This document shows positions 1-52,442 of a stretch of DNA of 52,442 nucleotides, one piece after another. The stretch comes from a virus. Taxonomy: Duplodnaviria; Caudoviricetes. The stretch is from positions 1 through 52,442 of the IMG/VR virus record IMGVR_UViG_3300034378_000127. One strand, 5' to 3'. A program made the position numbers and the translations under genes. The notes under the pieces were generated by a model that worked only from the letters and a program-made list of their open reading frames with translations, did not search any database and was not told the DNA's origin. Every line of letters starts with the position of its first letter. Positions within the stretch are counted from its first letter, which is position 1.

Positions 1-42
1 ATCGTAACCACCCCAACTGTTTACCCATCCTAAATCTTTCAT
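1..42 (-). CDS. 5' fragment of cassette ORF (MKDLGWVNSWGGYD...), truncated by window edge
   Basis: ATG at 42 preceded by GGAGGT SD, just inside cassette 5' end. Confidence 0.6.
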   Translation of the reverse strand, partial: MKDLGWVNSWGGYD

Positions 43-94
43 AATACCTCCTGCGGTAGTGCACCGAACTATAAATTGAAAGTGCAATTTATTT

Positions 95-263
95 TGCACA
101 ACGGCATGGCAAATGCACGAAGTATTGCGCCTATAATAAAAAAAGTGCAACGCATAGTTTGTTGGCTGCTGCGTTGCACTACTGGACACACTAAAAACGG
201 TCAGTGCTTCTTAATGATACAATATAATTCATGCGCAACATTTTGTGCTTTGCCTGTTAGCTG
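95..263 (-). repeat. attC-like site (long, ~169 bp)
   Basis: tgcacaac-ggcat-ggcaaatgcacgaagtattgcgc ... gcgcaacattttgtgctttgcc-t-gttagctg; nested hairpin in the loop; TAA stop of the upstream ORF lies in the core. Confidence 0.8.
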
Positions 264-418
264 TTGTGCTGCGATTCCGTTTTATCCTGCGGTTTTGCGG
301 ATTCCACAGACACAGACAGTATAAGTCCACCAATTTTAATTAGACAAGGGTTCGGCAATTCGATGTCTTTCGAATCGGCGTATACTTCACGAGTAACCTT
401 CAAAATGTCTTCTGGCAT
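257..418 (-). CDS. Cassette-encoded hypothetical protein, 53 aa (MPEDILKVTREVYADS...QHNS)
   Basis: Read by hand (below the ORF-track cutoff); AAAGGTGG SD; stop TAA inside the GCTAAC core. Confidence 0.65.
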   Translation of the reverse strand: MPEDILKVTREVYADSKDIELPNPCLIKIGGLILSVSVESAKPQDKTESQHNS

Positions 419-481
419 AATAGCCACCTTTCATTAAATGGTTTACAGATAGCAAAACCGCCTACAACATAAGCTGCATTG

Positions 482-637
482 CAGCTAACGTTCACCGTAC
501 TGTGCGAAGTTGCCGTTGTACAACATCGAAAAAGTCTATACAAATATCCATTGGTGTTTCAGCCACCTTGTATTCTTCACAATAATCGCTCCATAAATCT
601 TCAAATAACGGCAATTTTGCACTGCGGGTGTTATGCG
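482..637 (-). repeat. attC-like site (long, ~156 bp)
   Basis: cagctaac-gttc-accgtactgtgcgaagttgccgtt ... aacggcaattttgcactgcgggt-gttatgcg. Confidence 0.8.
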
Positions 638-809
638 CTGTTGAGCAAGTACCATTTTTAGGTTTGCAATACTTTCGGTGAATAGAACCGTCTTTACCAT
701 CATAAATTACGGTGCAAAGAGTACCGCACTTGGTACACCATCTTTTCGTATAACCATAACGGTTAGTATTTTCCTCACAGATTGTTCTAAACACATGCTT
801 ACATCTCAT
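492..809 (-). CDS. Cassette-encoded Cys-rich hypothetical protein (likely start MRCKH), reads through the attC
   Basis: CKH...CTKC motif; ATG at 809 lies just inside the cassette 5' repeat; the track start at 863 lies inside the upstream attC. Confidence 0.55.
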   Translation of the reverse strand: MRCKHVFRTICEENTNRYGYTKRWCTKCGTLCTVIYDGKDGSIHRKYCKPKNGTCSTAHNTRSAKLPLFEDLWSDYCEEYKVAETPMDICIDFFDVVQRQLRTVR

Positions 810-840
810 AGTTGCAAACCTACAATTAAATTTAAGAGCG

Positions 841-900
841 AAATGGTGAAGCGCTGAAAGCATTTGGCAAAGCCCGTCAGCACCATTTATTTGTTGCCTG
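841..900 (-). repeat. Degenerate attC-like site (one core lost)
   Basis: aaatggtg...caccattt stem and gttgcctg core present; expected cgcataac core absent. Confidence 0.6.
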
Positions 901-1324
901 CTGTTTGGCTCCGCTCCGCATTATTCTGCGGCGCATTACCACGAAGAATGAAAAGACAGCACGGCGACGGGCTACGCCAAGGCTCACCCGTATCCTTCTC
1001 TAAAAAACGCACACGCCCTGCGGACCTGATTTCGGCCCCTGCCGCCGCCAAATGCATCACATACGACTGACAGGGCAGTAATAAAACAGAGCCGTTCCCC
1101 CGCTTGTGTTCGGCGATAGCTTTATGCGCAAAAGCCGTTGGTCCTTTGCCGCCAACCCCGTCGTGACGACGGAACGGCGGATTCACATAATTCATGCTGC
1201 CCCACGGTACATCGAGACTGTTATACCCTTCCGGCTTGGGGTACGGGCAGGGGTCGAAATCAAAACAAAACTCCCGGTCCAGCGACTCATATAGTGCGGG
1301 AGGGGTGATCCAGTAACTTGACAT
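887..1324 (-). CDS. Phage-type DNA N6-adenine methyltransferase (Dam-like), cassette-borne
   Basis: WITPP..Y..LD.EF.FDFDPCP N-terminus and YVNPPF catalytic motif. Confidence 0.85.
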   Translation of the reverse strand: MSSYWITPPALYESLDREFCFDFDPCPYPKPEGYNSLDVPWGSMNYVNPPFRRHDGVGGKGPTAFAHKAIAEHKRGNGSVLLLPCQSYVMHLAAAGAEIRSAGRVRFLEKDTGEPWRSPSPCCLFILRGNAPQNNAERSQTAGNK

Positions 1325-1373
1325 GATTAACCTTTCTTTATGCGCCGCCTACAAAATGGTCGGAGCCAAATTG

Positions 1374-1431
1374 CAGGCAACGTGATGCCAAACGGCGGTA
1401 GTTTTAATTACTCGCCTTTGGCTGTTGCACG
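1374..1431 (-). repeat. attC-like site (58 bp)
   Basis: caggcaac-gtgat-gccaaacggcggta...tactcgcctttggc-t-gttgcacg with an extrahelical base. Confidence 0.85.
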
Positions 1432-1437
1432 ATGTAT

Positions 1438-1665
1438 TCACGATTCCGAAACCCAGGCTTGCAAATCCTCATCGTAAACAGCAGCACAGTCTTGACACCG
1501 CAAAAGCCCCTTGTGCTCGAAACGCCTTATGTGCGGACACTCATTTTCCATGTACGGATCAAGGTTGCGTTCTTCTTCCAAGTACCGAAACTCTCCGACG
1601 TGAGAGCACTGGAAACCAACAAAGTCTTTTCTGCGCACTAATTTGCAAGCCATACAATTCCCCAA
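1438..1665 (-). CDS. Cassette-encoded Cys-rich hypothetical protein
   Basis: Fills the cassette; CPH and CQDC motifs; start may be ATG 1653. Confidence 0.6.
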   Translation of the reverse strand: MGNCMACKLVRRKDFVGFQCSHVGEFRYLEEERNLDPYMENECPHIRRFEHKGLLRCQDCAAVYDEDLQAWVSES

Positions 1666-1677
1666 GAGTGAATATTT

Positions 1678-1874
1678 TGTGCAACGTCAGAATTACCCGA
1701 AGTGCCGTTACGACTGCATATAATAGCCATGAATTGGGCAATCTTTATTAATAATTAATGATAAAGACGCACTAATAATTTTGCCACTTGCATCCGTATT
1801 TTTATAATGAAGACCATTTTCTTTACAAAGGCATTTGGGCGAACCCTGTGAGCCGGGTAATTCGTTGTTGGTGG
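1678..1874 (-). repeat. attC-like site (very long, ~197 bp)
   Basis: tgtgcaac-gtca-gaattacccg ... cgggtaattc-gtt-gttggtgg. Confidence 0.7.
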
Positions 1875-2031
1875 ATGTAACATTGCCTTCCATCGATTTT
1901 TCGGCTGGTTTGCCACAATAGATACAGCGCCGCACTCCAGTACAAGGCATGCGCCCTGAGCAAGCGTATGAATGCTCCTTACACTCCACCGTTTCAACTT
2001 TGCCACACCAAGCAATAGTTTTTGTCCACAT
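1708..2031 (-). CDS. Cassette-encoded Cys-rich hypothetical protein, reads through the attC
   Basis: GGAGG SD; CKEH...CIYC; the C-terminal half is encoded inside the attC. Confidence 0.6.
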   Translation of the reverse strand: MWTKTIAWCGKVETVECKEHSYACSGRMPCTGVRRCIYCGKPAEKSMEGNVTSTNNELPGSQGSPKCLCKENGLHYKNTDASGKIISASLSLIINKDCPIHGYYMQS

Positions 2032-2073
2032 GATATCCTCCAGCCGACTATAAATTAAAAGGCAATGTTATTT

Positions 2074-2134
2074 ACACCAACGTTTGACAAATGGCAGATG
2101 TGCTGAAAGCATTTTTGCCTTTGTTTGTTGTTTG
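2074..2134 (-). repeat. attC-like site (61 bp)
   Basis: acaccaac-gttt-gacaaatggcagatgtgc-tgaaa-gcatttttgcctttgtt-t-gttgtttg. Confidence 0.85.
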
Positions 2135-2198
2135 TCTGTTTGTAAATCACCTACAATATTTTAAATCCTGTTTGCGCCGAGTTTTTAAGTTTTTGTTT

Positions 2199-3413
2199 TT
2201 AGTAAAAAAGATTAGGTTCTTTAACTTCACCGGAGTAGCCTTTGTTTAAAATATCATCGACCGTAATAAGTTCAATAAAAATTCCCTCTTTTTTTACTCT
2301 TGCAACCTCTTCTTTTGCACCTTTACCAAAACTAAAACCAACAATATAACCTTTCATCTTTTTAGTTTTAGTATTTCTATAATATCTTCTTATTGCTGTT
2401 TCAAAATTATCAACAACATTTCTACCTATTTTTTTTGATTGTTTAACCTGAATAGGACAATGCTCTAAAAAACTAAGACCATCTATACCCATGTCACCAG
2501 ATTTTTTTGGACTTGGCACACCATGCATTTCGTTGATAACCCAATATTGAAATTCATAAGGTTTGAAATCTTTTAAATCTTCTGCTTTCTGTGGCATACC
2601 AATAACATTATAATTTTTGTAAAACCCCGGAATATTAGCAAGTCTCTTTTTAATTAATGCCACAGCAGAGGGGGAAATATCAATACCTATCCATTTGCGG
2701 CCTAATTTTTCAGAAACAGCCAAAGCAGTACCGCATCCACAAAATGCATCAAGCACAATATCATTTTCATTTGAAGATGCTTTTATTACTCTTTCCAAAA
2801 GAGCTTCAGGCTTTTGGGTTGGATAACCTAATTTTTCTTTGGTTGAAGATTGAAGCGCAGCTATTTCCCAAACATCCCTAACAATAGCGTCTCTATATTG
2901 TCTTCCGTCTTTATCAATTTTAAAATCATCTTTTTTAAAACCATATTTATGTTGCATATATGAGCGTTCTGTCATGTAATTAAAAGTCCACTTGCCTGTT
3001 TTTGTATAAAATAAAAGTGTGTCGTGTTTTCTCGACCATCGCTTTTTTGTTGCGCCTTGTGTTCTGTAAGCCCAAGCAATTTCGTTTTGAAAATTTTTAT
3101 ACCCCAAAATTTCATCACACATTACTTTTAAGTAATGGGAAGCATGCCAATCACAATGAAGATAAAAGGAGCCAGTGGATTTTAATACTCTATGTAACTC
3201 TATAACCCTATCACGCATCCAATCAATATAAACATTAATACCACCTTCCCAACGGTCTTCAAAACTTCTTATTTCAGCCTCATCGCTCCAAATAATTTCA
3301 TAATTCCTGTTACTAAAAAAAGGTGGGTCGATATAAACAAGGTCAATGCTTTCTGTTTCAAATGTAGACAATATCTCTAAATTATCACCACAATAAAGTT
3401 TGTTTTTATCCAT
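2199..3413 (-). CDS. N4/N6 DNA methyltransferase (beta class) fused to a C-terminal Mrr-like PD-(D/E)xK domain; cassette-borne
   Basis: YIDPPF, YPTQKPEALL, LDAFCGCGT motifs; C-terminal GDMGIDG...IQVKQS; visibly AT-rich. Confidence 0.85.
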   Translation of the reverse strand: MDKNKLYCGDNLEILSTFETESIDLVYIDPPFFSNRNYEIIWSDEAEIRSFEDRWEGGINVYIDWMRDRVIELHRVLKSTGSFYLHCDWHASHYLKVMCDEILGYKNFQNEIAWAYRTQGATKKRWSRKHDTLLFYTKTGKWTFNYMTERSYMQHKYGFKKDDFKIDKDGRQYRDAIVRDVWEIAALQSSTKEKLGYPTQKPEALLERVIKASSNENDIVLDAFCGCGTALAVSEKLGRKWIGIDISPSAVALIKKRLANIPGFYKNYNVIGMPQKAEDLKDFKPYEFQYWVINEMHGVPSPKKSGDMGIDGLSFLEHCPIQVKQSKKIGRNVVDNFETAIRRYYRNTKTKKMKGYIVGFSFGKGAKEEVARVKKEGIFIELITVDDILNKGYSGEVKEPNLFY

Positions 3414-3540
3414 TATAAATCCATTTTTATAAAATTGTAGTATTAAGTTTATATTTTTAAATTAATTTCTTTTGTTTTTCGGCGCAAACCTATAATCCAG
3501 TGGTTTACAAATTGCAAACAACTAGAGGTTATATGAACCT

Positions 3541-3753
3541 CTATTTTTTATAAATCTTTCTTATCTTCTTACTTATCAATGGTTTAACTATTTTCATTGG
3601 TTCCTCAAGACTCAAATAAAATTCTCTTATTTTTCTTCTCCGGATTTCTTTACGCCATCTGGAAATAAGCTCATCAAATGTTTTCAAACCGTAAAATTTT
3701 CGCCAATGATTCAACACGGCATGATTCTCAACGCTCAACGCAATAGTCTTCAT
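3541..3753 (-). CDS. Small basic protein, probable ribbon-helix-helix DNA-binding protein
   Basis: MKTIALS.E....L......G.KTFDELI pattern. Confidence 0.5.
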   Translation of the reverse strand: MKTIALSVENHAVLNHWRKFYGLKTFDELISRWRKEIRRRKIREFYLSLEEPMKIVKPLISKKIRKIYKK

Positions 3754-4238
3754 AACACGCCTGCTTTCCAGAATCCCATACCAACGGCGTCAGCTTCATG
3801 CTGTCTATATCTTCTACCATTAATCCGCTCGACGCGTAGAACCATCTTTCTTTCATTGAGTTGACCGAGCCATTTTGGATCAACGAGAGTAACTTTTTTA
3901 TTATACCGTTCACACATATTCCAATAACCACCTATCAGATAAGCTAATGTATCAAGTGAACCGGATAATGAAACTCTTGTACCAAAAACTGTTGGCAAAT
4001 GTCTAACACTTTCAATCCAAACTTCATCTATTTTTTTATTAAGCGTTCTTATTAGAGCCCCAAACTGTAACCACATACTGCACATTCTCTCCCCTTGTGT
4101 AGAAACTCTTCTCTTATTTCTCTCTGGATGGATAAGTCCTGTCATTGGATGTTTATCACCATGAAAAACTGCCCATCCTGTGTTACCGATGCCAGGATCA
4201 ACGAACATTGCTTTATCAGGATATTTAATTATTTGCAC
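3750..4238 (-). CDS. RuvC-like Holliday junction resolvase
   Basis: VDPGIGNTGWAV, WIES, HEADAVGMG. Confidence 0.8.
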   Translation of the reverse strand: MQIIKYPDKAMFVDPGIGNTGWAVFHGDKHPMTGLIHPERNKRRVSTQGERMCSMWLQFGALIRTLNKKIDEVWIESVRHLPTVFGTRVSLSGSLDTLAYLIGGYWNMCERYNKKVTLVDPKWLGQLNERKMVLRVERINGRRYRQHEADAVGMGFWKAGVL

Positions 4239-5637
4239 GATTATGCATTCCGTTTATGATTGCTTTTAATTGCATATTACGTTTTTCTTTTCGCCGAAGC
4301 GATTTAACAATATCTTCATCAACAGAATTCTCGATAACCAAATCAATTATTAATAATGAATCTGTCTTACTGACATCAACAAACCTATCCTCCGTCTGCT
4401 GGCGGGTCTCCAGACCGCAGGGACTCGAATAATAAATCATAGTTGCTGCGCACGAGAGATCGACACCATGCCGAAAACATTCAGGCTGGCAGATGATTGT
4501 TCTGAGGGCACCATCGAAGAACTGTTTTCGCATCTCGTTTCTTTCTTGTGGTTTCACTTGCCCACAGATGACTGCTGAAGAAATCTTGTTTCTCGTAAGT
4601 TCACTATGGATAGCGAGTATCTCATCGATGAAGACCGCCCAGATAATTACCTGCTCATTGCGAAGCTCGCCGGTCAGCAGGTCAATCAACGCTCTCATCT
4701 TCGCGAGTTGAATTAGCTTCCCCTCTACCAATCCACCGCAGATTCTTCTCAGCCAGATGAATGCAGTAGTCGCGTATAAGGTCTTATCCACTTCCTGACC
4801 GTCAATCTCGAGCACGAATGACCGCTCGACTTCGTCGTAGGTCTTTCGCGCTTTACTCGAAAGTTCTACCTTCGCGAGTCGGTGAATCTTTTCACCGCCG
4901 AGATTGACGTCCTTTCGCGCCAGGAAGTGACAATGCTTATGTAACGCTCGGGCGAGGCGCTTTCGTCCTTCAGAATGTATGAACCATCGAGAACCATCGG
5001 AAGCAGGCGTGAAGTTGTTATGGCGCCACGCATAATATATTGACTCGCTAAGTATATCAGGTGAAAGAAATTTCAATTGACAAAAATATTCGAGTTCGCT
5101 TTCTGGCGCAGGCGTTCCACTGAGGATAGCTTTATACGGAACCTGTTTGAAGTTCTTTAAATAAAATTCGGTAACTTTGGCATCAGGTGATTTTATAAAT
5201 GTACTTTCATCAATTATAATAGCATCCCAATCAACGTACTTGATATCTTCAATGACTTGCCAACCTTCTTTATTTAATAAGTTAAATTGAGCTTTTGACC
5301 AAAGCGCATTTAACCGCTTAGATTTCTCTCCTATTAAGTATGCGATGTTTTGTATGCCTTCCTCCTTTAGTGCTATTTCCCAGCCTTCTAAGGCGCTGTA
5401 CGAGGAGACTATAAGCACTCTCTTTATTTCAGAAATAGATAATAACCAACGTATGATGATTAAAGTTTTACCAAGTCGCATATCTACGAAAAGAGCGACC
5501 AGTTTACGTTTCAAACAATACTCAAGTATCTCAATTTGATATGGTCGCATTTTCTTCAAAGAAAGCGGACGCGAGGCGTCCACTGGAGAAGCCTTACTAC
5601 CTCGCGTCCTAAGGGCGGCAGGAGGCGTCATACTCAC
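4225..5637 (-). CDS. SNF2-family helicase (start may be ATG 5550, MRPYQ)
   Basis: RPYQ, DMRLGKT, IIDEST, LSGTP, HGVDL, QTEDR motifs. Confidence 0.9.
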   Translation of the reverse strand: MSMTPPAALRTRGSKASPVDASRPLSLKKMRPYQIEILEYCLKRKLVALFVDMRLGKTLIIIRWLLSISEIKRVLIVSSYSALEGWEIALKEEGIQNIAYLIGEKSKRLNALWSKAQFNLLNKEGWQVIEDIKYVDWDAIIIDESTFIKSPDAKVTEFYLKNFKQVPYKAILSGTPAPESELEYFCQLKFLSPDILSESIYYAWRHNNFTPASDGSRWFIHSEGRKRLARALHKHCHFLARKDVNLGGEKIHRLAKVELSSKARKTYDEVERSFVLEIDGQEVDKTLYATTAFIWLRRICGGLVEGKLIQLAKMRALIDLLTGELRNEQVIIWAVFIDEILAIHSELTRNKISSAVICGQVKPQERNEMRKQFFDGALRTIICQPECFRHGVDLSCAATMIYYSSPCGLETRQQTEDRFVDVSKTDSLLIIDLVIENSVDEDIVKSLRRKEKRNMQLKAIINGMHNRANN

Positions 5638-6188
5638 TTACCGCCGGTGAGTTTTTTGAGTTTTTCTTTTGTTACCATTTTTCCATTATATCGAAACAAC
5701 TGAAAAATCTTGTCTTTCTTCGCAAGTTGAACATTAATATTAGATCGAACAAGTGACATTTTATATTTTTCAGTTGGAAACAAGTCCTTACCAAACTTCG
5801 CTTGAACTTTCGCAATGATTTCTTCATCTGTATATTTACGCTCAAGCGAAAGAGCACGAACAAGGGACTTGATAGTTATGGGTCGACCAGTTTTTTCTTC
5901 AGTCGATTCCTTTGTTATCTTCTTAACTGGTTTATTCTTCTTTTCAGTTTTTTCATTCATTGTCTCCTTGGCCTTTGCATCCTTCTTGGCTGCTGTTCGT
6001 TTTTTCGCCACTTCTTCCTCCTCAGTTAAATGAAATAACGTCGGTATTCCCCTAAAATATCCAACTGCTTTAAGCTGTTGCTTTAATGCATCTTGTGATT
6101 TTGCTATACCTTCGCATCCTTTATATTCCCACAAAACGCGAGGTTGATTATCTGACCAACGTACAGCCTCGACAACCAAATCTCTCAT
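5634..6188 (-). CDS. Lys-rich hypothetical protein
   Basis: ORF; start moved to ATG 6188 after the GGAGGCGTCA SD. Confidence 0.65.
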   Translation of the reverse strand: MRDLVVEAVRWSDNQPRVLWEYKGCEGIAKSQDALKQQLKAVGYFRGIPTLFHLTEEEEVAKKRTAAKKDAKAKETMNEKTEKKNKPVKKITKESTEEKTGRPITIKSLVRALSLERKYTDEEIIAKVQAKFGKDLFPTEKYKMSLVRSNINVQLAKKDKIFQLFRYNGKMVTKEKLKKLTGGK

Positions 6189-6215
6189 AATTTGACGCCT
6201 CCTTTTCATTTAAAA

Positions 6216-6416
6216 TTAAAATATGCTGTCAATCCAATGCTTATTCAGCATGTGATTTTGAGCGGCTATAGATGCATTTATTTCCGATTGTGATAAAAAC
6301 TCGAAATCCTGTGAAGATGAGAAGTCTTCAACAAAACCTTCGAAACCGCAATTCTTGCAGACGACTGTTTTATTGTCAAGTGATTTTAGATTATACGATG
6401 AACATTCTGGGCACAT
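6216..6416 (-). CDS. Zinc-ribbon protein
   Basis: CPEC...CKNCG; GGAGA SD. Confidence 0.7.
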   Translation of the reverse strand: MCPECSSYNLKSLDNKTVVCKNCGFEGFVEDFSSSQDFEFLSQSEINASIAAQNHMLNKHWIDSIF

Positions 6417-6442
6417 TATTCCGACGTCTCCTTATATTAATT

Positions 6443-6628
6443 TTATTTTTTCTTTGTTAATTTATTGGTATCAATATAGATAAAACCATATTGATTCTGC
6501 ATCGTTAATCTTATTTTTGCAATGCCTTTATCGTCTATTGATTTGACAATACCACAATATGTACAATACCGACCAAACTTAAACTGCCTTCTCCAATATA
6601 CAGAGTCATTTATTTTAATTTCATTCAT
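6443..6628 (-). CDS. Small hypothetical protein
   Basis: ORF coupled to the upstream gene (TAATG). Confidence 0.6.
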   Translation of the reverse strand: MNEIKINDSVYWRRQFKFGRYCTYCGIVKSIDDKGIAKIRLTMQNQYGFIYIDTNKLTKKK

Positions 6629-6807
6629 TATGACGCTTCCACATTAATAATTTTAAAATCAGCCATCTCAAGATTTGTCAATAAATGATTCGCGAATCTT
6701 GCATTCTCATCATCAGTCAAATGCTTGTTAAATGCTTCATAAGATGAGTCTCGAATTATTTCTAATAATAAATCTAATTCTGCTTTTGTGAATTCCATTC
6801 TTTTCAT
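6628..6807 (-). CDS. Small hypothetical protein, 59 aa (MKRMEFTKAELDLLLEII...)
   Basis: Read by hand; GGAGG SD; ATGA overlap with the upstream gene. Confidence 0.65.
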   Translation of the reverse strand: MKRMEFTKAELDLLLEIIRDSSYEAFNKHLTDDENARFANHLLTNLEMADFKIINVEAS

Positions 6808-6959
6808 TCTGACGCCTCCTCTGTGTAAGGTTTTATTTTATCACGAACTTCTTGCAAATCTTTATGGTCATCACAGGCTACCCATCCTTCCTCAGTCATA
6901 ACATGAAACGAACCATCTGCATGCTTTACAACATAACCAATTTTGTGTTGGGATTTCAT
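6804..6959 (-). CDS. Small hypothetical protein, 51 aa (MKSQHKIGYVVKHADG...)
   Basis: Read by hand; AAGGAGG SD; first gene after the promoter. Confidence 0.65.
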   Translation of the reverse strand: MKSQHKIGYVVKHADGSFHVMTEEGWVACDDHKDLQEVRDKIKPYTEEASE

Positions 6960-7010
6960 CTTGACGCCTCCTTATTGAATTGTGGATTTCTCTCTTGCTC
7001 TCTATTATAT

Positions 7011-7039
7011 ATTATATATGATTTATAGCAAAAAATCAA
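7011..7039 (-). promoter_or_regulatory. sigma70-type early promoter
   Basis: TTGATT-17 bp-TATAAT on the minus strand with AT-rich upstream sequence. Confidence 0.75.
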
Positions 7040-7113
7040 GTATTTTCTTAGCTAATTTTCTAACTCTTTAAAAATCAATAAGTTATAATTTCATATTTTC
7101 ACTAATTTCAGCA

Positions 7114-7260
7114 TTTTAATACAAAATTAATACACTTTTAATACAACAAACTATCACTATATATTTATATTATAATTTACAAATAATAATATATAAATAT
7201 AAAAAAGGCAAATGTATATATACATTTGCCATATTAAAATTGTATTAAAACTGTATTAAA
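7114..7260. repeat. Inverted arrays of 11-bp-period AT-rich repeats (iteron-like), copy 1
   Basis: 3x TTAATAC at 11-bp spacing (7114-7146) facing 3x TATTAA at 7232/7243/7254. Confidence 0.7.
7201..7230 (-). terminator. Intrinsic terminator at the end of the tail operon
   Basis: GGCAAATGTA-TATA-TACATTTGCC followed by a T run on the minus strand. Confidence 0.7.
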
Positions 7261-7455
7261 TTATTTCTTTTTTTCCTTCTCCTTATCAACTTCGATTAAA
7301 GATTCTTTTTCTTTTTCAAGAATCTCAACCTTTTTCTTCAGTTCTTGATTTTCTCTAAGCAGCCTTGCACATTCATCTACGAGTCCACGTACATTGTTCT
7401 GCAAAGCAAGAATCTCACGCCCAATTTGTGAATCGATTGCTTCCAGTGACGGCAT
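7261..7455 (-). CDS. Small coiled-coil protein after the tail fibre
   Basis: Heptad pattern, GGAGG SD. Confidence 0.65.
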   Translation of the reverse strand: MPSLEAIDSQIGREILALQNNVRGLVDECARLLRENQELKKKVEILEKEKESLIEVDKEKEKKK

Positions 7456-7485
7456 TTGAACCTCCTTGGCTTTAATTGTGAATTG

Positions 7486-9174
7486 TTATACCCATTGCGC
7501 TAAAGCTGCAACGGATGCTCCAGTTGTTTGTGCTGTTAAGATACCACCAGTAAAAGTCAGCGTTATTCTCCAATTCGCTCCATCATCAAGTGTCAAAGTT
7601 CCTGTTAATCCATCACTACCATTAGCATTAAATATTGTATTTGCACGTACTTTCCCGTCAAAACGATATTCAGAAAGACCATCAAATGAAGCAGTATCAT
7701 TTGCATCCTTTCCCACGCCTATTTGCATCTGTTCAATGCCACCCGCGCCGGCGTTATAACCACTTATTTTCAATTCAGGAGTGTTTCCAGAAGCTACGTT
7801 ATTGAAAAGATGTACACTCTGTGCAGTTTGGACGCTATCTTGTAAATAAAGAACACTTATTGAAGATCCAGCTGTTGTGATATAATCATGTCCTCCGGAT
7901 TCATATAATTCTATACCGACTCCGGCTGCGGTGCCAAAAAATCCTTTACCTTCAGCATATAATGCATAATCGATATTAGATCCTGACTCGATATAAATAC
8001 CATAAGCAGAACCACTAGGATCAAAACCCGCATCTGCTTTAACATATAACCCATATAAGCTGCCACCTAAAGAATTTAATGAACCCAATGCCGATCTTGA
8101 ATAAATATACGTGCCAAGCACATCACTGCTTATATTACCAGCCTGTGCATAGCTCTCAATATATGATCCATATAAATTTGTAATAGTACCATTTATTGTA
8201 TTAACATAATTATAATCAGCTATTAAACTACCAATAGTACTACCACTATCATTCATCCGTGCAATATTATGAATACCATAGACATGATCACTTGCATCTG
8301 TAGTGCCAGCTATTTTAATATGAGAATTATATATACCATGATACGTAACAGTTGTATCCACAGCGTTATCTTGAATAAAGAGATGTTTATCTGTTGTAGG
8401 GGTAACTCCAATGCCAACATGACCAGTGAACTCAATATTATCTGATCTATCAATTATAACTGAATCGTCTGTGCCAACTCCAGTTCGACTAATCTTAAGT
8501 TTATCAGCATCGTCATCATCAAGACCTATAAACCAAGTACTTGCTCCAGAATTGCCTATTTCAAGATAAGAATCTGTAGTTCCATCTGGACTTAACACTC
8601 TTATAACAGAATCGCCAGTTCCACCACTAGTGATATGCAGAGTTGTATCTGTAGCGTCTGCTCTATTCACATGCAATGTTGCTGCTGGAGTGTTTGTTCT
8701 TATCCCTATATTGCCAGAACTTCCTTCAATGAAGAGTGCATTTGATACTGCATTAGCATTTGCGATAAAATCAATATCAACTTCTCCAGCGTTAAATTCT
8801 GCATAATCTGTTCCACCTTCAACGAAATCCCAGAACTCTACACTGCCGATCACAGTTGTTTTCCGGTCAGCACGCCATCTGTCATAGCTATCTGTGTCAC
8901 CCTGGTGGTAAAGATATTCTGATACATACAAATCATCATTTATAGTGACATCACCAAAATCATTATCGAGAAACGTAAATGCTGAGCCATCTGTGCTGTA
9001 TTTTTGTAGTGCCCCCACATATGTTTTAGTGTTATCATCATTCTTCCAGACGAATTCATCATATGGAAGTGCTGCCGTAACGTTGTTGACAATAGCTATT
9101 TGTCCATGGTCTGCATTTGCATAAATATTCGCCCAGGTGTCTTCGATATGTGTGATATGAACTTGTTGAGCCAT
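7486..9174 (-). CDS. Tail fibre / receptor-binding protein
   Basis: GNIGIRTNTP..TLHV and GHVGIGVTP fibre repeats, beta-rich YG repeats, position at the end of the tail module. Confidence 0.75.
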   Translation of the reverse strand: MAQQVHITHIEDTWANIYANADHGQIAIVNNVTAALPYDEFVWKNDDNTKTYVGALQKYSTDGSAFTFLDNDFGDVTINDDLYVSEYLYHQGDTDSYDRWRADRKTTVIGSVEFWDFVEGGTDYAEFNAGEVDIDFIANANAVSNALFIEGSSGNIGIRTNTPAATLHVNRADATDTTLHITSGGTGDSVIRVLSPDGTTDSYLEIGNSGASTWFIGLDDDDADKLKISRTGVGTDDSVIIDRSDNIEFTGHVGIGVTPTTDKHLFIQDNAVDTTVTYHGIYNSHIKIAGTTDASDHVYGIHNIARMNDSGSTIGSLIADYNYVNTINGTITNLYGSYIESYAQAGNISSDVLGTYIYSRSALGSLNSLGGSLYGLYVKADAGFDPSGSAYGIYIESGSNIDYALYAEGKGFFGTAAGVGIELYESGGHDYITTAGSSISVLYLQDSVQTAQSVHLFNNVASGNTPELKISGYNAGAGGIEQMQIGVGKDANDTASFDGLSEYRFDGKVRANTIFNANGSDGLTGTLTLDDGANWRITLTFTGGILTAQTTGASVAALAQWV

Positions 9175-9575
9175 TATGCGTTCTCCTCAATGAATTTCCG
9201 AATTTTATTGATGTAGATTTCTAATTTCTTCTCTCCTAAGTCTCGCTGCGCTTTTGCTTCGAAAGATGCTAAAAGCTTCTCTGTCAGCTTTTTCTTATAT
9301 ATAGCGGAGTTAATCGCTTCAAGAGATTTCTCTTTTTCTTCTTGAGAGACAAATGATTTTTCAACTGATTTTTTAGCAGCTTTAATTTCATCATCGACAC
9401 GTTTTTTTAAACTGCTTTTATTAACGCCTTTCTTGGATTCCGCTGCAGTTTCATCAAGCAAAGTAAAATGTTTCCAATCTTTGACAGTCTCATTACCATC
9501 TAAGTCTCTGAGAATAGACTTTGGATGTTTCTCAAAAGTAATAGTAATAGATTGTAGTTTCATTTTTTCCTCCAA
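9174..9575 (-). CDS. Hypothetical protein (tail region)
   Basis: Coupled ORF with SD. Confidence 0.6.
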   Translation of the reverse strand: MEEKMKLQSITITFEKHPKSILRDLDGNETVKDWKHFTLLDETAAESKKGVNKSSLKKRVDDEIKAAKKSVEKSFVSQEEKEKSLEAINSAIYKKKLTEKLLASFEAKAQRDLGEKKLEIYINKIRKFIEENA

Positions 9576-9577
9576 GT

Positions 9578-12500
9578 TTACATTTGATCTAATTTATCTC
9601 TGTTATCACCATATTCGGTTGTCGTATCCTGCCAATCTCTATCATCCCCAAATAAATTCATGACATCCTGAATATCAAATTCCTCCGGGATTGTCTCACG
9701 TTTCATTATTGCATCGATAGTAATCAGATAAGGCGGATTTGGATTAAATTCTGCTTTAAATAAAATACATTCTATCGTTACTCCATCAGTCTGGTGAGGC
9801 AAAGTAATCGAGAACTCATGTCCTTCCTCCCAAGTATGAGCTGTCGTGTAGTGTACTTTGAATTGAATTCTTGGATTAAACATCCAGCTGATTCTTGTTG
9901 CAATATTATATTCTGCAATCGCATCAGCATCTTCACCGTTTGCCCAAAGTAATTCAGATAAATCTTTCGGAAACTTTCCTATTTCATGTACTCGTTTGTA
10001 TAGCTCATTACACTGGTTCCAATATTCCTCGGCCAGAAATGGGCTCGAAATCCCTTCAACATAATTACTATTATAAGTTGAAGCACCTGAATTGATGAAT
10101 CTGATAATCTCTTGATTCTTTTTTGCTCCTATGCTGTATTGATAATCGACAAACGGTTCTGGAAATACCTCTGATGGATTTGGTTCTGTAATTTTTATTG
10201 ATGTCCTATCAATAATGTCTGCAAGTGTCAAAGCGTCTGATGGATTAGTAGTTTCTTTAATAAGTCGCTTCACAGATTCAAATCCGTTTTTATCAATCCA
10301 ATTGATGAGAAACAAATCCCGACAAACTGAACGTTTCAACGAATCAGAATAGGCTTCACCTCGGTCAGTTATCACACGGGCAATTGAATATAGATCAGCC
10401 CACGTTTTCAAATCTTCATCTTCAAAAGATCCTTCTGCCCAAATATAACCGCTAGTATACGAATATGTGAGATTTGCATCCATTGTAATAATAGCAAGAC
10501 TGATGGAACTTATCGTTGCTTCTTCCCGGTTGACGCCATCAGTGATTATTACCCGTTGGTCTATCCTGAACGTCGCAGCTTCCGCGATCGTTGTCGTTGT
10601 TATTGTGTTCACGCCACTGGTAGCAATTGTGCCTTTCGAAACATTTATCAGCGCATTTTCCGCGTAATTCTTTCCCCAGTCTACTGAGGGAGGATCAGGA
10701 ATGCCGCTTGAAGGAGGATCGGAGACATCACTGTAATTCTGGAGACGACTGACATGCTCCATCAGATCAAGCGGTGAGCTCATCATATCTGTCGAAGTTT
10801 TCCTTCCGAGCCACGTATCGTTGAATACTCTACCAGCCATTGGACTATATAATTCTCGTCCGAGGGGTATACTGCGCTCGAAGACGAACGCAATCTCGCA
10901 AATATCTAAAAATGTCGTCGACTGAGCAGGAGCATCTCTGTCGGTATTCCACATAATAATTGTGTGATTAATAGCTCTATATAAATCTTCATTCGTAACA
11001 GAAGGCATCTCTAGTTTTTCATGACCATATTCTGCTTTCCTAAAACAATCGTATGCTAGATTGAAGTAAAAGGGCTTGTCGTATCGTGGAGGATTATCCA
11101 AAAAATAAAAATCAGGGAGGAAAGACACATCAGCAGAAGTTGGGTAGCAGGTAAGACTCAGGTCAGCTGCCAGTGGAATATTAGCTATCTGAGTATAAGC
11201 TCCAATGAATCTTCGTTGATATACATTAACAAATCCACTATTGCTATCATAATTAGACATAAAGAGAAGATATGTCTTTTTTATCTTATATCCCGTTGGA
11301 AACTCTGGAGGAAATATTTTCAATACAACGATTCCCTCATCATCGACTCCATGAAAAAGAATATTTCTAAGATAAGTATTAGAATATTTGTCCATTATAT
11401 TAGCAATCGATCCAGAGGTTGACCAAGTAGTACCGCCAAGCCTCCAGAATCCTGGTGAAACATAAACAAAACCCAAACCAATAAAATGTGGATCAATTGT
11501 TCCTAATTCGGTTGAATCCCCATAATATTCAATACTTGCAGGAGGTTTGATTATATAACCAGTAAGATAGCTAGGATTACCTTCAAATAATTTAGCTACA
11601 ATCACTACTCGGTTTTTGTCTCCATCGCCACTATCATCATAAGCATACTGTGGAAGTCTCTCATATGTGATTGGAATTTCATCTATATCCGCATCGGTGT
11701 TCTCAGTTGTAACTTTTGCTATCTTTTTCGATTGATAACTTGTCATGTAGAATGCTCTTGATATCGCTGTGCCATCAATATCGAGATAGTCTTTACACGG
11801 CCAGACATCGCACTCGTATTCATTCGTAATTGTATAAAAACTAATCCATGTTTGTTCACTATCACTTCCATTCCAATTTCCTCTTAAATGGCTACTGAAT
11901 ATCGTATCGATTGTCAATTCGATTCGAGAAGTACCCTTTGTAGAATCCAAATTAACAGTAGCGGCAGTGATTTTCCTATATTTTCCTACTGTCTTGTTTC
12001 CCGATTGATTGTTCTCAACTACTTTGATATACTTCCCGACGAAATAATCCAACGAATGCTGTCCTGTTAATCCAGGAATGCCATTCTGTTTCCAAGTAGG
12101 CAGACCATCTTCTCCGTAAATTCTTACTAGATATTTTTCTGGCGAGTCAGATAGTTGAAACACTCTAGCGTATCGTGCTGGATCATATGTCGCACCCAGA
12201 TTTGTTTTCATCGTCAATTGATTAACAGAAATGCTCTGTATTTCACCTCCCTCAATACTACTAGTGTCTTTCAAATAAACCAAATCTCCTATTGAGAATT
12301 TTGAACCATCTTCGACGTGTACTATCTTCTGTCCTCCAGTAGCTGCGATAGTTAAATCAGATGAGATACTATCGCCAACAATAGGAAAGACCGACTGTTG
12401 GAGCATGTAATCATCGGCAACTTCAAATTCGATATTTGTCGCTGAATCAAAAACTCTATTTTGTAAATGTCTGTAAACTTCTTCGATATGTCCGATGCGA

Positions 12501-13291
12501 AGAAATTTCGTATATGAATTATAATCAATGTTTCCTTCTGTATCAAATTTCGGAAGATGCTTTCCAAACGTTAGGGGAACAACTTGTCCTCTTGCTTCTT
12601 CATCAGCATCGGGATAATTAATTGCGGTGATTATTGTTGATAAATTAGAACGACGTTTATTTTGCATCCCTCTGAATCGAATCTCATATCGAGTTGCATC
12701 CCATGTTGGCTGTTCACAGATACCGTGCCACTTTGGTAATTTGGTACTATCCTCAAATTCGAATATGATAGCATGACAACCATTCAGATAAATGCTTTCA
12801 TCGCTCAATTTCTGTTGAAATTGATTTGTGTTTTTAACAGTAACGCCTCCCGTGCCTCCAGTTGCGATCTCGCCTCCCACCAGAATATCAATATTTCGGC
12901 TCCAAACCATAATGCCATTTTCAACTATCATGTTGGCATTCCAATTTGATACGCCACTGACAGTGTTTTGTATCCAACGAAATCGGCTATTACCATCTGC
13001 CTTTCCGTTAAGTGTACCTTGATATGTGTTAGATAGATTATTCATCAAATACAAAATATTCCCGAGGATACGGACAATGTAATTGATCTCCTCATTATTG
13101 TCATCTCTAATTCTTATAATGTCTCGTTGAGAAAAAGAGCTTCCATCCACAACAGTGATATAATTATTACCTGAGGGTTGCGTACCATTAAGGGCAGACG
13201 TAACGTTGTAAAGACCTACCGATGTGTCTTGCGAGGCAAGAGAGAGGTGATCTTCGAGTGAAATTTCAACGCCAAAGACCCTTGTAGCCAT
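9578..13291 (-). CDS. Large tail-tip / baseplate hub protein
   Basis: 1237 aa, two genes after the tape measure; three 'V.DGS.F...D.I.I.D...E' modules. Confidence 0.7.
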   Translation of the reverse strand: MATRVFGVEISLEDHLSLASQDTSVGLYNVTSALNGTQPSGNNYITVVDGSSFSQRDIIRIRDDNNEEINYIVRILGNILYLMNNLSNTYQGTLNGKADGNSRFRWIQNTVSGVSNWNANMIVENGIMVWSRNIDILVGGEIATGGTGGVTVKNTNQFQQKLSDESIYLNGCHAIIFEFEDSTKLPKWHGICEQPTWDATRYEIRFRGMQNKRRSNLSTIITAINYPDADEEARGQVVPLTFGKHLPKFDTEGNIDYNSYTKFLRIGHIEEVYRHLQNRVFDSATNIEFEVADDYMLQQSVFPIVGDSISSDLTIAATGGQKIVHVEDGSKFSIGDLVYLKDTSSIEGGEIQSISVNQLTMKTNLGATYDPARYARVFQLSDSPEKYLVRIYGEDGLPTWKQNGIPGLTGQHSLDYFVGKYIKVVENNQSGNKTVGKYRKITAATVNLDSTKGTSRIELTIDTIFSSHLRGNWNGSDSEQTWISFYTITNEYECDVWPCKDYLDIDGTAISRAFYMTSYQSKKIAKVTTENTDADIDEIPITYERLPQYAYDDSGDGDKNRVVIVAKLFEGNPSYLTGYIIKPPASIEYYGDSTELGTIDPHFIGLGFVYVSPGFWRLGGTTWSTSGSIANIMDKYSNTYLRNILFHGVDDEGIVVLKIFPPEFPTGYKIKKTYLLFMSNYDSNSGFVNVYQRRFIGAYTQIANIPLAADLSLTCYPTSADVSFLPDFYFLDNPPRYDKPFYFNLAYDCFRKAEYGHEKLEMPSVTNEDLYRAINHTIIMWNTDRDAPAQSTTFLDICEIAFVFERSIPLGRELYSPMAGRVFNDTWLGRKTSTDMMSSPLDLMEHVSRLQNYSDVSDPPSSGIPDPPSVDWGKNYAENALINVSKGTIATSGVNTITTTTIAEAATFRIDQRVIITDGVNREEATISSISLAIITMDANLTYSYTSGYIWAEGSFEDEDLKTWADLYSIARVITDRGEAYSDSLKRSVCRDLFLINWIDKNGFESVKRLIKETTNPSDALTLADIIDRTSIKITEPNPSEVFPEPFVDYQYSIGAKKNQEIIRFINSGASTYNSNYVEGISSPFLAEEYWNQCNELYKRVHEIGKFPKDLSELLWANGEDADAIAEYNIATRISWMFNPRIQFKVHYTTAHTWEEGHEFSITLPHQTDGVTIECILFKAEFNPNPPYLITIDAIMKRETIPEEFDIQDVMNLFGDDRDWQDTTTEYGDNRDKLDQM

Positions 13292-14160
13292 TATGGTGTA
13301 CTTTCATATGAGAATATCAGACCAAAATTAAATCGATTATATCCAGTATGTGTCGCTATTATTCGGTTTTGTCCTAATTTGACGTTAAAAGTCCCGTTGC
13401 CAAGGTCACGCCCAAACGGATAATTGTCAGCAGGCGCAACAAACGAAAATGTATTATTTCTTATCACAGAGACGATACGATTAAAAATAGCAGCAGTTTT
13501 TGATTCATTCATTTGAAATTCTGCTCCTGTTTCATACCAATCGGCATTTGAACTCCTGTCCATGAATTTCAGTACACGACCTTCAGTTGTTCTTAGATCA
13601 TAAACATATTTCTTCGACGGTATAAACCAATTCTGAGGTGATCTACAATTCGTGATCGTTTCGATTGTTAAGCCACCTTCGTTCACCTCTGTAGGTAATA
13701 TATAAGACGGCCAAGAATCATTTCCCTTGCTTATTCGCAAAGTCGATACAAAATGCTTAAATGGTAATTCGCCAATGCCCCGTATCCGCACGATTTCTAT
13801 TCCAACGTCAAACGGACCAATATTTGACTTGTCAGGAGCAAAGGGAAAGAATCCACTATCATTAGCCATTTCCAAAGTCAACTCCTGAGACCGTCCATAT
13901 GATGTTCCATCAGTGCGGATAAAATTATTCAGCGTTTGTTGATCCGTTGCACTAAGTTCAAATGTACATTCACACATCCTTCTATCGTATGTCTGAGAAC
14001 CCTCACCGCTATCAAAAATCTCGTACTTTCCATTTGAGAGCTTTATAAATTCAAACGGAAGATCAAGTGTAGTTGAATAAGGGAATACAGGAAGTGGAAT
14101 ATCAATATAGTCACTATTCGCATTTGTAAATCGAATCAATCCCGAAGCCGGCTGCGCCAT
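13291..14160 (-). CDS. Distal-tail-like protein
   Basis: Immediately after the tape measure; two similar halves. Confidence 0.55.
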   Translation of the reverse strand: MAQPASGLIRFTNANSDYIDIPLPVFPYSTTLDLPFEFIKLSNGKYEIFDSGEGSQTYDRRMCECTFELSATDQQTLNNFIRTDGTSYGRSQELTLEMANDSGFFPFAPDKSNIGPFDVGIEIVRIRGIGELPFKHFVSTLRISKGNDSWPSYILPTEVNEGGLTIETITNCRSPQNWFIPSKKYVYDLRTTEGRVLKFMDRSSNADWYETGAEFQMNESKTAAIFNRIVSVIRNNTFSFVAPADNYPFGRDLGNGTFNVKLGQNRIIATHTGYNRFNFGLIFSYESTP

Positions 14161-16011
14161 CTATGCCTCTATTAACATGCGTTTTAATTGATGTAACCTA
14201 TCATCACGCTCAAGTTCTCTGAATGCTTGTACAACATCTTCCTTATTATTTGCTTGAATCGTAACATTATATACACTTGGTTCTTTTCGATTAATTTCAT
14301 CTTCAGCATTCGGACTTCCAAGCGGTCGCACGATTACTTGTTCTGCTTGTGTCGGATTATCACCTACTCGAAGCATTTGAGGTTGATTTGCAATAAAGTT
14401 TGCTCCTCGAGCTGCCGAAGCAATCTCTGCAATCTGCCCAGCAAGAAGAGCGGCATTCTCAATAACAGCTGCCGCTGATAATGCTGCACCAAGATAATAA
14501 TTTCCTCCTGCTGTTTCCCATGCGGCCTGTACTGCTGTAATTGTCGACGTAGCTGCTCGCATAATAGCTTCGGCATACAGAAGAGGTTTGAGTTCTTCCT
14601 TTGTCTCACCAGTTATCTGAATTATAAGGTCAGATATAGCACCAAAAGTATTTGCGAATTGAGTCATTGAGGCTTGGACTTGTTGAAATCGCATTTGATA
14701 TATTTCAACATATCTTTCAGATGCTGCTTGAGCTTCCTCGAGTGCTTGTTGTTCTTTATCTCGAAGAGCTTGAAGCATCTCTTCATTTGCCCTTTCATTA
14801 TTTTCAAGAAGTATCTGATTTGCTTTATTGGCTTCTTCTTGCATTTTTAAATTATAGATGCGCATCTCAATCAATGCTATTTCGGCAGCTATTTGCATTT
14901 CTTCTTGAGTTGGAATTCCAGTGACTTTTGCAGCCTTTTCCTCTTCTACAGGAGTAACGACTGGTGGAGTAGGTGGTGGTTCTCCTGGTTCTCTGAATCC
15001 TGTTTTTCCTTCAAGTTTTTTAAGTTCTTCATTAATAAGAGCAACTGCATTGCGAGCATCTTCAAGAGCGGCTGGATCATACCATTGTCCAGTTTCTTTT
15101 AATTTCTTATGTCGAGTAATAATAGCATTTTGTTCCTCACGAAGTTCTCTATATTCTCGCATCTCAGCAAGCACGGCTTCTGTCTGTGCAATCTTTAACT
15201 GTGTTGTCTTATTAATTGCTTCGTCAAAGCCTCTGATAACATCTTCAATGACAGGAAGAACATGTTCTTTAAATGAATCCGCAAGACTGATTAACGATGG
15301 AACAAGCGCCTCGCCGAATGCTTCCTTCACATCGCCAATCTTATTTTCTAATTGTATAAGTGGGCCGATTCCGCTTTGTGCAACTGCTTGTGCTTGACCT
15401 TCAAAAGCACTTGACAATCCTCGGACAAGATTCTGTAATCGTTCATTACTTCCTACAGCACCTTCGACTTGAATTCCGTAACGGGCTAAAGCATTTGTTG
15501 AACTTCCCAGAGTTTTAGAAACTAAATCAGCAGCGACGTTCAATTGCATCCCTTTTGCTGCGGCTAAGTCTTGGACAAGAGGAATAATTCTTTTTATATG
15601 ACTTTCCTCTTTGACAAACATCGCGATCAGAGCTTGAGCTTGAATCGTTTGTTCATCTCCAAATAACGTGAGCTCTTGTAAATCTGATGCCTGTTTTATT
15701 AGAGCTTCACTTGTATATCCAAGTGCCTGTTGCAATTTTGTTTCTGCTTCTACTTGCACGCCATATAATTGAACACTTTCTCGTACAGTATTTGACAGCA
15801 AACGCCATCCTGTACGAACAGTACCAATAATCGCAGCAGCACCCACAAAGCCTTTTAGTGTCTGCCCAAAAGAACCTGCGCTTTTCTGGGCAGAGCCAAA
15901 AGAACGTTTCGCACTACGGTCAACATCCTTTAAATCTTTCTCTATCTTATTGAGCTCGCCGCTAACAAAATTCCGCATTCGAGCTTCTAATTGTAATACT
16001 TCATCTGGCAC
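14161..16011 (-). CDS. Tail tape measure protein
   Basis: Ala-rich and helical; LQELTLFGDE...DLAAAKG...ALARYGI motif; position. Confidence 0.9.
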   Translation of the reverse strand: MPDEVLQLEARMRNFVSGELNKIEKDLKDVDRSAKRSFGSAQKSAGSFGQTLKGFVGAAAIIGTVRTGWRLLSNTVRESVQLYGVQVEAETKLQQALGYTSEALIKQASDLQELTLFGDEQTIQAQALIAMFVKEESHIKRIIPLVQDLAAAKGMQLNVAADLVSKTLGSSTNALARYGIQVEGAVGSNERLQNLVRGLSSAFEGQAQAVAQSGIGPLIQLENKIGDVKEAFGEALVPSLISLADSFKEHVLPVIEDVIRGFDEAINKTTQLKIAQTEAVLAEMREYRELREEQNAIITRHKKLKETGQWYDPAALEDARNAVALINEELKKLEGKTGFREPGEPPPTPPVVTPVEEEKAAKVTGIPTQEEMQIAAEIALIEMRIYNLKMQEEANKANQILLENNERANEEMLQALRDKEQQALEEAQAASERYVEIYQMRFQQVQASMTQFANTFGAISDLIIQITGETKEELKPLLYAEAIMRAATSTITAVQAAWETAGGNYYLGAALSAAAVIENAALLAGQIAEIASAARGANFIANQPQMLRVGDNPTQAEQVIVRPLGSPNAEDEINRKEPSVYNVTIQANNKEDVVQAFRELERDDRLHQLKRMLIEA

Positions 16012-16357
16012 TCTTTTTCTCCTTTAATGCTTGTATATAATATTTATTAAAAGTATTATATGCTTGCCTGAATCTCGGAGACACATTATCATAAGAAGGT
16101 ATTTCAGCACCTTGAAAATCTTTATAGTAATTCATCTGATTTACAAATTTTACAATTGATAATGGAATATATTTCCTAGGACACCGATAGTATTTATATT
16201 CTATTCCATTTTCCTCACTCGCAAATGTAGGCACGGCCATCTGCGTCGGTTCTTTGCAGCCCCACACGTCACGGTATGACGAATTCTCTTCACATCTTGA
16301 GCAATCATATTTATCTTTCCAAATACCACTGCTGAGCCAAGCTGCTATCTTAAACCC
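16001..16357 (-). CDS. Tail assembly chaperone GT extension (-1 frameshift product)
   Basis: The -1 frame is open from the slippery G GGT TTA (16351-16357) through track ORF 16001..16267. Confidence 0.75.
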   Translation of the reverse strand, partial: GFKIAAWLSSGIWKDKYDCSRCEENSSYRDVWGCKEPTQMAVPTFASEENGIEYKYYRCPRKYIPLSIVKFVNQMNYYKDFQGAEIPSYDNVSPRFRQAYNTFNKYYIQALKEKKSAR

Positions 16358-16788
16358 CGCACCTCTTCATTCGTTAATTGTCCCCGAGCCTGAATCGCGT
16401 TCGCTAGTTCGTATAACAAGTCTCTAGGAAGAACTCTTAAAATATTTTCTTTGGAAAAGAGAACGTCTGAACCATCTGTATATTTATAGTTCTTCCAACC
16501 AACGATTCCACGAGAGCAAATTGTTTTTGTAAATAAACCATGATTGAATTGCATCTCGCTTCCTCCACTGATATTATATTTTACGTTCCCTCTCATCTCG
16601 TCACTGGCATCAAGAGCCTCGCCTCCGGCAAGTGGCTTGAGCATGAAAACTGGCCACTCATCTCGAGACTTACCACTATTGCGCCAGACCGCTGGGACAT
16701 ATTCGAAAATCTCATCGGGTTTAATTGGTGCGAATCTTCTTAGATTCGCTTCAATTTCAGGCGTCAGTTCTACTTCCTGTGATTCCAT
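16345..16788 (-). CDS. Tail assembly chaperone (gpG-like)
   Basis: Between tail tube and tape measure; GIVGWKN motif; slippery heptamer before the stop. Confidence 0.8.
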   Translation of the reverse strand: MESQEVELTPEIEANLRRFAPIKPDEIFEYVPAVWRNSGKSRDEWPVFMLKPLAGGEALDASDEMRGNVKYNISGGSEMQFNHGLFTKTICSRGIVGWKNYKYTDGSDVLFSKENILRVLPRDLLYELANAIQARGQLTNEEVRGLR

Positions 16789-16806
16789 ATTTCTCCCTTC
16801 TTGGCA

Positions 16807-17022
16807 TTATTTTATTGCTTTATTTATGGTTTCAGTTATCGTTGCGACAAGGATTTCATACAATGTGTTAATTAATTTTTCTTCTTGTTTCTCGCTCATG
16901 TTAGGAATATTCACTTTCTTATTAATAGCATCAACGATACGTTTTTTAAGTGTATCATTATCCAGAGCGCTAAGAAGTAACTTAACTATACGCTTTTTGA
17001 AAAGCCTTAAAAGAACTTTCAT
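16807..17022 (-). CDS. Small hypothetical protein
   Basis: GGAGG SD; INKKVNIP..SEKQEEKL. Confidence 0.65.
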   Translation of the reverse strand: MKVLLRLFKKRIVKLLLSALDNDTLKKRIVDAINKKVNIPNMSEKQEEKLINTLYEILVATITETINKAIK

Positions 17023-17036
17023 ATAACCTCCTTTGA

Positions 17037-18023
17037 TTAAGTTTTTGACCCTTGTAGAAATTCAAGTTCATCATTACCGCTTGAACGCTTGAGTTCGAGA
17101 CGAATTTGGTCAGTAACATGTCCCTCACGGGCTGCTGGATTATTTGTTTGTACAAGTTGTGCTGCTGGAGCAGAAACCGTCATTCTTCTGCCAACTTCAA
17201 CCGAAAGTGTTCCAGTTGTATTTGAAGTTTGATTCGCATGAAGATCAATATCATCAGGTATCCGCATATCAGGATCAAGTTCCAATATTGGGTTTCGATC
17301 AACGATATGATAACCATCAATTCCTTGACATTTACTCGGGTCTGTAAAAGGCTCGATGACATTGCCAAGATCAATTGTCATACTATTTAGATACTGAATC
17401 GTAGCAAATAAATTAATTGTCGCACAGAGTACAGCTGATGGTGCTTCTGTATCGAATGAAGCTGGTGTGATTAAACTACCATAAGCACGTGTACTAATAC
17501 TACCAATAGCTCCTCTGAACTCAAAATCGACTCGATATGGATTACCAACAGTATCGAGGATAAGTCTTGCATTACCGGCACAGCCGAATAATTTAACAAC
17601 TTTCTGTCGGGGTGTTGCCCCTTCTTCTCTCTCAACGATCTCAATCGATGCTGGATTCCTGTCTTCAATTGCATTTGGAGTTAGCCATACACCAGTGCCA
17701 GCGTTTGAATTTTGCTGCATCGCACATGCTCTAAGCATCGTCCAATACATAGGAGCGGCGTCAGCGTTGGCATGTTCATGGAAATCAACACTAAACGACA
17801 CAGTACCATTTTGTCTACCCGAAACCGAAGCATCTTTTGACCAATCTCCTCGGGCAAGTTTTCTCATATATGCACCGATTTCGGTACTATAACTGATATT
17901 AAATACACTGAAACAATAATCGATGCTTGACAAAGTTTCATTGTTCGTGTATTTGTTTGCCTCAGATTCAAGCCTGAATCCAAGAGTTCGCTTTTGTTCC
18001 ATTAACCGCAAAGTCATTTTCAA
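17037..18023 (-). CDS. Major tail tube protein
   Basis: Size, position, MLRACAM and TIDLGN motifs. Confidence 0.8.
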   Translation of the reverse strand: MKMTLRLMEQKRTLGFRLESEANKYTNNETLSSIDYCFSVFNISYSTEIGAYMRKLARGDWSKDASVSGRQNGTVSFSVDFHEHANADAAPMYWTMLRACAMQQNSNAGTGVWLTPNAIEDRNPASIEIVEREEGATPRQKVVKLFGCAGNARLILDTVGNPYRVDFEFRGAIGSISTRAYGSLITPASFDTEAPSAVLCATINLFATIQYLNSMTIDLGNVIEPFTDPSKCQGIDGYHIVDRNPILELDPDMRIPDDIDLHANQTSNTTGTLSVEVGRRMTVSAPAAQLVQTNNPAAREGHVTDQIRLELKRSSGNDELEFLQGSKT

Positions 18024-18038
18024 TCCTCCTGTTAAGGT

Positions 18039-18518
18039 TTATCTAAACGATTCTGGATCGCTCAATCTTATTCTATACCATATTTCAAAAACTACATCGA
18101 CTCCACAAATTCCTCTCTGTGCGTCAACTCCCCATGGAGTACTTGATAAATAGACACAATTGAATGCTGTCTGATCACCCGTTTCACTTGGAACCCAATG
18201 ACGAGAGCCAAAATATTGCTGCAAATCAGCTATTATTTTATCTTGTGCTAAAGGTGGATTAGTTGTTTTAAAATAGCACTCACATGTAAATTCAAAACGG
18301 ATATCAAGTAGTGAGTCATTTGCTGCCCCAAGATGTTCTCCTGTACGAAACTCCTGACCCCATTCGAGATTAATACAAGGAAAACGAGTCATCTTCTCCA
18401 TTTCTTTTATTGGATCATATACAGCTTTCACTGTACTGCGATATCCGTTTGTTATCGTTATTTGCTGCAATCCGTATTTTAATGCTTCACGCAATTTTGT
18501 TCTTACTGTATTTGACAC
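18039..18518 (-). CDS. Tail terminator / completion protein
   Basis: R.K.REAL...L..IT..NGY N-terminus; directly before the tube gene. Confidence 0.75.
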   Translation of the reverse strand: MSNTVRTKLREALKYGLQQITITNGYRSTVKAVYDPIKEMEKMTRFPCINLEWGQEFRTGEHLGAANDSLLDIRFEFTCECYFKTTNPPLAQDKIIADLQQYFGSRHWVPSETGDQTAFNCVYLSSTPWGVDAQRGICGVDVVFEIWYRIRLSDPESFR

Positions 18519-19696
18519 TCATTGACCTCTTTCGCCAACAGACCTATCAAAATTTTGCGTTGTTCAATTCGGTTCTGATTCATTTTGTTATGTTCCCATG
18601 CTCGTCGAGCGTACCAAAGTGCTTTTTCATTTTCACCTTTTGCCATATACAAATTACTTAACCTCTCCGCAGGAAGTTCTTCATAAAAAGCAGTTGTTTG
18701 CATCATTCCTGAATAAAGTTTTTTCTTTAATGCTACAATATACATATTTTCTGCTTGCTCTCTTAACTCTCTCTGTAAATAAATATCACCAAGAAGTACG
18801 TATGGTTCTGCATAATCCATGGAGAAACCAAGAGCGAGCCGAGACCAGTGTTCTACTTTATCAAGATTATTGATATCCATGTCATCGATTTTTGGTCTCA
18901 AAAGATAATTATTGTAAGCATAAAAAAATGCTATTTCAATACAAGCAAGATATAAATTTTCATATGATCCCTCCAGATTTTGAATCATATCACCAAAAAT
19001 ACTAAGAGCTCGTTTTTGATCTCCGCTTAGTAATAAATCTCGAGAAAGGAAATATTTTAATTGCGTGTCCATATTCCCATTAAATTTCTCATATTCATGT
19101 TCAAGAATTTTAACGTTTCTCAGAGCACTAGCATATTGAGGTTTCGATGGTAAGTGCGTGATAAAGAAATTTTTAAAACTTGCAGCAACTAAATCATCCC
19201 AATGAACATCAAATTGTTCATGTACAGGATTTTTCCATCTTAGTACTCCATTATTTTTAAATACTCGCTCTCGCATAAATACAGATAAAGGTTCAAGAGT
19301 ACTATCAAGAGAGACTGCATATGGAACAAAATAAGCATCAATTCCTGAATTCGTATTATTTCTAACAATACCACAGAGCTTTCGAAATTTTCCCTGATGA
19401 ATTCCAAGACAACAATCATCTGAATCAAGCCACATTATCATATCAGATTTTGTGTTATCAATTAATTTATTTCTTGCAATGGAAAAATTCCCATTTGGAT
19501 ATCTTTCACTCGACCATTGAATATCAACTAAAACATCAGCAAAATTCTTTGCGACTTTTTTAACGTTTTCGTCTTTTGATGTAAGTCCAATAACAATTTC
19601 ATCAAAATTCTCTCGTACGTTAAAAGAATCAAGGCAACGTTTAAGTTCACTTGTTTCATTTGCTCCTACTATGATATTTAATGCCAGTGTTGTCAT
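18503..19696 (-). CDS. GT2-family glycosyltransferase with C-terminal TPR-like repeats
   Basis: NE...L.RCLDS, FSIARN, WLDSDD, W..PVHE. Confidence 0.85.
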   Translation of the reverse strand: MTTLALNIIVGANETSELKRCLDSFNVRENFDEIVIGLTSKDENVKKVAKNFADVLVDIQWSSERYPNGNFSIARNKLIDNTKSDMIMWLDSDDCCLGIHQGKFRKLCGIVRNNTNSGIDAYFVPYAVSLDSTLEPLSVFMRERVFKNNGVLRWKNPVHEQFDVHWDDLVAASFKNFFITHLPSKPQYASALRNVKILEHEYEKFNGNMDTQLKYFLSRDLLLSGDQKRALSIFGDMIQNLEGSYENLYLACIEIAFFYAYNNYLLRPKIDDMDINNLDKVEHWSRLALGFSMDYAEPYVLLGDIYLQRELREQAENMYIVALKKKLYSGMMQTTAFYEELPAERLSNLYMAKGENEKALWYARRAWEHNKMNQNRIEQRKILIGLLAKEVNECQIQ

Positions 19697-19716
19697 ACAC
19701 TCTTCCTTCTTAGCGT

Positions 19717-20592
19717 TTATATATCAAACCACTCTTTACAAAGTGAGACGAATTGCTCTGCTCGTTTATCATAAGTATGCATTCTCGATGCTGTTTTATG
19801 TCCGTTTTCTGCTACTCGTTGTCGTAATGAATCATTTTTGAGATAATAATTGATAACACTCAGGCAATCTTCATAATCTCGATAAACAATTATATCCGTT
19901 CCTACTTTAAAAAGCACATCAAGTCCAGGAGAATTATTTACTATTAACATTGTTCCTGCACCAGTAGTTTCAAATATTCGGTAATTCAAATCATGTCTTA
20001 TATTCATATTGAAATGAATCTTACATCTGCGGATAAAATTAACCATGTTGTCTCCATAATGTATTTCTGAGATCATGCCAATATCACTTTTGAGACGTTT
20101 AATGAATTCTGTTCTCTCTATGTTACCATTTGATCCACAGTATCCTATATTAATTGTTTTCTCCGAATCGTCCGGAAAAATCAAATCATTAGGATAAGCA
20201 TTTGGAAACCATTTTATTTTTGTTGATACAGTATTTTCAAACTTTTCTACGTCTAGCATACAAGAACATAAAACTCCATCAATTAAATTTCTATTAACAG
20301 TTTCTAGATGACTTTTAAGATTTAGATGACTATCAATCGACCAAAAAACTTTCGGTTTTGCAATTCTATGCATCGATGGAACCATGAACAAAGTGTATTG
20401 TTCCAAAAGCAAAAGCACGTCACAATCTTCTGAAGCGCGCTCAAGTGAATGTGTGTTGAAATTCTCATAACCAATTCCCCACACAACAGCTTCATGCCCT
20501 ACTCGTTCAAACGCTCTTTGTAAACAAAGAGATTCTCTGTATTTTTGGTTTATCTCTTTTCGAGACGCTTCCTGTATAATAAAAACCTTCAT
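19717..20592 (-). CDS. GT-B glycosyltransferase (CgeB-like)
   Basis: WSIDSH, NYRIFETTGAG, HTYDKRA. Confidence 0.85.
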   Translation of the reverse strand: MKVFIIQEASRKEINQKYRESLCLQRAFERVGHEAVVWGIGYENFNTHSLERASEDCDVLLLLEQYTLFMVPSMHRIAKPKVFWSIDSHLNLKSHLETVNRNLIDGVLCSCMLDVEKFENTVSTKIKWFPNAYPNDLIFPDDSEKTINIGYCGSNGNIERTEFIKRLKSDIGMISEIHYGDNMVNFIRRCKIHFNMNIRHDLNYRIFETTGAGTMLIVNNSPGLDVLFKVGTDIIVYRDYEDCLSVINYYLKNDSLRQRVAENGHKTASRMHTYDKRAEQFVSLCKEWFDI

Positions 20593-20704
20593 ATTTATTG
20601 ATTTTACCTTTATTTAAACGGTTAAAATTCACCGATATTCGGGAATTCGTATAAAACCATAGCCAAAACTGATTTTAAGCGGTTAAATGTCATATTTCTT
20701 ATTA

Positions 20705-21178
20705 TCATGATACCACTGCCCAAAAGTCACCGTCCTCGTAAAATCGAACCATTTTATTAAGTTCTGTCGCTAATCTGATAGCTGTATTCCGATCGAGGTC
20801 ACGATTCGTGTCATGAACCAGTATCATTTTACAATTCTGCACCAAATCGATCCTGTTCAATATTCTATCTCTTCCGATTCCGTCAATAATCACAAGATAC
20901 GGTTCAACCTTTCGGAATACGCTATCAACAATATGCGGATTATACCATCCGTCAACTTTCGGTGCATAGATGTAATGAGAATCGTATTTCCCAATCCATT
21001 CCCTATCATGCTCAATTGAATACAGTTGATAATCATTACATAATTCCTTAGTCGACACGTCGCCCGCGCCGAATTCTACTATTATGGATTCCCTTGGTAC
21101 ATGCTCCTTTATCCAATCAATCACGGCCTTTTCCATCCCACTGCCTCCATAATTCATGTTGCCGTTGCCTCTGGACAA
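20705..21178 (-). CDS. Class I SAM-dependent methyltransferase-like protein
   Basis: IVEFGAG, SIEHD.EW, IIDG, VHDT.R. Confidence 0.75.
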   Translation of the reverse strand: MSRGNGNMNYGGSGMEKAVIDWIKEHVPRESIIVEFGAGDVSTKELCNDYQLYSIEHDREWIGKYDSHYIYAPKVDGWYNPHIVDSVFRKVEPYLVIIDGIGRDRILNRIDLVQNCKMILVHDTNRDLDRNTAIRLATELNKMVRFYEDGDFWAVVS

Positions 21179-22047
21179 GGATCTGGTTCATCAACTTGTA
21201 TCTGTTCCCACTGTCCAGTAATATCAGTCCAGTGTTTACCATCTTGCCAGAAATCACTAACACCAAGGAATTCAGCAATAACATTACATCGATCACGTTC
21301 CCAATCCGTATTCACTTTATGTAAATGAGCTTCATAATAACCGCCAGAGAATAATTTATCCCGATCGACTTTCCATGCTGCCCGGTCAAGTGTGTCAGTC
21401 CAGATATTATATCCACGTTCAACCTCGATCAACCGATCACGTCCGAAACGATTTAATAAAGCAAGACAAAGCGATTCATCTGAAAAATCAGGTTTGGATA
21501 CGAGCTCACGGTGATCCCCAACTGAGCCATTGATAGGATATTTGAATCTATTAAATAATCCTGTAAAAGAAAGATTCTCTGGATTTACAAATTGTTGAAA
21601 GATATATGATTCAGTAGTCATTGCCGACATAGGAACTTTTCCATTTTCGTGCGGATTACTAGTGTAGACTTCCTTTCCCATCATCATGATTTTTGTTGGC
21701 TCCCATTGACGATATTTATTTTCATAAAATCCTCGCTGACATGGAACAAAATCAATATCATGTAATGTACAAACATCATGACCAAACTGTCCAGCAATCC
21801 AAAGTCGCCCAATTTTTGCAAGATTGGCAGAATAATGATGTTGACTTCCATAGACAACATGTAATGTATCTACCCAGCGGCCACAAAAATTCCAATACTC
21901 TGTCCATGATCTGTTGCCGACGACAATCAGTGATATCCGGAACTCTGGAAAGAATTTTTGCCACGCCGCTGAAGCCAACGGCAGAAAATCGAGATGATAC
22001 CCATCATCCGCACTCAAGATAATTCTTATAGGTATAGCTCTTTTCAT
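21154..22047 (-). CDS. Putative glycosyltransferase-like protein
   Basis: HDIDFVP DxD motif, SDE motif, cluster context. Confidence 0.55.
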   Translation of the reverse strand: MKRAIPIRIILSADDGYHLDFLPLASAAWQKFFPEFRISLIVVGNRSWTEYWNFCGRWVDTLHVVYGSQHHYSANLAKIGRLWIAGQFGHDVCTLHDIDFVPCQRGFYENKYRQWEPTKIMMMGKEVYTSNPHENGKVPMSAMTTESYIFQQFVNPENLSFTGLFNRFKYPINGSVGDHRELVSKPDFSDESLCLALLNRFGRDRLIEVERGYNIWTDTLDRAAWKVDRDKLFSGGYYEAHLHKVNTDWERDRCNVIAEFLGVSDFWQDGKHWTDITGQWEQIQVDEPDPCPEATAT

Positions 22048-22604
22048 TTCAATATCTCCAAAATAGGCCGCTTGTCTTCCTCCTTGGCGTTGAAGAACTT
22101 CAATTCGATACCCGCGTGCTCGAATTGACTTATATCCATATATTTTCGTCCACTCTCACCAGATAAATAACAATCGCAATCATTTTCTTTACAAATATTA
22201 ATAAGCCGATCTGTACCTTTAAATCCTGTTTCTTTATCGACTTTACGTTTAGTCTTTATTTGTAGCATATTCGCAATGTGCATCACAATACCCATATTTG
22301 TCCATGTAAGAGACTCACTAATGTAATCATCAAATTGAGAAAGGATAAGATTATATTGTATAAGTTCAGTACGAATATGAGCCCAATCATATACTGGATT
22401 AACATATCTTTTAGAAATGATTGGCTCCAGTCCGTGATTCACTGACATCGTATACCATCTATCATTCATCCTGAAACGATTCTGATATCCATTCTTCTCG
22501 AATTGGCACCGTGTAAGAAATACAAACACATCTGCTTGTTCCATCTTCCTAAAAAAAGGAAGCCAAGGTATGAAGTTCGGCTGATGAATTGTACAAATTT
22601 TCAT
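22044..22604 (-). CDS. WbqC-like protein
   Basis: IHQPNFIPWLPFF.K, YQNR, YLSGESGRKY. Confidence 0.9.
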   Translation of the reverse strand: MKICTIHQPNFIPWLPFFRKMEQADVFVFLTRCQFEKNGYQNRFRMNDRWYTMSVNHGLEPIISKRYVNPVYDWAHIRTELIQYNLILSQFDDYISESLTWTNMGIVMHIANMLQIKTKRKVDKETGFKGTDRLINICKENDCDCYLSGESGRKYMDISQFEHAGIELKFFNAKEEDKRPILEILK

Positions 22605-23164
22605 TTTTGAATCATTTTTCTAAAATTATCTATCGATATCTCTCTTGGATGTAAATACCATTTGTCATGTTTTTCTGTGAACGGTTCATACTCAAGACAT
22701 TTCCATCCATCTTCAAATTTAATGAGTTCTATACAATTTTCATCACAGATGTCAATCGTGTCTTCATCCCATTTATTAAATGGAGGAACATAGAGATAAG
22801 TAGCTAATAAAGAACATGAAACAATGATACTCAACTCTTGAGTCTCATAATTAAGTAGTCGATGATCTATATGAATAAGTCCATGAGATGCAAGTTTCAC
22901 ATTCTTAGGAAGTTGATCTCTCTTTGGCAACCAGCACTGTTTAACTTTAAAAAATAAACGATAATCACTATAAGCATTTAAAATCTGTGGGAATGTTCGT
23001 TCATTATCAGGTGAGTTTTTCCCACATTCACTCGACAAAAAAGCAAGAGGTGAAACACAATACATAATTTGTACTTCTGGAAAAAGTTGTCGAATAATAT
23101 TAACTTTATCTAAAATATCATCCATATCCGTATTTGCACTTATGTCGTCAAATCGAAAAATCAC
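22601..23164 (-). CDS. Polysaccharide deacetylase-fold protein (DUF2334-like)
   Basis: FRFDD, SHGLIH, VPPFNKW, YLHP. Confidence 0.75.
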   Translation of the reverse strand: MIFRFDDISANTDMDDILDKVNIIRQLFPEVQIMYCVSPLAFLSSECGKNSPDNERTFPQILNAYSDYRLFFKVKQCWLPKRDQLPKNVKLASHGLIHIDHRLLNYETQELSIIVSCSLLATYLYVPPFNKWDEDTIDICDENCIELIKFEDGWKCLEYEPFTEKHDKWYLHPREISIDNFRKMIQK

Positions 23165-23709
23165 CTTGTTTTCTCACAACCATAGAAGTAAATGGGATCA
23201 TTAATGTAAATCTCTCTTGACAGATTTGGTCGAATTCGCTTACTATATTCTCTATCCTCACCAAAATTACTATGAAAAGGAAAACCTGCTTTCAACGCAA
23301 TTAACCGTTTTATTGGGTTCAAATGATTTGGTGTCCTGTAAAATGTTTTGTCTGCTTCAGATGCATACCAACCACAAAATTCGATTGAATGCTTGAAAAC
23401 ATATAAAGTATTTTCAAAATTAATGATTCCTTCGATACCAACAACATCAGGTTCACTTTCAATTGCTTCAAGGATACGCTGCACGTAATCTGTGCTTACT
23501 TGATCATCGTCATCTACAAAAGAGACATAATCACCCTTCGCTTCACATAACAGTTCATTGCGTTTTAGACCAATTGTTTTCTCTCCTCCATCAACTACAG
23601 TAATAATCTCTACATCATTACCATTGATTTGCTTATGTAAATCAATAAGTAGATTTTCAAACATCTGTCGACGATACTCTAAATGGCAAATTAGAATTGA
23701 TAGTTTCAT
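23161..23709 (-). CDS. GT2-family glycosyltransferase
   Basis: LSILI, G.KRN, FVDDDD, GED. Confidence 0.9.
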   Translation of the reverse strand: MKLSILICHLEYRRQMFENLLIDLHKQINGNDVEIITVVDGGEKTIGLKRNELLCEAKGDYVSFVDDDDQVSTDYVQRILEAIESEPDVVGIEGIINFENTLYVFKHSIEFCGWYASEADKTFYRTPNHLNPIKRLIALKAGFPFHSNFGEDREYSKRIRPNLSREIYINDPIYFYGCEKTR

Positions 23710-24488
23710 GCAGCTATTCTCTCAGCTGACACTGGAGTCGGAGAAAGAATATTCCATTTCCCAATTCCATCTTCAATAAGATTTGATGCAATTACTGTAC
23801 CATAAGCAATTGCATATTTTTGATTTTCTTTACTATTTGTTAATTTTTGAATAGGAGCTAATCGTCGATGAGTTTCATCACGTTTCAAAGGATCAATTTC
23901 TCTTGTCTCATGTTCATGCCTAATTGCAACATCACTTAAATAAACTCTGATTGAAGTAAGTTGTGCTACAATATACCAAACAACATCTATCATATCAGCA
24001 TGAAATTCAGTGCACATGAAAGGTTTCTTTGTTGCATCTACTACCTTACAAGTCGTAAAAAGCTGAACGCACATCTTTCCATGAGCTATGTATTCATCAT
24101 CAGTATGAAGAACGATATCCCCGTTTGCCTTATTTACTTCACAGAGGATATAAGTATCCCAACCATGAGTTGTAAAGACCATATCATCGCCGACCATTGA
24201 GACTACTGTGGAAGGAGAATTGAATCGGAAATTATCATATGCGAGATTGTAATAAAAAGCAAGATTCGGCTGTTTTGTGTTCTCAGTAAGAATGTCAGAC
24301 TTAGAACCACTGGGAAAGGAAAATAAACCGATAAACTCTTTTGTTTCATTGTCTAGTGCATTGACAATAAAACAGAAATCAATTCGCGATGGATCATCGG
24401 CTTTCTCAATAGCCGAATTAATAAATCTCTTCAGACGTTTGACTCGTTTATATGTTGGCAAATACAAAGCAATACGGTCGTATTTCAT
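23706..24488 (-). CDS. GT2-like glycosyltransferase
   Basis: LPTYKR, GDDM.F.T.GWD, HEH. Confidence 0.8.
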   Translation of the reverse strand: MKYDRIALYLPTYKRVKRLKRFINSAIEKADDPSRIDFCFIVNALDNETKEFIGLFSFPSGSKSDILTENTKQPNLAFYYNLAYDNFRFNSPSTVVSMVGDDMVFTTHGWDTYILCEVNKANGDIVLHTDDEYIAHGKMCVQLFTTCKVVDATKKPFMCTEFHADMIDVVWYIVAQLTSIRVYLSDVAIRHEHETREIDPLKRDETHRRLAPIQKLTNSKENQKYAIAYGTVIASNLIEDGIGKWNILSPTPVSAERIAA

Positions 24489-24515
24489 TCTTGATTCTCC
24501 TTCTTGGCGTTATAT

Positions 24516-25178
24516 TCATGCAACCATCCCAACGTAATGACCACCTTCCTCTAAGACAGGTAATTCTCTATCTTCTGAAGTGAATTTCAAATGTGGCATT
24601 CCCGCTCGGACGTGTGCAATATGATTATTTTTAATTATAGGCCAAATCTCCTTTGCAAGAAACAACTGATCCGTTCCATGAAATAATCCTCTAGGATTAC
24701 CATAATTCGGTTGTAGTTGAGAAAACCAAACTTTCATCTTTGTTTCAAAGTATGGAATACAATTTGCTTTTGCTCCCCAAGTGCCTCCAAGTATTTGTAC
24801 ATTATGAGATTCACAATCACGAACGATATGAAAATCCTTTTCACTCTCTATCCATTCGTTTACACAATCGACTTCACGCTGCGTCGGTTTACTATCAGTA
24901 TCTCTAACAATAAAACGTTCGACTTCAGGATCATCAAACATTGGATGAAATCTCCAGTACATTCCAAGGACATCCTCTGCGTGTCCCATTGTCCGAACTT
25001 CTCCACCATTTTTGATTATTGCTGCAATGGTATCTTGAGATACTGTTGTCTCATCAATATAGAATAAACACTTCCAGCTGTCTTTATAAAATTTTGGCAT
25101 CAGTTCAGCATTCGCTACAGCACCATCACAATAAAGAGGTTTCTGTCCCCAAAGACTAAATGAAATTATCCTTTTCAT
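24516..25178 (-). CDS. Glycosyltransferase-like protein
   Basis: IISFSLWG, MYWRF, VRDTDS (DxD), DQLFL. Confidence 0.7.
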   Translation of the reverse strand: MKRIISFSLWGQKPLYCDGAVANAELMPKFYKDSWKCLFYIDETTVSQDTIAAIIKNGGEVRTMGHAEDVLGMYWRFHPMFDDPEVERFIVRDTDSKPTQREVDCVNEWIESEKDFHIVRDCESHNVQILGGTWGAKANCIPYFETKMKVWFSQLQPNYGNPRGLFHGTDQLFLAKEIWPIIKNNHIAHVRAGMPHLKFTSEDRELPVLEEGGHYVGMVA

Positions 25179-25402
25179 GTCATCGACTCGATTTTGCCTT
25201 TGATATATGCAGATGTCGTGACAACAGTATCGACTTTTGAATCAATTTCATCAATCTTAGCTTTAAGTCCTGCACGATACTGATGACAAGTGTCATTTCG
25301 GACATAATTATTTCGCCATATTGCAATTTTATATCCAATGCTAATTGCTGTTATTGCAGCAAGAATGAGTCCAATAATCTGTGCTGCTAATACGATGTTC
25401 AT
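25175..25402 (-). CDS. Single-TM membrane protein (holin candidate)
   Basis: N-terminal hydrophobic helix followed by a coiled coil. Confidence 0.5.
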   Translation of the reverse strand: MNIVLAAQIIGLILAAITAISIGYKIAIWRNNYVRNDTCHQYRAGLKAKIDEIDSKVDTVVTTSAYIKGKIESMT

Positions 25403-25860
25403 CCACCCGCCAATGCTATTTTGACTCTTCGCAAAGCCGCTTGTTTCAAAATTTTCTGCCCTTGCGCCTTAAAATCTTCAAGAATTCTCAAGCGCTTTGG
25501 TATTCGTACTTGCTTTTTACGAATCCAACGGTTTCCTATTCTAAATACTAAATAAGGAACTCGTCTTGCTCGAATCAGTTTTCCTTTTTGATGTACTTCA
25601 AGATACCAAGCTGTCGAACCTAACGTCACAGCAACATCTCTTGCACCTGCACGTCTTATCCGGACACGCCAGCTACCTCGCGCTTTTCCAGTACGTACTT
25701 TAAGTCCTGGCCTGCCAGAAAGTTGTTTTCTAATAATTTGAGTTTGGAATTTATACAATCCATCTTCTAATCCCTTGACGACTGCATTTTCAAGTATTCT
25801 TGCTCTGATACCAAATTTCTTTGCAATATCGGGTATGTTTGATTTATATTCATCGGCCAT
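25399..25860 (-). CDS. Neck / tail-completion protein (HK97 gp10-like)
   Basis: Basic; VRTG..R.S, Y...HQ.G, V.IPKR. Confidence 0.75.
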   Translation of the reverse strand: MADEYKSNIPDIAKKFGIRARILENAVVKGLEDGLYKFQTQIIRKQLSGRPGLKVRTGKARGSWRVRIRRAGARDVAVTLGSTAWYLEVHQKGKLIRARRVPYLVFRIGNRWIRKKQVRIPKRLRILEDFKAQGQKILKQAALRRVKIALAGG

Positions 25861-26698
25861 GAGCTCTCCGATATGGTGCTAGCATATTAATTACTTCAGC
25901 TGTAAAACGCATCTGAGGCTTCTCATATGTATTACGGAGATTCACAGCGTCCCGAGTCGAGCCGACCATTTCAAAATCATCTTTATGCTTAAACATATAT
26001 CGAATTTGCATTTCTGCGGCCATCGTAATATCAGGATAGGCTTCTGCTAAACTCTGAGAAGCAATTGCACTAATTGTATCATTTGCTGTTGTAGAACCTG
26101 AGGCGGCTTCTGTTGCGTATTCATTAATCGCCTCAGCTTCAAATATGCCTCTCAAATTATCAAGTACTAAAGAAGTTCCTGAACCCGACACGACAATACC
26201 CATAGCACCTGATGTTGAACCAAGAACAAATCTTCCAGCAGTAAAATTTCCTCCATTCGTCACTGTAAATGTACTTTGAGTTCCATGTGTAGCAAGACCA
26301 CCCATGTATATAATTCGTAAACCCTTTGGATTGATGAAACCAAGAGCAGAATTAAGCCAAACACTATTACTCTCCGCTCCTATTATAAAATCATCATCAC
26401 CATCAAGCTCCGTCTCGCTGGAACCATCATAAACTCCATCTCTGCTGTAATAAATATTTGTTATTGAAGAAATCGGAGCTGATCGTGGATAATATCTTTG
26501 CTTTTTAAATTTGACATCAAAATATTCAGTACGAGATTGCAGAATAAATTCACGGTTGAGATATTTTTCAAATGACCGAGTAATAGAAGTCATCCAATTG
26601 ATGAGTTCACGTTTAAGATCTTGGTCTTCTGTTAGAGCTTCATCTCGATCGTCTGACAAATATCTTCTAAGTCTTTCATAGCTCGTTGCAAGAATCAT
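25850..26698 (-). CDS. Head-tail adaptor with inserted beta domain
   Basis: FEKYLNR.F, I.Y.GG, P.DI..AA, ML.PYRR. Confidence 0.75.
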   Translation of the reverse strand: MILATSYERLRRYLSDDRDEALTEDQDLKRELINWMTSITRSFEKYLNREFILQSRTEYFDVKFKKQRYYPRSAPISSITNIYYSRDGVYDGSSETELDGDDDFIIGAESNSVWLNSALGFINPKGLRIIYMGGLATHGTQSTFTVTNGGNFTAGRFVLGSTSGAMGIVVSGSGTSLVLDNLRGIFEAEAINEYATEAASGSTTANDTISAIASQSLAEAYPDITMAAEMQIRYMFKHKDDFEMVGSTRDAVNLRNTYEKPQMRFTAEVINMLAPYRRAHGR

Positions 26699-26806
26699 TA
26701 TATTCCTCTTTTATAAACACCACCGGAGGAGGAGTTATGCTCCTCACCCCAGTGGTCGCCAAGAAGGACGCCGCACGCCAAGCGGACTGCACGCCTTCGT
26801 TTGCGT

Positions 26807-27262
26807 TTAGCCATCAAGATCGAATACAAGCGTTTTCGATACCGCAGCAGAATCAGGCTTTCCAAGAATACCAATTGCACCAAAGTCGATTGTCATTGGA
26901 ACACCTTGTGATTCTGTTCGGAGACCGATAAAACGCTTATAGTTCTTACACAGGATCGATGCTTCCTGAATTGTCTCATCACTTGAACCTGTTACATCAT
27001 TGAATGATGCACCAGTGATAAGCGTTGCAGCAGTCGGATCATCTGTGTCGCTTTCATAAAGAGCATTTGAAAGAGTTGCAGCAGCTCCATTCAATGTACC
27101 ATTGTTAATAACAACAAGAAGCTCATCGTAATCTCTCGTATCAATCAAAACACCACTCGATGTGGTAATTGATTGACCATTGAAATAAACAGTTGCTGAA
27201 CCAATCCGTTCCGCTGGGAACAGTTGCTCAATTTTTAGATTTTCTGCAATTTTTCCTGGCAT
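26807..27262 (-). CDS. Capsid decoration / cement protein
   Basis: Immediately after the MCP; IDT..Y, YESD, YKRFI. Confidence 0.7.
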   Translation of the reverse strand: MPGKIAENLKIEQLFPAERIGSATVYFNGQSITTSSGVLIDTRDYDELLVVINNGTLNGAAATLSNALYESDTDDPTAATLITGASFNDVTGSSDETIQEASILCKNYKRFIGLRTESQGVPMTIDFGAIGILGKPDSAAVSKTLVFDLDG

Positions 27263-27317
27263 AGTTTAAAGCTCCTTTTCGTATGTTTATGCCATAGTTA
27301 ATTTAGCTGCATTACTA

Positions 27318-28616
27318 TTAATACTCAGTGAACTGACTGCGATTCGTGAAAGCATCTTCGATCTTAGTGAACGCAGCCGGATTCGTCACCGCGAGATCAT
27401 AGTACTGGTCGGCTTTAATCCACACCTGGTTTTGCAGCCACGCACTATCTGACCCTGATGATGCTTCTGTTGAAGTCGAGAGAGCCAGTCCTGCCCACAG
27501 AGCAAGAACAAACTTCGTCCAGTCACCATACAGTACTGCTGAACAATCAGTCGTCGTTCCTTTAACTAAATTGTTAGGTACATGAGTCGTGGTTGCAATC
27601 CTCGCACCGATTTGTGTTTCAAGAGCATCTTTACCAATAATCGGAGGCGAGAATACAAAGCCTTTCTGCGAAGTTTGTCCTGAGTACATTGCGATGCGCT
27701 GCATTGCCATGCCTTCCATCACAATCGGACGCATCAGAAAACCGAACTTACCCAGAGACAAGTCGAAATCGACCTCTTCAAGATCAGTTTTCATCTGCTT
27801 GGCTTTCTTGACAATGAATTGACCACCGTTCGTACCAAGAGCCTCGGTCGAAGTGAATCCAGTGTAATTAAGAATACCCTTTGGTTCCTTATCCGAACCT
27901 GAGCCATTGATTAAGGTGTTATGGATTTTCAACGTCATGTCAGTCTGCAACTGTCGCCGGATGAAAGATTCTGCCGTGCCGCGTGTCTGCATAATTAGTT
28001 GCTGAGAGACTTTTGTATATGCTGCACAACGCTTTGGAGACAAATTCTTTTCACCGAAAACATATGACAACTCTGTTGGTGTTCCTGATTCTGCTACATG
28101 GGTAACACTAGCATCCTGTCTCGATTCGAGTACGGGAATGCTTACATTGCCAACAAGCCCAGTCATAGTTTCAATTCCAAGTCCATATACTGGCATTGCA
28201 GCAATTGCCGGCTCAACGATTTCGTCAGCAAGTTCAGTCGGAATCAAATACGCACCAGCAGTGCCATCATTGGCTGTCGCGGCTCTCTGTCGCATGTTAT
28301 CAAAAATCTCTTTTTCGAAACCGCAGTCACGCTCTTCACCTGTGAAGATATATTTATACGCGCCGTGCAAAGAGAACTTTTTCTTATCATCCTCTGAACC
28401 CGGAAGACTCGTATTGCGTGAAACGCTAAGAATCTTTTCCTGCTGTTCCGCTAGCTTAGTATCGAACTCAGCCAACTTCTCATTGACTTTATTTTGGATT
28501 TCTTCACCTGTCGCAGTCAGCGTCTGTGAAATCTCAGATACCTTTGCCTCATATGCCGCTTTTTGCAACTCGGTGATTTCTTTTAGTTTATCAATCGTAT
28601 CCTGAATTCCTGGCAT
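27318..28616 (-). CDS. Major capsid protein, HK97 fold
   Basis: Coiled-coil N-terminal (delta) domain, GAYLIP, GSG...PKGI; start at ATG 28616 after AAAGGAG. Confidence 0.95.
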   Translation of the reverse strand: MPGIQDTIDKLKEITELQKAAYEAKVSEISQTLTATGEEIQNKVNEKLAEFDTKLAEQQEKILSVSRNTSLPGSEDDKKKFSLHGAYKYIFTGEERDCGFEKEIFDNMRQRAATANDGTAGAYLIPTELADEIVEPAIAAMPVYGLGIETMTGLVGNVSIPVLESRQDASVTHVAESGTPTELSYVFGEKNLSPKRCAAYTKVSQQLIMQTRGTAESFIRRQLQTDMTLKIHNTLINGSGSDKEPKGILNYTGFTSTEALGTNGGQFIVKKAKQMKTDLEEVDFDLSLGKFGFLMRPIVMEGMAMQRIAMYSGQTSQKGFVFSPPIIGKDALETQIGARIATTTHVPNNLVKGTTTDCSAVLYGDWTKFVLALWAGLALSTSTEASSGSDSAWLQNQVWIKADQYYDLAVTNPAAFTKIEDAFTNRSQFTEY

Positions 28617-28638
28617 GTAAAACTCCTTTCGCGAGTTA

Positions 28639-30048
28639 TTATTTATTTGCCTTGCCGACACCTGTTTCTTTACCCACAGCACTGACGATCTCATTGAGCT
28701 GTTCCTCAGTCAACTCATCGTCATCAGCAGACAGTCCGTCGACGTTTTTATTTCCGCCGAGGTTGCAGCTTAACGTTTCGATTGCCTGAGCTTGTCGCTC
28801 AATTCTGGATGACAACGCATCGAGTTTATCAGAAACAAGAATCAGTTTATTTATAAGAATATTCAATTGTTCTTTTGTTTCTGTATCAAGTGTCAAATCA
28901 ATACCTAGAATTTCATGATGGACATCAATATCTTCTTCAGTCGCAGCCTCAAACGTACCTTCATGCTCTTTACAATGTGCTCTTGCTTGCGCTGCTGTCC
29001 ATATTTTCTTGTCGTAACGATAGGCTTGCTCTTCCCAACGATTCTCACCTTTAAGCTTACCAAATACTATTGAGTATGTTTTACCATTCGATTTGCGAGT
29101 GCCACGACGAAATCTTTCATACTTTTTTGGATCATTCAAACGACAAGCATGTTCATTTGGATAAGGACGCATCATTTCATCTTCAGCAATGTCTTCTGTT
29201 TGAGCAAAAAAGTCAGCAGTATCTTTATATCCAAAACAGCAAGGAATTTCATCTTCAAGGTGCAAATCATCTTCATCAATTGTATTGATTAAGACATTGA
29301 GAGCAATCTCAGTATCGATAAGATCAACATCCTTTATTTGCTCAAGTCCTTCTTTAGTAAAGATATTAAATGCATCTCGAGCATTTGGATTTGCTGGTAC
29401 AGCAACAACAGACACTTCAAGCAATTCAATCTTACGATATACAACGCCATATGGAGGCATCTTCCATAGTTTACGTTCTTCGTCTGTAGGACGATAAATA
29501 TCACCTTGAGACTTAGGTAAAAATCCAATTGATACAGCTTTCAAAGCCCCTGAGATACAATACTGAAATATCGTTTCACTCATTCCAGTCGCGTCAACAG
29601 TGGTATCAAAAAACAAAATCCATCCAAGTACAGCTTTCTTCGCAGGATCATACCAAATTCGCAACACTGCACCCACTGGAAGAGCACGCCCATTATGAAA
29701 TGCGAGCGCGACAGGATTCTTTTTAAAGTTCTCAAAATCAACTCCATCAGCTTTCACAATATCACCGTATCGGTCGACAGTCTCATCAGTAAACACTCGT
29801 TCGACAACACGATTCTCATATCCATCACGATACTCAATTCCGGCAGCGCGGCAGAGCTTGCGGCAAGTCTCCTCATCAAGTTTTACTTTTCCACCTCGTA
29901 CTCGAATTGCACGAGAACGATCTACTTTTTCAAGATTCTCCGTTTTCTGTCTGAGAACATCTTCGATGGACTCTTTACCGAACAGATCTTTGAGCAATAC
30001 ATCAATATTTTGATTCGGCGATGATGTGGCTTTCTTTTTTGGCATCAT
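28639..30048 (-). CDS. HK97-family prohead protease with C-terminal extension
   Basis: DRYGD, NPVALAFH, AVSIGF, ELLEVSVVAVPANP. Confidence 0.92.
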   Translation of the reverse strand: MMPKKKATSSPNQNIDVLLKDLFGKESIEDVLRQKTENLEKVDRSRAIRVRGGKVKLDEETCRKLCRAAGIEYRDGYENRVVERVFTDETVDRYGDIVKADGVDFENFKKNPVALAFHNGRALPVGAVLRIWYDPAKKAVLGWILFFDTTVDATGMSETIFQYCISGALKAVSIGFLPKSQGDIYRPTDEERKLWKMPPYGVVYRKIELLEVSVVAVPANPNARDAFNIFTKEGLEQIKDVDLIDTEIALNVLINTIDEDDLHLEDEIPCCFGYKDTADFFAQTEDIAEDEMMRPYPNEHACRLNDPKKYERFRRGTRKSNGKTYSIVFGKLKGENRWEEQAYRYDKKIWTAAQARAHCKEHEGTFEAATEEDIDVHHEILGIDLTLDTETKEQLNILINKLILVSDKLDALSSRIERQAQAIETLSCNLGGNKNVDGLSADDDELTEEQLNEIVSAVGKETGVGKANK

Positions 30049-30063
30049 TCTCTCCTTTTTCTG

Positions 30064-30098
30064 AAAAGCCGAACGGTAATTTTCGTTTTCTGTTCGGC
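30064..30098 (-). terminator. Possible intrinsic terminator
   Basis: GCCGAAC...GTTCGGC stem followed by TTTT. Confidence 0.4.
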
Positions 30099-30122
30099 AT
30101 ATCCATCCTTTTCCTATTTATA

Positions 30123-30575
30123 TTAATACGTCTTGACACGTAAATCTCCTTTATCACCAACCTCGAACATTGAAATAAACGCTGGCCATACTACTGGGGC
30201 AAATGTTAAACAACCAGCACTGCCACGCCAATGATTTGTCCATCCTCTGTGAAATAAGCATTGTTTCATAATCCGCGCTCCACCATGTTTTCTATTCTTG
30301 TTTCTCGTAGTGACAGCTCTACCACCATTGACAACTAACACATTCCCTCTCCGCCAATGTCGAAAACATTCCCACTTAAAATCTCCATCGGCAATCCAAG
30401 CATAATAATCCTGCCAGACTTTCTTTGTGCTTGATGGTTTATGCGGATTCGGGCATGATGACATCGGTGATGCGAATATTATATGACGATTATCACTAAT
30501 AATAACAGTATCATTATATCCAGGCATTCCTGGATTACTTCGCACTTGTACGACGATGTTTTTTATATCATTCAT
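30123..30575 (-). CDS. L,D-transpeptidase-like cysteine peptidase (endolysin candidate)
   Basis: LFHRG......SAGCLT (H...SxGC); start ATG 30575 overlaps the upstream TGA. Confidence 0.6.
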   Translation of the reverse strand: MNDIKNIVVQVRSNPGMPGYNDTVIISDNRHIIFASPMSSCPNPHKPSSTKKVWQDYYAWIADGDFKWECFRHWRRGNVLVVNGGRAVTTRNKNRKHGGARIMKQCLFHRGWTNHWRGSAGCLTFAPVVWPAFISMFEVGDKGDLRVKTY

Positions 30576-30880
30576 ATGCGTCGTATCAACATTCCCAAAC
30601 CTGCATCTGTACCAGTAGCAAATATCTTGTGCATATGCACCGGCTGATGCCATCCGCCTGCAAGCATATGCTTTTCTGTTTTCTGAGCATCCGTTTGGTT
30701 TTGTGTTCTTGATGTAACTGAGCCGTCAGTGTCAATCATACAAGCTGTAGCATCAATGTTATTTCCATCAGTATCCTTAACGACAACATCGTCTCCTGCG
30801 TCAAGAGTAGTCGATATTTCGACAGGATTATTATATCCAGGTTCGTTTGCGCTGGGAAGAGTTATTGTAACTTCTGCCAT
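30572..30880 (-). CDS. Small virion protein, head-spike-base-like
   Basis: C-terminal AG..HP....KIFATGT-like pattern resembles GTA head spike base proteins. Confidence 0.5.
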   Translation of the reverse strand: MAEVTITLPSANEPGYNNPVEISTTLDAGDDVVVKDTDGNNIDATACMIDTDGSVTSRTQNQTDAQKTEKHMLAGGWHQPVHMHKIFATGTDAGLGMLIRRI

Positions 30881-30897
30881 TTCAGTTCACTCCTTTG

Positions 30898-31089
30898 TTA
30901 TTTGTACCGATGTGAAAAGAAAAAGAAATATGGTTTCGCTGTTTCAGGCGATGACGCTTGTGCGAAAGAACCCCATACGTAGGCACGGTCATATCCATCA
31001 ATCGAACCATCAGGCATCGGAAAGTTACCAATTCTGCCCAAACCGAAGCCAAGTGCCATCATTCTCTCTCGTCTATTATCAATCGACAT
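30898..31089 (-). CDS. Small hypothetical protein
   Basis: AAGGAG SD; P.PDGSID..DRA. Confidence 0.6.
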   Translation of the reverse strand: MSIDNRRERMMALGFGLGRIGNFPMPDGSIDGYDRAYVWGSFAQASSPETAKPYFFFFSHRYK

Positions 31090-31101
31090 AACTCAATCTC
31101 C

Positions 31102-34100
31102 TTATGCTGCTGTCATCTTCGCTTCAGTGTATGTAGTTCCATCATCGCTAACTACTTTTTTCACAAGGGCTGTGCCAGCATTATTATAGAATTTTTTCAC
31201 TGTCGAAGTCGATGTACCCTTATTACGTATTGCTGCCCAATGATAACCAAGGATTGTTGCAACTGTTGGCGTTGCACTGGGTACACCTGCTGATGGTTCA
31301 TCCATTACTTCGTTAAACAGAGTCGAAATATCACCAGTGGCTCCAGCAACAACATTCATACCATCGCCTGCACCGAAACCAGTAATTTGTATTCCATCAC
31401 TATCACCGCCTTGAGCAGTGAACTGTACAGCGTCGCCAGAAGTTGCACCACCCTTCACGACTAATCCAACTCCTGTCGATCCTCCTTCGACGTATAGACC
31501 TGGATTACTTCCTGTTCCAATTAATGACAAAGCAGCGCCATCAGTAGAAGTAATTTTCAAACCATCATTACCAGTACCGCCGCTTGTAATATCGAGCGCA
31601 TCATCATCAACTGAGACAATCTTCAATCCGCTACCACCACCAGTTCCACCTTTAGTAAAGAAGCCATGCCCACCACCGGAACCTCCACTTATATTGACTC
31701 CTGAACCAGTACCCGTTGCAGTAATTTCTATTCCATCGCCTGCGCCACCGCCGCTTGCACTAATCCGCATCGCGCTCACTGAACCACCACCATCAAGAAA
31801 TATCGCATTATCATCTCCTGAAATTAATGAGAAGGCCTTTCCACTTGTCGTTTCAATATCGATACCTTTACCGGAAGTAGTCGTGACTTCAATGCCATCA
31901 CCTGATGTAGCTCCACCGGCGACTGCAATGCCTTTTCCTGTCGTGCCAGCTGCAACTGACAAGCCTGAACCTGCACCAGAACCTGTAACTGTAATGCCAT
32001 CGTTCGCTCCACCAGAGCTGATATCCAATCCTTTACCATCCGTGGCAGAAACGCTAATTGCATTACCTGAAGTTCCTCCACCCTTAATTTCAAAACCGAC
32101 GCCTGTTGTTCCACCTTCAAGATACAGTGCTGAGCCTGATCCATGTCCAGCAATATCAAGACCTCTACCATTTGAACCAGTAGATTTTATTATAACAGCT
32201 GTACCAGCAGAATTCTGAATGTCAAATTGTTTCAGAGTGAGAGTCGCAACGTTTCCAACAATAGAATTCTGCCCAATTGTTTCAAGATCTGCTTCAGCTG
32301 CCTGAATTTCATAAGTCGTCGTAGCATCAGGAGTGGTTTTCCAATTAGGACTTATAGTTGCTATCTTCGTTGTCTCATCATAATCTGTTATCATCCTTGA
32401 CTGACCGGAACCTGTTCCTCCTGTTGTAAGGATACGTGTACCATTATAATAATCAGCCACTGCACTTTCACCTGAGGCAAGTTTAATTGTAGATGCTGTA
32501 GAACCTGCCTGCGCTGTACCACTTGCAAGTTCCGAAAGGCCACTGACACTGATTGTTCCGACTGCATCAGCAACAGCCTCATTAGAATCAGTTGTCTGGT
32601 CAAAATTATTTACACCATTCGTCTTGTTTGCCATTGCGAATAGCATTTTAGCAAGTGAAGCACCTTCTCCAAGGTCAGAAGGAGTACCGATCTCAGCAGC
32701 ATTAATGCCACCACTAGAACCACCAAGATTCATTCCATATCCCCCTGTAGAAGAAGTTCTTATTGCATCACCACCGCAAAAAATATTTAGACCATGAGAT
32801 GGCCCTGACAAATAAATGACACTAGTACTTGCACCTGCAGATGCAGAAATGGTATCACTTGCAGTAGCAATGAGCTTTAAAGCACTTCCAGAAGTGGTAC
32901 CACCTGTTGCTTCAATAGCATGACCTGATCCATGTCCCGCATATACAATTCCTTTTCCATTACCACCTGTTGATTTCATAGTAACAGCATCACCAACACT
33001 ATTTTGAATATCGAGAGCCTTAAGATAGAGCGTAGCATTATTCCCATTGGTAGCTTGTCCATCAATAGAAACAAGATTTGCATCCAATGTTCCTGAAGCA
33101 GTAACCCAAGCCGCATCTCCACGATTACGAATTGCTTCAAGAGAATCTGTTCCCGTAGCGAATGTAGCACCTGCCATATCAGCAAGATTGTCGGCAAGTG
33201 AAGCACCACCACCAAGATCACTCGGAGTACCAATCTCAGAAGCAGAAATATCTGTACCTGTTCCTGAACCTGAAATAGAAAATCCTATACCTGAACCACC
33301 ACCCGCACTAAACACGACAGCATTAGTTGCTCCCGAAGATGCATTTATAGCAACACCATTGCCTGCTGCTATATTGAATGCTCCTGCTCCGCTACTAAAT
33401 TGTGTCGCCCAAGAACTAGCAGAACCAGTAGAAAAACCAATTCCACTATTTGAACTTGCATAAATACCATTTCCACTATTTGAAGCTGCCACTAAACCAT
33501 GCCCTGAACCATGACCAGCAATATCAAGACCTATTCCATTGCTGCCAGTAGATTTAACAATCATAGCGGGTCCGGCATTATTTGTAATATCAAATTGTTT
33601 CAGAGTCAATGTCGCGGCGTTTCCGACAATCGAATCTTTTCCTATTGATTCAAGATCTGCCTCAGCCGCCTGAATCTCATACGTAGAGGTAAGGTCTGGA
33701 TTTGTTATCCAGTTAGGAGATATTGAGGCTACTTTTGTCGTACCGTTATAATCGGTTATAATACGCGATTGTCCTGCTCCGGTATTACCTGTTATAAGAA
33801 TCCGCGTACCGTTATAAAAATCATCAACTGCAGATTCACCGGCAGCTAAAGTAATAGAACCTGCTGCTCCTGCCTGTGCTGTTCCGCTTGACAGTTCTGA
33901 AAGACCACTGACGCTGATTGCTGAAACGGCATCGGCAATAGCTTCGTTTGAATCGGTGCCTGTTACAAAAGTTGCACCGGCAAGGTCACGGAAATTTTTA
34001 CCGATATTTGCGCCGCTTCCCAAATCTTCTATTGTTCCGAATTTTGGTTGCATATCGGCAGTATCAGTAAGTATTGCGCCGGTATCAGATTTTACTGCAG

Positions 34101-34776
34101 CAATATCCGCCGATACACTTGCTCCTGCAGGTGCTCCGAGTCGAGCAAAATTGTCACCTGTTTGCGGAGTATGACCGGTAAGAGTCGATGCAGTACCAAT
34201 TGTCGAATTAGCTTTATTGTATCCAGTTCCGTCATAATCTGCTTCGAGATTATCTGCTGCAACACTATCTCCTGAAACTGCGGTAACATCTGCAGTAACC
34301 TGATTAGTTACATTTGTTGCAGTATCTGTCAATACAACGCCTTGCACTTTATTAGTTGCCGGATCATATCCCGCATCAGCAAAATCCTTCAAATCTGTCG
34401 CTGATTGAGCATCACCGCCAATTTGTGTTACATCAGCTTGAAGAGTATCTGTGCCAGCAATGAGAGAATCATAAACGTTTGCAGGCACAACCATAAACTC
34501 ACGCCATACTGGTAACGCTCCTGATTCATGGATGGCGACTATAAGTGTTCCTATTGTATTAGTGTCAGTTGCATTCAATGGTATTGAGTACCATCCATTT
34601 TCATCGTGAGTCGCTGCTGTTGCATCATTTTTTTGAGCAAAAGCACCACCATCTTTTGACAACCTAACATCAGCTTGTAAAATCGTTAAAGCAGTTTCAG
34701 CTGTCTTTCCATCATCTTCATCAAGAAATGGCCCATATCGCAGCGTTTTCGCTGTACTCTGTTTGAGATACTGCAT
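31102..34776 (-). CDS. Large Gly/Ser/Thr-rich virion fibre / surface protein with internal duplications
   Basis: 1224 aa; a >120-aa block occurs twice; long G-rich beta-solenoid-like repeats. Confidence 0.75.
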   Translation of the reverse strand: MQYLKQSTAKTLRYGPFLDEDDGKTAETALTILQADVRLSKDGGAFAQKNDATAATHDENGWYSIPLNATDTNTIGTLIVAIHESGALPVWREFMVVPANVYDSLIAGTDTLQADVTQIGGDAQSATDLKDFADAGYDPATNKVQGVVLTDTATNVTNQVTADVTAVSGDSVAADNLEADYDGTGYNKANSTIGTASTLTGHTPQTGDNFARLGAPAGASVSADIAAVKSDTGAILTDTADMQPKFGTIEDLGSGANIGKNFRDLAGATFVTGTDSNEAIADAVSAISVSGLSELSSGTAQAGAAGSITLAAGESAVDDFYNGTRILITGNTGAGQSRIITDYNGTTKVASISPNWITNPDLTSTYEIQAAEADLESIGKDSIVGNAATLTLKQFDITNNAGPAMIVKSTGSNGIGLDIAGHGSGHGLVAASNSGNGIYASSNSGIGFSTGSASSWATQFSSGAGAFNIAAGNGVAINASSGATNAVVFSAGGGSGIGFSISGSGTGTDISASEIGTPSDLGGGASLADNLADMAGATFATGTDSLEAIRNRGDAAWVTASGTLDANLVSIDGQATNGNNATLYLKALDIQNSVGDAVTMKSTGGNGKGIVYAGHGSGHAIEATGGTTSGSALKLIATASDTISASAGASTSVIYLSGPSHGLNIFCGGDAIRTSSTGGYGMNLGGSSGGINAAEIGTPSDLGEGASLAKMLFAMANKTNGVNNFDQTTDSNEAVADAVGTISVSGLSELASGTAQAGSTASTIKLASGESAVADYYNGTRILTTGGTGSGQSRMITDYDETTKIATISPNWKTTPDATTTYEIQAAEADLETIGQNSIVGNVATLTLKQFDIQNSAGTAVIIKSTGSNGRGLDIAGHGSGSALYLEGGTTGVGFEIKGGGTSGNAISVSATDGKGLDISSGGANDGITVTGSGAGSGLSVAAGTTGKGIAVAGGATSGDGIEVTTTSGKGIDIETTSGKAFSLISGDDNAIFLDGGGSVSAMRISASGGGAGDGIEITATGTGSGVNISGGSGGGHGFFTKGGTGGGSGLKIVSVDDDALDITSGGTGNDGLKITSTDGAALSLIGTGSNPGLYVEGGSTGVGLVVKGGATSGDAVQFTAQGGDSDGIQITGFGAGDGMNVVAGATGDISTLFNEVMDEPSAGVPSATPTVATILGYHWAAIRNKGTSTSTVKKFYNNAGTALVKKVVSDDGTTYTEAKMTAA

Positions 34777-34780
34777 AATG

Positions 34781-35884
34781 TTATCCTCTCATTTGTCTAT
34801 ATGTATTAAAAATTACTGGCACTGCAACTGTTGGATACTCAGCAGCCTGCCAATCACTGCCTGTCCAGCATGAATCAGGATTATCAAAAAGATTCTGATC
34901 TATTTGAATCCAATTTGCATTTAATTCTTTAGATAAAATACGAACTTCATCTATATAACCATCTACATAAGTTGCTAAATCAGAATCACGTCCAAGTTCA
35001 ATAATATAAGCTCCCATATTTGCAATTTGTACTCCTGAAGGACTACTGTTACTATTATCTATGCCTACTACTGCACCATTCTTGTAAATAGAATTAGTAT
35101 CCGCTCCATCATCAACCGTATAATGAACTAAATGCCATGTGGCAGGACCGAATGCAGCCGAATCGAGTGCTCCAAGTCGAGGTGCTGAATAAGGTTCACA
35201 AGTAAATCCAGTTATTTTATTGCTATTTGCAGCATTATGGACAAAACAACAAAGAATGTCACGACCAGCTTGTAAACCGCCTTCGCCAATTCTTATATAA
35301 AGAGGATAGTTAGCACCAGGATAGTTATTAACTTTAATTAATGCCATTAAAGTAGCTTCCGTTGAACTCCCAAGACCTGCTTGACCAAAACCATCACAAT
35401 AATCATTACCAGCAGTTAAATCAAGACAACTACCTGTTAATTTGCTGGAAGCGTTATATGTAGCTCCGCCTTGTAATGTCCCGTTAAGATTATGATTTGT
35501 TGAATCAATAAGATTACCTTGGAAGTGTTGTACCATTTCAAAATTATCATTCCATGTCGCTTCATCATTCGATTTTGCTTTTGTTGCATCTCCACAGTAT
35601 ACCCATATCACAGTATTAACAGATGAAGAAAGTGATGGTATCTTGACAAACATTTCAAGTTTCTGAGAAGCAGAATCAAAATAAACGATTTCCCGTTTTA
35701 GCTCAGTGTCTTCACTCTCATTCCACACTCTTATATCCAAACCGTTAGCATCGGCAACAGTAGTCCAAAAATTTGCAGGTATTGTCGTAACCCTGCTATC
35801 AATCAATACAGGATAATCCGTTTGGTTTGCGGGAACTTTTGTATTCGTCAAAGTCATTTTAAATTTAGATGTAGCTATTTTCAA
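34781..35884 (-). CDS. DUF2341-like + LamG/ConA-like domain protein
   Basis: DYPVL, G.DIR, L.REI, FVKIP; WHLV..T.D, G.IDEVRI. Confidence 0.8.
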   Translation of the reverse strand: MKIATSKFKMTLTNTKVPANQTDYPVLIDSRVTTIPANFWTTVADANGLDIRVWNESEDTELKREIVYFDSASQKLEMFVKIPSLSSSVNTVIWVYCGDATKAKSNDEATWNDNFEMVQHFQGNLIDSTNHNLNGTLQGGATYNASSKLTGSCLDLTAGNDYCDGFGQAGLGSSTEATLMALIKVNNYPGANYPLYIRIGEGGLQAGRDILCCFVHNAANSNKITGFTCEPYSAPRLGALDSAAFGPATWHLVHYTVDDGADTNSIYKNGAVVGIDNSNSSPSGVQIANMGAYIIELGRDSDLATYVDGYIDEVRILSKELNANWIQIDQNLFDNPDSCWTGSDWQAAEYPTVAVPVIFNTYRQMRG

Positions 35885-35924
35885 ACTCCTTTTAAATATT
35901 TCCTTAAATTATGTCCTACACCTT

Positions 35925-38243
35925 TTAATCTTCTACTATCGGCAACGCGACACACCGGCAATTTATAACGTTTCCTGCTTGGCCTCTGGGATCAAGTGGA
36001 TAGCGTAAATCATTCGAGAAGTAAGCACCGACGTTTTGTCTCTCACCGTCAATTGCATGATTGAACAAAGAATCAGGTGGTCGACGCACAAGCTCATCTC
36101 CTGCGCTCAGCCATTCATGCGTCCGAATATCGCTTGCCCGAAAAGCATCAAAGCGGCTCATTCCACTGATGCTACCTGTCTCTGTGCGAGCGAACCGTAT
36201 GGAGCGTGCAGGAGTCATCTTATCGACTCCCTGCTGAATTCCTGTCTTAAGGGCTTTTGCATATTGTTGCGGTGTCCAGTTCTCTTCAATCGCCTGTGTG
36301 GTGATTTTAGAAACGATTTTCCGAGATGAGTTATGCGTAAATGTATTAACTTCATGCAACTTATCTGCACGTGCTTTGACGAGTTTCTTTACATTGTCTT
36401 CTGTGACGCTCCACTGTATAACAGCACCATAATCCTGTTTGAGCTTTTTCAGTTCACGCTTCATCTGCTTTGCCGTCTCGGGAGTATAGCTTCTGACAAG
36501 ATCCTCATCTGCCAAAGCGAGATCAAATAAAAATGCTGTGGGGTCAACAACGAGCTGTCGTATAAATTGCACGGATCTCTGTTGCTCCTTGAGCCATTTA
36601 TCCACATTATCAAGCATTTCATTCCGCAACCGTATACTATGACGCACGAACATAGTACGCATTGATTTCTCCCCAGGATCAAGCACAGCTCGTACATAAC
36701 TCTCCCAGAGAGCTTGCCGCTCTTTACGGTTTTCTCTTGCTGATGCAACTTCGATTTCTTTCACAAGCTCTTTTGTGACAGGCAATTCTTTCCGCTCGAT
36801 TTTGTTTTGTAAAGCATTAGAGAGAATGTTAAGCAAGTGTTGTCGCTGAGGCTTTTCTGCTGCGGCACCTGGAGTAGAAATAAACCCTTCGGCAAGAGTG
36901 GCAATATCAATAAGTGTCATCGGAACGAACTTCTGCTTGAGCCATGGATAAGCATCAACATCAATCGGCACTTGTGCTACACGAAACGCCTCAGCTGCCG
37001 GCACATCCATTTGCCACATCTTATGAGCCGTATCGACTTTCTCCGTATGGCTCTCCTGTAGAGCCTCGACATTTGATTTATCAGATTTGCCACGTAAATT
37101 GCCAGTGCCTATGTATTGAATCCATTTGCCGTTCACTGAGTTCCAAATTCGTTCATCAAGCGGAATGCGTGTTTTCTGCCATACGCTACGGTCTGCCTGT
37201 TCGGCTGTGGCACGGTTCATACCTTTTTCATAAATGCCTATCTCTTCCTCGTTCACGCCATACGCGGCTTGAATTCGTAAACGATTATCAGTGCGCTGCT
37301 CCATGTATTGCATATCGACATTCGAGCGCATGAACTGCTCATACTTAAGCCCATGAGCAAGTGCCACGGTACGACCAGCGTTTCCAGCACCCGAGTACTC
37401 TTCGTTCCACTTCTCCTCGTATTGCCTGAGTTCCTCAAAGTCAATTGTGTCATTCTCTGTGGTGAGCAGACCTCCAATCGCCCCGAAGTTGTCAAGGAAA
37501 GCAGTATTAAACTCATCTGCTTTCATATCGAGATTGACTGGAATCTGCGCTGCTGTATACGGTGACATTCCCTGTGCCGGATTGTAAGGATTCGGTAATC
37601 GAATGCGGATAAGTTCACCGAATTCAAACTCCATAACATCTTTACCACCGACAACCATTTTCCATCCAGTAAGCACTTTTGTATGCCGATGATAACGTGG
37701 CTTTATTACGTGGTCTGAGTATGGCCAAATTTCGGCGGGGATTTGTCCTTTTCGCAAATCGACTCTTTTCCCTTTGACACCTGATTCAAGATACCAGAAA
37801 CATTGTCCGCCTGGAGTTGCTGCCGTGGGCAGTAGAAGATTAAGTAATGTATAATCCCATAAGTCTGTGCCTGACATCAGTGGATTAGGATTTAAGAACA
37901 ATTCGAGAATCTCATGTTCCTTAAATATCTTCTGCTCATCATTGACATCGTATAAAACTCTTGGTAAAGCGGAAATCGGTTGCATCACTCGGTTTATTGC
38001 AGCATACGTCCAACTATGAAATTGATAAGGTTTTGAAGTTACTATACTATATCCAGAGGAGATTCTTGTACCTCTGAGGAATTGTGGATCAAGATTCGGT
38101 GTCACTCCTCGTTGAACGGGATTGACGGGATTCCCTACTGCATCCAAGAGTACCGGAACATTTTGTACTTGACGAAGTGCCTCCTGTGCTGCAAATACAG
38201 CAAGTGTCGCTTGTGTCACAGCTTTTGTAAAACTATTCATCAT
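35925..38243 (-). CDS. Portal protein (HK97 family) fused to a MuF/gp7-like head morphogenesis domain
   Basis: NPNPLMS, GMSP, GAGNAG; C-terminal ARTET, EWLSAGD.LVR, H, VINCRC. Confidence 0.92.
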   Translation of the reverse strand: MMNSFTKAVTQATLAVFAAQEALRQVQNVPVLLDAVGNPVNPVQRGVTPNLDPQFLRGTRISSGYSIVTSKPYQFHSWTYAAINRVMQPISALPRVLYDVNDEQKIFKEHEILELFLNPNPLMSGTDLWDYTLLNLLLPTAATPGGQCFWYLESGVKGKRVDLRKGQIPAEIWPYSDHVIKPRYHRHTKVLTGWKMVVGGKDVMEFEFGELIRIRLPNPYNPAQGMSPYTAAQIPVNLDMKADEFNTAFLDNFGAIGGLLTTENDTIDFEELRQYEEKWNEEYSGAGNAGRTVALAHGLKYEQFMRSNVDMQYMEQRTDNRLRIQAAYGVNEEEIGIYEKGMNRATAEQADRSVWQKTRIPLDERIWNSVNGKWIQYIGTGNLRGKSDKSNVEALQESHTEKVDTAHKMWQMDVPAAEAFRVAQVPIDVDAYPWLKQKFVPMTLIDIATLAEGFISTPGAAAEKPQRQHLLNILSNALQNKIERKELPVTKELVKEIEVASARENRKERQALWESYVRAVLDPGEKSMRTMFVRHSIRLRNEMLDNVDKWLKEQQRSVQFIRQLVVDPTAFLFDLALADEDLVRSYTPETAKQMKRELKKLKQDYGAVIQWSVTEDNVKKLVKARADKLHEVNTFTHNSSRKIVSKITTQAIEENWTPQQYAKALKTGIQQGVDKMTPARSIRFARTETGSISGMSRFDAFRASDIRTHEWLSAGDELVRRPPDSLFNHAIDGERQNVGAYFSNDLRYPLDPRGQAGNVINCRCVALPIVED

Positions 38244-39598
38244 CTTCCCATTATCATTTTATCGAGGGCACTTGTTGTTGTTTCAGCTTGCTTTTTATCT
38301 TCACGTTCTTCAAGATCCCTGCTCGTTATCATCATCGGTTTCAGAGATATCATATCATTCTCCCATGCGTAACCAAGAGAATCGACAGAATGATTGTCTC
38401 GGTCAACAGGCACGGGAAGAGTATTGCCAAAGCGATCTTTCTGCCACTGATATGTACTGAACTCATTGATGGTATACTGACAACTCTTATCGATGATCCA
38501 TCGTTGCTGTTGCATCCACTGTATTCTGAAGAGAACTGCTGAGCCTTTCCCTTGTGCAAGTCCTCCGAACAATCGTCGTTTCTTGCCTGGATGAGCGTTG
38601 ATTTTATACTGCCGCAGTTCTGCAATTGACTTTGGTTCAGCACTGTCACACCAGACGATTTCCTTCCCGCAATATGGTTCAATCTTTGCTGCGATAATAT
38701 CGTTCGTGCATCCATGCTCATAGATTTCTTTTGTAACGTAAATCGTGTTGCGTCCATTGTATCGTCCTGTGCCTGTACCTCGTGCCGATTTTGTGTATGC
38801 AAAGGGGTCTGCCGCGTAGCCAAAGTCAAGTCCATGTTTGTAAAGAGGAAAGTCGATTGTCGATAAGTCCTCTGTGTCCCAGTTCTTGAATATGAGATCA
38901 CCAAGCGTGCCCCACTTGCCAAGTCCGTATACGTTGAAGTAGAATGGATCTGTGTGTTTGAAGGATTCAATTCTTTCGATGTCTTCCTTATCAAGAAACT
39001 CATTATCTTTGTAGGTTGTCTTAAGAATAGCGACTTTATCAGTACGTTTCTCTCCTTCAATATCTTGTCCATTGAAAAAGCGTTTGCATATCCAGTGCAA
39101 TCTCGATATTGGATTAAAGCTGAATGTAACGCGCTTTGGCACTGGAGCTCTACCACGTAATCTGAGTAGCAATTGATTGAAAGCTGGTTCTGAGATTTCT
39201 GTTGCCTCCTCGACCCAAATATCTGTAATAATTCCTTTCTTCGGTTTAATTGATTTGAGCTTCTCAGGATCATCCAATCCTCTGAAAAGCATCTGTTGTC
39301 TTGTAGGAAGATAGGTGATGGATAAATCACTGAGGTTGACTTGAAAAGCTCGGGCGACACCAAATGATTCAATTGTCTCAACCACCTGATTGAAGACGGA
39401 AGAGCGAAGTGTATTCGCGATGTTTCGTACAATGAGGTAATTGCGTGGATAGCGAAGAACATCGAGCACAACACGTTGAGCAAGAAAATGTGACTTACCA
39501 CTGGAGCTACCACCATAGAGGATTTGTAGAGGTGTTTGGTCGTCAAGATATTTTTTATAAACTTCATTAAAAATTTCACTGTGGACTATTAATTCCAT
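38240..39598 (-). CDS. terL: Terminase large subunit (PBSX-like)
   Basis: GGSSSGKS Walker A, WVEEA, SFNP, GLDFGY, CDSAEP, NHSVD. Confidence 0.95.
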   Translation of the reverse strand: MELIVHSEIFNEVYKKYLDDQTPLQILYGGSSSGKSHFLAQRVVLDVLRYPRNYLIVRNIANTLRSSVFNQVVETIESFGVARAFQVNLSDLSITYLPTRQQMLFRGLDDPEKLKSIKPKKGIITDIWVEEATEISEPAFNQLLLRLRGRAPVPKRVTFSFNPISRLHWICKRFFNGQDIEGEKRTDKVAILKTTYKDNEFLDKEDIERIESFKHTDPFYFNVYGLGKWGTLGDLIFKNWDTEDLSTIDFPLYKHGLDFGYAADPFAYTKSARGTGTGRYNGRNTIYVTKEIYEHGCTNDIIAAKIEPYCGKEIVWCDSAEPKSIAELRQYKINAHPGKKRRLFGGLAQGKGSAVLFRIQWMQQQRWIIDKSCQYTINEFSTYQWQKDRFGNTLPVPVDRDNHSVDSLGYAWENDMISLKPMMITSRDLEEREDKKQAETTTSALDKMIMGR

Positions 39599-39687
39599 AG
39601 AGTTCTATTTGAAAACGAGACTAATTGCCGACGGGCGCGCTCTGCCGGCCACGTAGTGACGGACACGGTCGGCTTTCGAGTCTCGTA

Positions 39688-40176
39688 TTATTTTTCAATT
39701 CGCACATGGATAACTTCATCAGGCAATCCTATTGGTTGCGTGACTTTTCCCTCTGTCCTTTCCGCAATATATTCGACTGCCCACGGTTCTTGCCCGTAAA
39801 CAGCCGCCTCATAAGCCGATAAATGCAGAGCATGTTTGAGAGAGATATTTTTAAATGTACCGAATTGAAGTGTAAATTCTTTAATAGTGATATTACCGAT
39901 TTCACGAAGAATCTCCGCAATACTGCATTTATTAGTGGGACGACCGAATGGATTACCTGATTTGCCTTTACCGCCACTGAGCCCACCATTCGCACTGCCT
40001 CTCTTATTACCTCTTCGTTCGTGTAGACTTTTACGATTTCCTGGATTGCCACCTCTTTTACGTTTACGTGCTGTTTGAAGAATTTTTTCAGGTTTCCGTA
40101 TCTTAGCTTTTTTGGGTACAACACGTTTTCTTAACGTAGTGTATTTGCGCTTCACATTCAGATGTTTCTTCTTCAT
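39688..40176 (-). CDS. Terminase small subunit-like protein
   Basis: GKSGNPFGRP motif, ERTEGK; upstream of TerL; start ATG 40176. Confidence 0.75.
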   Translation of the reverse strand: MKKKHLNVKRKYTTLRKRVVPKKAKIRKPEKILQTARKRKRGGNPGNRKSLHERRGNKRGSANGGLSGGKGKSGNPFGRPTNKCSIAEILREIGNITIKEFTLQFGTFKNISLKHALHLSAYEAAVYGQEPWAVEYIAERTEGKVTQPIGLPDEVIHVRIEK

Positions 40177-40183
40177 ACTATAT

Positions 40184-40232
40184 ATTATACATGAATTTAA
40201 AATATAATACAATATTTTCAACCAAAAATCAA
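40184..40232 (-). promoter_or_regulatory. Tandem sigma70-type promoters for the packaging/structural operon
   Basis: TTGTAT-17-TATAAT with TG extension (40212-40184) and TTGATT-17-TATTAT (40232-40204); ATG 7 nt after TATAAT suggests a leaderless transcript. Confidence 0.6.
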
Positions 40233-40339
40233 TACCTCATAACAGAAAACGTCCATTCTAACGCAGTGTAAATCCGCGAAAAAACAAAACGTTATCTACA
40301 TAATGGCGCTTTACAAAAAAATTTTAAAAATAGGGTAGA

Positions 40340-40370
40340 TATTAAGACTGTATTAAGGATATATTAAAAT
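40340..40370. repeat. Half copy of the 11-bp-period repeat array
   Basis: TATTAA at 40340/40351/40362. Confidence 0.6.
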
Positions 40371-40390
40371 GTAGGAATATTTCTTGTAAA

Positions 40391-41048
40391 TCACCGAATC
40401 TGTCTGATAGGCCTCCTAGCTCGTTTTTCTGGAAGGAAAGATTTCTCCCACATGTTACGCTCAAGCTCAGGCGTCTCTTCATAAGTCATCATATGGCACA
40501 CGACACGCTGTCCAGTTCTTGGGTCCTCAGCACGCAATATAACATTTTTCTCTGAAGTAATCTTTACATACACGGAACACTCACCGGCAGCATCAGGTGC
40601 TGCGCGATCCAGCGCATCAAGACACGTCTTTAACCGATGCCGGTTCACAATGAAATACGCACTATCGTTCCCTGAGGAAAAGCATTTTCGCAACAACGGC
40701 TTCACATCGTAAAGTCGCTTTACGTCGTCCGTCGCTTGTGGTAAATTGTAATTCATCATCATTTTGTTCGACGGCAACGTTTTCAAGCAATCCTCCAAAA
40801 AGTGTATCTCGTGGCATCTGTTTGATAACACGACGCGCGGTATCGCCTGCTATACAGCATTCAATTTGTGAGAAAGATTTCACCGGCAACAGCTGCTCTT
40901 TTACTTGCATAGGCACGGGCTCCACAGCGACAAACATGACGCGTCCGGCGGCAAACGTGGAGCCATTCTCATTTATTTGCACAAGGTCACAGTCGACGGA
41001 CGCAATCGCGGCAGGGGCGGCCAGGTTGTTCTTCGAGAGGAGAGGCAT
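40391..41048 (-). pseudogene. Sliding-clamp (beta)-like gene split across two frames
   Basis: N-half 40662..41048 and C-half within 40391..40831 read as one protein with a frame change near 40705-40715; fold call is tentative. Confidence 0.5.
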
Positions 41049-41049
41049 T

Positions 41050-41442
41050 TTACGCGGACTCCTTTCTCAGCCGGAAAATTATGGTTATATTAGAATCCTT
41101 ATCATCTATCACAAACTCTTCCGTCCCCGCGAACCGCATTATCGTGCGCACGGCTTTGCGTATATCGTGCTGAGGCGTAGATAAGGTATGCTTAGGTTGC
41201 TGGGGTTTCGTCTTTTTCTGTTTTTTATGATTCCGTTTCCGTAGTTCGCTGTGCTCGTCGCAATATATTTGCCGTGGACTGGCCGGGGTGAAAATCTTGG
41301 CGCAGCCTTCCCATTGGCAGATCTTGTTCTTGAATTTCGGCATAGTCTTAAGCTCCTTCTTTTTGTAAAGGCATTGTATACATTTAGTTTGGCTTTCCGT
41401 GGTCGGCACGAATCGCCGTCCGCATTCACAGAGACGGGTCAT
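41050..41442 (-). CDS. Zinc-finger hypothetical protein
   Basis: CECG..F.P...Q.KC..C and C...GC...F.P...RQ.YC. Confidence 0.7.
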   Translation of the reverse strand: MTRLCECGRRFVPTTESQTKCIQCLYKKKELKTMPKFKNKICQWEGCAKIFTPASPRQIYCDEHSELRKRNHKKQKKTKPQQPKHTLSTPQHDIRKAVRTIMRFAGTEEFVIDDKDSNITIIFRLRKESA

Positions 41443-41549
41443 CTTGACATCCGTTCTAGTATTAATAATAGTGCTGATATTACAAATGCCATTATCATCG
41501 CACCGACAAATGCACCTGCGACGATAGAATCTTTATCAAATTTCTTCAT
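41439..41549 (-). CDS. Small membrane peptide, 36 aa (MKKFDKDSIVAGAFVG...)
   Basis: Read by hand; GGAGG SD; ATGA overlaps at both ends. Confidence 0.6.
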   Translation of the reverse strand: MKKFDKDSIVAGAFVGAMIMAFVISALLLILERMSR

Positions 41550-41869
41550 GACAGTATCCTCCCAATCTTTCTCACTTCTTTCACATTCACTCGCTCTTTT
41601 TTCAACATCTCAAGCACCTCTAAAAGTTTCTCTCGATTCATCGAGAACTCCCGCACGCACTTATTCTTTTGCGTGTACCGGAGCTCATCAATTTTCCGCG
41701 CACCGTTCGCTTTGAACACTTCAGCAGTGACAATCTCAATCGTATCCATCCACTTGGCGTACCCACCGAACGCAACATGCTCAGTATGTGTGTTATACAC
41801 TAGCGCAAGCGTACATCGCTCATCTTCAATTGCGACATCAGTGAAAGCCAACAAAAATTTACGCTTCAT
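41546..41869 (-). CDS. Hypothetical protein
   Basis: AAGGAG SD. Confidence 0.65.
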   Translation of the reverse strand: MKRKFLLAFTDVAIEDERCTLALVYNTHTEHVAFGGYAKWMDTIEIVTAEVFKANGARKIDELRYTQKNKCVREFSMNREKLLEVLEMLKKERVNVKEVRKIGRILS

Positions 41870-41888
41870 CTTCTCTCCTTCCTACTAA

Positions 41889-42170
41889 TTTTTAATACAC
41901 ATTTAATATACTTTTAATACAACAAACTTACATATATAGTACATATTTTTTACTTTACATTTACTCAATTATATTTTCATTTTTTTATATTATAACTTAT
42001 TGATATATATTATTATATATTATTATTTGTAAATTATAATATAATTATAAATGTATATAAATCAATGACTTACAGGATAAAGCAATAAAACACAAGTAAA
42101 GCATAGGTAATGTATATATATTTGTTGTATTAAAGCTATATTAAAACTGTATTAAAATTATATTAAAAAC
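41889..42170. repeat. AT-rich palindromic non-coding element with 11-bp iteron-like arrays, copy 2 (origin candidate)
   Basis: TTAATA at 41892/41903/41914; TATTAA at 42128/42139/42150/42161; tttaatacaacaaa / tttgttgtattaaa inverted pair. Confidence 0.7.
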
Positions 42171-42180
42171 TAACAAAAAA

Positions 42181-42540
42181 CTACACACGAACTATATGGC
42201 AACACATCCGCCTTTTACATGCTTCATCGATTGTGAATTTCGTCCCTCGGGAACATCCATCCCATACAACAAGTACGACATCAGCATTTCGCAAAATTGT
42301 CTTGTTCCTTACCAGTGGAGCGCGTTTCCCATGCACTGAATAGCAGGGGAAATACATATGCAATGGTCTCCCATATCGTCGCGCAATCTTCTCCGCTACA
42401 GCGTCAACACCCATCGCACCACCAGAGACTATTTCACATTGACAGATCTTCCAACCACATCTACTAAGCAGTTCCACAAGCCCCTCAAATACTGTAACAT
42501 AATCTGTCACTGTGCGGCTTCCCACTATTGCGACTCTCAC
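42181..42540 (-). CDS. SLOG-superfamily protein (YspA/DUF2493-like)
   Basis: VAIVGSR, IVSGGA.GVD, APLVRN, WDG.SRGT. Confidence 0.85.
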   Translation of the reverse strand: MRVAIVGSRTVTDYVTVFEGLVELLSRCGWKICQCEIVSGGAMGVDAVAEKIARRYGRPLHMYFPCYSVHGKRAPLVRNKTILRNADVVLVVWDGCSRGTKFTIDEACKRRMCCHIVRV

Positions 42541-42851
42541 GTTTTACGTCCTGCCGTTTTTCCTGATTTCCGTTGAACTTTGACTTTTTTCGTATGTAGT
42601 GGTTTCTCTCTCTGAGATCCATACGGCTTACGCCGTTTTCCTGTCTTGAGATCATCAAACTCCCCTCTCGTCATTACGACAACTTCTATAATCTCTTCTG
42701 CTTGTGACGAATCCGCTCCAGCCGTCTCTCTGGTGGAATATAGGCATGCATCTCCCAGTGTACCATATGGCCATGAACTATTGATATTGAGTGAAACATA
42801 TTCACCCTTCGAGTCTTTTTTCTTTATAGCAAATGCATTTTGCATAACCAA
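42537..42851 (-). CDS. Hypothetical protein
   Basis: Coupled ORF, GGAGG SD. Confidence 0.6.
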   Translation of the reverse strand: MVMQNAFAIKKKDSKGEYVSLNINSSWPYGTLGDACLYSTRETAGADSSQAEEIIEVVVMTRGEFDDLKTGKRRKPYGSQREKPLHTKKVKVQRKSGKTAGRKT

Positions 42852-43154
42852 TCACCTCCTATTATTTAAGAGTAAAAATTCCATTCGTGCAGCTTCTTTT
42901 TCATAAATCCCCTTTTTATTAATTGGTTTTCTGTATTGTAACCAATTTTTCATTGATAAGACTGTTGTTTCTAATCTATCAAGTAACAGTAAAAGGTCTT
43001 TGTACATGCGGTCGTCTCTCTCTTCTTGTTCAGCTTTGAGTTTAAGGTCACGAATTGCTTGATTCCAATTTTCATCTTCTTCATTATTATACTTCATAGT
43101 ATATTTTGGATTAAAATCTTCCAAAATTTCAATTATTTCTTGTAGAGTTTTCAT
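42852..43154 (-). CDS. Hypothetical protein
   Basis: Coupled ORF. Confidence 0.6.
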   Translation of the reverse strand: MKTLQEIIEILEDFNPKYTMKYNNEEDENWNQAIRDLKLKAEQEERDDRMYKDLLLLLDRLETTVLSMKNWLQYRKPINKKGIYEKEAARMEFLLLNNRR

Positions 43155-45253
43155 ATCATCTCCCCTGTTTCTATCAACTCAATTACTTCTTCATTTATTT
43201 TATATGCTTTTTTACGTCCTGCCAAAACTCCTTCTTTATTTATTGTGTCAAGAACACCGAGCATCGATAAATTTTCAAGTACACGTTCCCCTGTCGGCCA
43301 AGCAGCAATTCTGACTTCCTCACTTATCTCTCTTGAAGACCATTCACGTGCACCATGTTCTCCCTGTAGATACATACTATCGAGAAAATTAAGTGACAAT
43401 GAAGGAATCGTTCCTCGGGCAATTTGCTTTATTGCATTATAATCTTCTTGAGTAGCTTTCGAATGTCCACGAAACTGGGCTATTCCAACAATTTCTTTTG
43501 TCAATTGTTTCACAAGACGAGTACCAAGTTCTGTATAAGGTTTCTGAGTCACCTCTCTTGTGTAGCGATCCCGAGAAACAGTGCCTCGCATCATTGAAGT
43601 TAATTGTGCTATCGAGTCAAGTTTATTTTCAATAGTTGCTGGAATAGTTGACATCTTTTTATAGGCATGAGAAAGCACTTTGACTGACATCTCATTAAGT
43701 TCTTTTTTCATCTGTTCCTCTCGTCCGACATTTGATCGAGCTTTTTGTAAATATTCACGTCTTTCTTTTAAAGAAGAAGGCAATGGAATTATATATCCAA
43801 GAAATCTTTCACCCAGTGATGAACATGCTTCAATATATTGCTCGACAGCAGGAGTCACAGCAGCGATTATACCAAATGTTGATTTAAACGATTTTATTCC
43901 TCGACCAAACGCCTTCTCTGACCGTCCATCATATGCTGAACGAAGTATACCAAATATTTCGTCTCTCTTCTGTGGAGGAAGTTGTAAGATAGTAGTGAAA
44001 TCTTGAATCACTAACACTTTACCATCTAGCTGTGGAATAAGAGAAGGGTCAGCACCTGTTTCTGAACGGACTCCTGATATAAGGGCATATTGATTAAGAG
44101 TTGTTGTTGTGACAATCTTCGGTGCTCCTCTGAGAGACATTAAAGGTTCTGTTTTAGTCGCCCCAGGCGGAGCTATTATAAACATCCATAAGGGATCTCC
44201 TGGTATTCGATTTGCGATCACAGTGCTAAATAAAACATCAATCATTGTCACATCTGGAAGATGAAGCCATTTTCTGAATTTTCGATAAACCTCTTTGTGA
44301 TTAACCCGTTCACCTTTTAACTGATTACCAGCTTTAAGTTCTACATTCGTTCTTGAAGTTTCATCATAGCCAGGAGGATGTTCTTTAAAGAATGATTTCA
44401 ATTTTTTATAAGTGAGCTCTGCATTATAATTTGACATCTGATATAAATCTCTAACATCGCCTCCAACTGAAGTTCCCTCAGGCCAGTTAATACATTTTAT
44501 GTCATAAACAATTCCTTTCAATGTCTCAAAAGTTTTCTGGCAACCCGCTTCTCCCGCCTTATCATTATCATAAGCAAGATAGACTGTTTTATCTGTAAAG
44601 AGACTATTCCAATCTGTTTTAAACGTACCAGCACCAGGAACGCCGACAACATATTCAGTCTGTTTTTCCATATTGAATAATATTTCATCAATCGTCAAAG
44701 TATCCCATTCTCCTTCACAGATCCAAATCGTATCATATATCTGCATATTCTCCCATCGATAGAGTCCGACTGAGCATCCAGCAGTAGAAAGGATATTTCT
44801 ACCAATATGGTAATGTCGTAAGTCATGCAGATTCCTAGGATTCCCAGGTTCAGGAATTGGTATTGTATAAGCATCAGTATTGATATTATATCCAATTCCA
44901 GCACGGCGAAGAGTTTGCAGATTGAGACCTCGATTCACGGATAACTTATTTCCTGTTTCATCATTAAATTCTTTTACAGAAAATAAATGTATCCCTCGAA
45001 GAAATGTAGCAAATCCACCACCTTTGGCGCAGACTTTAGTCGCACCGCGTTTACATTGCCATTGCTTTGTTTTTTCATTAACACTAAAATGTTTCTCTTT
45101 ACCACAGAAGGGACAATTACCTATTCGTTCATTTCCTGAACGTTTTGAAAAGACAACTCCGTGCTGAATAAACGCTCTGAGAGGATCAGGTCGTTTTTTA
45201 CTCGGCTCCGAAATAGGGAGTGCCCTTTTCGGCACTTTTCTTTTTACCGGCAC
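43151..45253 (-). CDS. Primase-helicase (Zn finger + TOPRIM + AAA+/MCM-like ATPase)
   Basis: CPFCG..H...C, ICEGEWD, YDND.AG, APPGATKT, LRSAYDG, LGERF; start GTG 45253 after GGAGG. Confidence 0.85.
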   Translation of the reverse strand: MPVKRKVPKRALPISEPSKKRPDPLRAFIQHGVVFSKRSGNERIGNCPFCGKEKHFSVNEKTKQWQCKRGATKVCAKGGGFATFLRGIHLFSVKEFNDETGNKLSVNRGLNLQTLRRAGIGYNINTDAYTIPIPEPGNPRNLHDLRHYHIGRNILSTAGCSVGLYRWENMQIYDTIWICEGEWDTLTIDEILFNMEKQTEYVVGVPGAGTFKTDWNSLFTDKTVYLAYDNDKAGEAGCQKTFETLKGIVYDIKCINWPEGTSVGGDVRDLYQMSNYNAELTYKKLKSFFKEHPPGYDETSRTNVELKAGNQLKGERVNHKEVYRKFRKWLHLPDVTMIDVLFSTVIANRIPGDPLWMFIIAPPGATKTEPLMSLRGAPKIVTTTTLNQYALISGVRSETGADPSLIPQLDGKVLVIQDFTTILQLPPQKRDEIFGILRSAYDGRSEKAFGRGIKSFKSTFGIIAAVTPAVEQYIEACSSLGERFLGYIIPLPSSLKERREYLQKARSNVGREEQMKKELNEMSVKVLSHAYKKMSTIPATIENKLDSIAQLTSMMRGTVSRDRYTREVTQKPYTELGTRLVKQLTKEIVGIAQFRGHSKATQEDYNAIKQIARGTIPSLSLNFLDSMYLQGEHGAREWSSREISEEVRIAAWPTGERVLENLSMLGVLDTINKEGVLAGRKKAYKINEEVIELIETGEMI

Positions 45254-45446
45254 TTGACGCCTCCGTCTTTGATCCACTTATTAATTGTTCAATGATCTTG
45301 TTAGCTTGTTCGATGTAAAGCGAGATTTTCAGCAATTGATTTTTGCTCAACATCGATTGGCCGGCATGAAATTCGGTTCCCGTTTCCCGACAGATACGTT
45401 CAATATGTTCTCGTCTGCCCGGATTTCTTGTAAGATAAGGTGACAC
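45198..45446 (-). CDS. Hypothetical protein
   Basis: Fills the gap between polymerase and primase. Confidence 0.5.
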   Translation of the reverse strand: MSPYLTRNPGRREHIERICRETGTEFHAGQSMLSKNQLLKISLYIEQANKIIEQLISGSKTEASSAGKKKSAEKGTPYFGAE

Positions 45447-45448
45447 TG

Positions 45449-47209
45449 TTAAATCTCCTCGGCTTCTGCCCAAGTCTTACCGTTTTTTGCGAGTGAAAAT
45501 TCAACTTCTAATGGAACATTTATTTCTGGAATGGCTATCATTGCATTTCTTATCTCATGTAATAAGTCATTAAATAGATATTTTGTATTCACGACGCTTT
45601 CATGTACTTCAAATATTATTTCATCATGAACAGTTAATACTATGTAAACGAGATTTTTCCATGATTTATTATCTATTATTTTCTGTATATTGACTTGTCC
45701 GCGCTTGATTATCCCTGCCGCTGTCCCCTGAATATAGTAATTAAGCCAGCTATATAATTTATCGTAAGGAATTTGTAACTTTCGTCCAAATGGAGTTGTG
45801 ACTATTCCATCATTTCGTTTACATATATCAATACCACTCGATACGAGATTCGCAATTTCTGGATACTGATTACAGTATTTTTTATATCCTGGCTCAGCTT
45901 CATATATTGATATTTTTAATGTATCTGCAATTTTTTGTAAACTAGCTCCATAACAAAGAGCGAAGTGTGCGTTTTTTGATACATCATAAAGGTCTGATGT
46001 CTTTCTTTTTCCTTTATAACGATTGCCAAACATCATTTCAGCAAACACTTCATGCGGATGTTCTCTTTTTTCAAGATGCTGTCTCATTCTTTTACAACCA
46101 GCAGCTTCAATAATCAGTCGCAATTCTATACCAGATTGGTCAACAGGCATTAATGCAAATCCTTCATGTGCTCTAAAACAACGACGAGCTGCTATTGTAT
46201 ATGGATTATCTTTTTTGGTTTCTTTTGCTACATTTTGTAAATTAGGAGTATCACATGCTTCTCGTCCAGTGGCTGCATGATTTGTTTTTAAGTTTGGATG
46301 TATTATTCCATTTGCATCCGTAAGTTGAGAATATCCTTTTATAATACCACGCCCTTTTGTATAAGAACGATGTCTTTTAAGAACATCAAATATTGGATGG
46401 TCTGTCTGCTCTTGCAATAATGAAAGAGTATCTTTATCAACTGAAGGTGATCCTGAACTAGTACGCTGTAAAATAGGAAGTTTGAGTTTTCCATATAAAA
46501 GGGCAGAGACTTGTTTCGGTGAAGCTAAATTATAATAATCATCAACGGCATCTATCAAATCAATCTCTGCTTTTTCAATTTCATGTTCAACAATTTTAAG
46601 CAATTCTTTTGATTCTTTCTCCGCATAGACAACTCCTCGTTGTTCCATGCGTTGCGTAACTTTTATTAATTCAATTTCATTTCTATAATCTGTATAAAGC
46701 TGAGGATTCTTATAGATTTCTGGAAACCAAGTATAATATAAAAGCATGGTTCGCTGACCATCGGCGATTTGATATTTTTCCATTTTCTTTCTTGGAATAT
46801 TCTGATAACCACCGAAAGCACGACCAAGTCTTTTGATTTCTTTGTCAAGATCACGTGACCAACCACTCAAAATCCATGCGACATAATCAAGTGAATGCTC
46901 AGGTCGTAAATTATCAAGCAATTGAGACATTATCATAGTATCATGCCAAGTTGTATTACAAGGAATTTTATAGTTATGCGCAACCAACATACCAAGCTCA
47001 AACTTCAAATTATGGCAAACTTTCTCAATAGATATTCTATTTAAAAATTGTTGCAATTCATTGTCTGGATGTTTTTCTACTCTTTTTACTTTTACTTTTC
47101 CTTCTTCATCACCAATACAATAGGCGAATATTCGGTCACCGTTATATGGACGAAATCCAGTCGTCTCCACATCAAAACTATTTATTATTGTTCTTCTTTT
47201 TACTGGCAT
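45449..47209 (-). CDS. polA: Family A DNA polymerase with 3'-5' exonuclease
   Basis: FDVETTG, HNLKFE, TGR..C..PNLQN, DQSGIELR, K...F...YG, NY.IQGTAA, VHDEI. Confidence 0.95.
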   Translation of the reverse strand: MPVKRRTIINSFDVETTGFRPYNGDRIFAYCIGDEEGKVKVKRVEKHPDNELQQFLNRISIEKVCHNLKFELGMLVAHNYKIPCNTTWHDTMIMSQLLDNLRPEHSLDYVAWILSGWSRDLDKEIKRLGRAFGGYQNIPRKKMEKYQIADGQRTMLLYYTWFPEIYKNPQLYTDYRNEIELIKVTQRMEQRGVVYAEKESKELLKIVEHEIEKAEIDLIDAVDDYYNLASPKQVSALLYGKLKLPILQRTSSGSPSVDKDTLSLLQEQTDHPIFDVLKRHRSYTKGRGIIKGYSQLTDANGIIHPNLKTNHAATGREACDTPNLQNVAKETKKDNPYTIAARRCFRAHEGFALMPVDQSGIELRLIIEAAGCKRMRQHLEKREHPHEVFAEMMFGNRYKGKRKTSDLYDVSKNAHFALCYGASLQKIADTLKISIYEAEPGYKKYCNQYPEIANLVSSGIDICKRNDGIVTTPFGRKLQIPYDKLYSWLNYYIQGTAAGIIKRGQVNIQKIIDNKSWKNLVYIVLTVHDEIIFEVHESVVNTKYLFNDLLHEIRNAMIAIPEINVPLEVEFSLAKNGKTWAEAEEI

Positions 47210-47210
47210 A

Positions 47211-47241
47211 AATAAAAAGGGAGGTCTTTTAAACCTCCCTT
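47211..47241 (-). terminator. Intrinsic terminator / attenuator between the SSB-like gene and the polymerase
   Basis: AAGGGAGGT-loop-ACCTCCCTT followed by TTTATTT. Confidence 0.6.
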
Positions 47242-47246
47242 ATCCC

Positions 47247-48044
47247 TTACCTGCAAACTATACAATCTTCAGCCCCAATAGCATCAAGCAACGCAACTTC
47301 ATCTTCATCGATTGCTCCATCTTCTGGATCAGAATAGTAACCAGCAGCCCTGAGCCCTTCCTCCGAAGTGCCAACAGGCCAGAAAACAAATCCCTTTACC
47401 AGTTTTTCAGCAATTTCTTCTACCTCTGTATCATTCTTGACTTTGATGCCTTGCTTGAGGCAAAACTTCACGGCTTCTCTTTGATAATCAATCCTTGGTT
47501 CTGCTCTCTGTCTACGAGGAGGTGTTCGTCTTACTGGTGAGTCCTCCGTAGAACTTTCTTCACCATCCTCAATTATCTGTAATACTGCAACATTGACGAA
47601 TGTTCTATTTGTGCCTTGTGTATGAGTTACTTCAATTCTGTATAAAGCTGCTTCGTCCTCGATAGATTTTACAATTTCAACAAAATCACTATCGAATACG
47701 AATTCTCCTTCTTTTTCTGTTTTGCTCCAATCAATCATTTCTTCGACTTCTTGACCATTCATTGAACAAAACCGACGGACTCGTGCAGCAGCATATTCAT
47801 TGAGTAATCCTTCCCATTGCCGCTGAACTTCACCCTCAAATTCGCCTTCAGTTACAAGCCAATCAATACGAATCTGAGGTTCTTGACGAGCCTTTGATAG
47901 TTCTGGACTAAACTGTTGCAATCGCACTATATAAGTGCCCGGCTCCAAATCTTGACTAGTGAATGGATTGTCTTTTAACTGCTTTGAACGTTCTTGCGCC
48001 TTCTTGGCTTGCTTGAGACGTTCTTTAAATGATACATCAGGCAT
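47247..48044 (-). CDS. ssDNA-binding protein-like (DUF669-like)
   Basis: LEPGTY.V, V.EGEFEG, acidic tail; follows the Sak4-like ATPase. Confidence 0.65.
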   Translation of the reverse strand: MPDVSFKERLKQAKKAQERSKQLKDNPFTSQDLEPGTYIVRLQQFSPELSKARQEPQIRIDWLVTEGEFEGEVQRQWEGLLNEYAAARVRRFCSMNGQEVEEMIDWSKTEKEGEFVFDSDFVEIVKSIEDEAALYRIEVTHTQGTNRTFVNVAVLQIIEDGEESSTEDSPVRRTPPRRQRAEPRIDYQREAVKFCLKQGIKVKNDTEVEEIAEKLVKGFVFWPVGTSEEGLRAAGYYSDPEDGAIDEDEVALLDAIGAEDCIVCR

Positions 48045-48071
48045 AAAGCCCTCCTTTCTTTAAAGAATAGG

Positions 48072-48977
48072 TTATCGGTTTTGTCGAGCAACTCGTCTTG
48101 CATCACGTTTTTTCTTTTCGAACTTCGCTTGTCTTATTTTTTCTGGTGGTTTACCATCGGTAAGGTCTGCATAAGTTTCTTTCTGCTTATTATTGAATGC
48201 GCGAATAAGATATTCATATGCCTCCTGTTCGCTATTACCCATTGGTATACGATGAATCTTCTCATTGTTCGTTGTTTTGAAGTGTCCATGCACATTTGAC
48301 TTTGCCATCACATAATCGTCACCGACAATTTGTAACCATCGCTCTTTATTTGCAAAATGGTAATAACCAATTACATCTGAGAACTCCCAATAGAATTGCA
48401 GACATGCTGGAGAAAAATTTGGTTCAATGCGAAAGGTGTTTCGGCCATCAAAAAGTTCGCGATCCGTTATTTTCTCATGCGAAGTGACCGAAAGACCGAT
48501 ATCGATTGCCTGAAAGCGTTTTTGTAAATTCTCAAACTCTGTGCGAACCATGCCCCACGTTTTGCCATAATCGTTCTTGTCAGATGGATGGATGCAGTTC
48601 TCGCGTTTACAAATGAATTCAAGCGCCCGTTTATACGCTGGGTCACCTGTGTCAAAACATGAGTGGTCGACCTTTCTTTTATCCTGTTCCAGAGCATCGA
48701 CCCATGAAACCCCCTCTTCCCAGGATTGCAGCAACGGAGTCGCAAAAAGCGATAAACCCTTTTGCGCCGCTTCCCAGCGGAAAAACAGGACTTTTTTCCC
48801 GAACTGGTCAACAAGGGAAGTCTTACCGATGCCTGTCATGCCATAAATCACGATCATATAGTCCGTCAACCGCTCAGGCACTTCGGTTCGCGCTGAGGGG
48901 ATAGAAGGTAATTTCTGACTCGTTACTTTTTGTTTAACTTTTGTTGATGGAGATATTGATTGTTTTTTGACCGGCAT
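48072..48977 (-). CDS. Sak4-like AAA ATPase / recombinase
   Basis: IYGMTGIGKTS, DYGK.W, TSHEK, SDVIGY, AKS. Confidence 0.8.
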   Translation of the reverse strand: MPVKKQSISPSTKVKQKVTSQKLPSIPSARTEVPERLTDYMIVIYGMTGIGKTSLVDQFGKKVLFFRWEAAQKGLSLFATPLLQSWEEGVSWVDALEQDKRKVDHSCFDTGDPAYKRALEFICKRENCIHPSDKNDYGKTWGMVRTEFENLQKRFQAIDIGLSVTSHEKITDRELFDGRNTFRIEPNFSPACLQFYWEFSDVIGYYHFANKERWLQIVGDDYVMAKSNVHGHFKTTNNEKIHRIPMGNSEQEAYEYLIRAFNNKQKETYADLTDGKPPEKIRQAKFEKKKRDARRVARQNR

Positions 48978-49147
48978 GCGCGGCCTCCTTTCTTGGCGAA
49001 AAAATCTATAACTTTCTGTAAATTGATAACTACTGGTTCAAATTCTCGAGATAATTCTTTCATTATTATCTTGAACTCGTAATTTATTTGTTGACCGAGA
49101 CACATTGTCGTACGCGAAAATGGACAGACTCTATTTTTCTTTTTCAT
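48923..49147 (-). CDS. Hypothetical protein
   Basis: ATG 49147 overlaps the upstream TGA. Confidence 0.45.
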   Translation of the reverse strand: MKKKNRVCPFSRTTMCLGQQINYEFKIIMKELSREFEPVVINLQKVIDFFAKKGGRACRSKNNQYLHQQKLNKK

Positions 49148-50106
49148 CCATCCAGCTCCGGCGAAACACAATCTTTTTGCACATACCCGTTGAGATGCCC
49201 ACAGGCACAAGCCTCGAGGAACTCGCATTTATAAGGCATCATGCACGCGAATTCGTTTTTGTACACTGCGCCTCCGCTGATCACATTCTCGGCGTCGATT
49301 AATTTCAGTTTCAGCTCCTCAGCGAATCTTCTCTTGTCCGCTGGCGTGAACGCTATCTCGTAACGATGGAAAAAATTATCAGGTTCTTTGCTTATGACGC
49401 TGATCATTCTCTCTGTATATGCTTTCAGCGTTTCCCCAATATGTAACTTGTGGCTTGGTTTTCGCACAATATTATAAAGCACGCCGCGGATATTTTTACG
49501 CGTGTTCTGCTCATAAATATAGGTATAAAATAAGCACTGAAAATCGAACGAGAGATGTTTCTGCAAGAAATCGTCTCGCACATGAGATTTTGTCTTATGC
49601 TCGATGAGCCAGGGTTGATTTTTCTTGTCCAGATACTCGCCATCAATTTTCGCCCGTAGCTTGTATTCACCGCATTCCGCTTCCCAAATCTGCTCAACGC
49701 GCTTGAATTGTTTCTTAGTGAAATCTTCATCATACCGCTCTAAGTAAACGATGAATAATGCCGTAGCTTGCGCGGCGTCGAACTGAGCGGCATCCTTAGT
49801 TTTCGCGGAACCCTTTTTATAATTTTCTTTTATAAACTCATCGAGCCATTTTTTGATTTTATCAATCGCCGGTTTCGATCCATTCGAGTAGATTTTATCA
49901 AGCACATCATGGAACATCGATCCGAAACCTGTATTCAGAACCTTATCCGGATGGCTCCAGCGGTTTATCGCCAATAGCCCGCGGAGACGACAACACATGA
50001 AATTTGCCAGCAAGGATTGTGTGATACCGTCGCGCAGCATATTATATTCCTTTTTCGATGGCGGTTGTAATGTCTTGATTGACTTCGACGTGCCCTTCTT
50101 GGTCAT
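49144..50106 (-). CDS. PD-(D/E)xK (RecB/Cas4-like) exonuclease
   Basis: GSMFH, KIDG, IEHKT, Q..FY, C-terminal C....CEF..AC. Confidence 0.85.
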   Translation of the reverse strand: MTKKGTSKSIKTLQPPSKKEYNMLRDGITQSLLANFMCCRLRGLLAINRWSHPDKVLNTGFGSMFHDVLDKIYSNGSKPAIDKIKKWLDEFIKENYKKGSAKTKDAAQFDAAQATALFIVYLERYDEDFTKKQFKRVEQIWEAECGEYKLRAKIDGEYLDKKNQPWLIEHKTKSHVRDDFLQKHLSFDFQCLFYTYIYEQNTRKNIRGVLYNIVRKPSHKLHIGETLKAYTERMISVISKEPDNFFHRYEIAFTPADKRRFAEELKLKLIDAENVISGGAVYKNEFACMMPYKCEFLEACACGHLNGYVQKDCVSPELDG

Positions 50107-50573
50107 AATAACGCCTCCTTTAGCTGTCGGATGGTTTGTAAATAATAAGGTGAGCTCGTCCCTCCGCTCCGTAGCAGCGCTGCTGGATGTATTATTCGCA
50201 CTGCTTCAGGAAACTCTTTTTTATAGTATTTCTCGGCAATAGCGCCGAGAAAAATAACATGTTTTGGTTTCACAAGTCGGAATATCTTCATCACGTTCTC
50301 AGCACAGGCAAGCACCTCATCAGATAATGGGTCGCGATTCTCTGGTGGTCGACACTGCACACAGTTATATATGTAGAAGGAATCTAAATTTATTTCTTTT
50401 AACATAATATTAAGCAATCTACCTGCAACTCCAGTGAACGCGATTCCGGTGACATTTTCTGAAGCACCAGGAGCCTCTCCGAGGAATAATACTTTAGCTG
50501 GAATTATGCCGCGTCCTTTAACAACTAGACGGCGTGTTTTATGTAAACGACAATTTTTGCAAAATTCTTTCAT
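50103..50573 (-). CDS. udg: Uracil-DNA glycosylase, family 4
   Basis: CKNC.L, LGEAPG..E, F.G.AG, C..CRPP.NR.P, HPAA; an in-frame upstream ATG at 50681 adds 36 cassette-derived residues. Confidence 0.9.
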   Translation of the reverse strand: MKEFCKNCRLHKTRRLVVKGRGIIPAKVLFLGEAPGASENVTGIAFTGVAGRLLNIMLKEINLDSFYIYNCVQCRPPENRDPLSDEVLACAENVMKIFRLVKPKHVIFLGAIAEKYYKKEFPEAVRIIHPAALLRSGGTSSPYYLQTIRQLKEALL

Positions 50574-50734
50574 ATGTTGTTGTGGGGAGTGATGTGCCAA
50601 CTCCTTAGATAACTGTGCGGCTTTTCTTTCGAGTCGATCACATCGCTCCTGCCAGTCTGATTCTAACATTCTATGATGCATAAATTGCCTTTCGTTAAAG
50701 CCGCACCTAAGTACATAGACTCGGCACAGAATTT

Positions 50735-50796
50735 ACCACAACGTCCGATGCATGGCCGATGTATGTACTCATATTTCGGCCTGCATTTGTTGTACG
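50735..50796 (-). repeat. attC-like site (62 bp)
   Basis: accacaac-gtcc-gatgcatggccga...tcggcctgcatt-t-gttgtacg. Confidence 0.85.
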
Positions 50797-51503
50797 CTGT
50801 TTTCAGAATCTCCACCAGTGCTGTTTTCGCCCTGGTCGAACAAAGACAATTGCGCTTGAGCATCTCGAAGCCGATTGCGGGCTATGTTTACATACTCTAA
50901 CTCTTGTTCTATGCAAATAAACCTGCGATTAAGAGCGTGGCAAGCCAATGCTGTTGTGCCACTACCAGCAAACGGGTCCAATACTAAATCATCCGGTTTC
51001 GTAAATAACTCCAAGCACCATTTGAATAAAGGCACTGGTTTTTGTGTGGGGTGGCATTTACCATCGCACTTGTTTATATAGGAATCAGCGCGGCTCATGT
51101 CAAAAATGCGAATTGGTTTATCGTTTGCGCTTGTCCACGCGATTTCACCATCAGTCATATACCCGCGCTGAATTTTGTTCCAAACAAGCCAGCAGCTACT
51201 TTGTGGCAACCGCATATAGTTGCCGCCCCACATTATTTGGTTTTGACTGACGCGAAGCATCTCTGTAATAACCTCAATATCTGGTGGCGCATTGTCCCAT
51301 TCATAGCAAGCATACCTCTTCCATCGACCACTATTAGAAACGCGGCCCGAATCACTTATTTGGTTTTGCGCCACATCATAACCGATACCGTAAGGAGGAT
51401 CAGTCAAAACCAAATCCACGCTCTTGTCACCAAGCTGCTTTAGAACCTCGTAGCAATCGGCGTGTATGATTTTACCGACCATGTTTTCTATTGTGTATTT
51501 CAT
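50769..51503 (-). CDS. N4/N6 DNA methyltransferase (beta class), cassette-borne
   Basis: LTDPPY, HPTQKP, LDPFAGSGTT; stop lies inside the attC. Confidence 0.92.
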   Translation of the reverse strand: MKYTIENMVGKIIHADCYEVLKQLGDKSVDLVLTDPPYGIGYDVAQNQISDSGRVSNSGRWKRYACYEWDNAPPDIEVITEMLRVSQNQIMWGGNYMRLPQSSCWLVWNKIQRGYMTDGEIAWTSANDKPIRIFDMSRADSYINKCDGKCHPTQKPVPLFKWCLELFTKPDDLVLDPFAGSGTTALACHALNRRFICIEQELEYVNIARNRLRDAQAQLSLFDQGENSTGGDSENSVQQMQAEI

Positions 51504-51541
51504 AAGGGCGAAAACCTATAAATTAAAAATTCTGAAAATGG

Positions 51542-51625
51542 CGTACAACGGGTTGCCAAACGGACGCTTTACAGTACACTAATCAAACAGGCTGCCCTGT
51601 ATTGCGCTCCTTTGGCTGTTGTGTT
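51542..51625 (-). repeat. attC-like site (84 bp)
   Basis: cgtacaac-gggtt-gccaaacggacgc...gcgctcctttggc-t-gttgtgtt. Confidence 0.85.
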
Positions 51626-51645
51626 TTGTAAAGTTGCCCACAATA

Positions 51646-51849
51646 TTAATCTTCAGCGGGCGGGTTATAATTAATTACTGGCTGCAATAGGTCAGCAAAA
51701 GTTAAGTTACCAGCCTCTATTTCATCTATAATTTTATTTCCAACTTGTTTAAAATCGCCAATTGTTTTAAGCCCATTATCATCACACACTTTCTTGGCAG
51801 CATCCTTGACAACACTAAACTGTTCTTTTGACAAATTTCTATAAGCCAC
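51646..51849 (-). CDS. Cassette-encoded hypothetical protein
   Basis: Fills the cassette; AAAGGA SD. Confidence 0.65.
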   Translation of the reverse strand: MAYRNLSKEQFSVVKDAAKKVCDDNGLKTIGDFKQVGNKIIDEIEAGNLTFADLLQPVINYNPPAED

Positions 51850-51905
51850 TTTTTGATCCTTTCAGTTTAGCCCGCTGACTTCAATACCAGCAGGCAAGTT
51901 TATTG

Positions 51906-51968
51906 AACACAACGTTTGCGCCTATACGATAGTACCGTTTCGGTATTTTGTATAGGCGCTGTTATGCG
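51906..51968 (-). repeat. attC-like site (63 bp)
   Basis: aacacaac-gttt-gcgcctatacgatagtaccg-ttt-cggtattttgtataggcgc-t-gttatgcg; upstream TAA stop in the core. Confidence 0.9.
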
Positions 51969-52222
51969 GCGTTGGCCGTTTCCTTAGATTTCTGCGCTTG
52001 CAAAACCGGCATAACGATTTTCTCGTAGATACGAATCTGTTTTTCGTAATCGGCATCACCGCTGCCAACAATTGCAATGACTGTGCCAACATCTAACCCC
52101 CGCAATTTAGAATAAAGGGTGCGAACCTCGTTGTTGTAAAAAAAATGATTAGCCCACCATTTGCCATGATACTTTAAACAGTATGACATCAAATCGTGTT
52201 CCAAATCTGCAACAAAATGCAC
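51962..52222 (-). CDS. Cassette-encoded hypothetical protein
   Basis: GGAGG SD; stop inside GCATAAC. Confidence 0.7.
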   Translation of the reverse strand: MHFVADLEHDLMSYCLKYHGKWWANHFFYNNEVRTLYSKLRGLDVGTVIAIVGSGDADYEKQIRIYEKIVMPVLQAQKSKETANAA

Positions 52223-52273
52223 AACGCCTCCTTTGCAAGCGCCTAATTTTTAAAGGCCAATGTGCGAAGCGAA

Positions 52274-52356
52274 CGCATAACGTCCGACACAGGCTGAAGT
52301 TGCGTCAAGCAATTTGGGCCGTAGCGACAGCGGAGCCAGCCTGTGTTTGTTGGGCG
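52274..52356 (-). repeat. attC-like site (83 bp)
   Basis: cgcataac-gtcc-gacacaggctg...cagcctgtgtt-t-gttgggcg. Confidence 0.85.
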
Positions 52357-52442
52357 CTGTTCGCGTCCGCTCCGCTATCAACTTTCGGCTCACAGGTATC
52401 ATCGTAGAGCAAAATGTTCGACACCATCCATTCGTAACCGCA
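52305..52442 (-). CDS. 3' fragment of cassette ORF (...CGYEWMVSNILLYDD...AQIA), truncated by window edge
   Basis: Frame is open from the window end to a TGA inside the attC. Confidence 0.5.
   Translation of the reverse strand, partial: CGYEWMVSNILLYDDTCEPKVDSGADANSAQQTQAGSAVATAQIA

Follow-up and report, generated by a model that had tools for sequence, protein, structure and literature searches.

Are the small genes at the end of this phage genome cassettes of an integron-like array, and by what means would they be exchanged? The window, which is the whole 52.4-kb stretch analysed, is an entire virus contig (estimated completeness 88%), and all its genes lie on the minus strand. The sequence-only reading had described positions 1-3543 as a cassette array without an integrase, embedded among the replication genes, in which six attC-like hairpins separate single co-oriented ORFs, and had proposed that the phage shuffles these genes by means of a host integron integrase acting in trans. 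The array at 1-3543 proved to be real and larger than claimed: a second half lies at 50740-52442, and the contig ends split a single array, which spans at least 5.5 kb, comprises about 11 units and is sited between the RuvC-like and UDG genes (Table 1). The locus is probably one half of a single integron-like cassette array of the CALIN type, integrase-less in the contig, whose units are shuffled by a site-specific recombinase acting in trans.

Comparing this locus in related phages, as that reading had suggested, we found UDG after RuvC in 29 of the 33 relatives bearing RuvC, with a gap of 0-1578 nt versus at least 5.5 kb in the window, and neither the small ORFs nor the Dam gene in any of the 80 relatives compared. 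The array is an insertion between the RuvC-like and UDG genes, within the phage replication module, where it had been placed. G+C content varies by unit (30-34% and 53-56%, versus roughly 36-42% in the backbone). Three of the approximately 11 units encode DNA methyltransferases; the remainder encode small proteins, of which those of the three ORFs 492-812, 1438-1665 and 1708-2031 are Cys-rich. The units may be co-transcribed with the operon; the putative promoter at 7039-7011, from which their expression had been proposed, matches 10 of 12 consensus positions and is one among several in an AT-rich stretch.

Table 1. Units, attC-like elements and flanking genes of the array in the window.
Feature	Position	Strand	Details
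RuvC-like resolvase	3750..4238	-	Backbone gene at array flank
Proximal array boundary	3515..3543	-	8-bp-stem hairpin overlapping stop of 70-aa ORF, then directly first core GTTGTTTG (3522->3515); fold z -3.82, 0/200 shuffles equally stable
Unit 1, N6/N4 DNA methyltransferase	2127..3522	-	ORF 2199-3413; 30-34% G+C; PF01555, 180 bits; brackets: outer GTTGTTTG...CAAACAAC, inner pair GTTTGCGCCGA (3489)...TCGGCGCAAAC (2170)
attC-like element Ee, 51 nt	2079..2129	-	AAC-AA-ACAAAGGCA-loop 19-TGCC[A]TTTGT-CAAAC-GTT
Unit 2, start and N-terminal half of 107-aa Cys-rich ORF (1708-2031)	1867..2081	-	Arms 2081->2059 / 1889->1867, 17/20 paired; 23 nt at 87%
Long attC-like element, 187 nt	1683..1869	-	AAC-AAC-GAATTACCCG-loop 154-CGGGTAATTC-TGAC-GTT; loop encodes C-terminal half of 107-aa ORF
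Unit 3, 75-aa Cys-rich ORF (1438-1665)	1424..1685	-	Arms 1685->1668 / 1441->1424, 15/20
attC-like element Eg, 48 nt	1379..1426	-	AAC-A-GCCAAAGGCG-loop 15-CGCC[G]TTTGGC-ATCAC-GTT; z -2.19
Unit 4, Dam-like N6-adenine methyltransferase	893..1381	-	ORF 887-1324; 53-56% G+C; arms 1381->1361 / 913->893, 18/20 paired
Degenerate element Eh	830..895	-	R'' GGCAAC, stem AAATGGTG/CACCATTT, R' decayed to CTTAAAT; z +0.44
Unit 5, 106-aa Cys-rich ORF (492-812)	487..829	-	Without clean bracketing arms; end: R'' GTACAAC (521->515), 25 nt, then GTTAGCTG core (489)
Unit 6, 56-aa ORF (257-427)	256..489	-	Brackets GTTAGCTG...CAGCTAAC; stop codon TAA within AAC core
Long attC-like element, 159 nt	100..258	-	AAC-A-GGCAAAGCAC-loop 126-GTGC[A]TTTGCC-ATGCC-GTT; z -2.50
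Unit 7, start	1..102	-	Core GTTGTGCA, motif AATTTATAGT, Shine-Dalgarno, ATG at 42; runs off contig end
Second array half	50740..52442	-	Partial ORF and element Ea (52351->52279)
Second array half, 86-aa ORF unit	52281->51961	-	Then Eb (51963->51911)
Second array half, 67-aa ORF unit	51913->51618	-	Arms 16/20; then Ec (51620->51547)
Second array half, N6/N4 methyltransferase unit	51549->50789	-	Arms 18/20; ORF 50769-51503
Second array half, last element Ed	50791->50740	-	Then core UDG gene
UDG-superfamily protein	50103..50681	-	Backbone gene at opposite array flank
Cores, + strand coordinates	100-103, 486-489, 1378-1381, 1682-1685, 2078-2081; degenerate sixth 830-836		Sixth reads CTTAAAT

On the coding strand a unit reads GTT(G/A)-arm, 5' leader, ORF and complementary arm-AAC. 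The inter-unit sites, 48-187 nt long, are imperfect hairpins with AAC on one side and GTT on the other, in the order AAC, 1-3 nt, a stem-loop with a 9-11-bp stem, 4-6 nt and GTT. Cores were present at all six positions claimed, as GTT(G/A) on the minus strand and ...AAC on the plus strand, the sixth degenerate as described. Four of the six hairpins are full elements (2129->2079, 1869->1683, 1426->1379 and 258->100), and the other two are incomplete: at site 841 a stem of 8 bp and a good R'' are present and R' is lost, and at site 482 there are only R''-25 nt-R' and a small hairpin of 6 bp. The claim that stops fall in or near the AAC core also holds: two ORFs end within it (257-259 and 51962-51964) and the Dam-like ORF 4 nt past it. 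In a scan for such elements the minus strand had 10 and the plus strand 2, versus a mean of 3.5 and a maximum of 6 in 30 shuffles, and 8 of the 10 fall within the two terminal arrays. The elements are alike in structure and little in sequence: over nine aligned copies the mean column identity is 45%, and invariance is limited to AAC, GTT and a few bases. Their folding stability is modest, with 2 of 6 stretches folding no better than shuffles, and Rfam, which may hold no attC model, gave no family match in the window.

Complementarity between the ends of each cassette had also been claimed, and this is true of five of the six complete units in 1-3543; the unit of ORF 492-812 has no own-end complementarity. 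The pairing is contiguous over 8 bp in both the MT404 unit and the 489/256 unit, and amounts to 15-18 of 20 positions in the other three (2081/1867, 1685/1424 and 1381/893; Table 1). Genome-wide, 11 GTT x AAC pairs reach at least 15/20, versus 3.5 on average and at most 10 over 100 shuffles. Of the 11, 7 fall in arrays, including all four at 16-18/20. Contiguous 8-bp GTT/AAC runs are not rare genome-wide (39 pairs versus 29 in shuffles), and weight is therefore given only to the long arms and to positions defined beforehand. These common runs and several thermodynamically unremarkable hairpins would suit chance and ordinary intergenic terminators in a variable region with no recombination sites, an explanation made highly improbable by the clustering, the strand bias, the 16-18/20 arms, the second array and the exact ends of homology described below. 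As a positive control we used the Vibrio-type integron of phage MK672802, in which own-end pairing runs over 8-11 contiguous bp in 12 of 13 consecutive site pairs, whereas all 14 sites pair internally by 4-5 bp only. The junction signature of the window is the same pattern as in this real integron array. The window arms reach 15-23 nt with an internal mismatch of 2-4 nt, a feature absent from the Vibrio and TJE1 arrays, and many of them bear an extra outer box.

Perhaps the elements are instead regulatory modules, each a leader or promoter with a stem-loop, between which units are shuffled by homologous or microhomology-mediated recombination, as with PeSLs in T4-type phages. In the cited passages, Arbiol et al. 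(2010; PMC2839356) document PeSL-mediated shuffling and mini-circles; there, as in the window, stem-loop modules lie between small accessory ORFs of a hyperplastic region and modular shuffling through circles is proposed. A motif, T(T/A)(G/A)TAGG, does recur in the leaders at a near-fixed distance from the core: of 14 minus-strand copies, 6 are in intergenic regions of 1-3543, starting 29-30 nt past the GTTG core in four leaders (hand count) and 24 after GTTAGCTG (489). The loop of the 258->100 element also contains a terminator-like 11-bp stem-loop followed by a T run. However, PeSLs as described there combine a conserved sigma-70 promoter with a terminator and recombine by homology, whereas the window elements conserve shape, not sequence, and carry the AAC/GTT junction signature. 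With so few invariant bases they offer no long repeat for homologous exchange, and direct-repeat recombination yields no arms complementary to the opposite end of the same unit. Sigma-70-type minus-strand matches inside 1-3543 are only those at 3461-3434, 3252-3225, 1787-1758 and 347-318, with none reported in the elements, and the hairpins are without T runs except in the 258->100 loop. We consider regulatory modules of this kind improbable.

Over 467 nt the Dam-like unit shares 83% identity with a unit of an unrelated phage contig (60% G+C), which has no other homology to the window (9 of 9 HSPs within 914-1385). The identity begins at CGTTGCCTGC and stops at CAGGCAACA, which are the GTTG and CAAC cores, and the outer arm parts are unlike in the two copies, yet those of one copy still pair with each other. 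These results show that one unit has moved between phages that are unrelated, and that its breakpoints lie at the GTTG/CAAC cores. An array is also present in the second contig, where at least six units are bracketed at 15-18/20 and the hairpins follow the same design. A canonical cassette travels together with its attC. In this one shared unit, unlike in integrons, the hairpin was not co-inherited, neither of the flanking hairpins being homologous between the contigs (p 0.33 and 0.68). The stem type is common to both contigs but is paired with different units, as both Eg (p 0.0035) and Ec (p < 0.0005) match the hairpin that follows Dam downstream in the second contig.

All canonical sites that we measured (TJE1, 3/3; Vibrio, 5/5) have 3/3-nt spacers and a bulged base on the 5' arm (ORF-sense strand). 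In contrast, the 8 window sites and 6 sites of the second contig have spacers of 1-3 versus 4-6 nt; 10 of these 14 carry the bulge on the 3' arm, one poorly defined site carries it on the 5' arm, and 3 have none. The window sites are not canonical attC, given their asymmetric spacers, the bulge on the opposite arm and the frequent outer box. The window shares with integrons the AAC/GTT triplets, imperfect palindromes of 48-187 nt, stops in or near the first core, heterogeneous G+C and an own-end complementarity exceeding that within sites (measured in MK672802). Unlike integrons, it lacks intI and any recognisable attI or Pc, its sites have an asymmetry reversed relative to the ORFs, and the array lies inside a phage operon.

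These differences could mean a separate phage-borne cassette system that merely resembles integrons, its sites being those of a non-IntI recombinase. The design would be AAC followed by a single A, GTT preceded by a spacer of 4-6 nt that often ends in AC, frequently a G(G/C)CAAAG...C[N]TTTG(G/C)C stem, and a 3'-arm bulge, and exchange would involve GTTG...CAAC but not the hairpin. Such a system would account for a geometry shared by 14 sites in two unrelated contigs, versus 8/8 canonical sites measured, for a Dam unit that moved without either hairpin, for outer arm boxes that covary and for one stem type accompanying different units. Its enzyme would be encoded in the host, on a helper element or in the 12% of the genome that is missing. 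However, a profile search of the contig (TIGR02249, PF00589, PF00239 and PF01797) gave no match to a tyrosine, serine or Y1 recombinase, which agrees with the absence of an integrase claimed earlier and leaves such a system with no candidate enzyme in the window. The only tyrosine recombinase of the second contig adjoins a tRNA-like stretch, as an ordinary lysogeny integrase would. Moreover, in its AAC/GTT cores, own-end signature and methylase cargo the array is exactly like an integron, and of 6 phage attC sites of varied form that were assayed, 5 were recombined by IntI1, according to the cited passages of Qi et al. (2023; PMC9892861). We therefore regard a separate system as rather unlikely.

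That integrase-less attC clusters are described mainly from bacterial replicons, as had been stated, is dated, since the same passages (PMC9892861) give 17 phage CALINs, with 2-4 predicted attC sites and with methyltransferases among the cassettes. One of them, in TJE1, has three attC sites, of which attC1 and attC2 were recombined by IntI1. As presented there, these CALINs resemble the window in their integrase-less, co-oriented single ORFs with AAC...GTT hairpins between them, their virulent-type genomes and their N6/N4 DNA methyltransferase cargo. The window methyltransferase of ORF 50769-51503 (244 aa) has 41-54% amino acid identity to orf2 of Tetrasphaera phage TJE1, which lies between two of three attC-like hairpins (our own scan, not coordinate-matched to the sites of Qi et al.). 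In Polaribacter phage P12002L, methylases are found at the distal end of minus-strand replication genes, and gp35 is bracketed by GTTAGGCA...TGCCTAAC. The window differs from the CALINs of those passages in having about 11 units against 2-4 predicted sites, and from TJE1 in its spacers, 3'-arm bulge, longer arms and outer box; the published sites were assayed for recombination, whereas those of the window are known from sequence. Phage CALINs with methylase cassettes were thus already known in 2023, and it is the site design of the window that differs.

In favour of a CALIN-type array recombined in trans, we counted the clustering and strand bias of the elements, the own-end arms, the MK672802 control, the Dam-unit exchange, the array of the second contig, the RuvC-UDG insertion, the TJE1 orf2 match and the unit-wise G+C. 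Against it we counted the non-canonical geometry, the non-homologous Dam hairpins, the extended arms, the absence of a recombinase in the contig, the 2 of 6 stretches that fold like shuffles and the lack of an Rfam match. Site-specific exchange at the AAC/GTT cores is likely, and IntI specifically as the recombining enzyme is a tentative suggestion. The original interpretation is thus partly supported, in the integrase-less cassette array, its place within the replication module, the integron-type junction signature and a unit moved at the cores, but not in a host IntI as the recombining enzyme, nor in its attC sites, which differ from the canonical form, nor by the Dam hairpin.

In the mechanism that we propose for the CALIN-type array, the AAC/GTT cores would be the crossover points of a site-specific enzyme of the tyrosine-recombinase type, acting on folded, presumably single-stranded DNA and supplied in trans, with a host IntI-like enzyme as the leading candidate. 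Units would exit in circular form, their two arms pairing to complete the site, and would then re-enter at another core. The phage may thereby gather and exchange accessory genes, among which the methyltransferase units plausibly shield phage DNA against host restriction.

The window is an entire IMG/VR virus record of 52,442 nt, classed as linear and estimated by CheckV to be 88% complete, and its long ORFs are all on the minus strand. The region 1-3543, in which the sequence-only reading had seen an array of integron-like cassettes, forms the final 3.5 kb in the direction of transcription. The G+C content of the units varies, being 30-34% in the 404-aa methyltransferase gene (MT404), 53-56% in the Dam-like gene and roughly 36-42% elsewhere, and several ORFs are preceded by strong Shine-Dalgarno sequences. 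Further upstream, minus-strand sigma-70-like matches, 7039-7011 among them, and a 10-bp terminator-like hairpin at 7230-7207 lie in the AT-rich stretch 6900-7350 (19-23% G+C), which is likely to be the boundary between the late and the early/replication transcription units.

Genes, hairpin elements and best arm pairs of the array and its surroundings
Feature	Position	Strand	Remark
SNF2 helicase	4225-5637	minus	
RuvC-like resolvase	3750-4238	minus	after SNF2
70-aa ORF		minus	between the RuvC-like gene and MT404
N6/N4 DNA methyltransferase, 404 aa (MT404)	2199-3413	minus	
107-aa, then 75-aa ORF		minus	between MT404 and the Dam-like gene
Dam-like methyltransferase, 145 aa	887-1324	minus	
106-aa, then 56-aa ORF		minus	after the Dam-like gene
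Gene running off the contig end	starts at 42	minus	
Hairpin element	2129 to 2079	minus	element scan, region 1-3543
Hairpin element	1869 to 1683	minus	element scan, region 1-3543; loop encodes the C-terminal half of the 107-aa ORF
Hairpin element	1426 to 1379	minus	element scan, region 1-3543
Hairpin element	258 to 100	minus	element scan, region 1-3543
Hairpin element	52351 to 52279	minus	element scan, other contig end
Hairpin element	51963 to 51911	minus	element scan, other contig end
Hairpin element	51620 to 51547	minus	element scan, other contig end
Hairpin element	50791 to 50740	minus	element scan, other contig end
Arm pair	1381/893		18/20
Arm pair	51549/50789		18/20
Arm pair	2081/1867		17/20
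Arm pair	51913/51618		16/20

On the coding strand, a GTT(G/A) core is present at each of the intergenic junctions that the sequence-only reading had named. We also scanned the window for elements in which AAC is followed within 3 nt by a stem of 8 bp or more (one bulge permitted), a loop and the return stem, with GTT(G/A) coming 3-6 nt later. This gave 10 elements on the minus strand and two on the plus strand, whereas 30 block shuffles averaged 3.5 and never exceeded 6, and eight of the 10 minus-strand elements sit at the two contig ends (1-3543 and 50740-52442). Since the scan is anchored on AAC and GTT, the presence of these triplets is no evidence in its own right. The eight elements are 48-187 nt long with stems of 9-11 bp, and the arrays also hold three degenerate junctions. 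The site near 841 has kept a good first core and an 8-bp stem and has lost its second core, and the site near 482 consists only of two cores, 25 nt apart. Far from the arrays, a 133-nt element-like AAC...GTT hairpin in an AT-rich intergenic gap (42126-41994, minus strand) is probably a chance match.

The original observation is confirmed, and it can be enlarged. The SNF2 protein searched singly gave no matches; with a profile built from its relatives, 80 IMG/VR loci (1.19 Mb) were found. In these the gene order is SNF2, RuvC, UDG and then homologs of the window ORFs 49144-50106, 48072-48977, 45449-47209 and 43151-45277. Of the 33 loci in which RuvC was matched at E <= 1e-5, 29 have UDG next after RuvC, with a gap of 0-1578 nt that is no longer than 100 nt in 15 of these, whereas RuvC and UDG are at opposite contig ends in the window. 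Both terminal clusters therefore belong to a single array, at least 5.5 kb long, which the contig ends have split. The ORF starting at 42 and the ORF open at 52305-52442 share one reading frame across the ends (14 + 45 codons). Their flanking cores do not pair (GTTGTGCA at 102 versus ...GCCCAAC at 52349), and because of this mismatch the ends are probably not contiguous, some of the array probably being absent from the record.

The comparison of this locus in related phages, which had been proposed as a check, showed that the 80 relatives do not have the array. Neither the small array ORFs nor the Dam-like gene has a homolog in them, and weak MT404 matches were found in three of the 80. The element scan gave 12 hits on the plus strand and 17 on the minus strand, with no locus having two or more on the coding strand; the RuvC-UDG gaps contained no arrays, and bracketing arms are likewise absent from the relatives. 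The array is therefore an insertion private to the window's lineage, among the lineages sampled.

The units between the hairpins are bracketed by arms that pair with each other. In the original description the 3' and 5' cores of a unit were complementary to each other; the arm scan bears this out and shows it to be more pronounced than was first stated. Of 21,292 GTT x AAC pairs 100-1600 nt apart, 11 match at 15/20 or better, whereas 100 shuffles gave 3.5 such pairs on average and never more than 10, and seven of these 11, the four best included, are in the arrays. The build of the arms is regular: 2-4 mismatched nt separate a perfect 7-9-bp box, starting from GTT(G/A), from another box of 7-10 bp. 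Three units (3522/2127, 489/256 and 52281/51961) show the first 8-bp box alone, and the unit of the 106-aa ORF has no clean arm pair. Altogether, eight of the nine complete units pair their own ends over 8-9 contiguous bp or at 15-18/20. Pairs of 8 contiguous bp are not rare genome-wide (39 versus 29 in shuffles), and the short pairs count here because their positions were fixed beforehand by the hairpins. In the MT404 unit (2170-3489), inner arms GTTTGCGCCGA...TCGGCGCAAAC of 11 bp are nested within the outer GTTGTTTG...CAAACAAC.

A leader motif, T(T/A)(G/A)TAGG and often TTGTAGGCGGCGCAT, is found on the minus strand of the window at 136, 467, 825, 1354, 2156, 3495 and 51521, starting 24-30 nt past the GTT core in the leaders counted. 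It differs from the sigma-70 consensus, and it may serve as a promoter, a ribosome site or a protein site. It also occurs near 10106 and 12747 on the reverse strand of a second IMG/VR contig (UViG 3300028840_003775), where it starts about 31 nt past the core in the one leader counted, and its region is identical over 28 nt between the Dam units of the two contigs.

This second contig, of 16.5 kb and 60% G+C, was found by a search with the Dam-like protein, and its Dam gene is 83% identical to that of the window. DNA identity between the two Dam units starts at CGTTGCCTGC and stops at CAGGCAACA, which are the two cores, and the flanks are unrelated; all nine tblastx matches between the contigs fall within 914-1385, and they have nothing else in common. 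The outer arm boxes differ between the two copies and still pair inside each copy. The breakpoints of this unit are at the cores in both phages. Neither of the hairpins flanking the shared unit is homologous between the contigs (p = 0.33 and 0.68). Across the two contigs, the window's hairpin upstream of Dam resembles the other's hairpin downstream of Dam (p = 0.0035), but stems of their type are common. A G(G/C)CAAAG...C[N]TTTG(G/C)C stem recurs in both contigs.

The second contig has an array of its own, with at least six units bracketed at 15-18/20 and the same hairpin design; among the genes carried there are one for an MT-A70 methylase and one with a weak radical-SAM match, whose 27.4 bits fall short of the 29.5 cut-off. 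Two of its units (reverse strand, 9152-9714 and 12054-12616) are paralogs within one array with 73.5% DNA identity, one retaining the 3' arm and the other the 5' arm of an apparent single ancestral unit; a nested bracket at 9728/12019 was rejected as the product of these two units. Two metagenome contigs are further copies of this phage, and the three copies are 99.98-100% identical over the stretches fetched and show no polymorphism. MT404 has 23 homologous loci, and the 10 viral contigs examined had no bracketing arms; nor were arms found at 12 loci with Dam homologs at 68% identity or less. The search with the 244-aa methylase (MT244) gave only a relative at 25% identity, that with the 107-aa ORF gave no homolog, and a DNA search against GenBank phages gave just three weak methylase hits.

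An RNAalifold run on a MAFFT alignment of nine copies gave no consensus structure, the stems being out of register in the alignment, and the mean column identity was 45%; the elements are alike in shape rather than in sequence. Of six stretches folded as DNA (z from -2.5 to +0.44), two were no more stable than shuffles, and the stability of the single hairpins is modest. An Rfam scan of 1-8000 gave four matches, all below gathering scores and none related to integrons. An 18-nt loop motif had 37 hits in IMG/VR, all in unrelated coding sequence, and the hairpin-stem pattern had none in IMG/VR and one in genomes, inside a repeat-protein gene. The PeSL cassettes of T4-type phages, for which a shuffling model has been described, are sequence-conserved sigma-70 promoter-terminator modules (PMC2839356), whereas the window elements are conserved in shape. 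They have no sigma-70 match, their column identity is low and they share no promoter-terminator sequence; their hairpins also lack a T run, except for a terminator-like stem-loop inside the loop of element 258 to 100. We therefore consider it unlikely that they belong to this class. A MITE or other transposon with terminal inverted repeats was rejected, since the arms differ between units beyond GTT(G/A)/AAC and there is no common terminal inverted repeat. The same is true of a single-strand transposon of the IS200/IS605 type, given that PF01797 had no hits and that the hairpins are between the units, not inside them.

A CALIN is a group of two or more neighbouring attC sites that has no integron integrase in its vicinity, and the array of the window has clustered attC-like sites and no integrase match in the contig. 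The models TIGR02249, PF00589, PF00239 and PF01797 all gave no hits in the window; the corresponding controls had matches in 10-14 of the 14 reference genomes. The contig is thus without an integrase (TIGR02249, PF00589), as had been claimed, and with no recombinase match in it we infer that the enzyme is supplied in trans; it may be a host integron integrase. The second contig encodes a 395-aa tyrosine recombinase, which looks like a lysogeny integrase because it lies beside a tRNA-like stretch and did not match the integron-integrase model at E <= 1.

The window elements also have the layout of attC sites, with AAC and GTT cores around an imperfect palindrome, and their length is near the roughly 50-150 nt expected. 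As a positive control we used Vibrio phage Va_90-11-286_p16 (MK672802), listed by Qi et al. as a carrier of a complete integron (PMC9892861), in which we located 14 attC sites. Here the cassette start pairs with its own R'' (the AAC-side core) over 8-11 contiguous bp in 12 of 13 consecutive pairs, the 13th spanning a site missed by the search pattern, whereas the cores within one site pair over just 4-5 bp (14/14). Pairing of a unit's own ends that exceeds pairing within a site is thus shared by a real Vibrio integron and the window, and it marks the units as products of recombination at the cores. The R' (GTT-side) 7-mers of the window (GTTATGC, GTTGTGT and GTTGCCT, for example) are within the variety of the real Vibrio array.

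However, the geometry of the sites is not canonical. The controls, read on the ORF-sense strand, were five Vibrio sites and three sites from our own scan of Tetrasphaera phage TJE1, which may not be those of Qi et al.; in all eight the two spacers are 3 nt long and the bulge is on the 5' arm. In the eight sites of the window and six of the second contig, AAC is followed by 1-3 nt, in most cases one A, and GTT is preceded by 4-6 nt, with AC as a frequent ending. Ten of these 14 sites carry the bulge on the 3' arm, one poorly defined site carries it on the 5' arm, and three have none. In a canonical attC the unpaired spacers between the R and L boxes would be near-symmetric, and the extrahelical bases would lie in the R''/L'' half of the ORF-sense strand. 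The sites thus resemble attC in their cores, size and logic; they differ in being asymmetric and in having the opposite polarity with respect to the ORFs. A canonical attC travels with its upstream ORF. Neither hairpin beside the shared Dam unit is homologous, which speaks against this, but four ORFs run into their own downstream hairpin and the array opens with a bare R' and closes with a full element, which speaks for it; the hairpin may belong to either side.

CALINs that carry methylases have already been described from phages (PMC9892861). In their screen of 10,705 phage genomes, Qi et al. (2023) reported three complete integrons, one integrase without cassettes and 17 CALINs, with five methyltransferases among the cassettes, and IntI1 recombined five of six tested sites from virulent phages, two TJE1 sites among those it recombined (PMC9892861). 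In TJE1, orf2 lies between two attC-like sites of our scan and is 41-54% identical (amino acids) to MT244. Two attC sites of Polaribacter phage P12002L were tested in the same paper (PMC9892861). The methylases of this phage are at the distal end of its minus-strand replication genes, and gp35 is bracketed by GTTAGGCA...TGCCTAAC. Minus-strand arm pairs in which two mismatched nt separate a 9-bp GTT box from another box were seen at 40764/40552, 40154/40047, 39518/39242, 39125/38933, 31120/30952 and 30011/29237. These may point to more bracketed units than the two tested sites, in a genome that is very AT-rich and where the scan output is mostly at 14/20 and unspecific. A literature query joining attC-like, phage genome and methyltransferase returned no paper.

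Taken together, the cassette reading is well supported. What is notable here is the size of the array, the conserved non-canonical geometry of its sites, and the exchange of a unit between unrelated phages, seen directly. We consider it possible, though rather doubtful, that phages have a system of their own parallel to integrons, with GTTG...CAAC units, self-pairing two-box arms, a conserved hairpin site of mirror polarity and a recombinase other than a classical IntI that recognises it; units would pass between unrelated phages, and the trade would mainly be in anti-restriction methyltransferases and other counter-defence genes.

The movement of single genes in the variable accessory regions of phages is rarely visible, and here the junctions can be read base by base. 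The site geometry is specific enough for searching other genomes and for testing at the bench. One Dam unit has been caught in two unrelated phages and DNA methylases make up about a quarter of the cargo, which fits a quick change of phage protection against host restriction. If a host integrase is responsible, phages would tap the bacterial cassette pool directly, as Qi et al. proposed (PMC9892861); if another enzyme is responsible, this would be a second recombination system based on folded DNA.

Follow-up and report, generated by a model that had tools for sequence, protein, structure and literature searches.

The window, i.e., the whole 52,442-nt stretch analysed here, is a tailed-phage contig rated 88% complete, and it carries an integron-like row of small gene cassettes at both of its ends (50579–52442 and 1–3543; Table 1). 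These are promoterless gene cassettes within a tailed-phage genome: No sigma-70-type promoters were called at the cassette 5′ ends, and no promoters were called in the junctions that separate them. Four further complete cassettes with the same blocks lie at the far end of the contig (50579–52281), and the contig ends themselves cut through cassettes at 52349–52442 and 1–102. Between the left end of the cassette at 50579–50742 and the start of the UDG gene (50567), a junction hairpin is absent.

Table 1. Cassettes and junctions of the array, from 50579 to 52442 and then from 1 to 3543. A, B and C are the first, second and third blocks counted from the GTT/AAC core; primes mark the right-hand arm.
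Positions	Feature	Strand	Blocks and remarks
50579–50742	Cassette, small ORF in frame into UDG gene	-	A 50579–50585/50736–50742, B 50593–50598/50723–50728, C 50615–50624/50697–50706
50743–50788	Junction hairpin: AAC, 5-nt spacer, stem with one-base bulge, loop, stem, 2-nt spacer, GTT		Stem read by eye
50789–51549	Cassette, N6/N4 DNA methyltransferase (ORF 50769–51503)	-	A 50789–50797/51541–51549, B 50800–50809/51529–51538, C 50823–50833/51505–51515
51550–51617	Junction hairpin, type as 1382–1423		
51618–51913	Cassette, 67-aa ORF (51646–51849)	-	A 51618–51625/51906–51913, B 51633–51640/51891–51898 (one mismatch), C 51653–51661/51870–51878
51914–51960	Junction hairpin, perfect 10-bp stem		
51961–52281	Cassette, 86-aa ORF (51962–52222)	-	A 51961–51968/52274–52281, B weak, C 51994–52004/52232–52242
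52282–52348	Junction hairpin		
52349–52442	ORF-3′ end of cassette cut by contig end	-	A, TG, B, loop opening with YTCC motif; by eye
1–102	ORF-5′ end of cassette cut by contig start; ORF start 42	-	C′ 59–68, B′ 82–91, A′ 96–102; by eye
103–255	Junction, very long terminal loop		Stem arms 108–118/245–254, one-base bulge; by eye
256–489	Cassette, 56-aa ORF (257–427)	-	A 256–263/482–489, B degenerate, C 289–298/452–461
490–639	Irregular long junction, read through by ORF 492–809		Stem 502–517/607–622
640–892	Degenerate cassette, right-hand A′ missing, then junction hairpin 841–885	-	A 640–646, B 651–657, C 659–669/812–822; by eye
893–1381	Cassette, Dam-like methyltransferase (ORF 887–1324)	-	A 893–901/1373–1381, B 904–913/1361–1370, C 928–936/1340–1348
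1382–1423	Junction hairpin		5-nt spacer, one-base bulge on AAC arm, 1-nt spacer
1424–1685	Cassette, 71-aa Cys-rich ORF (1438–1653)	-	A 1424–1430/1679–1685, B 1435–1441/1668–1674, C 1456–1466/1641–1651
1686–1866	Junction, long terminal loop		Stem 1691–1699/1854–1862; by eye
1867–2081	Cassette, Cys-rich ORF starting at 2031	-	A 1867–1873/2075–2081, B 1878–1889/2059–2070, C 1901–1908/2040–2047
2082–2126	Junction hairpin		
2127–3522	Cassette, 404-aa N6/N4 methyltransferase, weak Mrr-like C-terminal match (ORF 2199–3413)	-	A 2127–2134/3515–3522, B 2139–2150/3500–3511 (one mismatch), C 2170–2180/3479–3489
3523–3543	Terminal hairpin at array edge		Adjoins last AAC without spacer, no GTT after, T-run on + strand

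The junctions have an attC-like build (..YAAC, spacer, stem-loop, spacer, GTTR..), and their core lengths fall mostly within the attC range. As in integrons, whose attC sites are ordered R″-L″-VTS-L′-R′ and are acted on by IntI as bottom-strand hairpins, small co-oriented genes without detected promoters are separated by imperfect hairpins, bounded here by ..AAC and GTT... Unlike those of classical attC sites, which measure 5–6 nt on each arm, the junction spacers are asymmetric (4–5 nt versus 1–2 nt in 8 of 10 junctions, by eye), and on the non-coding strand it is the AAC arm that bears the bulge, opposite to its classical place when gene direction is taken as reference. By the extrahelical-base rule (Nivina 2016, PMC5027507), a bulge so placed would mean that every ORF of the array points the opposite way from the canonical arrangement.

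Within each cassette, the left and right ends can pair in three blocks. When all 22,502 GTT..AAC pairs lying 110–1700 nt apart in the window were scanned without bias, the array cassettes ranked at the top, with scores of 34–44; among background pairs, 2532/3715 reached 35 by chance and the rest scored at most 33. Four three-block pairs proposed in a sequence-only reading were recovered (893–936/1340–1381, 1424–1466/1641–1685, 1867–1908/2040–2081 and 2127–2180/3479–3522), and two more that it had listed as outer blocks turned out to be third blocks, the pair 289/452 belonging to the cassette at 256–489 and the pair 659/812 to a cassette at 640 to about 860 that is degenerate and lacks its right-hand first block. 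That each end pairs with its own partner was borne out by duplex energies computed with the conserved GTTG/CAAC removed: The mean was −21.4 kcal/mol (range −14 to −31) for own ends versus −9.0 kcal/mol (sd 2.4, best −16.2) for ends of different window cassettes, the own partner ranked first in 9/9 rows and 9/9 columns, and 0 of 100,000 permutations reached the observed own-end mean.

Part of this complementarity is ordinary. Block 1 is R-box complementarity that runs about 2 nt past the R box; in a canonical Vibrio-type array, the first cassette bases are likewise complementary to the box before their own hairpin, for 8–11 nt only. The earlier claim that the arms lie outside the standard attC model therefore fails for block 1 and stands for blocks 2 and 3, which together with a fixed mismatch and conserved loops contribute about 35 nt of own-end pairing that integron attC sites lack. 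Past nucleotide 11, the own partner was still the best in 9/9 window cassettes and, at the loci L131 and L092, in 9/10 and 8/8, whereas 13 Vibrio-type cassettes showed no pairing there (own −5.2 versus cross −6.1 kcal/mol; own best in 0/13).

In all, 37 cassettes of this build were collected from 14 loci, of which some lie in phage contigs without any protein in common with the window. Read outward from the GTT/AAC core, a 9-bp stem is followed by a 2-nt mismatch that does not vary (AA facing TG), a 10-bp stem, an internal loop of about 13 nt on each arm and a last stem of 7–10 bp. The block sequences are unique to each cassette, as had been claimed, yet they are not free-form, since one fixed register is common to the whole family: End-to-end agreement is 0.73–0.92 at positions 4–9 and 0.81–0.95 at positions 12–21, as against about 0.25 for shuffled partners, and it drops to background at positions 22–35. 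The cassettes were chosen by the mismatch and not by sequence beyond it, and in 37/37 the distance from the recombination core to the start of block 2 is exactly 12 nt. The third block begins at about position 35–36 on both arms, and exact third-block matches of at least 7 nt occur in 28/37 own pairs versus 75/1212 cross pairs. Each loop has its own motif, TTRTAG occurring on 21/37 ORF-5′ ends and 0/37 opposite arms, and YTCC on 21/37 of the opposite arms and 0/37 ORF-5′ ends. Stems that vary while their loops are conserved usually point to a fold under selection. Two homologous methyltransferase cassettes (window 50789–51549 and L092 772–1515; 47% identical over 221 aa) differ in blocks 2 and 3, and each pair is still self-complementary.

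So far the layout occurs in phage or viral contigs only: It was present in 0/20 bacterial integron-integrase neighbourhoods. No cassette was found in two contigs with different neighbours. Unlike integrons, these phage arrays carry no integrase or attI in cis; both are absent from the window contig, and a tyrosine recombinase is absent from seven phage records with such cassettes (the window, contig G001:C2 and five more, two of which are rated 100% complete). No protein family is common to more than three of the seven. Virulent phages are described in Qi et al. 2023 (PMC9892861) as carrying attC clusters with methyltransferase cassettes, and IntI1 is reported there to have recombined 5/6 tested sites; the present arrays resemble these CALINs in being phage-borne, in their DNA methyltransferase cassettes and in lacking an integrase. 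The main text of that paper says nothing of arms outside the L and R boxes (0 matches for 'complementar' and 'stem'), and no prior description of the layout was found. One of its examples, Polaribacter phage P12002L, has block 1, the same CAA/CTG mismatch and an 18-nt block 2 around gp53 and gp54; it differs in being a two-block version without the third block, and its genes run on the opposite strand when element polarity is taken as reference. Because mismatch polarity and spacer polarity stay coupled in P12002L even so, element polarity belongs to the DNA element. In another of its examples, Tetrasphaera phage TJE1, extended pairing is absent (0 pairs scoring at least 33).

We give an even chance to the reading that these are integron-like cassettes whose recombination palindrome extends about 45 nt beyond the crossover; the three-block pairing is probably part of the site used for excision and insertion of the units. 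Sequence switches from a cassette's own to its neighbour's in the interval separating the first block from the junction hairpin, and a crossover at this position, by which a cassette is circularised, would bring all three blocks beside the junction hairpin, lengthening its stem by about 27 bp in the circle and producing one long imperfect palindrome of about 150–180 nt. Predicted fold energies were −31.8 to −45.3 kcal/mol for circular-junction constructs versus −13 to −27.8 kcal/mol for array-state junctions. In the excised circle, the outer stems may make the site fold or extrude more stably. On single-stranded array DNA, they would fold each cassette into a loop that brings the two junctions flanking it next to each other. 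Minimum-energy folds of whole single-stranded cassettes (70-nt flanks, DNA energy parameters) keep at least 15 own-end pairs in 20/23 cassettes on each strand; such stems would be in competition with the R-box pairing on which a classical attC depends. Both ideas, a stem-loop pairing the flanking sites and an extended attC stem in the circle, had been raised in the sequence-only reading, and the geometry and predicted folds are consistent with them.

The main rival, which we regard as possible but rather unlikely, is that the stems act in RNA: The array would be co-transcribed, and the 5′ leader of each cistron would pair with its own 3′ end in an internally looped stalk of about 25–30 bp that is cut by a double-strand RNase, protects both mRNA ends or gates the start codon just after block 3. 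The lack of promoter calls at cassette 5′ ends favours this account, as do the strong TTGACA-17-TATATT promoter upstream of the L131 array, the end of block 3 lying 8–27 nt ahead of the next ATG in 15/21 TTRTAG-bearing ends (those with an ATG inside the 60-nt end examined), and the survival of the own-end stem in the coding-strand folds. At positions 24–25 the 5′ arm mostly has T where the reversed 3′ arm has C, a combination that gives wobble (G.U) pairs on the coding strand only. By analogy, the stems may also be likened to rRNA processing stalks (flanking 16S/23S) and the RNase III sites between T7 early genes, which likewise enclose a single functional unit of a polycistronic transcript by long-range or local double strands with internal loops; unlike in those, the register of the present stems is that of a DNA recombination core. 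An RNA-only role needs no such register as the exact 12-nt start of block 2, the polarity marks of P12002L lie on the strand opposite to its genes, and G.T-compatible (transition) mismatches favour the non-coding strand by 23 to 7. The strand preference of the own-end stems is weak and mixed, the outer stems alone favouring the non-coding strand by only 0.72 kcal/mol (23/37, p = 0.039).

Conserved hairpins between small accessory genes also recall the PeSLs of T4-type phages, which reportedly are promoter-terminator motifs in variable regions that act through homology and are thought to mediate module shuffling. Homologous recombination between junction hairpins might similarly shuffle the present modules, leaving the own-end repeats with another purpose or none, a reading that we consider unlikely. 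Near-unchanged hairpins do occur beside different cassettes (at L092 one 155-nt segment recurs with 79% identity overall, its hairpins near-identical by eye), junction types common to several contigs are 77–94% identical over 40–80 nt, the phages encode no recombinase, and crossovers anywhere within a conserved hairpin would keep the same own-end linkage. Such exchange leaves the fixed geometry, invariant mismatch and arm-specific loop motifs unexplained; the AAC/GTT cores and hairpin asymmetry are attC-like, and, unlike PeSLs, the junctions lack promoter calls and each gene has its own inverted ends.

A third idea of the sequence-only reading was a footprint of cassette creation. That the repeats arose in this way (e.g., as a fold-back copy of the gene end) and have no present function is more improbable still. 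The appeal of this view is that the 3′ copies fall behind the conserved methyltransferase domains, in the C-terminal tails (the Dam profile match covers residues 4–127 of 145, and the N6_N4 domain ends at residue 209 of 244), and that the origin of cassettes is called unknown in Loot 2017 (PMC5371416). A plain decaying copy would, however, lose complementarity evenly, whereas here perfect blocks with sharp edges and fixed lengths alternate with loops that never pair and carry arm-specific motifs, the mismatch is fixed, and homologous cassettes with diverged blocks still pair. Finally, although every unit is bounded by inverted repeats beginning GTT and ending AAC, it is very improbable that these are tandem MITE-like transposons, because a transposase needs conserved ends, and here conservation is limited to 3–4 nt, with blocks 2 and 3 changing from one cassette to the next; none of the proteins scanned (part of the window's ORFs) was recognised as a transposase, and no flanking direct repeats were seen by eye.

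If the cassettes do recombine through an extended palindrome, the whole of it would be the recombination site of this family, with the crossover about 45 nt inside rather than 6 nt from the edge as in classical attC, and the conserved mismatch and loop motifs would serve as contacts for an enzyme or helper protein, probably supplied by the host. Were the stems instead to act in RNA, each cassette would bring its own processing and expression context.

A chance origin of the pairing between cassette ends is ruled out by a window-wide scan and by the shuffling of partners. When all 22,502 pairs of GTT and AAC lying 110–1700 nt apart were scored for how well the 50 nt at either end complement each other, the array cassettes took the top ranks, with scores of 34–44 against a background of one chance pair at 35 and all others at or below 33, and four additional cassettes turned up at 50579–52281. 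The sequence-only reading had claimed that each cassette has its own three-block terminal inverted repeat of about 45 nt, a claim at odds with any cross-cassette pairing as strong as that of own ends. The blocks that it quoted are present where it placed them, and own-end pairing is clearly the stronger: once the four conserved core bases are left out, the pairing energy is −21.4 kcal/mol between own ends and −9.0 (sd 2.4) between ends of different cassettes, the own partner comes first in 9/9 rows and 9/9 columns of the comparison of window cassettes, and none of 100,000 partner shuffles reached the observed mean pairing energy. Counted inward from the GTT/AAC core, the first block (block A) measures 7–9 nt and is complementary to the R'' box of the cassette's own junction in all nine cassettes. 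In three window cassettes, 6–7 nt of the second block also occur in the 3' arm of the hairpin in the junction on the high-coordinate side (Table), and alternative pairings are possible there.

The phage record is linear, with a completeness rating of 88% in IMG/VR, and all of its long open reading frames lie on the minus strand; named genes include those for a portal protein, a family-A DNA polymerase, a primase-like protein, a PD-(D/E)XK nuclease, UDG and a RuvC-like resolvase. Cassettes do occupy 256–3522, the range given in the sequence-only reading, but the array is larger: it takes up both ends of the contig, 50579–52442 and 1–3543, and is flanked by the UDG gene and a 70-aa ORF. Cassette ORFs are on the minus strand without exception, and those that do not encode methyltransferases (Table) are small, several of them Cys-rich, and without a family match. 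Both contig ends interrupt the array (1–42 and 52305–52442), and the ORF fragments there would be in frame if the ends were joined; because the two cut cassettes differ in their blocks, some sequence between the ends is probably missing. The small ORF of cassette 50579–50742 has no stop codon and continues in frame into the UDG gene (50103–50681), whose own start is at 50567, and no junction hairpin separates the two. Another ORF, 492..809, is open across the entire 150-nt junction 490–639. In junctions 103–255 and 1686–1866 the terminal loops measure 126 and 154 nt and contain extra small palindromes (e.g., 146–180); these junctions may be what is left of units that were nested or have decayed. 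A search for close relatives through the SNF2 helicase found no locus in the viral contig collection, and all of its matches among the GenBank phages listed had at most 29% identity.

Features of the window, with coordinates on the contig
Feature	Coordinates	Strand	Remark
Dam-like methyltransferase	887..1324	-	cassette ORF
N6_N4 methyltransferase	2199..3413	-	cassette ORF
N6_N4 methyltransferase	50769..51503	-	cassette ORF
RuvC-like Holliday-junction resolvase	3750–4238		phrog_159, E 1.6e-8; two genes off the array edge
Second block / hairpin arm, shared stretch	904–913 vs 1414–1422		
Second block / hairpin arm, shared stretch	1878–1889 vs 2114–2124		
Second block / hairpin arm, shared stretch	651–657 vs 878–885		

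Canonical integrons served as controls. In the 13 cassettes of the Vibrio-type integron that, together with an integrase, is carried by phage MK672802 (named by Qi et al. 2023, PMC9892861), the first 8–11 nt are complementary to the box before the cassette's own attC in every case. Because these cassettes carry it too, block 1 amounts to the standard R box with a few bases added, and the earlier claim that the arms fall outside the attC model fails for this block. Past nucleotide 11, the Vibrio-type ends give −5.2 kcal/mol for own versus −6.1 for cross pairing, with the own end best in 0/13; the window gives −18.8 versus −8.1, with the own end best in 9/9. The second control covered 401 genomes of one phylum, centred on a Kordia genome, and the 20 TIGR02249 neighbourhoods fetched from them: the layout occurred in none of these bacterial integron-integrase neighbourhoods, where cassette ends match over only about 10–13 nt. 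TIGR02249, the integron integrase, scored above cut-off in 113 of the 401 sampled genomes (G009–G406), a higher share than expected.

To find the layout elsewhere, a search pattern built from two window junctions was run on genome and metagenome contigs, followed by an end-pairing scan. Eleven cassettes with the layout lie at locus L131 (identical to L027 of contig G001:C2) and eight at L092, and it recurs at L093, L087, L141, L164, L175, L128 and L045; the window and G001:C2 have no common protein at E below 1e-5. A strict junction pattern had no match in the viral contig collection. Of 50 viral loci from a further pattern search, none held a layout pair scoring at least 36; at a threshold of 28, such pairs appeared in four (L206, L212, L228 and L229), with more in the full records of the viral contigs behind them. 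No such ends were present in 23 viral loci encoding homologues of the 404-aa methyltransferase or in one encoding a homologue of the 244-aa enzyme; the scan matches in these loci were noise, mostly from the AT-rich L022. Within the window, the layout scan returned five matches, all in the array, and none in the remaining 46.7 kb.

Requiring AA and TG on opposite ends at positions 10–11 and a total score of at least 29 yielded 37 non-redundant cassettes from 14 loci, the lowest-scoring of which are less sure since scattered false positives occur in unrelated loci at scores of 28–32. Compared position by position, ORF-5' ends and reversed ORF-3' ends agree at rates of 0.73–0.92 at positions 4–9 and 0.81–0.95 at positions 12–21 (about 0.25 for shuffled partners); agreement falls to background at positions 22–35, and a third block starts at about position 35–36 in both arms. 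An exact match of at least 7 nt in this third block is found in 28/37 own pairs versus 75/1212 cross pairs. The intervening loops differ between arms: TTRTAG occurs at 21/37 ORF-5' ends and 0/37 opposite arms, and YTCC follows block 2 on 21/37 opposite arms and at 0/37 ORF-5' ends. The constancy of the block lengths, the invariant mismatch and the loop motifs peculiar to each arm are sequence features that point to a bound protein.

How the blocks relate to the encoded proteins can be seen in two methyltransferase cassettes, window 50789–51549 and L092 772–1515, whose products share 47% identity over 221 aa. The second and third blocks of the two cassettes are very unlike, each pair being self-complementary, and the protein homology ends just short of the third block, which places the 3' block copies in tails that extend beyond the enzyme domain. 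Other cassettes vary in content. Two at L131 (3232–3405 and 5778–5922; 174 and 145 nt) have the usual ends, first and second blocks that are alike, and no evident ORF, and may represent non-coding cargo. At L131:4126–4255, the ORF continues past the AAC box into a long junction loop, whose coding sequence adds a zinc-ribbon-like tail (CxxC...CxxC). The transcription unit of the L131 array is bracketed by three strong promoter-like sites of near-identical sequence (TTGACA, 17 nt, TATATT or TATCTT), at L131:2620, 6864 and 7094. The 22-kb viral contig G002 has cassettes at two places in opposite orientations (L258:2975–4077 and L258:19738–L259).

In box ends and length, the junctions, the stem-loops between neighbouring cassettes, resemble attC sites. 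Nine of the ten window junctions have the ..YAAC and GTTR ends of attC boxes around the stem-loop; the array-edge hairpin at 3523–3543 is without GTT and is the sole hairpin with a T-run. Lengths between the boxes (42–68 nt in six, 150–178 nt in three with long terminal loops) are compatible with the roughly 57–141 bp of attC. The bottom, or non-coding, strand of attC has the more stable fold and more G:T pairs. In predicted folds, the non-coding strand is more stable in 9/10 circular constructs, by 2–5 kcal/mol, and in 23/37 outer stems taken alone (mean difference 0.72 kcal/mol), and G.T-compatible mismatches favour it by 23 to 7; at positions 24–25 the coding strand is favoured, and the strand preference is mixed overall. 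Two features depart from the canon. The unpaired central spacer of attC has about 5–6 nt per arm (Nivina 2016, PMC5027507), whereas by eye the spacers of 8/10 window junctions are asymmetric, with 4–5 nt after AAC and 1–2 nt before GTT. Extrahelical bases of attC lie on the arm opposite AAC of the non-coding strand (Nivina 2016, PMC5027507), whereas the single bulge seen by eye in 5/10 window junctions is always on the AAC arm of that strand, the 'wrong' arm relative to the genes. Nor is an integrase found in cis: PF00589 has no match in the window, in contig G001:C2 or in five further cassette-bearing records, and the arrays fit the 'CALIN' class only. A shared phage-encoded recombinase was not found either, no protein family being common to more than 3/7 records. 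Rfam gave no matches.

Other kinds of element fit less well. A promoter in every cassette is not supported, there being no sigma-70-type calls at junctions or at the coding-strand 5' ends of cassettes; T4-type PeSLs, by comparison, combine an early promoter with a terminator-like stem-loop. Copies of a MITE or transposon have conserved ends and target-site duplications, whereas cross-cassette pairing in the window is at background, and by eye no flanking direct repeats were seen at the window cassettes.

Among published phages, Qi et al. 2023 (PMC9892861) describe integrase-less attC clusters of virulent phages in which methyltransferase cassettes are frequent, and report that IntI1 recombined five of six tested sites, and one of two P12002L sites. 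Around gp53 and gp54 of P12002L we find block 1 together with the same CAA/CTG mismatch and a second block of 18 nt. Its spacer polarity agrees with the attC canon, and, compared with window-type arrays, its genes are on the strand opposite to the element polarity marks. TJE1, another phage of that study, has no extended end pairing. Arms past the L and R boxes are not mentioned in the main text of PMC9892861, and the corresponding parts of PMC5027507 and PMC5371416 give only a 7-bp R-box model; a literature search together with these three papers, whose supplements may hold site sequences, yielded no arms beyond the R box.

Three results bear on what the blocks might do. The switch from own to neighbouring sequence falls between the junction hairpin and block 1, the position where integrons cross over; ends joined in silico are predicted to fold into a single long hairpin at −31.8 to −45.3 kcal/mol (array-state junctions, −13 to −27.8); and whole-cassette single-strand folds keep the own-end stem in 20/23 cassettes on each strand. 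On these grounds, the three blocks would make up the outer portion of a recombination palindrome that is enlarged relative to classical attC. A role in RNA, with the blocks forming a closing stalk around each cistron beside the start codon, is possible but less probable. RNA processing stalks combine a duplex of about 20 bp or more, made by the flanks of one unit in a transcript, with cleavage by a double-strand RNase; for the cassettes, such a duplex is predicted by folding.

Less likely still is a separate phage-borne gene-exchange system, distinct from classical integron cassettes, with the closing stem of one cassette's two ends as its substrate. In single-stranded form, a cassette would pair its own GTT and AAC cores opposite each other at the base of the three-part stem. 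A structure-specific enzyme of host or phage, with the invariant mismatch and the loop motifs as its guides, would cut and rejoin there, so that a single fold would free one cassette, and neither an integron integrase nor a pair of folded attC sites would be required. Shuffling through homology between conserved junctions is about equally unlikely. By blastn the junctions are the sole sequences shared among arrays, and no cassette was found in different company.

The enlarged-palindrome reading touches on how integron cassettes are built and on what limits a recombination site. The edge of the standard attC site lies 6 nt past the crossover, and this phage-borne family retains about 45 nt of structured, self-complementary sequence past the predicted crossover. 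The layout offers a sharp search pattern for further arrays of this kind and suits mutate-and-compensate tests of sequences outside the classical attC in excision, integration and expression. Because three of the window's cassettes encode DNA methyltransferases and several encode small Cys-rich proteins, such arrays may be exchangeable anti-restriction toolkits of lytic phages.

Follow-up and report, generated by a model that had tools for sequence, protein, structure and literature searches.

Both ends of the window (the whole 52,442-nucleotide viral stretch analysed here) carry a row of small gene units, each bracketed by its own inverted repeats, at 50579-52442 on the right and 1-3522 on the left. 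The architecture is genuine, and unrelated phages have it too. Our best explanation, which we hold about as firmly as we doubt it, is that the row is an integrase-less, integron-like cassette array of the CALIN kind, situated in the early/replication region of a tailed phage and belonging to a distinct phage-borne family with a GTTG core. A CALIN is a cluster of attC sites lacking integron-integrase, with IntI and attI absent by definition. Phage accessory regions hold anti-restriction and anti-defence genes, and the basis of their fast turnover is only partly understood; if our explanation is right, an integrase-less cassette system in virulent phages would be a defined route for such turnover, and the motif AC|GTTG...CAAC|A with matched arms would be a simple signature by which to pick accessory genes out of viral metagenomes. 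Toward the enzyme, the long split stems described below and their fixed mismatch are testable handles.

Layout of the array and its inverted repeats

Nine units have paired arms (Table 1), and three more are partial or hybrid: one lies across the window ends, one is a remnant near 150-239, and one has left a 3' arm at 630-675. Together they bear out the earlier note's count of about 12 cassettes, and its statement that the right end follows the same cassette grammar as the left holds too. The symmetric spacing of the repeats is real: with all offsets recomputed, the repeats and inner blocks of the four right-end units lie exactly where they had been placed. Unit 1 is a mini-unit and not a gene standing on its own; its short frame continues in frame into the UDG gene. 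Pfam UDG matches residues 61-185 of the 192-aa frame 50103-50681 (2.6e-22), the first 36 codons of this long frame fall within unit 1, and the 154-aa homologue in the relative L071 begins at the Cys motif; judged from these frames, the true start of UDG is likely at 50574.

Table 1. Array features in order from the right end of the window to the left end
Feature	Position	Strand	Description
UDG gene (uracil-DNA glycosylase superfamily)	50103..50574	-	Backbone gene, terminates the array
Unit 1, 164-nt mini-cassette	50579..50742	-	5' arm 50742-50697, 3' arm 50624-50579; outer arms 25 nt, 72% identity; inner 10-mer 50615-50624 vs 50697-50706, offsets 36/36; gapped-scan score 32; arm duplex -41.6/-44.1 kcal/mol
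Junction hairpin, units 2/1	50743..50788	-	-14.9 kcal/mol, z -4.3, 0/200 shuffles as stable; AAC paired with GTT, one bulged base on 3' arm, about 6 nt unpaired before GTT
Unit 2, N6/N4 DNA methyltransferase cassette	50789..51549	-	ORF 50769-51503, open through the entire 3' arm; Pfam N6_N4_Mtase 1.4e-28; three-block arms 50789-50833 and 51505-51549; outer 50789-50809 vs 51529-51549, 21 nt, 90%; inner 50823-50833 vs 51505-51515, 11 nt, 100%, offsets 34/34; gapped-scan score 42
Junction hairpin, units 3/2	51550..51617	-	-14.3 kcal/mol, z -1.8; bulged base on 3' arm; stem motif identical to that of junction 1382-1423
Unit 3	51618..51913	-	67-aa ORF 51646-51849, no family (no Pfam or PHROG match); outer arms 21 nt, 81%; inner 9-mer 51653-51661 vs 51870-51878, offsets 35/35; gapped-scan score 36
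Junction hairpin, units 4/3	51914..51960	-	Perfect 10-bp stem; -13.9 kcal/mol, z -3.8, 0/200 shuffles as stable
Unit 4	51961..52281	-	86-aa ORF 51962-52222, no family (no Pfam or PHROG match); terminal 8-mer 51961-51968 vs 52274-52281; inner 11-mer 51994-52004 vs 52232-52242, offsets 33/39; core variant GTTA...TAAC, the terminal TAAC containing the stop codon; gapped-scan score 38
Junction hairpin, end-spanning unit/unit 4	52282..52348	-	10-bp stem, z -1.1 (weak)
3' arm of putative end-spanning unit	52349..52393	-	Typical 3'-arm grammar; only the third-stem block matches 5' arm 102-59
5' arm, Shine-Dalgarno and start codon of putative end-spanning unit	43..102	-	Carries conserved TTTCAATTTATAG box
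Left part of array	256..3522	-	Units 256-489, 893-1381 (Dam-like methyltransferase), 1424-1685, 1867-2081 and 2127-3522 (404-aa N6/N4 methyltransferase); lone 3' arm 630-675
8-bp hairpin	3523..3543	-	Directly upstream of the first unit's GTTG; array start

To compare the repeats with chance, we ran a gapped scan with 50-nt arms and GTT...AAC-anchored ends 120-2600 nt apart on the circularised window, in which 704 candidate pairs were scored. Nine pairs scored at least 32, eight of them within the two end regions and the ninth at 14382-16538. Among 40 dinucleotide shuffles the number of pairs at this score averaged 1.1 (maximum 6), and at a score of at least 36, which six real pairs reach, it averaged 0.33 (maximum 3). 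The window thus holds an excess of anchored pairs over shuffled sequence, clustered at both ends. A single pair alone is not significant, the best shuffle pair having reached 36-40 in 10 of the 40 shuffles; what counts as evidence is that non-overlapping pairs cluster, mostly each around one reading frame, and that the grammar recurs in other phages.

The earlier note also had the two window ends adjacent on a circular map. This is plausible but unproven, since the IMG/VR record is classed as 'linear' with 88% completeness and no terminal repeat, and the evidence from the arms is mixed. A minus-strand frame starting at 42 continues in frame into 52442-52305, which is weak support because two of the three frames are open there. 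Between the 5' arm at 102-59 and the 3' arm at 52349-52393, the third-stem blocks agree at 8 of 10 positions with the same 35-nt offset, but the first two stems do not match; no other partner for either arm was found elsewhere in the window.

The array's cargo comprises three orphan DNA methyltransferases and small Cys-rich proteins, and fits a reservoir of anti-restriction and accessory genes. Its neighbours in the window encode a PD-(D/E)XK nuclease, an AAA_24 ATPase, a RuvC-like resolvase and an SNF2 helicase. The unit 2 methyltransferase has no close relative among viral contigs (a single match, at 25% identity), and no second copy of any window unit was found there. GenBank phages gave no nucleotide match to 43000-52442, and the window's DNA polymerase is below 60% identity to that of every GenBank phage record. 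No tRNA genes were found.

The cassette grammar in other phages

We found the same grammar in 38 cassettes on eight contigs (this window, L071, L154, L156, L157, L158, L164 and L165), the carriers ranging from 35 kb to a complete 254-kb phage genome. Read on the coding (minus) strand, a unit opens with the GTTG core, followed by stem A (7-10 bp), a conserved 2-nt mismatch, stem B (8-13 bp), a loop of about 13 nt that often holds a TTTATAG-type box or a Shine-Dalgarno sequence, and stem C (8-11 bp), which adjoins or contains the start codon. The gene follows, and 3' of it come the three stems in mirror order, ending in CAAC, and then a 46-68-nt hairpin, so that the hairpins between units are framed ...CAAC|A ... 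AC|GTTG. Core position 4 is a purine in all 38 cassettes (G in 32, A in 6); GTT has a C before it in 34 and AAC an A after it in 37. At the mismatch, AA versus TG is found exactly in 28/38 and at least A versus G in 35/38.

The arms match within each cassette and differ between cassettes, and long stretches of the 5' arm plus loop box are nevertheless common to different units. Every 5' arm has a conserved box and a ribosome-binding site of its own. Taken by itself, the 13-nt loop box shows no enrichment in the window (11 matches with at most two mismatches versus 9.2 expected), and only its three exact copies sit in arms. Many units are just 155-260 nt long, and reading frames often continue through the 3' arm and hairpin. 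Array GC is 44-53% against a backbone GC of 33.5% to 55%, converging regardless of the backbone. Two window units are hybrids whose arms match in stem C only, which places their breakpoints inside loops and would point to ordinary homologous recombination. Strand assignment from duplex energies and wobble counts was tried and gave no signal.

Relatives were also sought through the neighbouring PD-(D/E)XK gene: of 69 viral and 80 metagenome loci scanned, the grammar is present in L071 alone, which is 64% identical; L072, equally at 64%, comes with just 1.2 kb of upstream sequence. The Tetrasphaera phage TJE1, a CALIN phage published by Qi et al. 2023, has no such arms and lacks the grammar altogether.

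When the coding strands of nine junctions were folded, a central hairpin formed in eight, and AAC pairs with GTT in four of the nine minimum-energy folds. In six junctions the hairpin has a single bulged purine (G or A), located on the 3' arm opposite AAC, and five of these six have 3-6 nt unpaired beside GTT, on the same arm only; a second bulged base (T) was seen in none of the nine. At 46-68 nt plus core boxes, the junctions are imperfect hairpins framed by 5'-AAC and 3'-GTT in the length range of attC sites (57-141 nt). In the available text of Nivina et al. 2016 (PMC5027507), the recombined attC strand has AAC on one arm and the extrahelical bases on the other; by this rule the bulge on the 3' arm would make the coding strand the bottom-like strand.

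Unit exchange and candidate mechanisms

One case, outside the window itself, bears directly on mobility. L156 4927-5208 and L158 7225-7512, each consisting of one unit and its downstream hairpin, are 95% identical, whereas identity drops to 77% in the upstream backbone gene and the neighbouring cassettes differ on both sides; the identity stops at AC|GTTG on both sides. A shared unit amid different neighbours shows that whole units with their downstream hairpins have evidently been exchanged between phages, with breakpoints at the AC|GTTG core.

We then have to ask what could carry out such an exchange. Neither the window nor G001 (a phage complete at 253,664 bp, with the largest array), G002 or G003 gave a match to Phage_integrase (PF00589), Resolvase or Y1_Tnp; in G004 a single integrase lies about 2.5 kb away from a cluster of two cassettes. 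All-against-all blastp among six phage genomes (five with the GTTG grammar plus P12002L) found that methyltransferases alone are common to at least three, and thus no common enzyme. Across 185,579 bacterial and archaeal genomes, the 5'-arm pattern gave 116 single matches, about the number expected by chance, with no convincing partner arm (best score 34, next 25), and the junction pattern gave one match, lacking the grammar; among viral contigs the junction pattern occurs in L158 only. With neither family motif truly copied in those genomes, no host array or host enzyme is in sight.

For the integron-like reading we count the placement of eight of the nine best pairs in the end regions, the 38-cassette grammar, the junction folds, the L156/L158 exchange, the GC convergence and the precedent of Qi et al. 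2023. The recombination site would be the hairpin with its flanking AAC and GTT, folded from a single strand like an integron attC, and AAC|GTT would be the core at which crossover takes place. The arms, specific to each cassette, would be the outer, split basal part of the unit's own long hairpin stem: lying beyond the crossover point, this part would end up at the far (5') end of the unit upon insertion. Arms A, B and C may re-pair in an excised circle or in looped-out single-stranded DNA, restoring a perfect core box. The enzyme would act in trans, being either host-derived or a phage factor of no recognised type.

Several observations argue against this reading. No recombinase was found, the classical core boxes are almost always absent in their full form, the junctions have at most one bulge and a spacer on one arm, and the hybrid units have breakpoints in loops. 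The 45-nt arms far exceed the 6 nt that integron crossover explains, the conserved boxes in the arm loops are superfluous in this model, and frames are often open through the 3' arm and hairpin. The genes, moreover, are on the bottom-like strand, opposite to those of integron cassettes, with the polarity in P12002L opposite again. Doubtful, in our view, but worth stating is a phage cassette exchange distinct from bacterial integrons, in which each gene would have one long split hairpin site (GTTG core, fixed A/C-type mismatch, three stems), rebuilt through pairing across the gene and then processed by an enzyme outside the recognised recombinase families, be it a phage factor or a structure-specific host enzyme. 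With arms and hairpins open in all frames, such exchanges might in addition join N-terminal modules to C-terminal tails rich in Cys, and so shuffle domains.

A possible objection is that no site-specific enzyme is needed at all. PeSLs (promoter-early stem-loop modules), which Arbiol et al. reportedly described in 2010 from the hyperplastic regions of T4-type phages, are direct repeats of a sigma-70 promoter and a local terminator hairpin between genes. The array might likewise consist of regulatory modules that double as recombination homology, with the arm and hairpin motifs serving as expression signals and relaxed phage homologous recombination acting at the 15-25 nt common to units. The long 5'-arm stretches and loop box shared by different units, the break of the hybrid units between stems B and C, the nuclease, ATPase, resolvase and helicase genes adjoining the array, and the failure to detect a recombinase would all follow, and the L156/L158 breakpoints, lying where the arms of different units are alike, fit here too. 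Left unexplained are the match of three stems within units as against their divergence between units, and the sharp AC|GTTG and CAAC|A edges. Expression signals were also not evident, as a sigma-70 scan found no promoter in any 5' arm, no intrinsic terminator lies in the arms, and terminator-like sites are not in excess (three intrinsic ones in 50400-52442 versus 2.4 expected from shuffles). We consider this account rather improbable.

The arms could instead act in the transcript, pairing across the gene into a 21-23-bp stem with an internal mismatch that would be an RNase III-type site or an end-to-end clamp, the third stem masking the start codon and setting mRNA stability and translation. 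The outer stem (A plus B) covers roughly two turns of the helix and has a fixed mismatch inside it, a length that fits the 20 bp or so, or more, of double-stranded RNA that an RNase III stem calls for; the start codon adjoins or lies inside stem C, the loop often has a Shine-Dalgarno sequence, and all genes of the window family share one polarity relative to the arms. We nonetheless find an RNA device unlikely. Duplex energies are equal on both strands; among isolated mismatches G-U is not in excess over A-C (24 versus 43, the A-C being mostly the conserved site); the asymmetric mismatch of P12002L is inverted relative to the gene; and the methyltransferase units require pairing across 700-1400 nt. 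Nor does Rfam offer a family, with no match at gathering threshold in the whole window and none at E up to 5 in 50400-52442.

It is very unlikely that the units are non-autonomous, transposon-like elements, miniature or cargo-carrying, mobilised by a transposase encoded elsewhere. Every unit does have terminal inverted repeats and a fixed terminal tetranucleotide, and many, at 155-260 nt, are below normal gene size. The arms, however, are unit-specific rather than common across copies, the flanks are AC and A with no target-site duplication, the unit shared by L156 and L158 includes the downstream hairpin beyond the repeats, no transposase was detected, and the units occur in tandem arrays only. 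Finally, although isolated pairs scoring 32-40 do turn up in shuffled sequence, functionless chance repeats in an AT-poor stretch can be dismissed, with eight clustered non-overlapping pairs against about 0.1 expected in those 5.4 kb, and are already refuted by the same grammar in seven other contigs.

Comparison with known systems

The integron-like reading can be set beside classical integrons as described in the available text of PMC5027507. Both have a hairpin site in which AAC is paired with GTT, a spacer left unpaired, a bulge opposite AAC and a variable apical part, as well as complementarity of a unit's first bases to its own end and the exchange of whole units. The window lacks IntI and attI, however, and so fits the CALIN subclass only. 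GTTRRRY is present in 1/38 cassettes and RYYYAAC in 2/38, only GTTR and YAAC being conserved here. A classical attC has two or three extrahelical bases opposite AAC (the first usually G, the last T, 6 bp apart), and both its arms have an unpaired spacer of 5-6 nt, whereas the folds here show at most one bulge and a spacer on one arm only; the complementarity is 6-7 nt there and about 45 nt here. Classical cassettes hold promoterless genes on the top strand under a common promoter, while the genes here lie on the bottom-like strand with their own box and ribosome-binding site, and many units are smaller (155-260 nt). The two family motifs tested, furthermore, are without counterpart in bacterial genomes.

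The array resembles the T4-type PeSLs in that small accessory genes sit in a hyperplastic early region, intergenic modules are short and conserved, and modules are shuffled among relatives. It differs from them in that its own inverted repeats bracket each gene and in that no sigma-70 promoter was found.

The closest likeness is to phage CALINs. Clusters of attC sites without an integrase, with methyltransferase cassettes aboard, have been described in virulent phages (Qi, Rajabal, Ghaly, Tetu and Gillings 2023, Front Microbiol, PMC9892861), and IntI1 recombined five of the six phage sites tested there. As far as the available text of that paper goes, tandem single-gene units with folded AAC...GTT sites between them, orphan DNA methyltransferase cargo and the absence of an integrase from the phage are common to both; the available text makes no mention of three-stem unit-specific arms, a conserved mismatch or a conserved junction hairpin. 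P12002L, one of the phages of Qi et al., has arm-flanked methyltransferase and Mom cassettes in our scan, and the window family differs from it in its GTTG core, its Shine-Dalgarno-type ribosome-binding sites and its opposite gene polarity. An integrase-less phage cassette array is accordingly of an already published kind (Qi et al. 2023), represented here, on our reading, by a distinct GTTG family with long arms.

Matched arms, cargo and neighbours of the array

The earlier note had listed inverted repeats bracketing four small gene units at the right end of the window, and every one of them is present where the note had placed it, in all four units (see table). That such repeats are commoner here than in shuffled sequence was borne out by a scan of all GTT...AAC end pairs 120-2600 nt apart in the circularised window, in which 50-nt arms, anchored at the termini, were aligned with gaps allowed. 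Nine of the 704 candidate pairs scored 32 or more, eight of them within 50579-52442 or 1-3522, against a mean of 1.1 and a maximum of 6 in 40 dinucleotide shuffles; at 36 or more there were six real pairs against a shuffle mean of 0.33 (maximum 3). Because the best shuffled pair scored 36-40 in 10 of the 40 shuffles, one pair alone is not significant; the signal is the set of eight non-overlapping pairs, mostly with one frame each, within about one-tenth of the genome.

Matched arms, junction hairpins and adjoining genes of the window
Feature	Coordinates	Strand	Description
Unit 1 outer arms	50579-50603 vs 50718-50742		72%; exact 10-mer 36 nt in, both sides
Unit 2 (MTase) outer arms	50789-50809 vs 51529-51549		21 nt, 90%
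Unit 2 inner block	50823-50833 vs 51505-51515		11 nt, exact; 34 nt in from both ends
Unit 3 outer arms	51618-51638 vs 51893-51913		81%; exact 9-mer 35 nt in, both sides
Unit 4 termini	51961-51968 vs 52274-52281		exact 11-mer 33 and 39 nt in
Junction hairpins	50743-50788, 51550-51617, 51914-51960, 52282-52348		between units; 46-68 nt
UDG-superfamily gene	50103-50681	-	adjoins array
RuvC-like resolvase	3750-4238		opposite window end

On the coding strand, the 5' side of a unit opens with GTTG, replaced by GTTA in two units. A stem of 7-10 bp and one of 8-13 bp follow, separated by a 2-4-nt mismatch, and after about 13 unpaired nt comes a third stem of 8-11 bp, then a ribosome-binding site, the start codon and the gene; the 3' side mirrors the three stems and ends in CAAC. 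The unpaired stretch of the 5' arm holds a TTTAATTTATAG-type box, with an exact copy in three units, and that of the 3' arm ends in GGAG or GGAA on the coding strand. The 3' arm is commonly read through in full: the unit 2 methyltransferase frame passes it and stops in the junction hairpin. The unit 4 stop codon is the TAA of the terminal TAAC. Unit 1 spans only 164 nt, and its short frame is continuous in frame with UDG.

The cargo at the two ends consists of three DNA methyltransferases, two N6_N4 (244 and 404 aa) and one Dam-like (145 aa), and of small proteins that match no family, several of which are Cys-rich. The unit of the 404-aa enzyme (2127-3522) has a GC content of 31.9%, against 44-45% in the remaining array, and residues 300-389 of the enzyme weakly match Mrr_cat, a restriction endonuclease family. 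An 8-bp hairpin at 3523-3543 immediately adjoins the first unit's GTTG, just after the small ORF 3541-3753, and could be an array entry point; the ORF, called RHH-like in the earlier note, had no family match.

The UDG frame at its annotated length (192 aa) starts inside unit 1, its first 36 codons (50574-50681) being unit sequence. The true start is probably at 50574, since the homologue in contig L071, the closest relative found, starts at the corresponding Cys motif; the unit-1 codons fused in frame to UDG could provide a leader peptide or translational coupling. The array also neighbours genes for a PD-(D/E)XK nuclease, an AAA_24 ATPase, a family-A DNA polymerase, a primase-type protein and a portal protein, and an SNF2 helicase lies at the same window end as the RuvC-like resolvase. 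The minus strand carries essentially all long frames, and no close relative of the window was found among GenBank phages. Two AT-rich intergenic clusters (41889-42169 and 7115-7260) consist of nested inverted repeats of TTTAATACA-type words, are unrelated to the cassette grammar, and may be origin or operator/promoter regions. Four collinear inverted-repeat blocks of 8-9 nt each lie on one antidiagonal at 30869-31444, around the start of a 1224-aa ORF; these may be chance.

As the earlier note had proposed, the right end has the grammar of the left end; its orientation is the same too, and the two look like parts of one array. The frame starting at 42 runs on in frame at 52442, and the third stems of the arms flanking the window ends match at 8 of 10 positions at equal offsets. 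The first two stems of these arms do not match and the record ends do not overlap, so adjacency is unproven; the record is classed as linear (52,442 bp, estimated completeness 88%), and no terminal direct repeat was found at its ends.

The same grammar in other phages, and movement of units

The metagenome contig L071, whose adjoining nuclease is 64% identical, has three arm-flanked units upstream of its UDG gene, with cargo entirely different from the window's. The grammar was absent from 69 viral and 78 further metagenome loci holding more distant relatives of the nuclease gene. The 5'-arm pattern matched 15 viral loci, six of them in arrays (contigs L154, L156, L157, L158, L164 and L165). 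L157 is part of a phage genome of 253,664 bp, complete and with direct terminal repeats; 15 or more units, mostly of 139-380 nt, lie within 7 kb of L157. This genome has more units elsewhere, among them those at 130228-136163, about 15-20 kb from the main array (150903-157855), so one phage can hold several arrays. L158, from a contig of 35 kb and 55% GC, has at least eight units, with MT-A70-like, Dam-like and C5 methyltransferase genes, assigned by motif, among the cargo.

Across 38 units from eight contigs, 155 to 1434 nt long, the fourth base is always a purine (G in 32, A in 6), GTT has a C before it in 34 and AAC an A after it in 37. In 28 units the mismatch sets exactly AA in the 5' arm against TG in the reverse-complemented 3' arm, and 35 have at least the A against the G; a TCC-type motif opens the 3' loop in 35. 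Arm sequence is otherwise unit-specific, with the arms matching inside each unit, so the family combines conserved with co-varying positions. Many small ORFs start within a 5' arm's third stem, translate the 3' arm into a linker rich in Ser, Thr, Asn and His and take a Cys-rich tail from the junction. They lie at 5000-12295 of L157 (minus strand) and at 492-863 and 1708-2031 of the window, and several of those in L157 are paralogues. The frame of these arm-spanning ORFs differs from unit to unit, so nucleotide-level conservation seems primary.

One unit with its downstream hairpin is common to L156 and L158 at 95% identity over 288 nt, while the backbone gene upstream of the two arrays is only 77% identical. 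The identity begins at AC|GTTG and stops at the next unit's AAAC|GTTG. Between the backbone gene and the shared unit, L158 has four other units, and a different unit comes after the shared one; in L156 the shared unit stands after a single different unit and before a methyltransferase unit. Four phages with overall GC of 33.5%, 39.6%, 40% and 55% have an array GC of 44-53%, which suggests a shared pool of units. In two hybrid units of the window (arm 630-675, and the pair 102-59 / 52349-52393) the partner match is confined to the third stem, so some exchanges also had their breakpoints in the loop.

How the arrays may work

The best-supported reading, to which we give about an even chance, is an integron-like array without an integrase. 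The junction hairpin with its AAC/GTT pair would be the recombination site, with crossover at the core, and the unit-specific arms would be the part of the unit's own hairpin stem outside the crossover point, so that insertion would split that segment off from its site. Once the unit is excised as a circle, or its gene is looped out in single-stranded DNA, the three arm stems would pair again and give back a perfect core box; in the array, the arm that comes after the core would belong to the next unit and not match. The reading explains why complementarity is unit-specific, why the AC|GTTG and CAAC|A edges are sharp, why unit and downstream hairpin are shared as one module, and the nature of the cargo. 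It leaves the conserved loop boxes unaccounted for, and the hybrid units show that ordinary recombination at shared motifs acts as well.

Six-frame searches for Phage_integrase, Resolvase and Y1_Tnp found none in the window, the complete 254-kb phage or two further phage genomes (G002 and G003); a third, G004, has one integrase about 2.5 kb from a two-cassette cluster. Among bacterial and archaeal genomes, searched for two sequence subtypes, the 5'-arm pattern gave 116 single matches in 185,579 genomes, about the chance number and none with a convincing partner arm, and the junction pattern one match, without the grammar.

The main rival, possible though a good deal less probable, is that the conserved motifs are expression signals that merely offer homology to the phage's own recombination system. 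T4-type PeSL modules are expression signals that supply homology for phage recombination in this way. A role of the arms at the RNA level, which could coexist with either other reading, is improbable: the arm duplexes (predicted at -36 to -57 kcal/mol) do not differ between strands, wobble counts lend no support either, and the inverted polarity in Polaribacter phage P12002L argues against a role tied to mRNA.

Comparison with integron attC sites and phage attC clusters

Seventeen integrase-less attC clusters have been described in phages, virulent ones included, with five cassette methyltransferases among their cargo, and IntI1 integrated five of six phage sites tested (Qi et al. 2023, PMC9892861). 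The abstract, section 3.4 and Table 2 of that study do not mention unit-specific long arms, and none of the papers listed by full-text searches described them. Two of its phages were scanned. Tetrasphaera phage TJE1, which carries an attC cluster, showed none of the GTTG arm grammar. In P12002L, Mom-like and methyltransferase units (37263-38038, 38087-38882 and 29225-30023) are flanked by arms; compared with the window family, their asymmetric mismatch and one-sided spacer are inverted relative to the gene. All-against-all blastp of the ORFs of P12002L and five phages with the GTTG grammar gave one family common to at least three of the six, the N6_N4 methyltransferases.

Nine junctions from the window and L158 were folded as single-stranded DNA of the coding strand, with Z-scores of -1.1 to -4.3. 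A central hairpin formed in eight, and in six of the nine a single G or A bulges from the 3' arm 5-6 bp above the stem base; in five of these six, 3-6 nt lie unpaired between stem and GTT, while on the 5' arm the stem follows AAC with almost no gap. Four of the nine minimum-energy folds pair AAC with GTT, and CAAAGG...CC(G)TTTG stem motifs recur in the window and in L158. L071 has a long imperfect junction hairpin of 118 nt (383-500), about twice the window junction length.

The recombined bottom strand of attC has AAC on one arm and extrahelical bases on the other, with a 5-6-nt unpaired spacer, a variable tip and a length of 57-141 bp (Nivina et al. 2016, PMC5027507). The phage units differ in that the RYYYAAC and GTTRRRY consensus is satisfied in just 2 and 1 of the 38, and their junctions have one bulge where attC has two or three, and a one-sided spacer. 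As described there, however, it is the attC bottom strand that the window and L158 junctions resemble, with the coding strand in that role.
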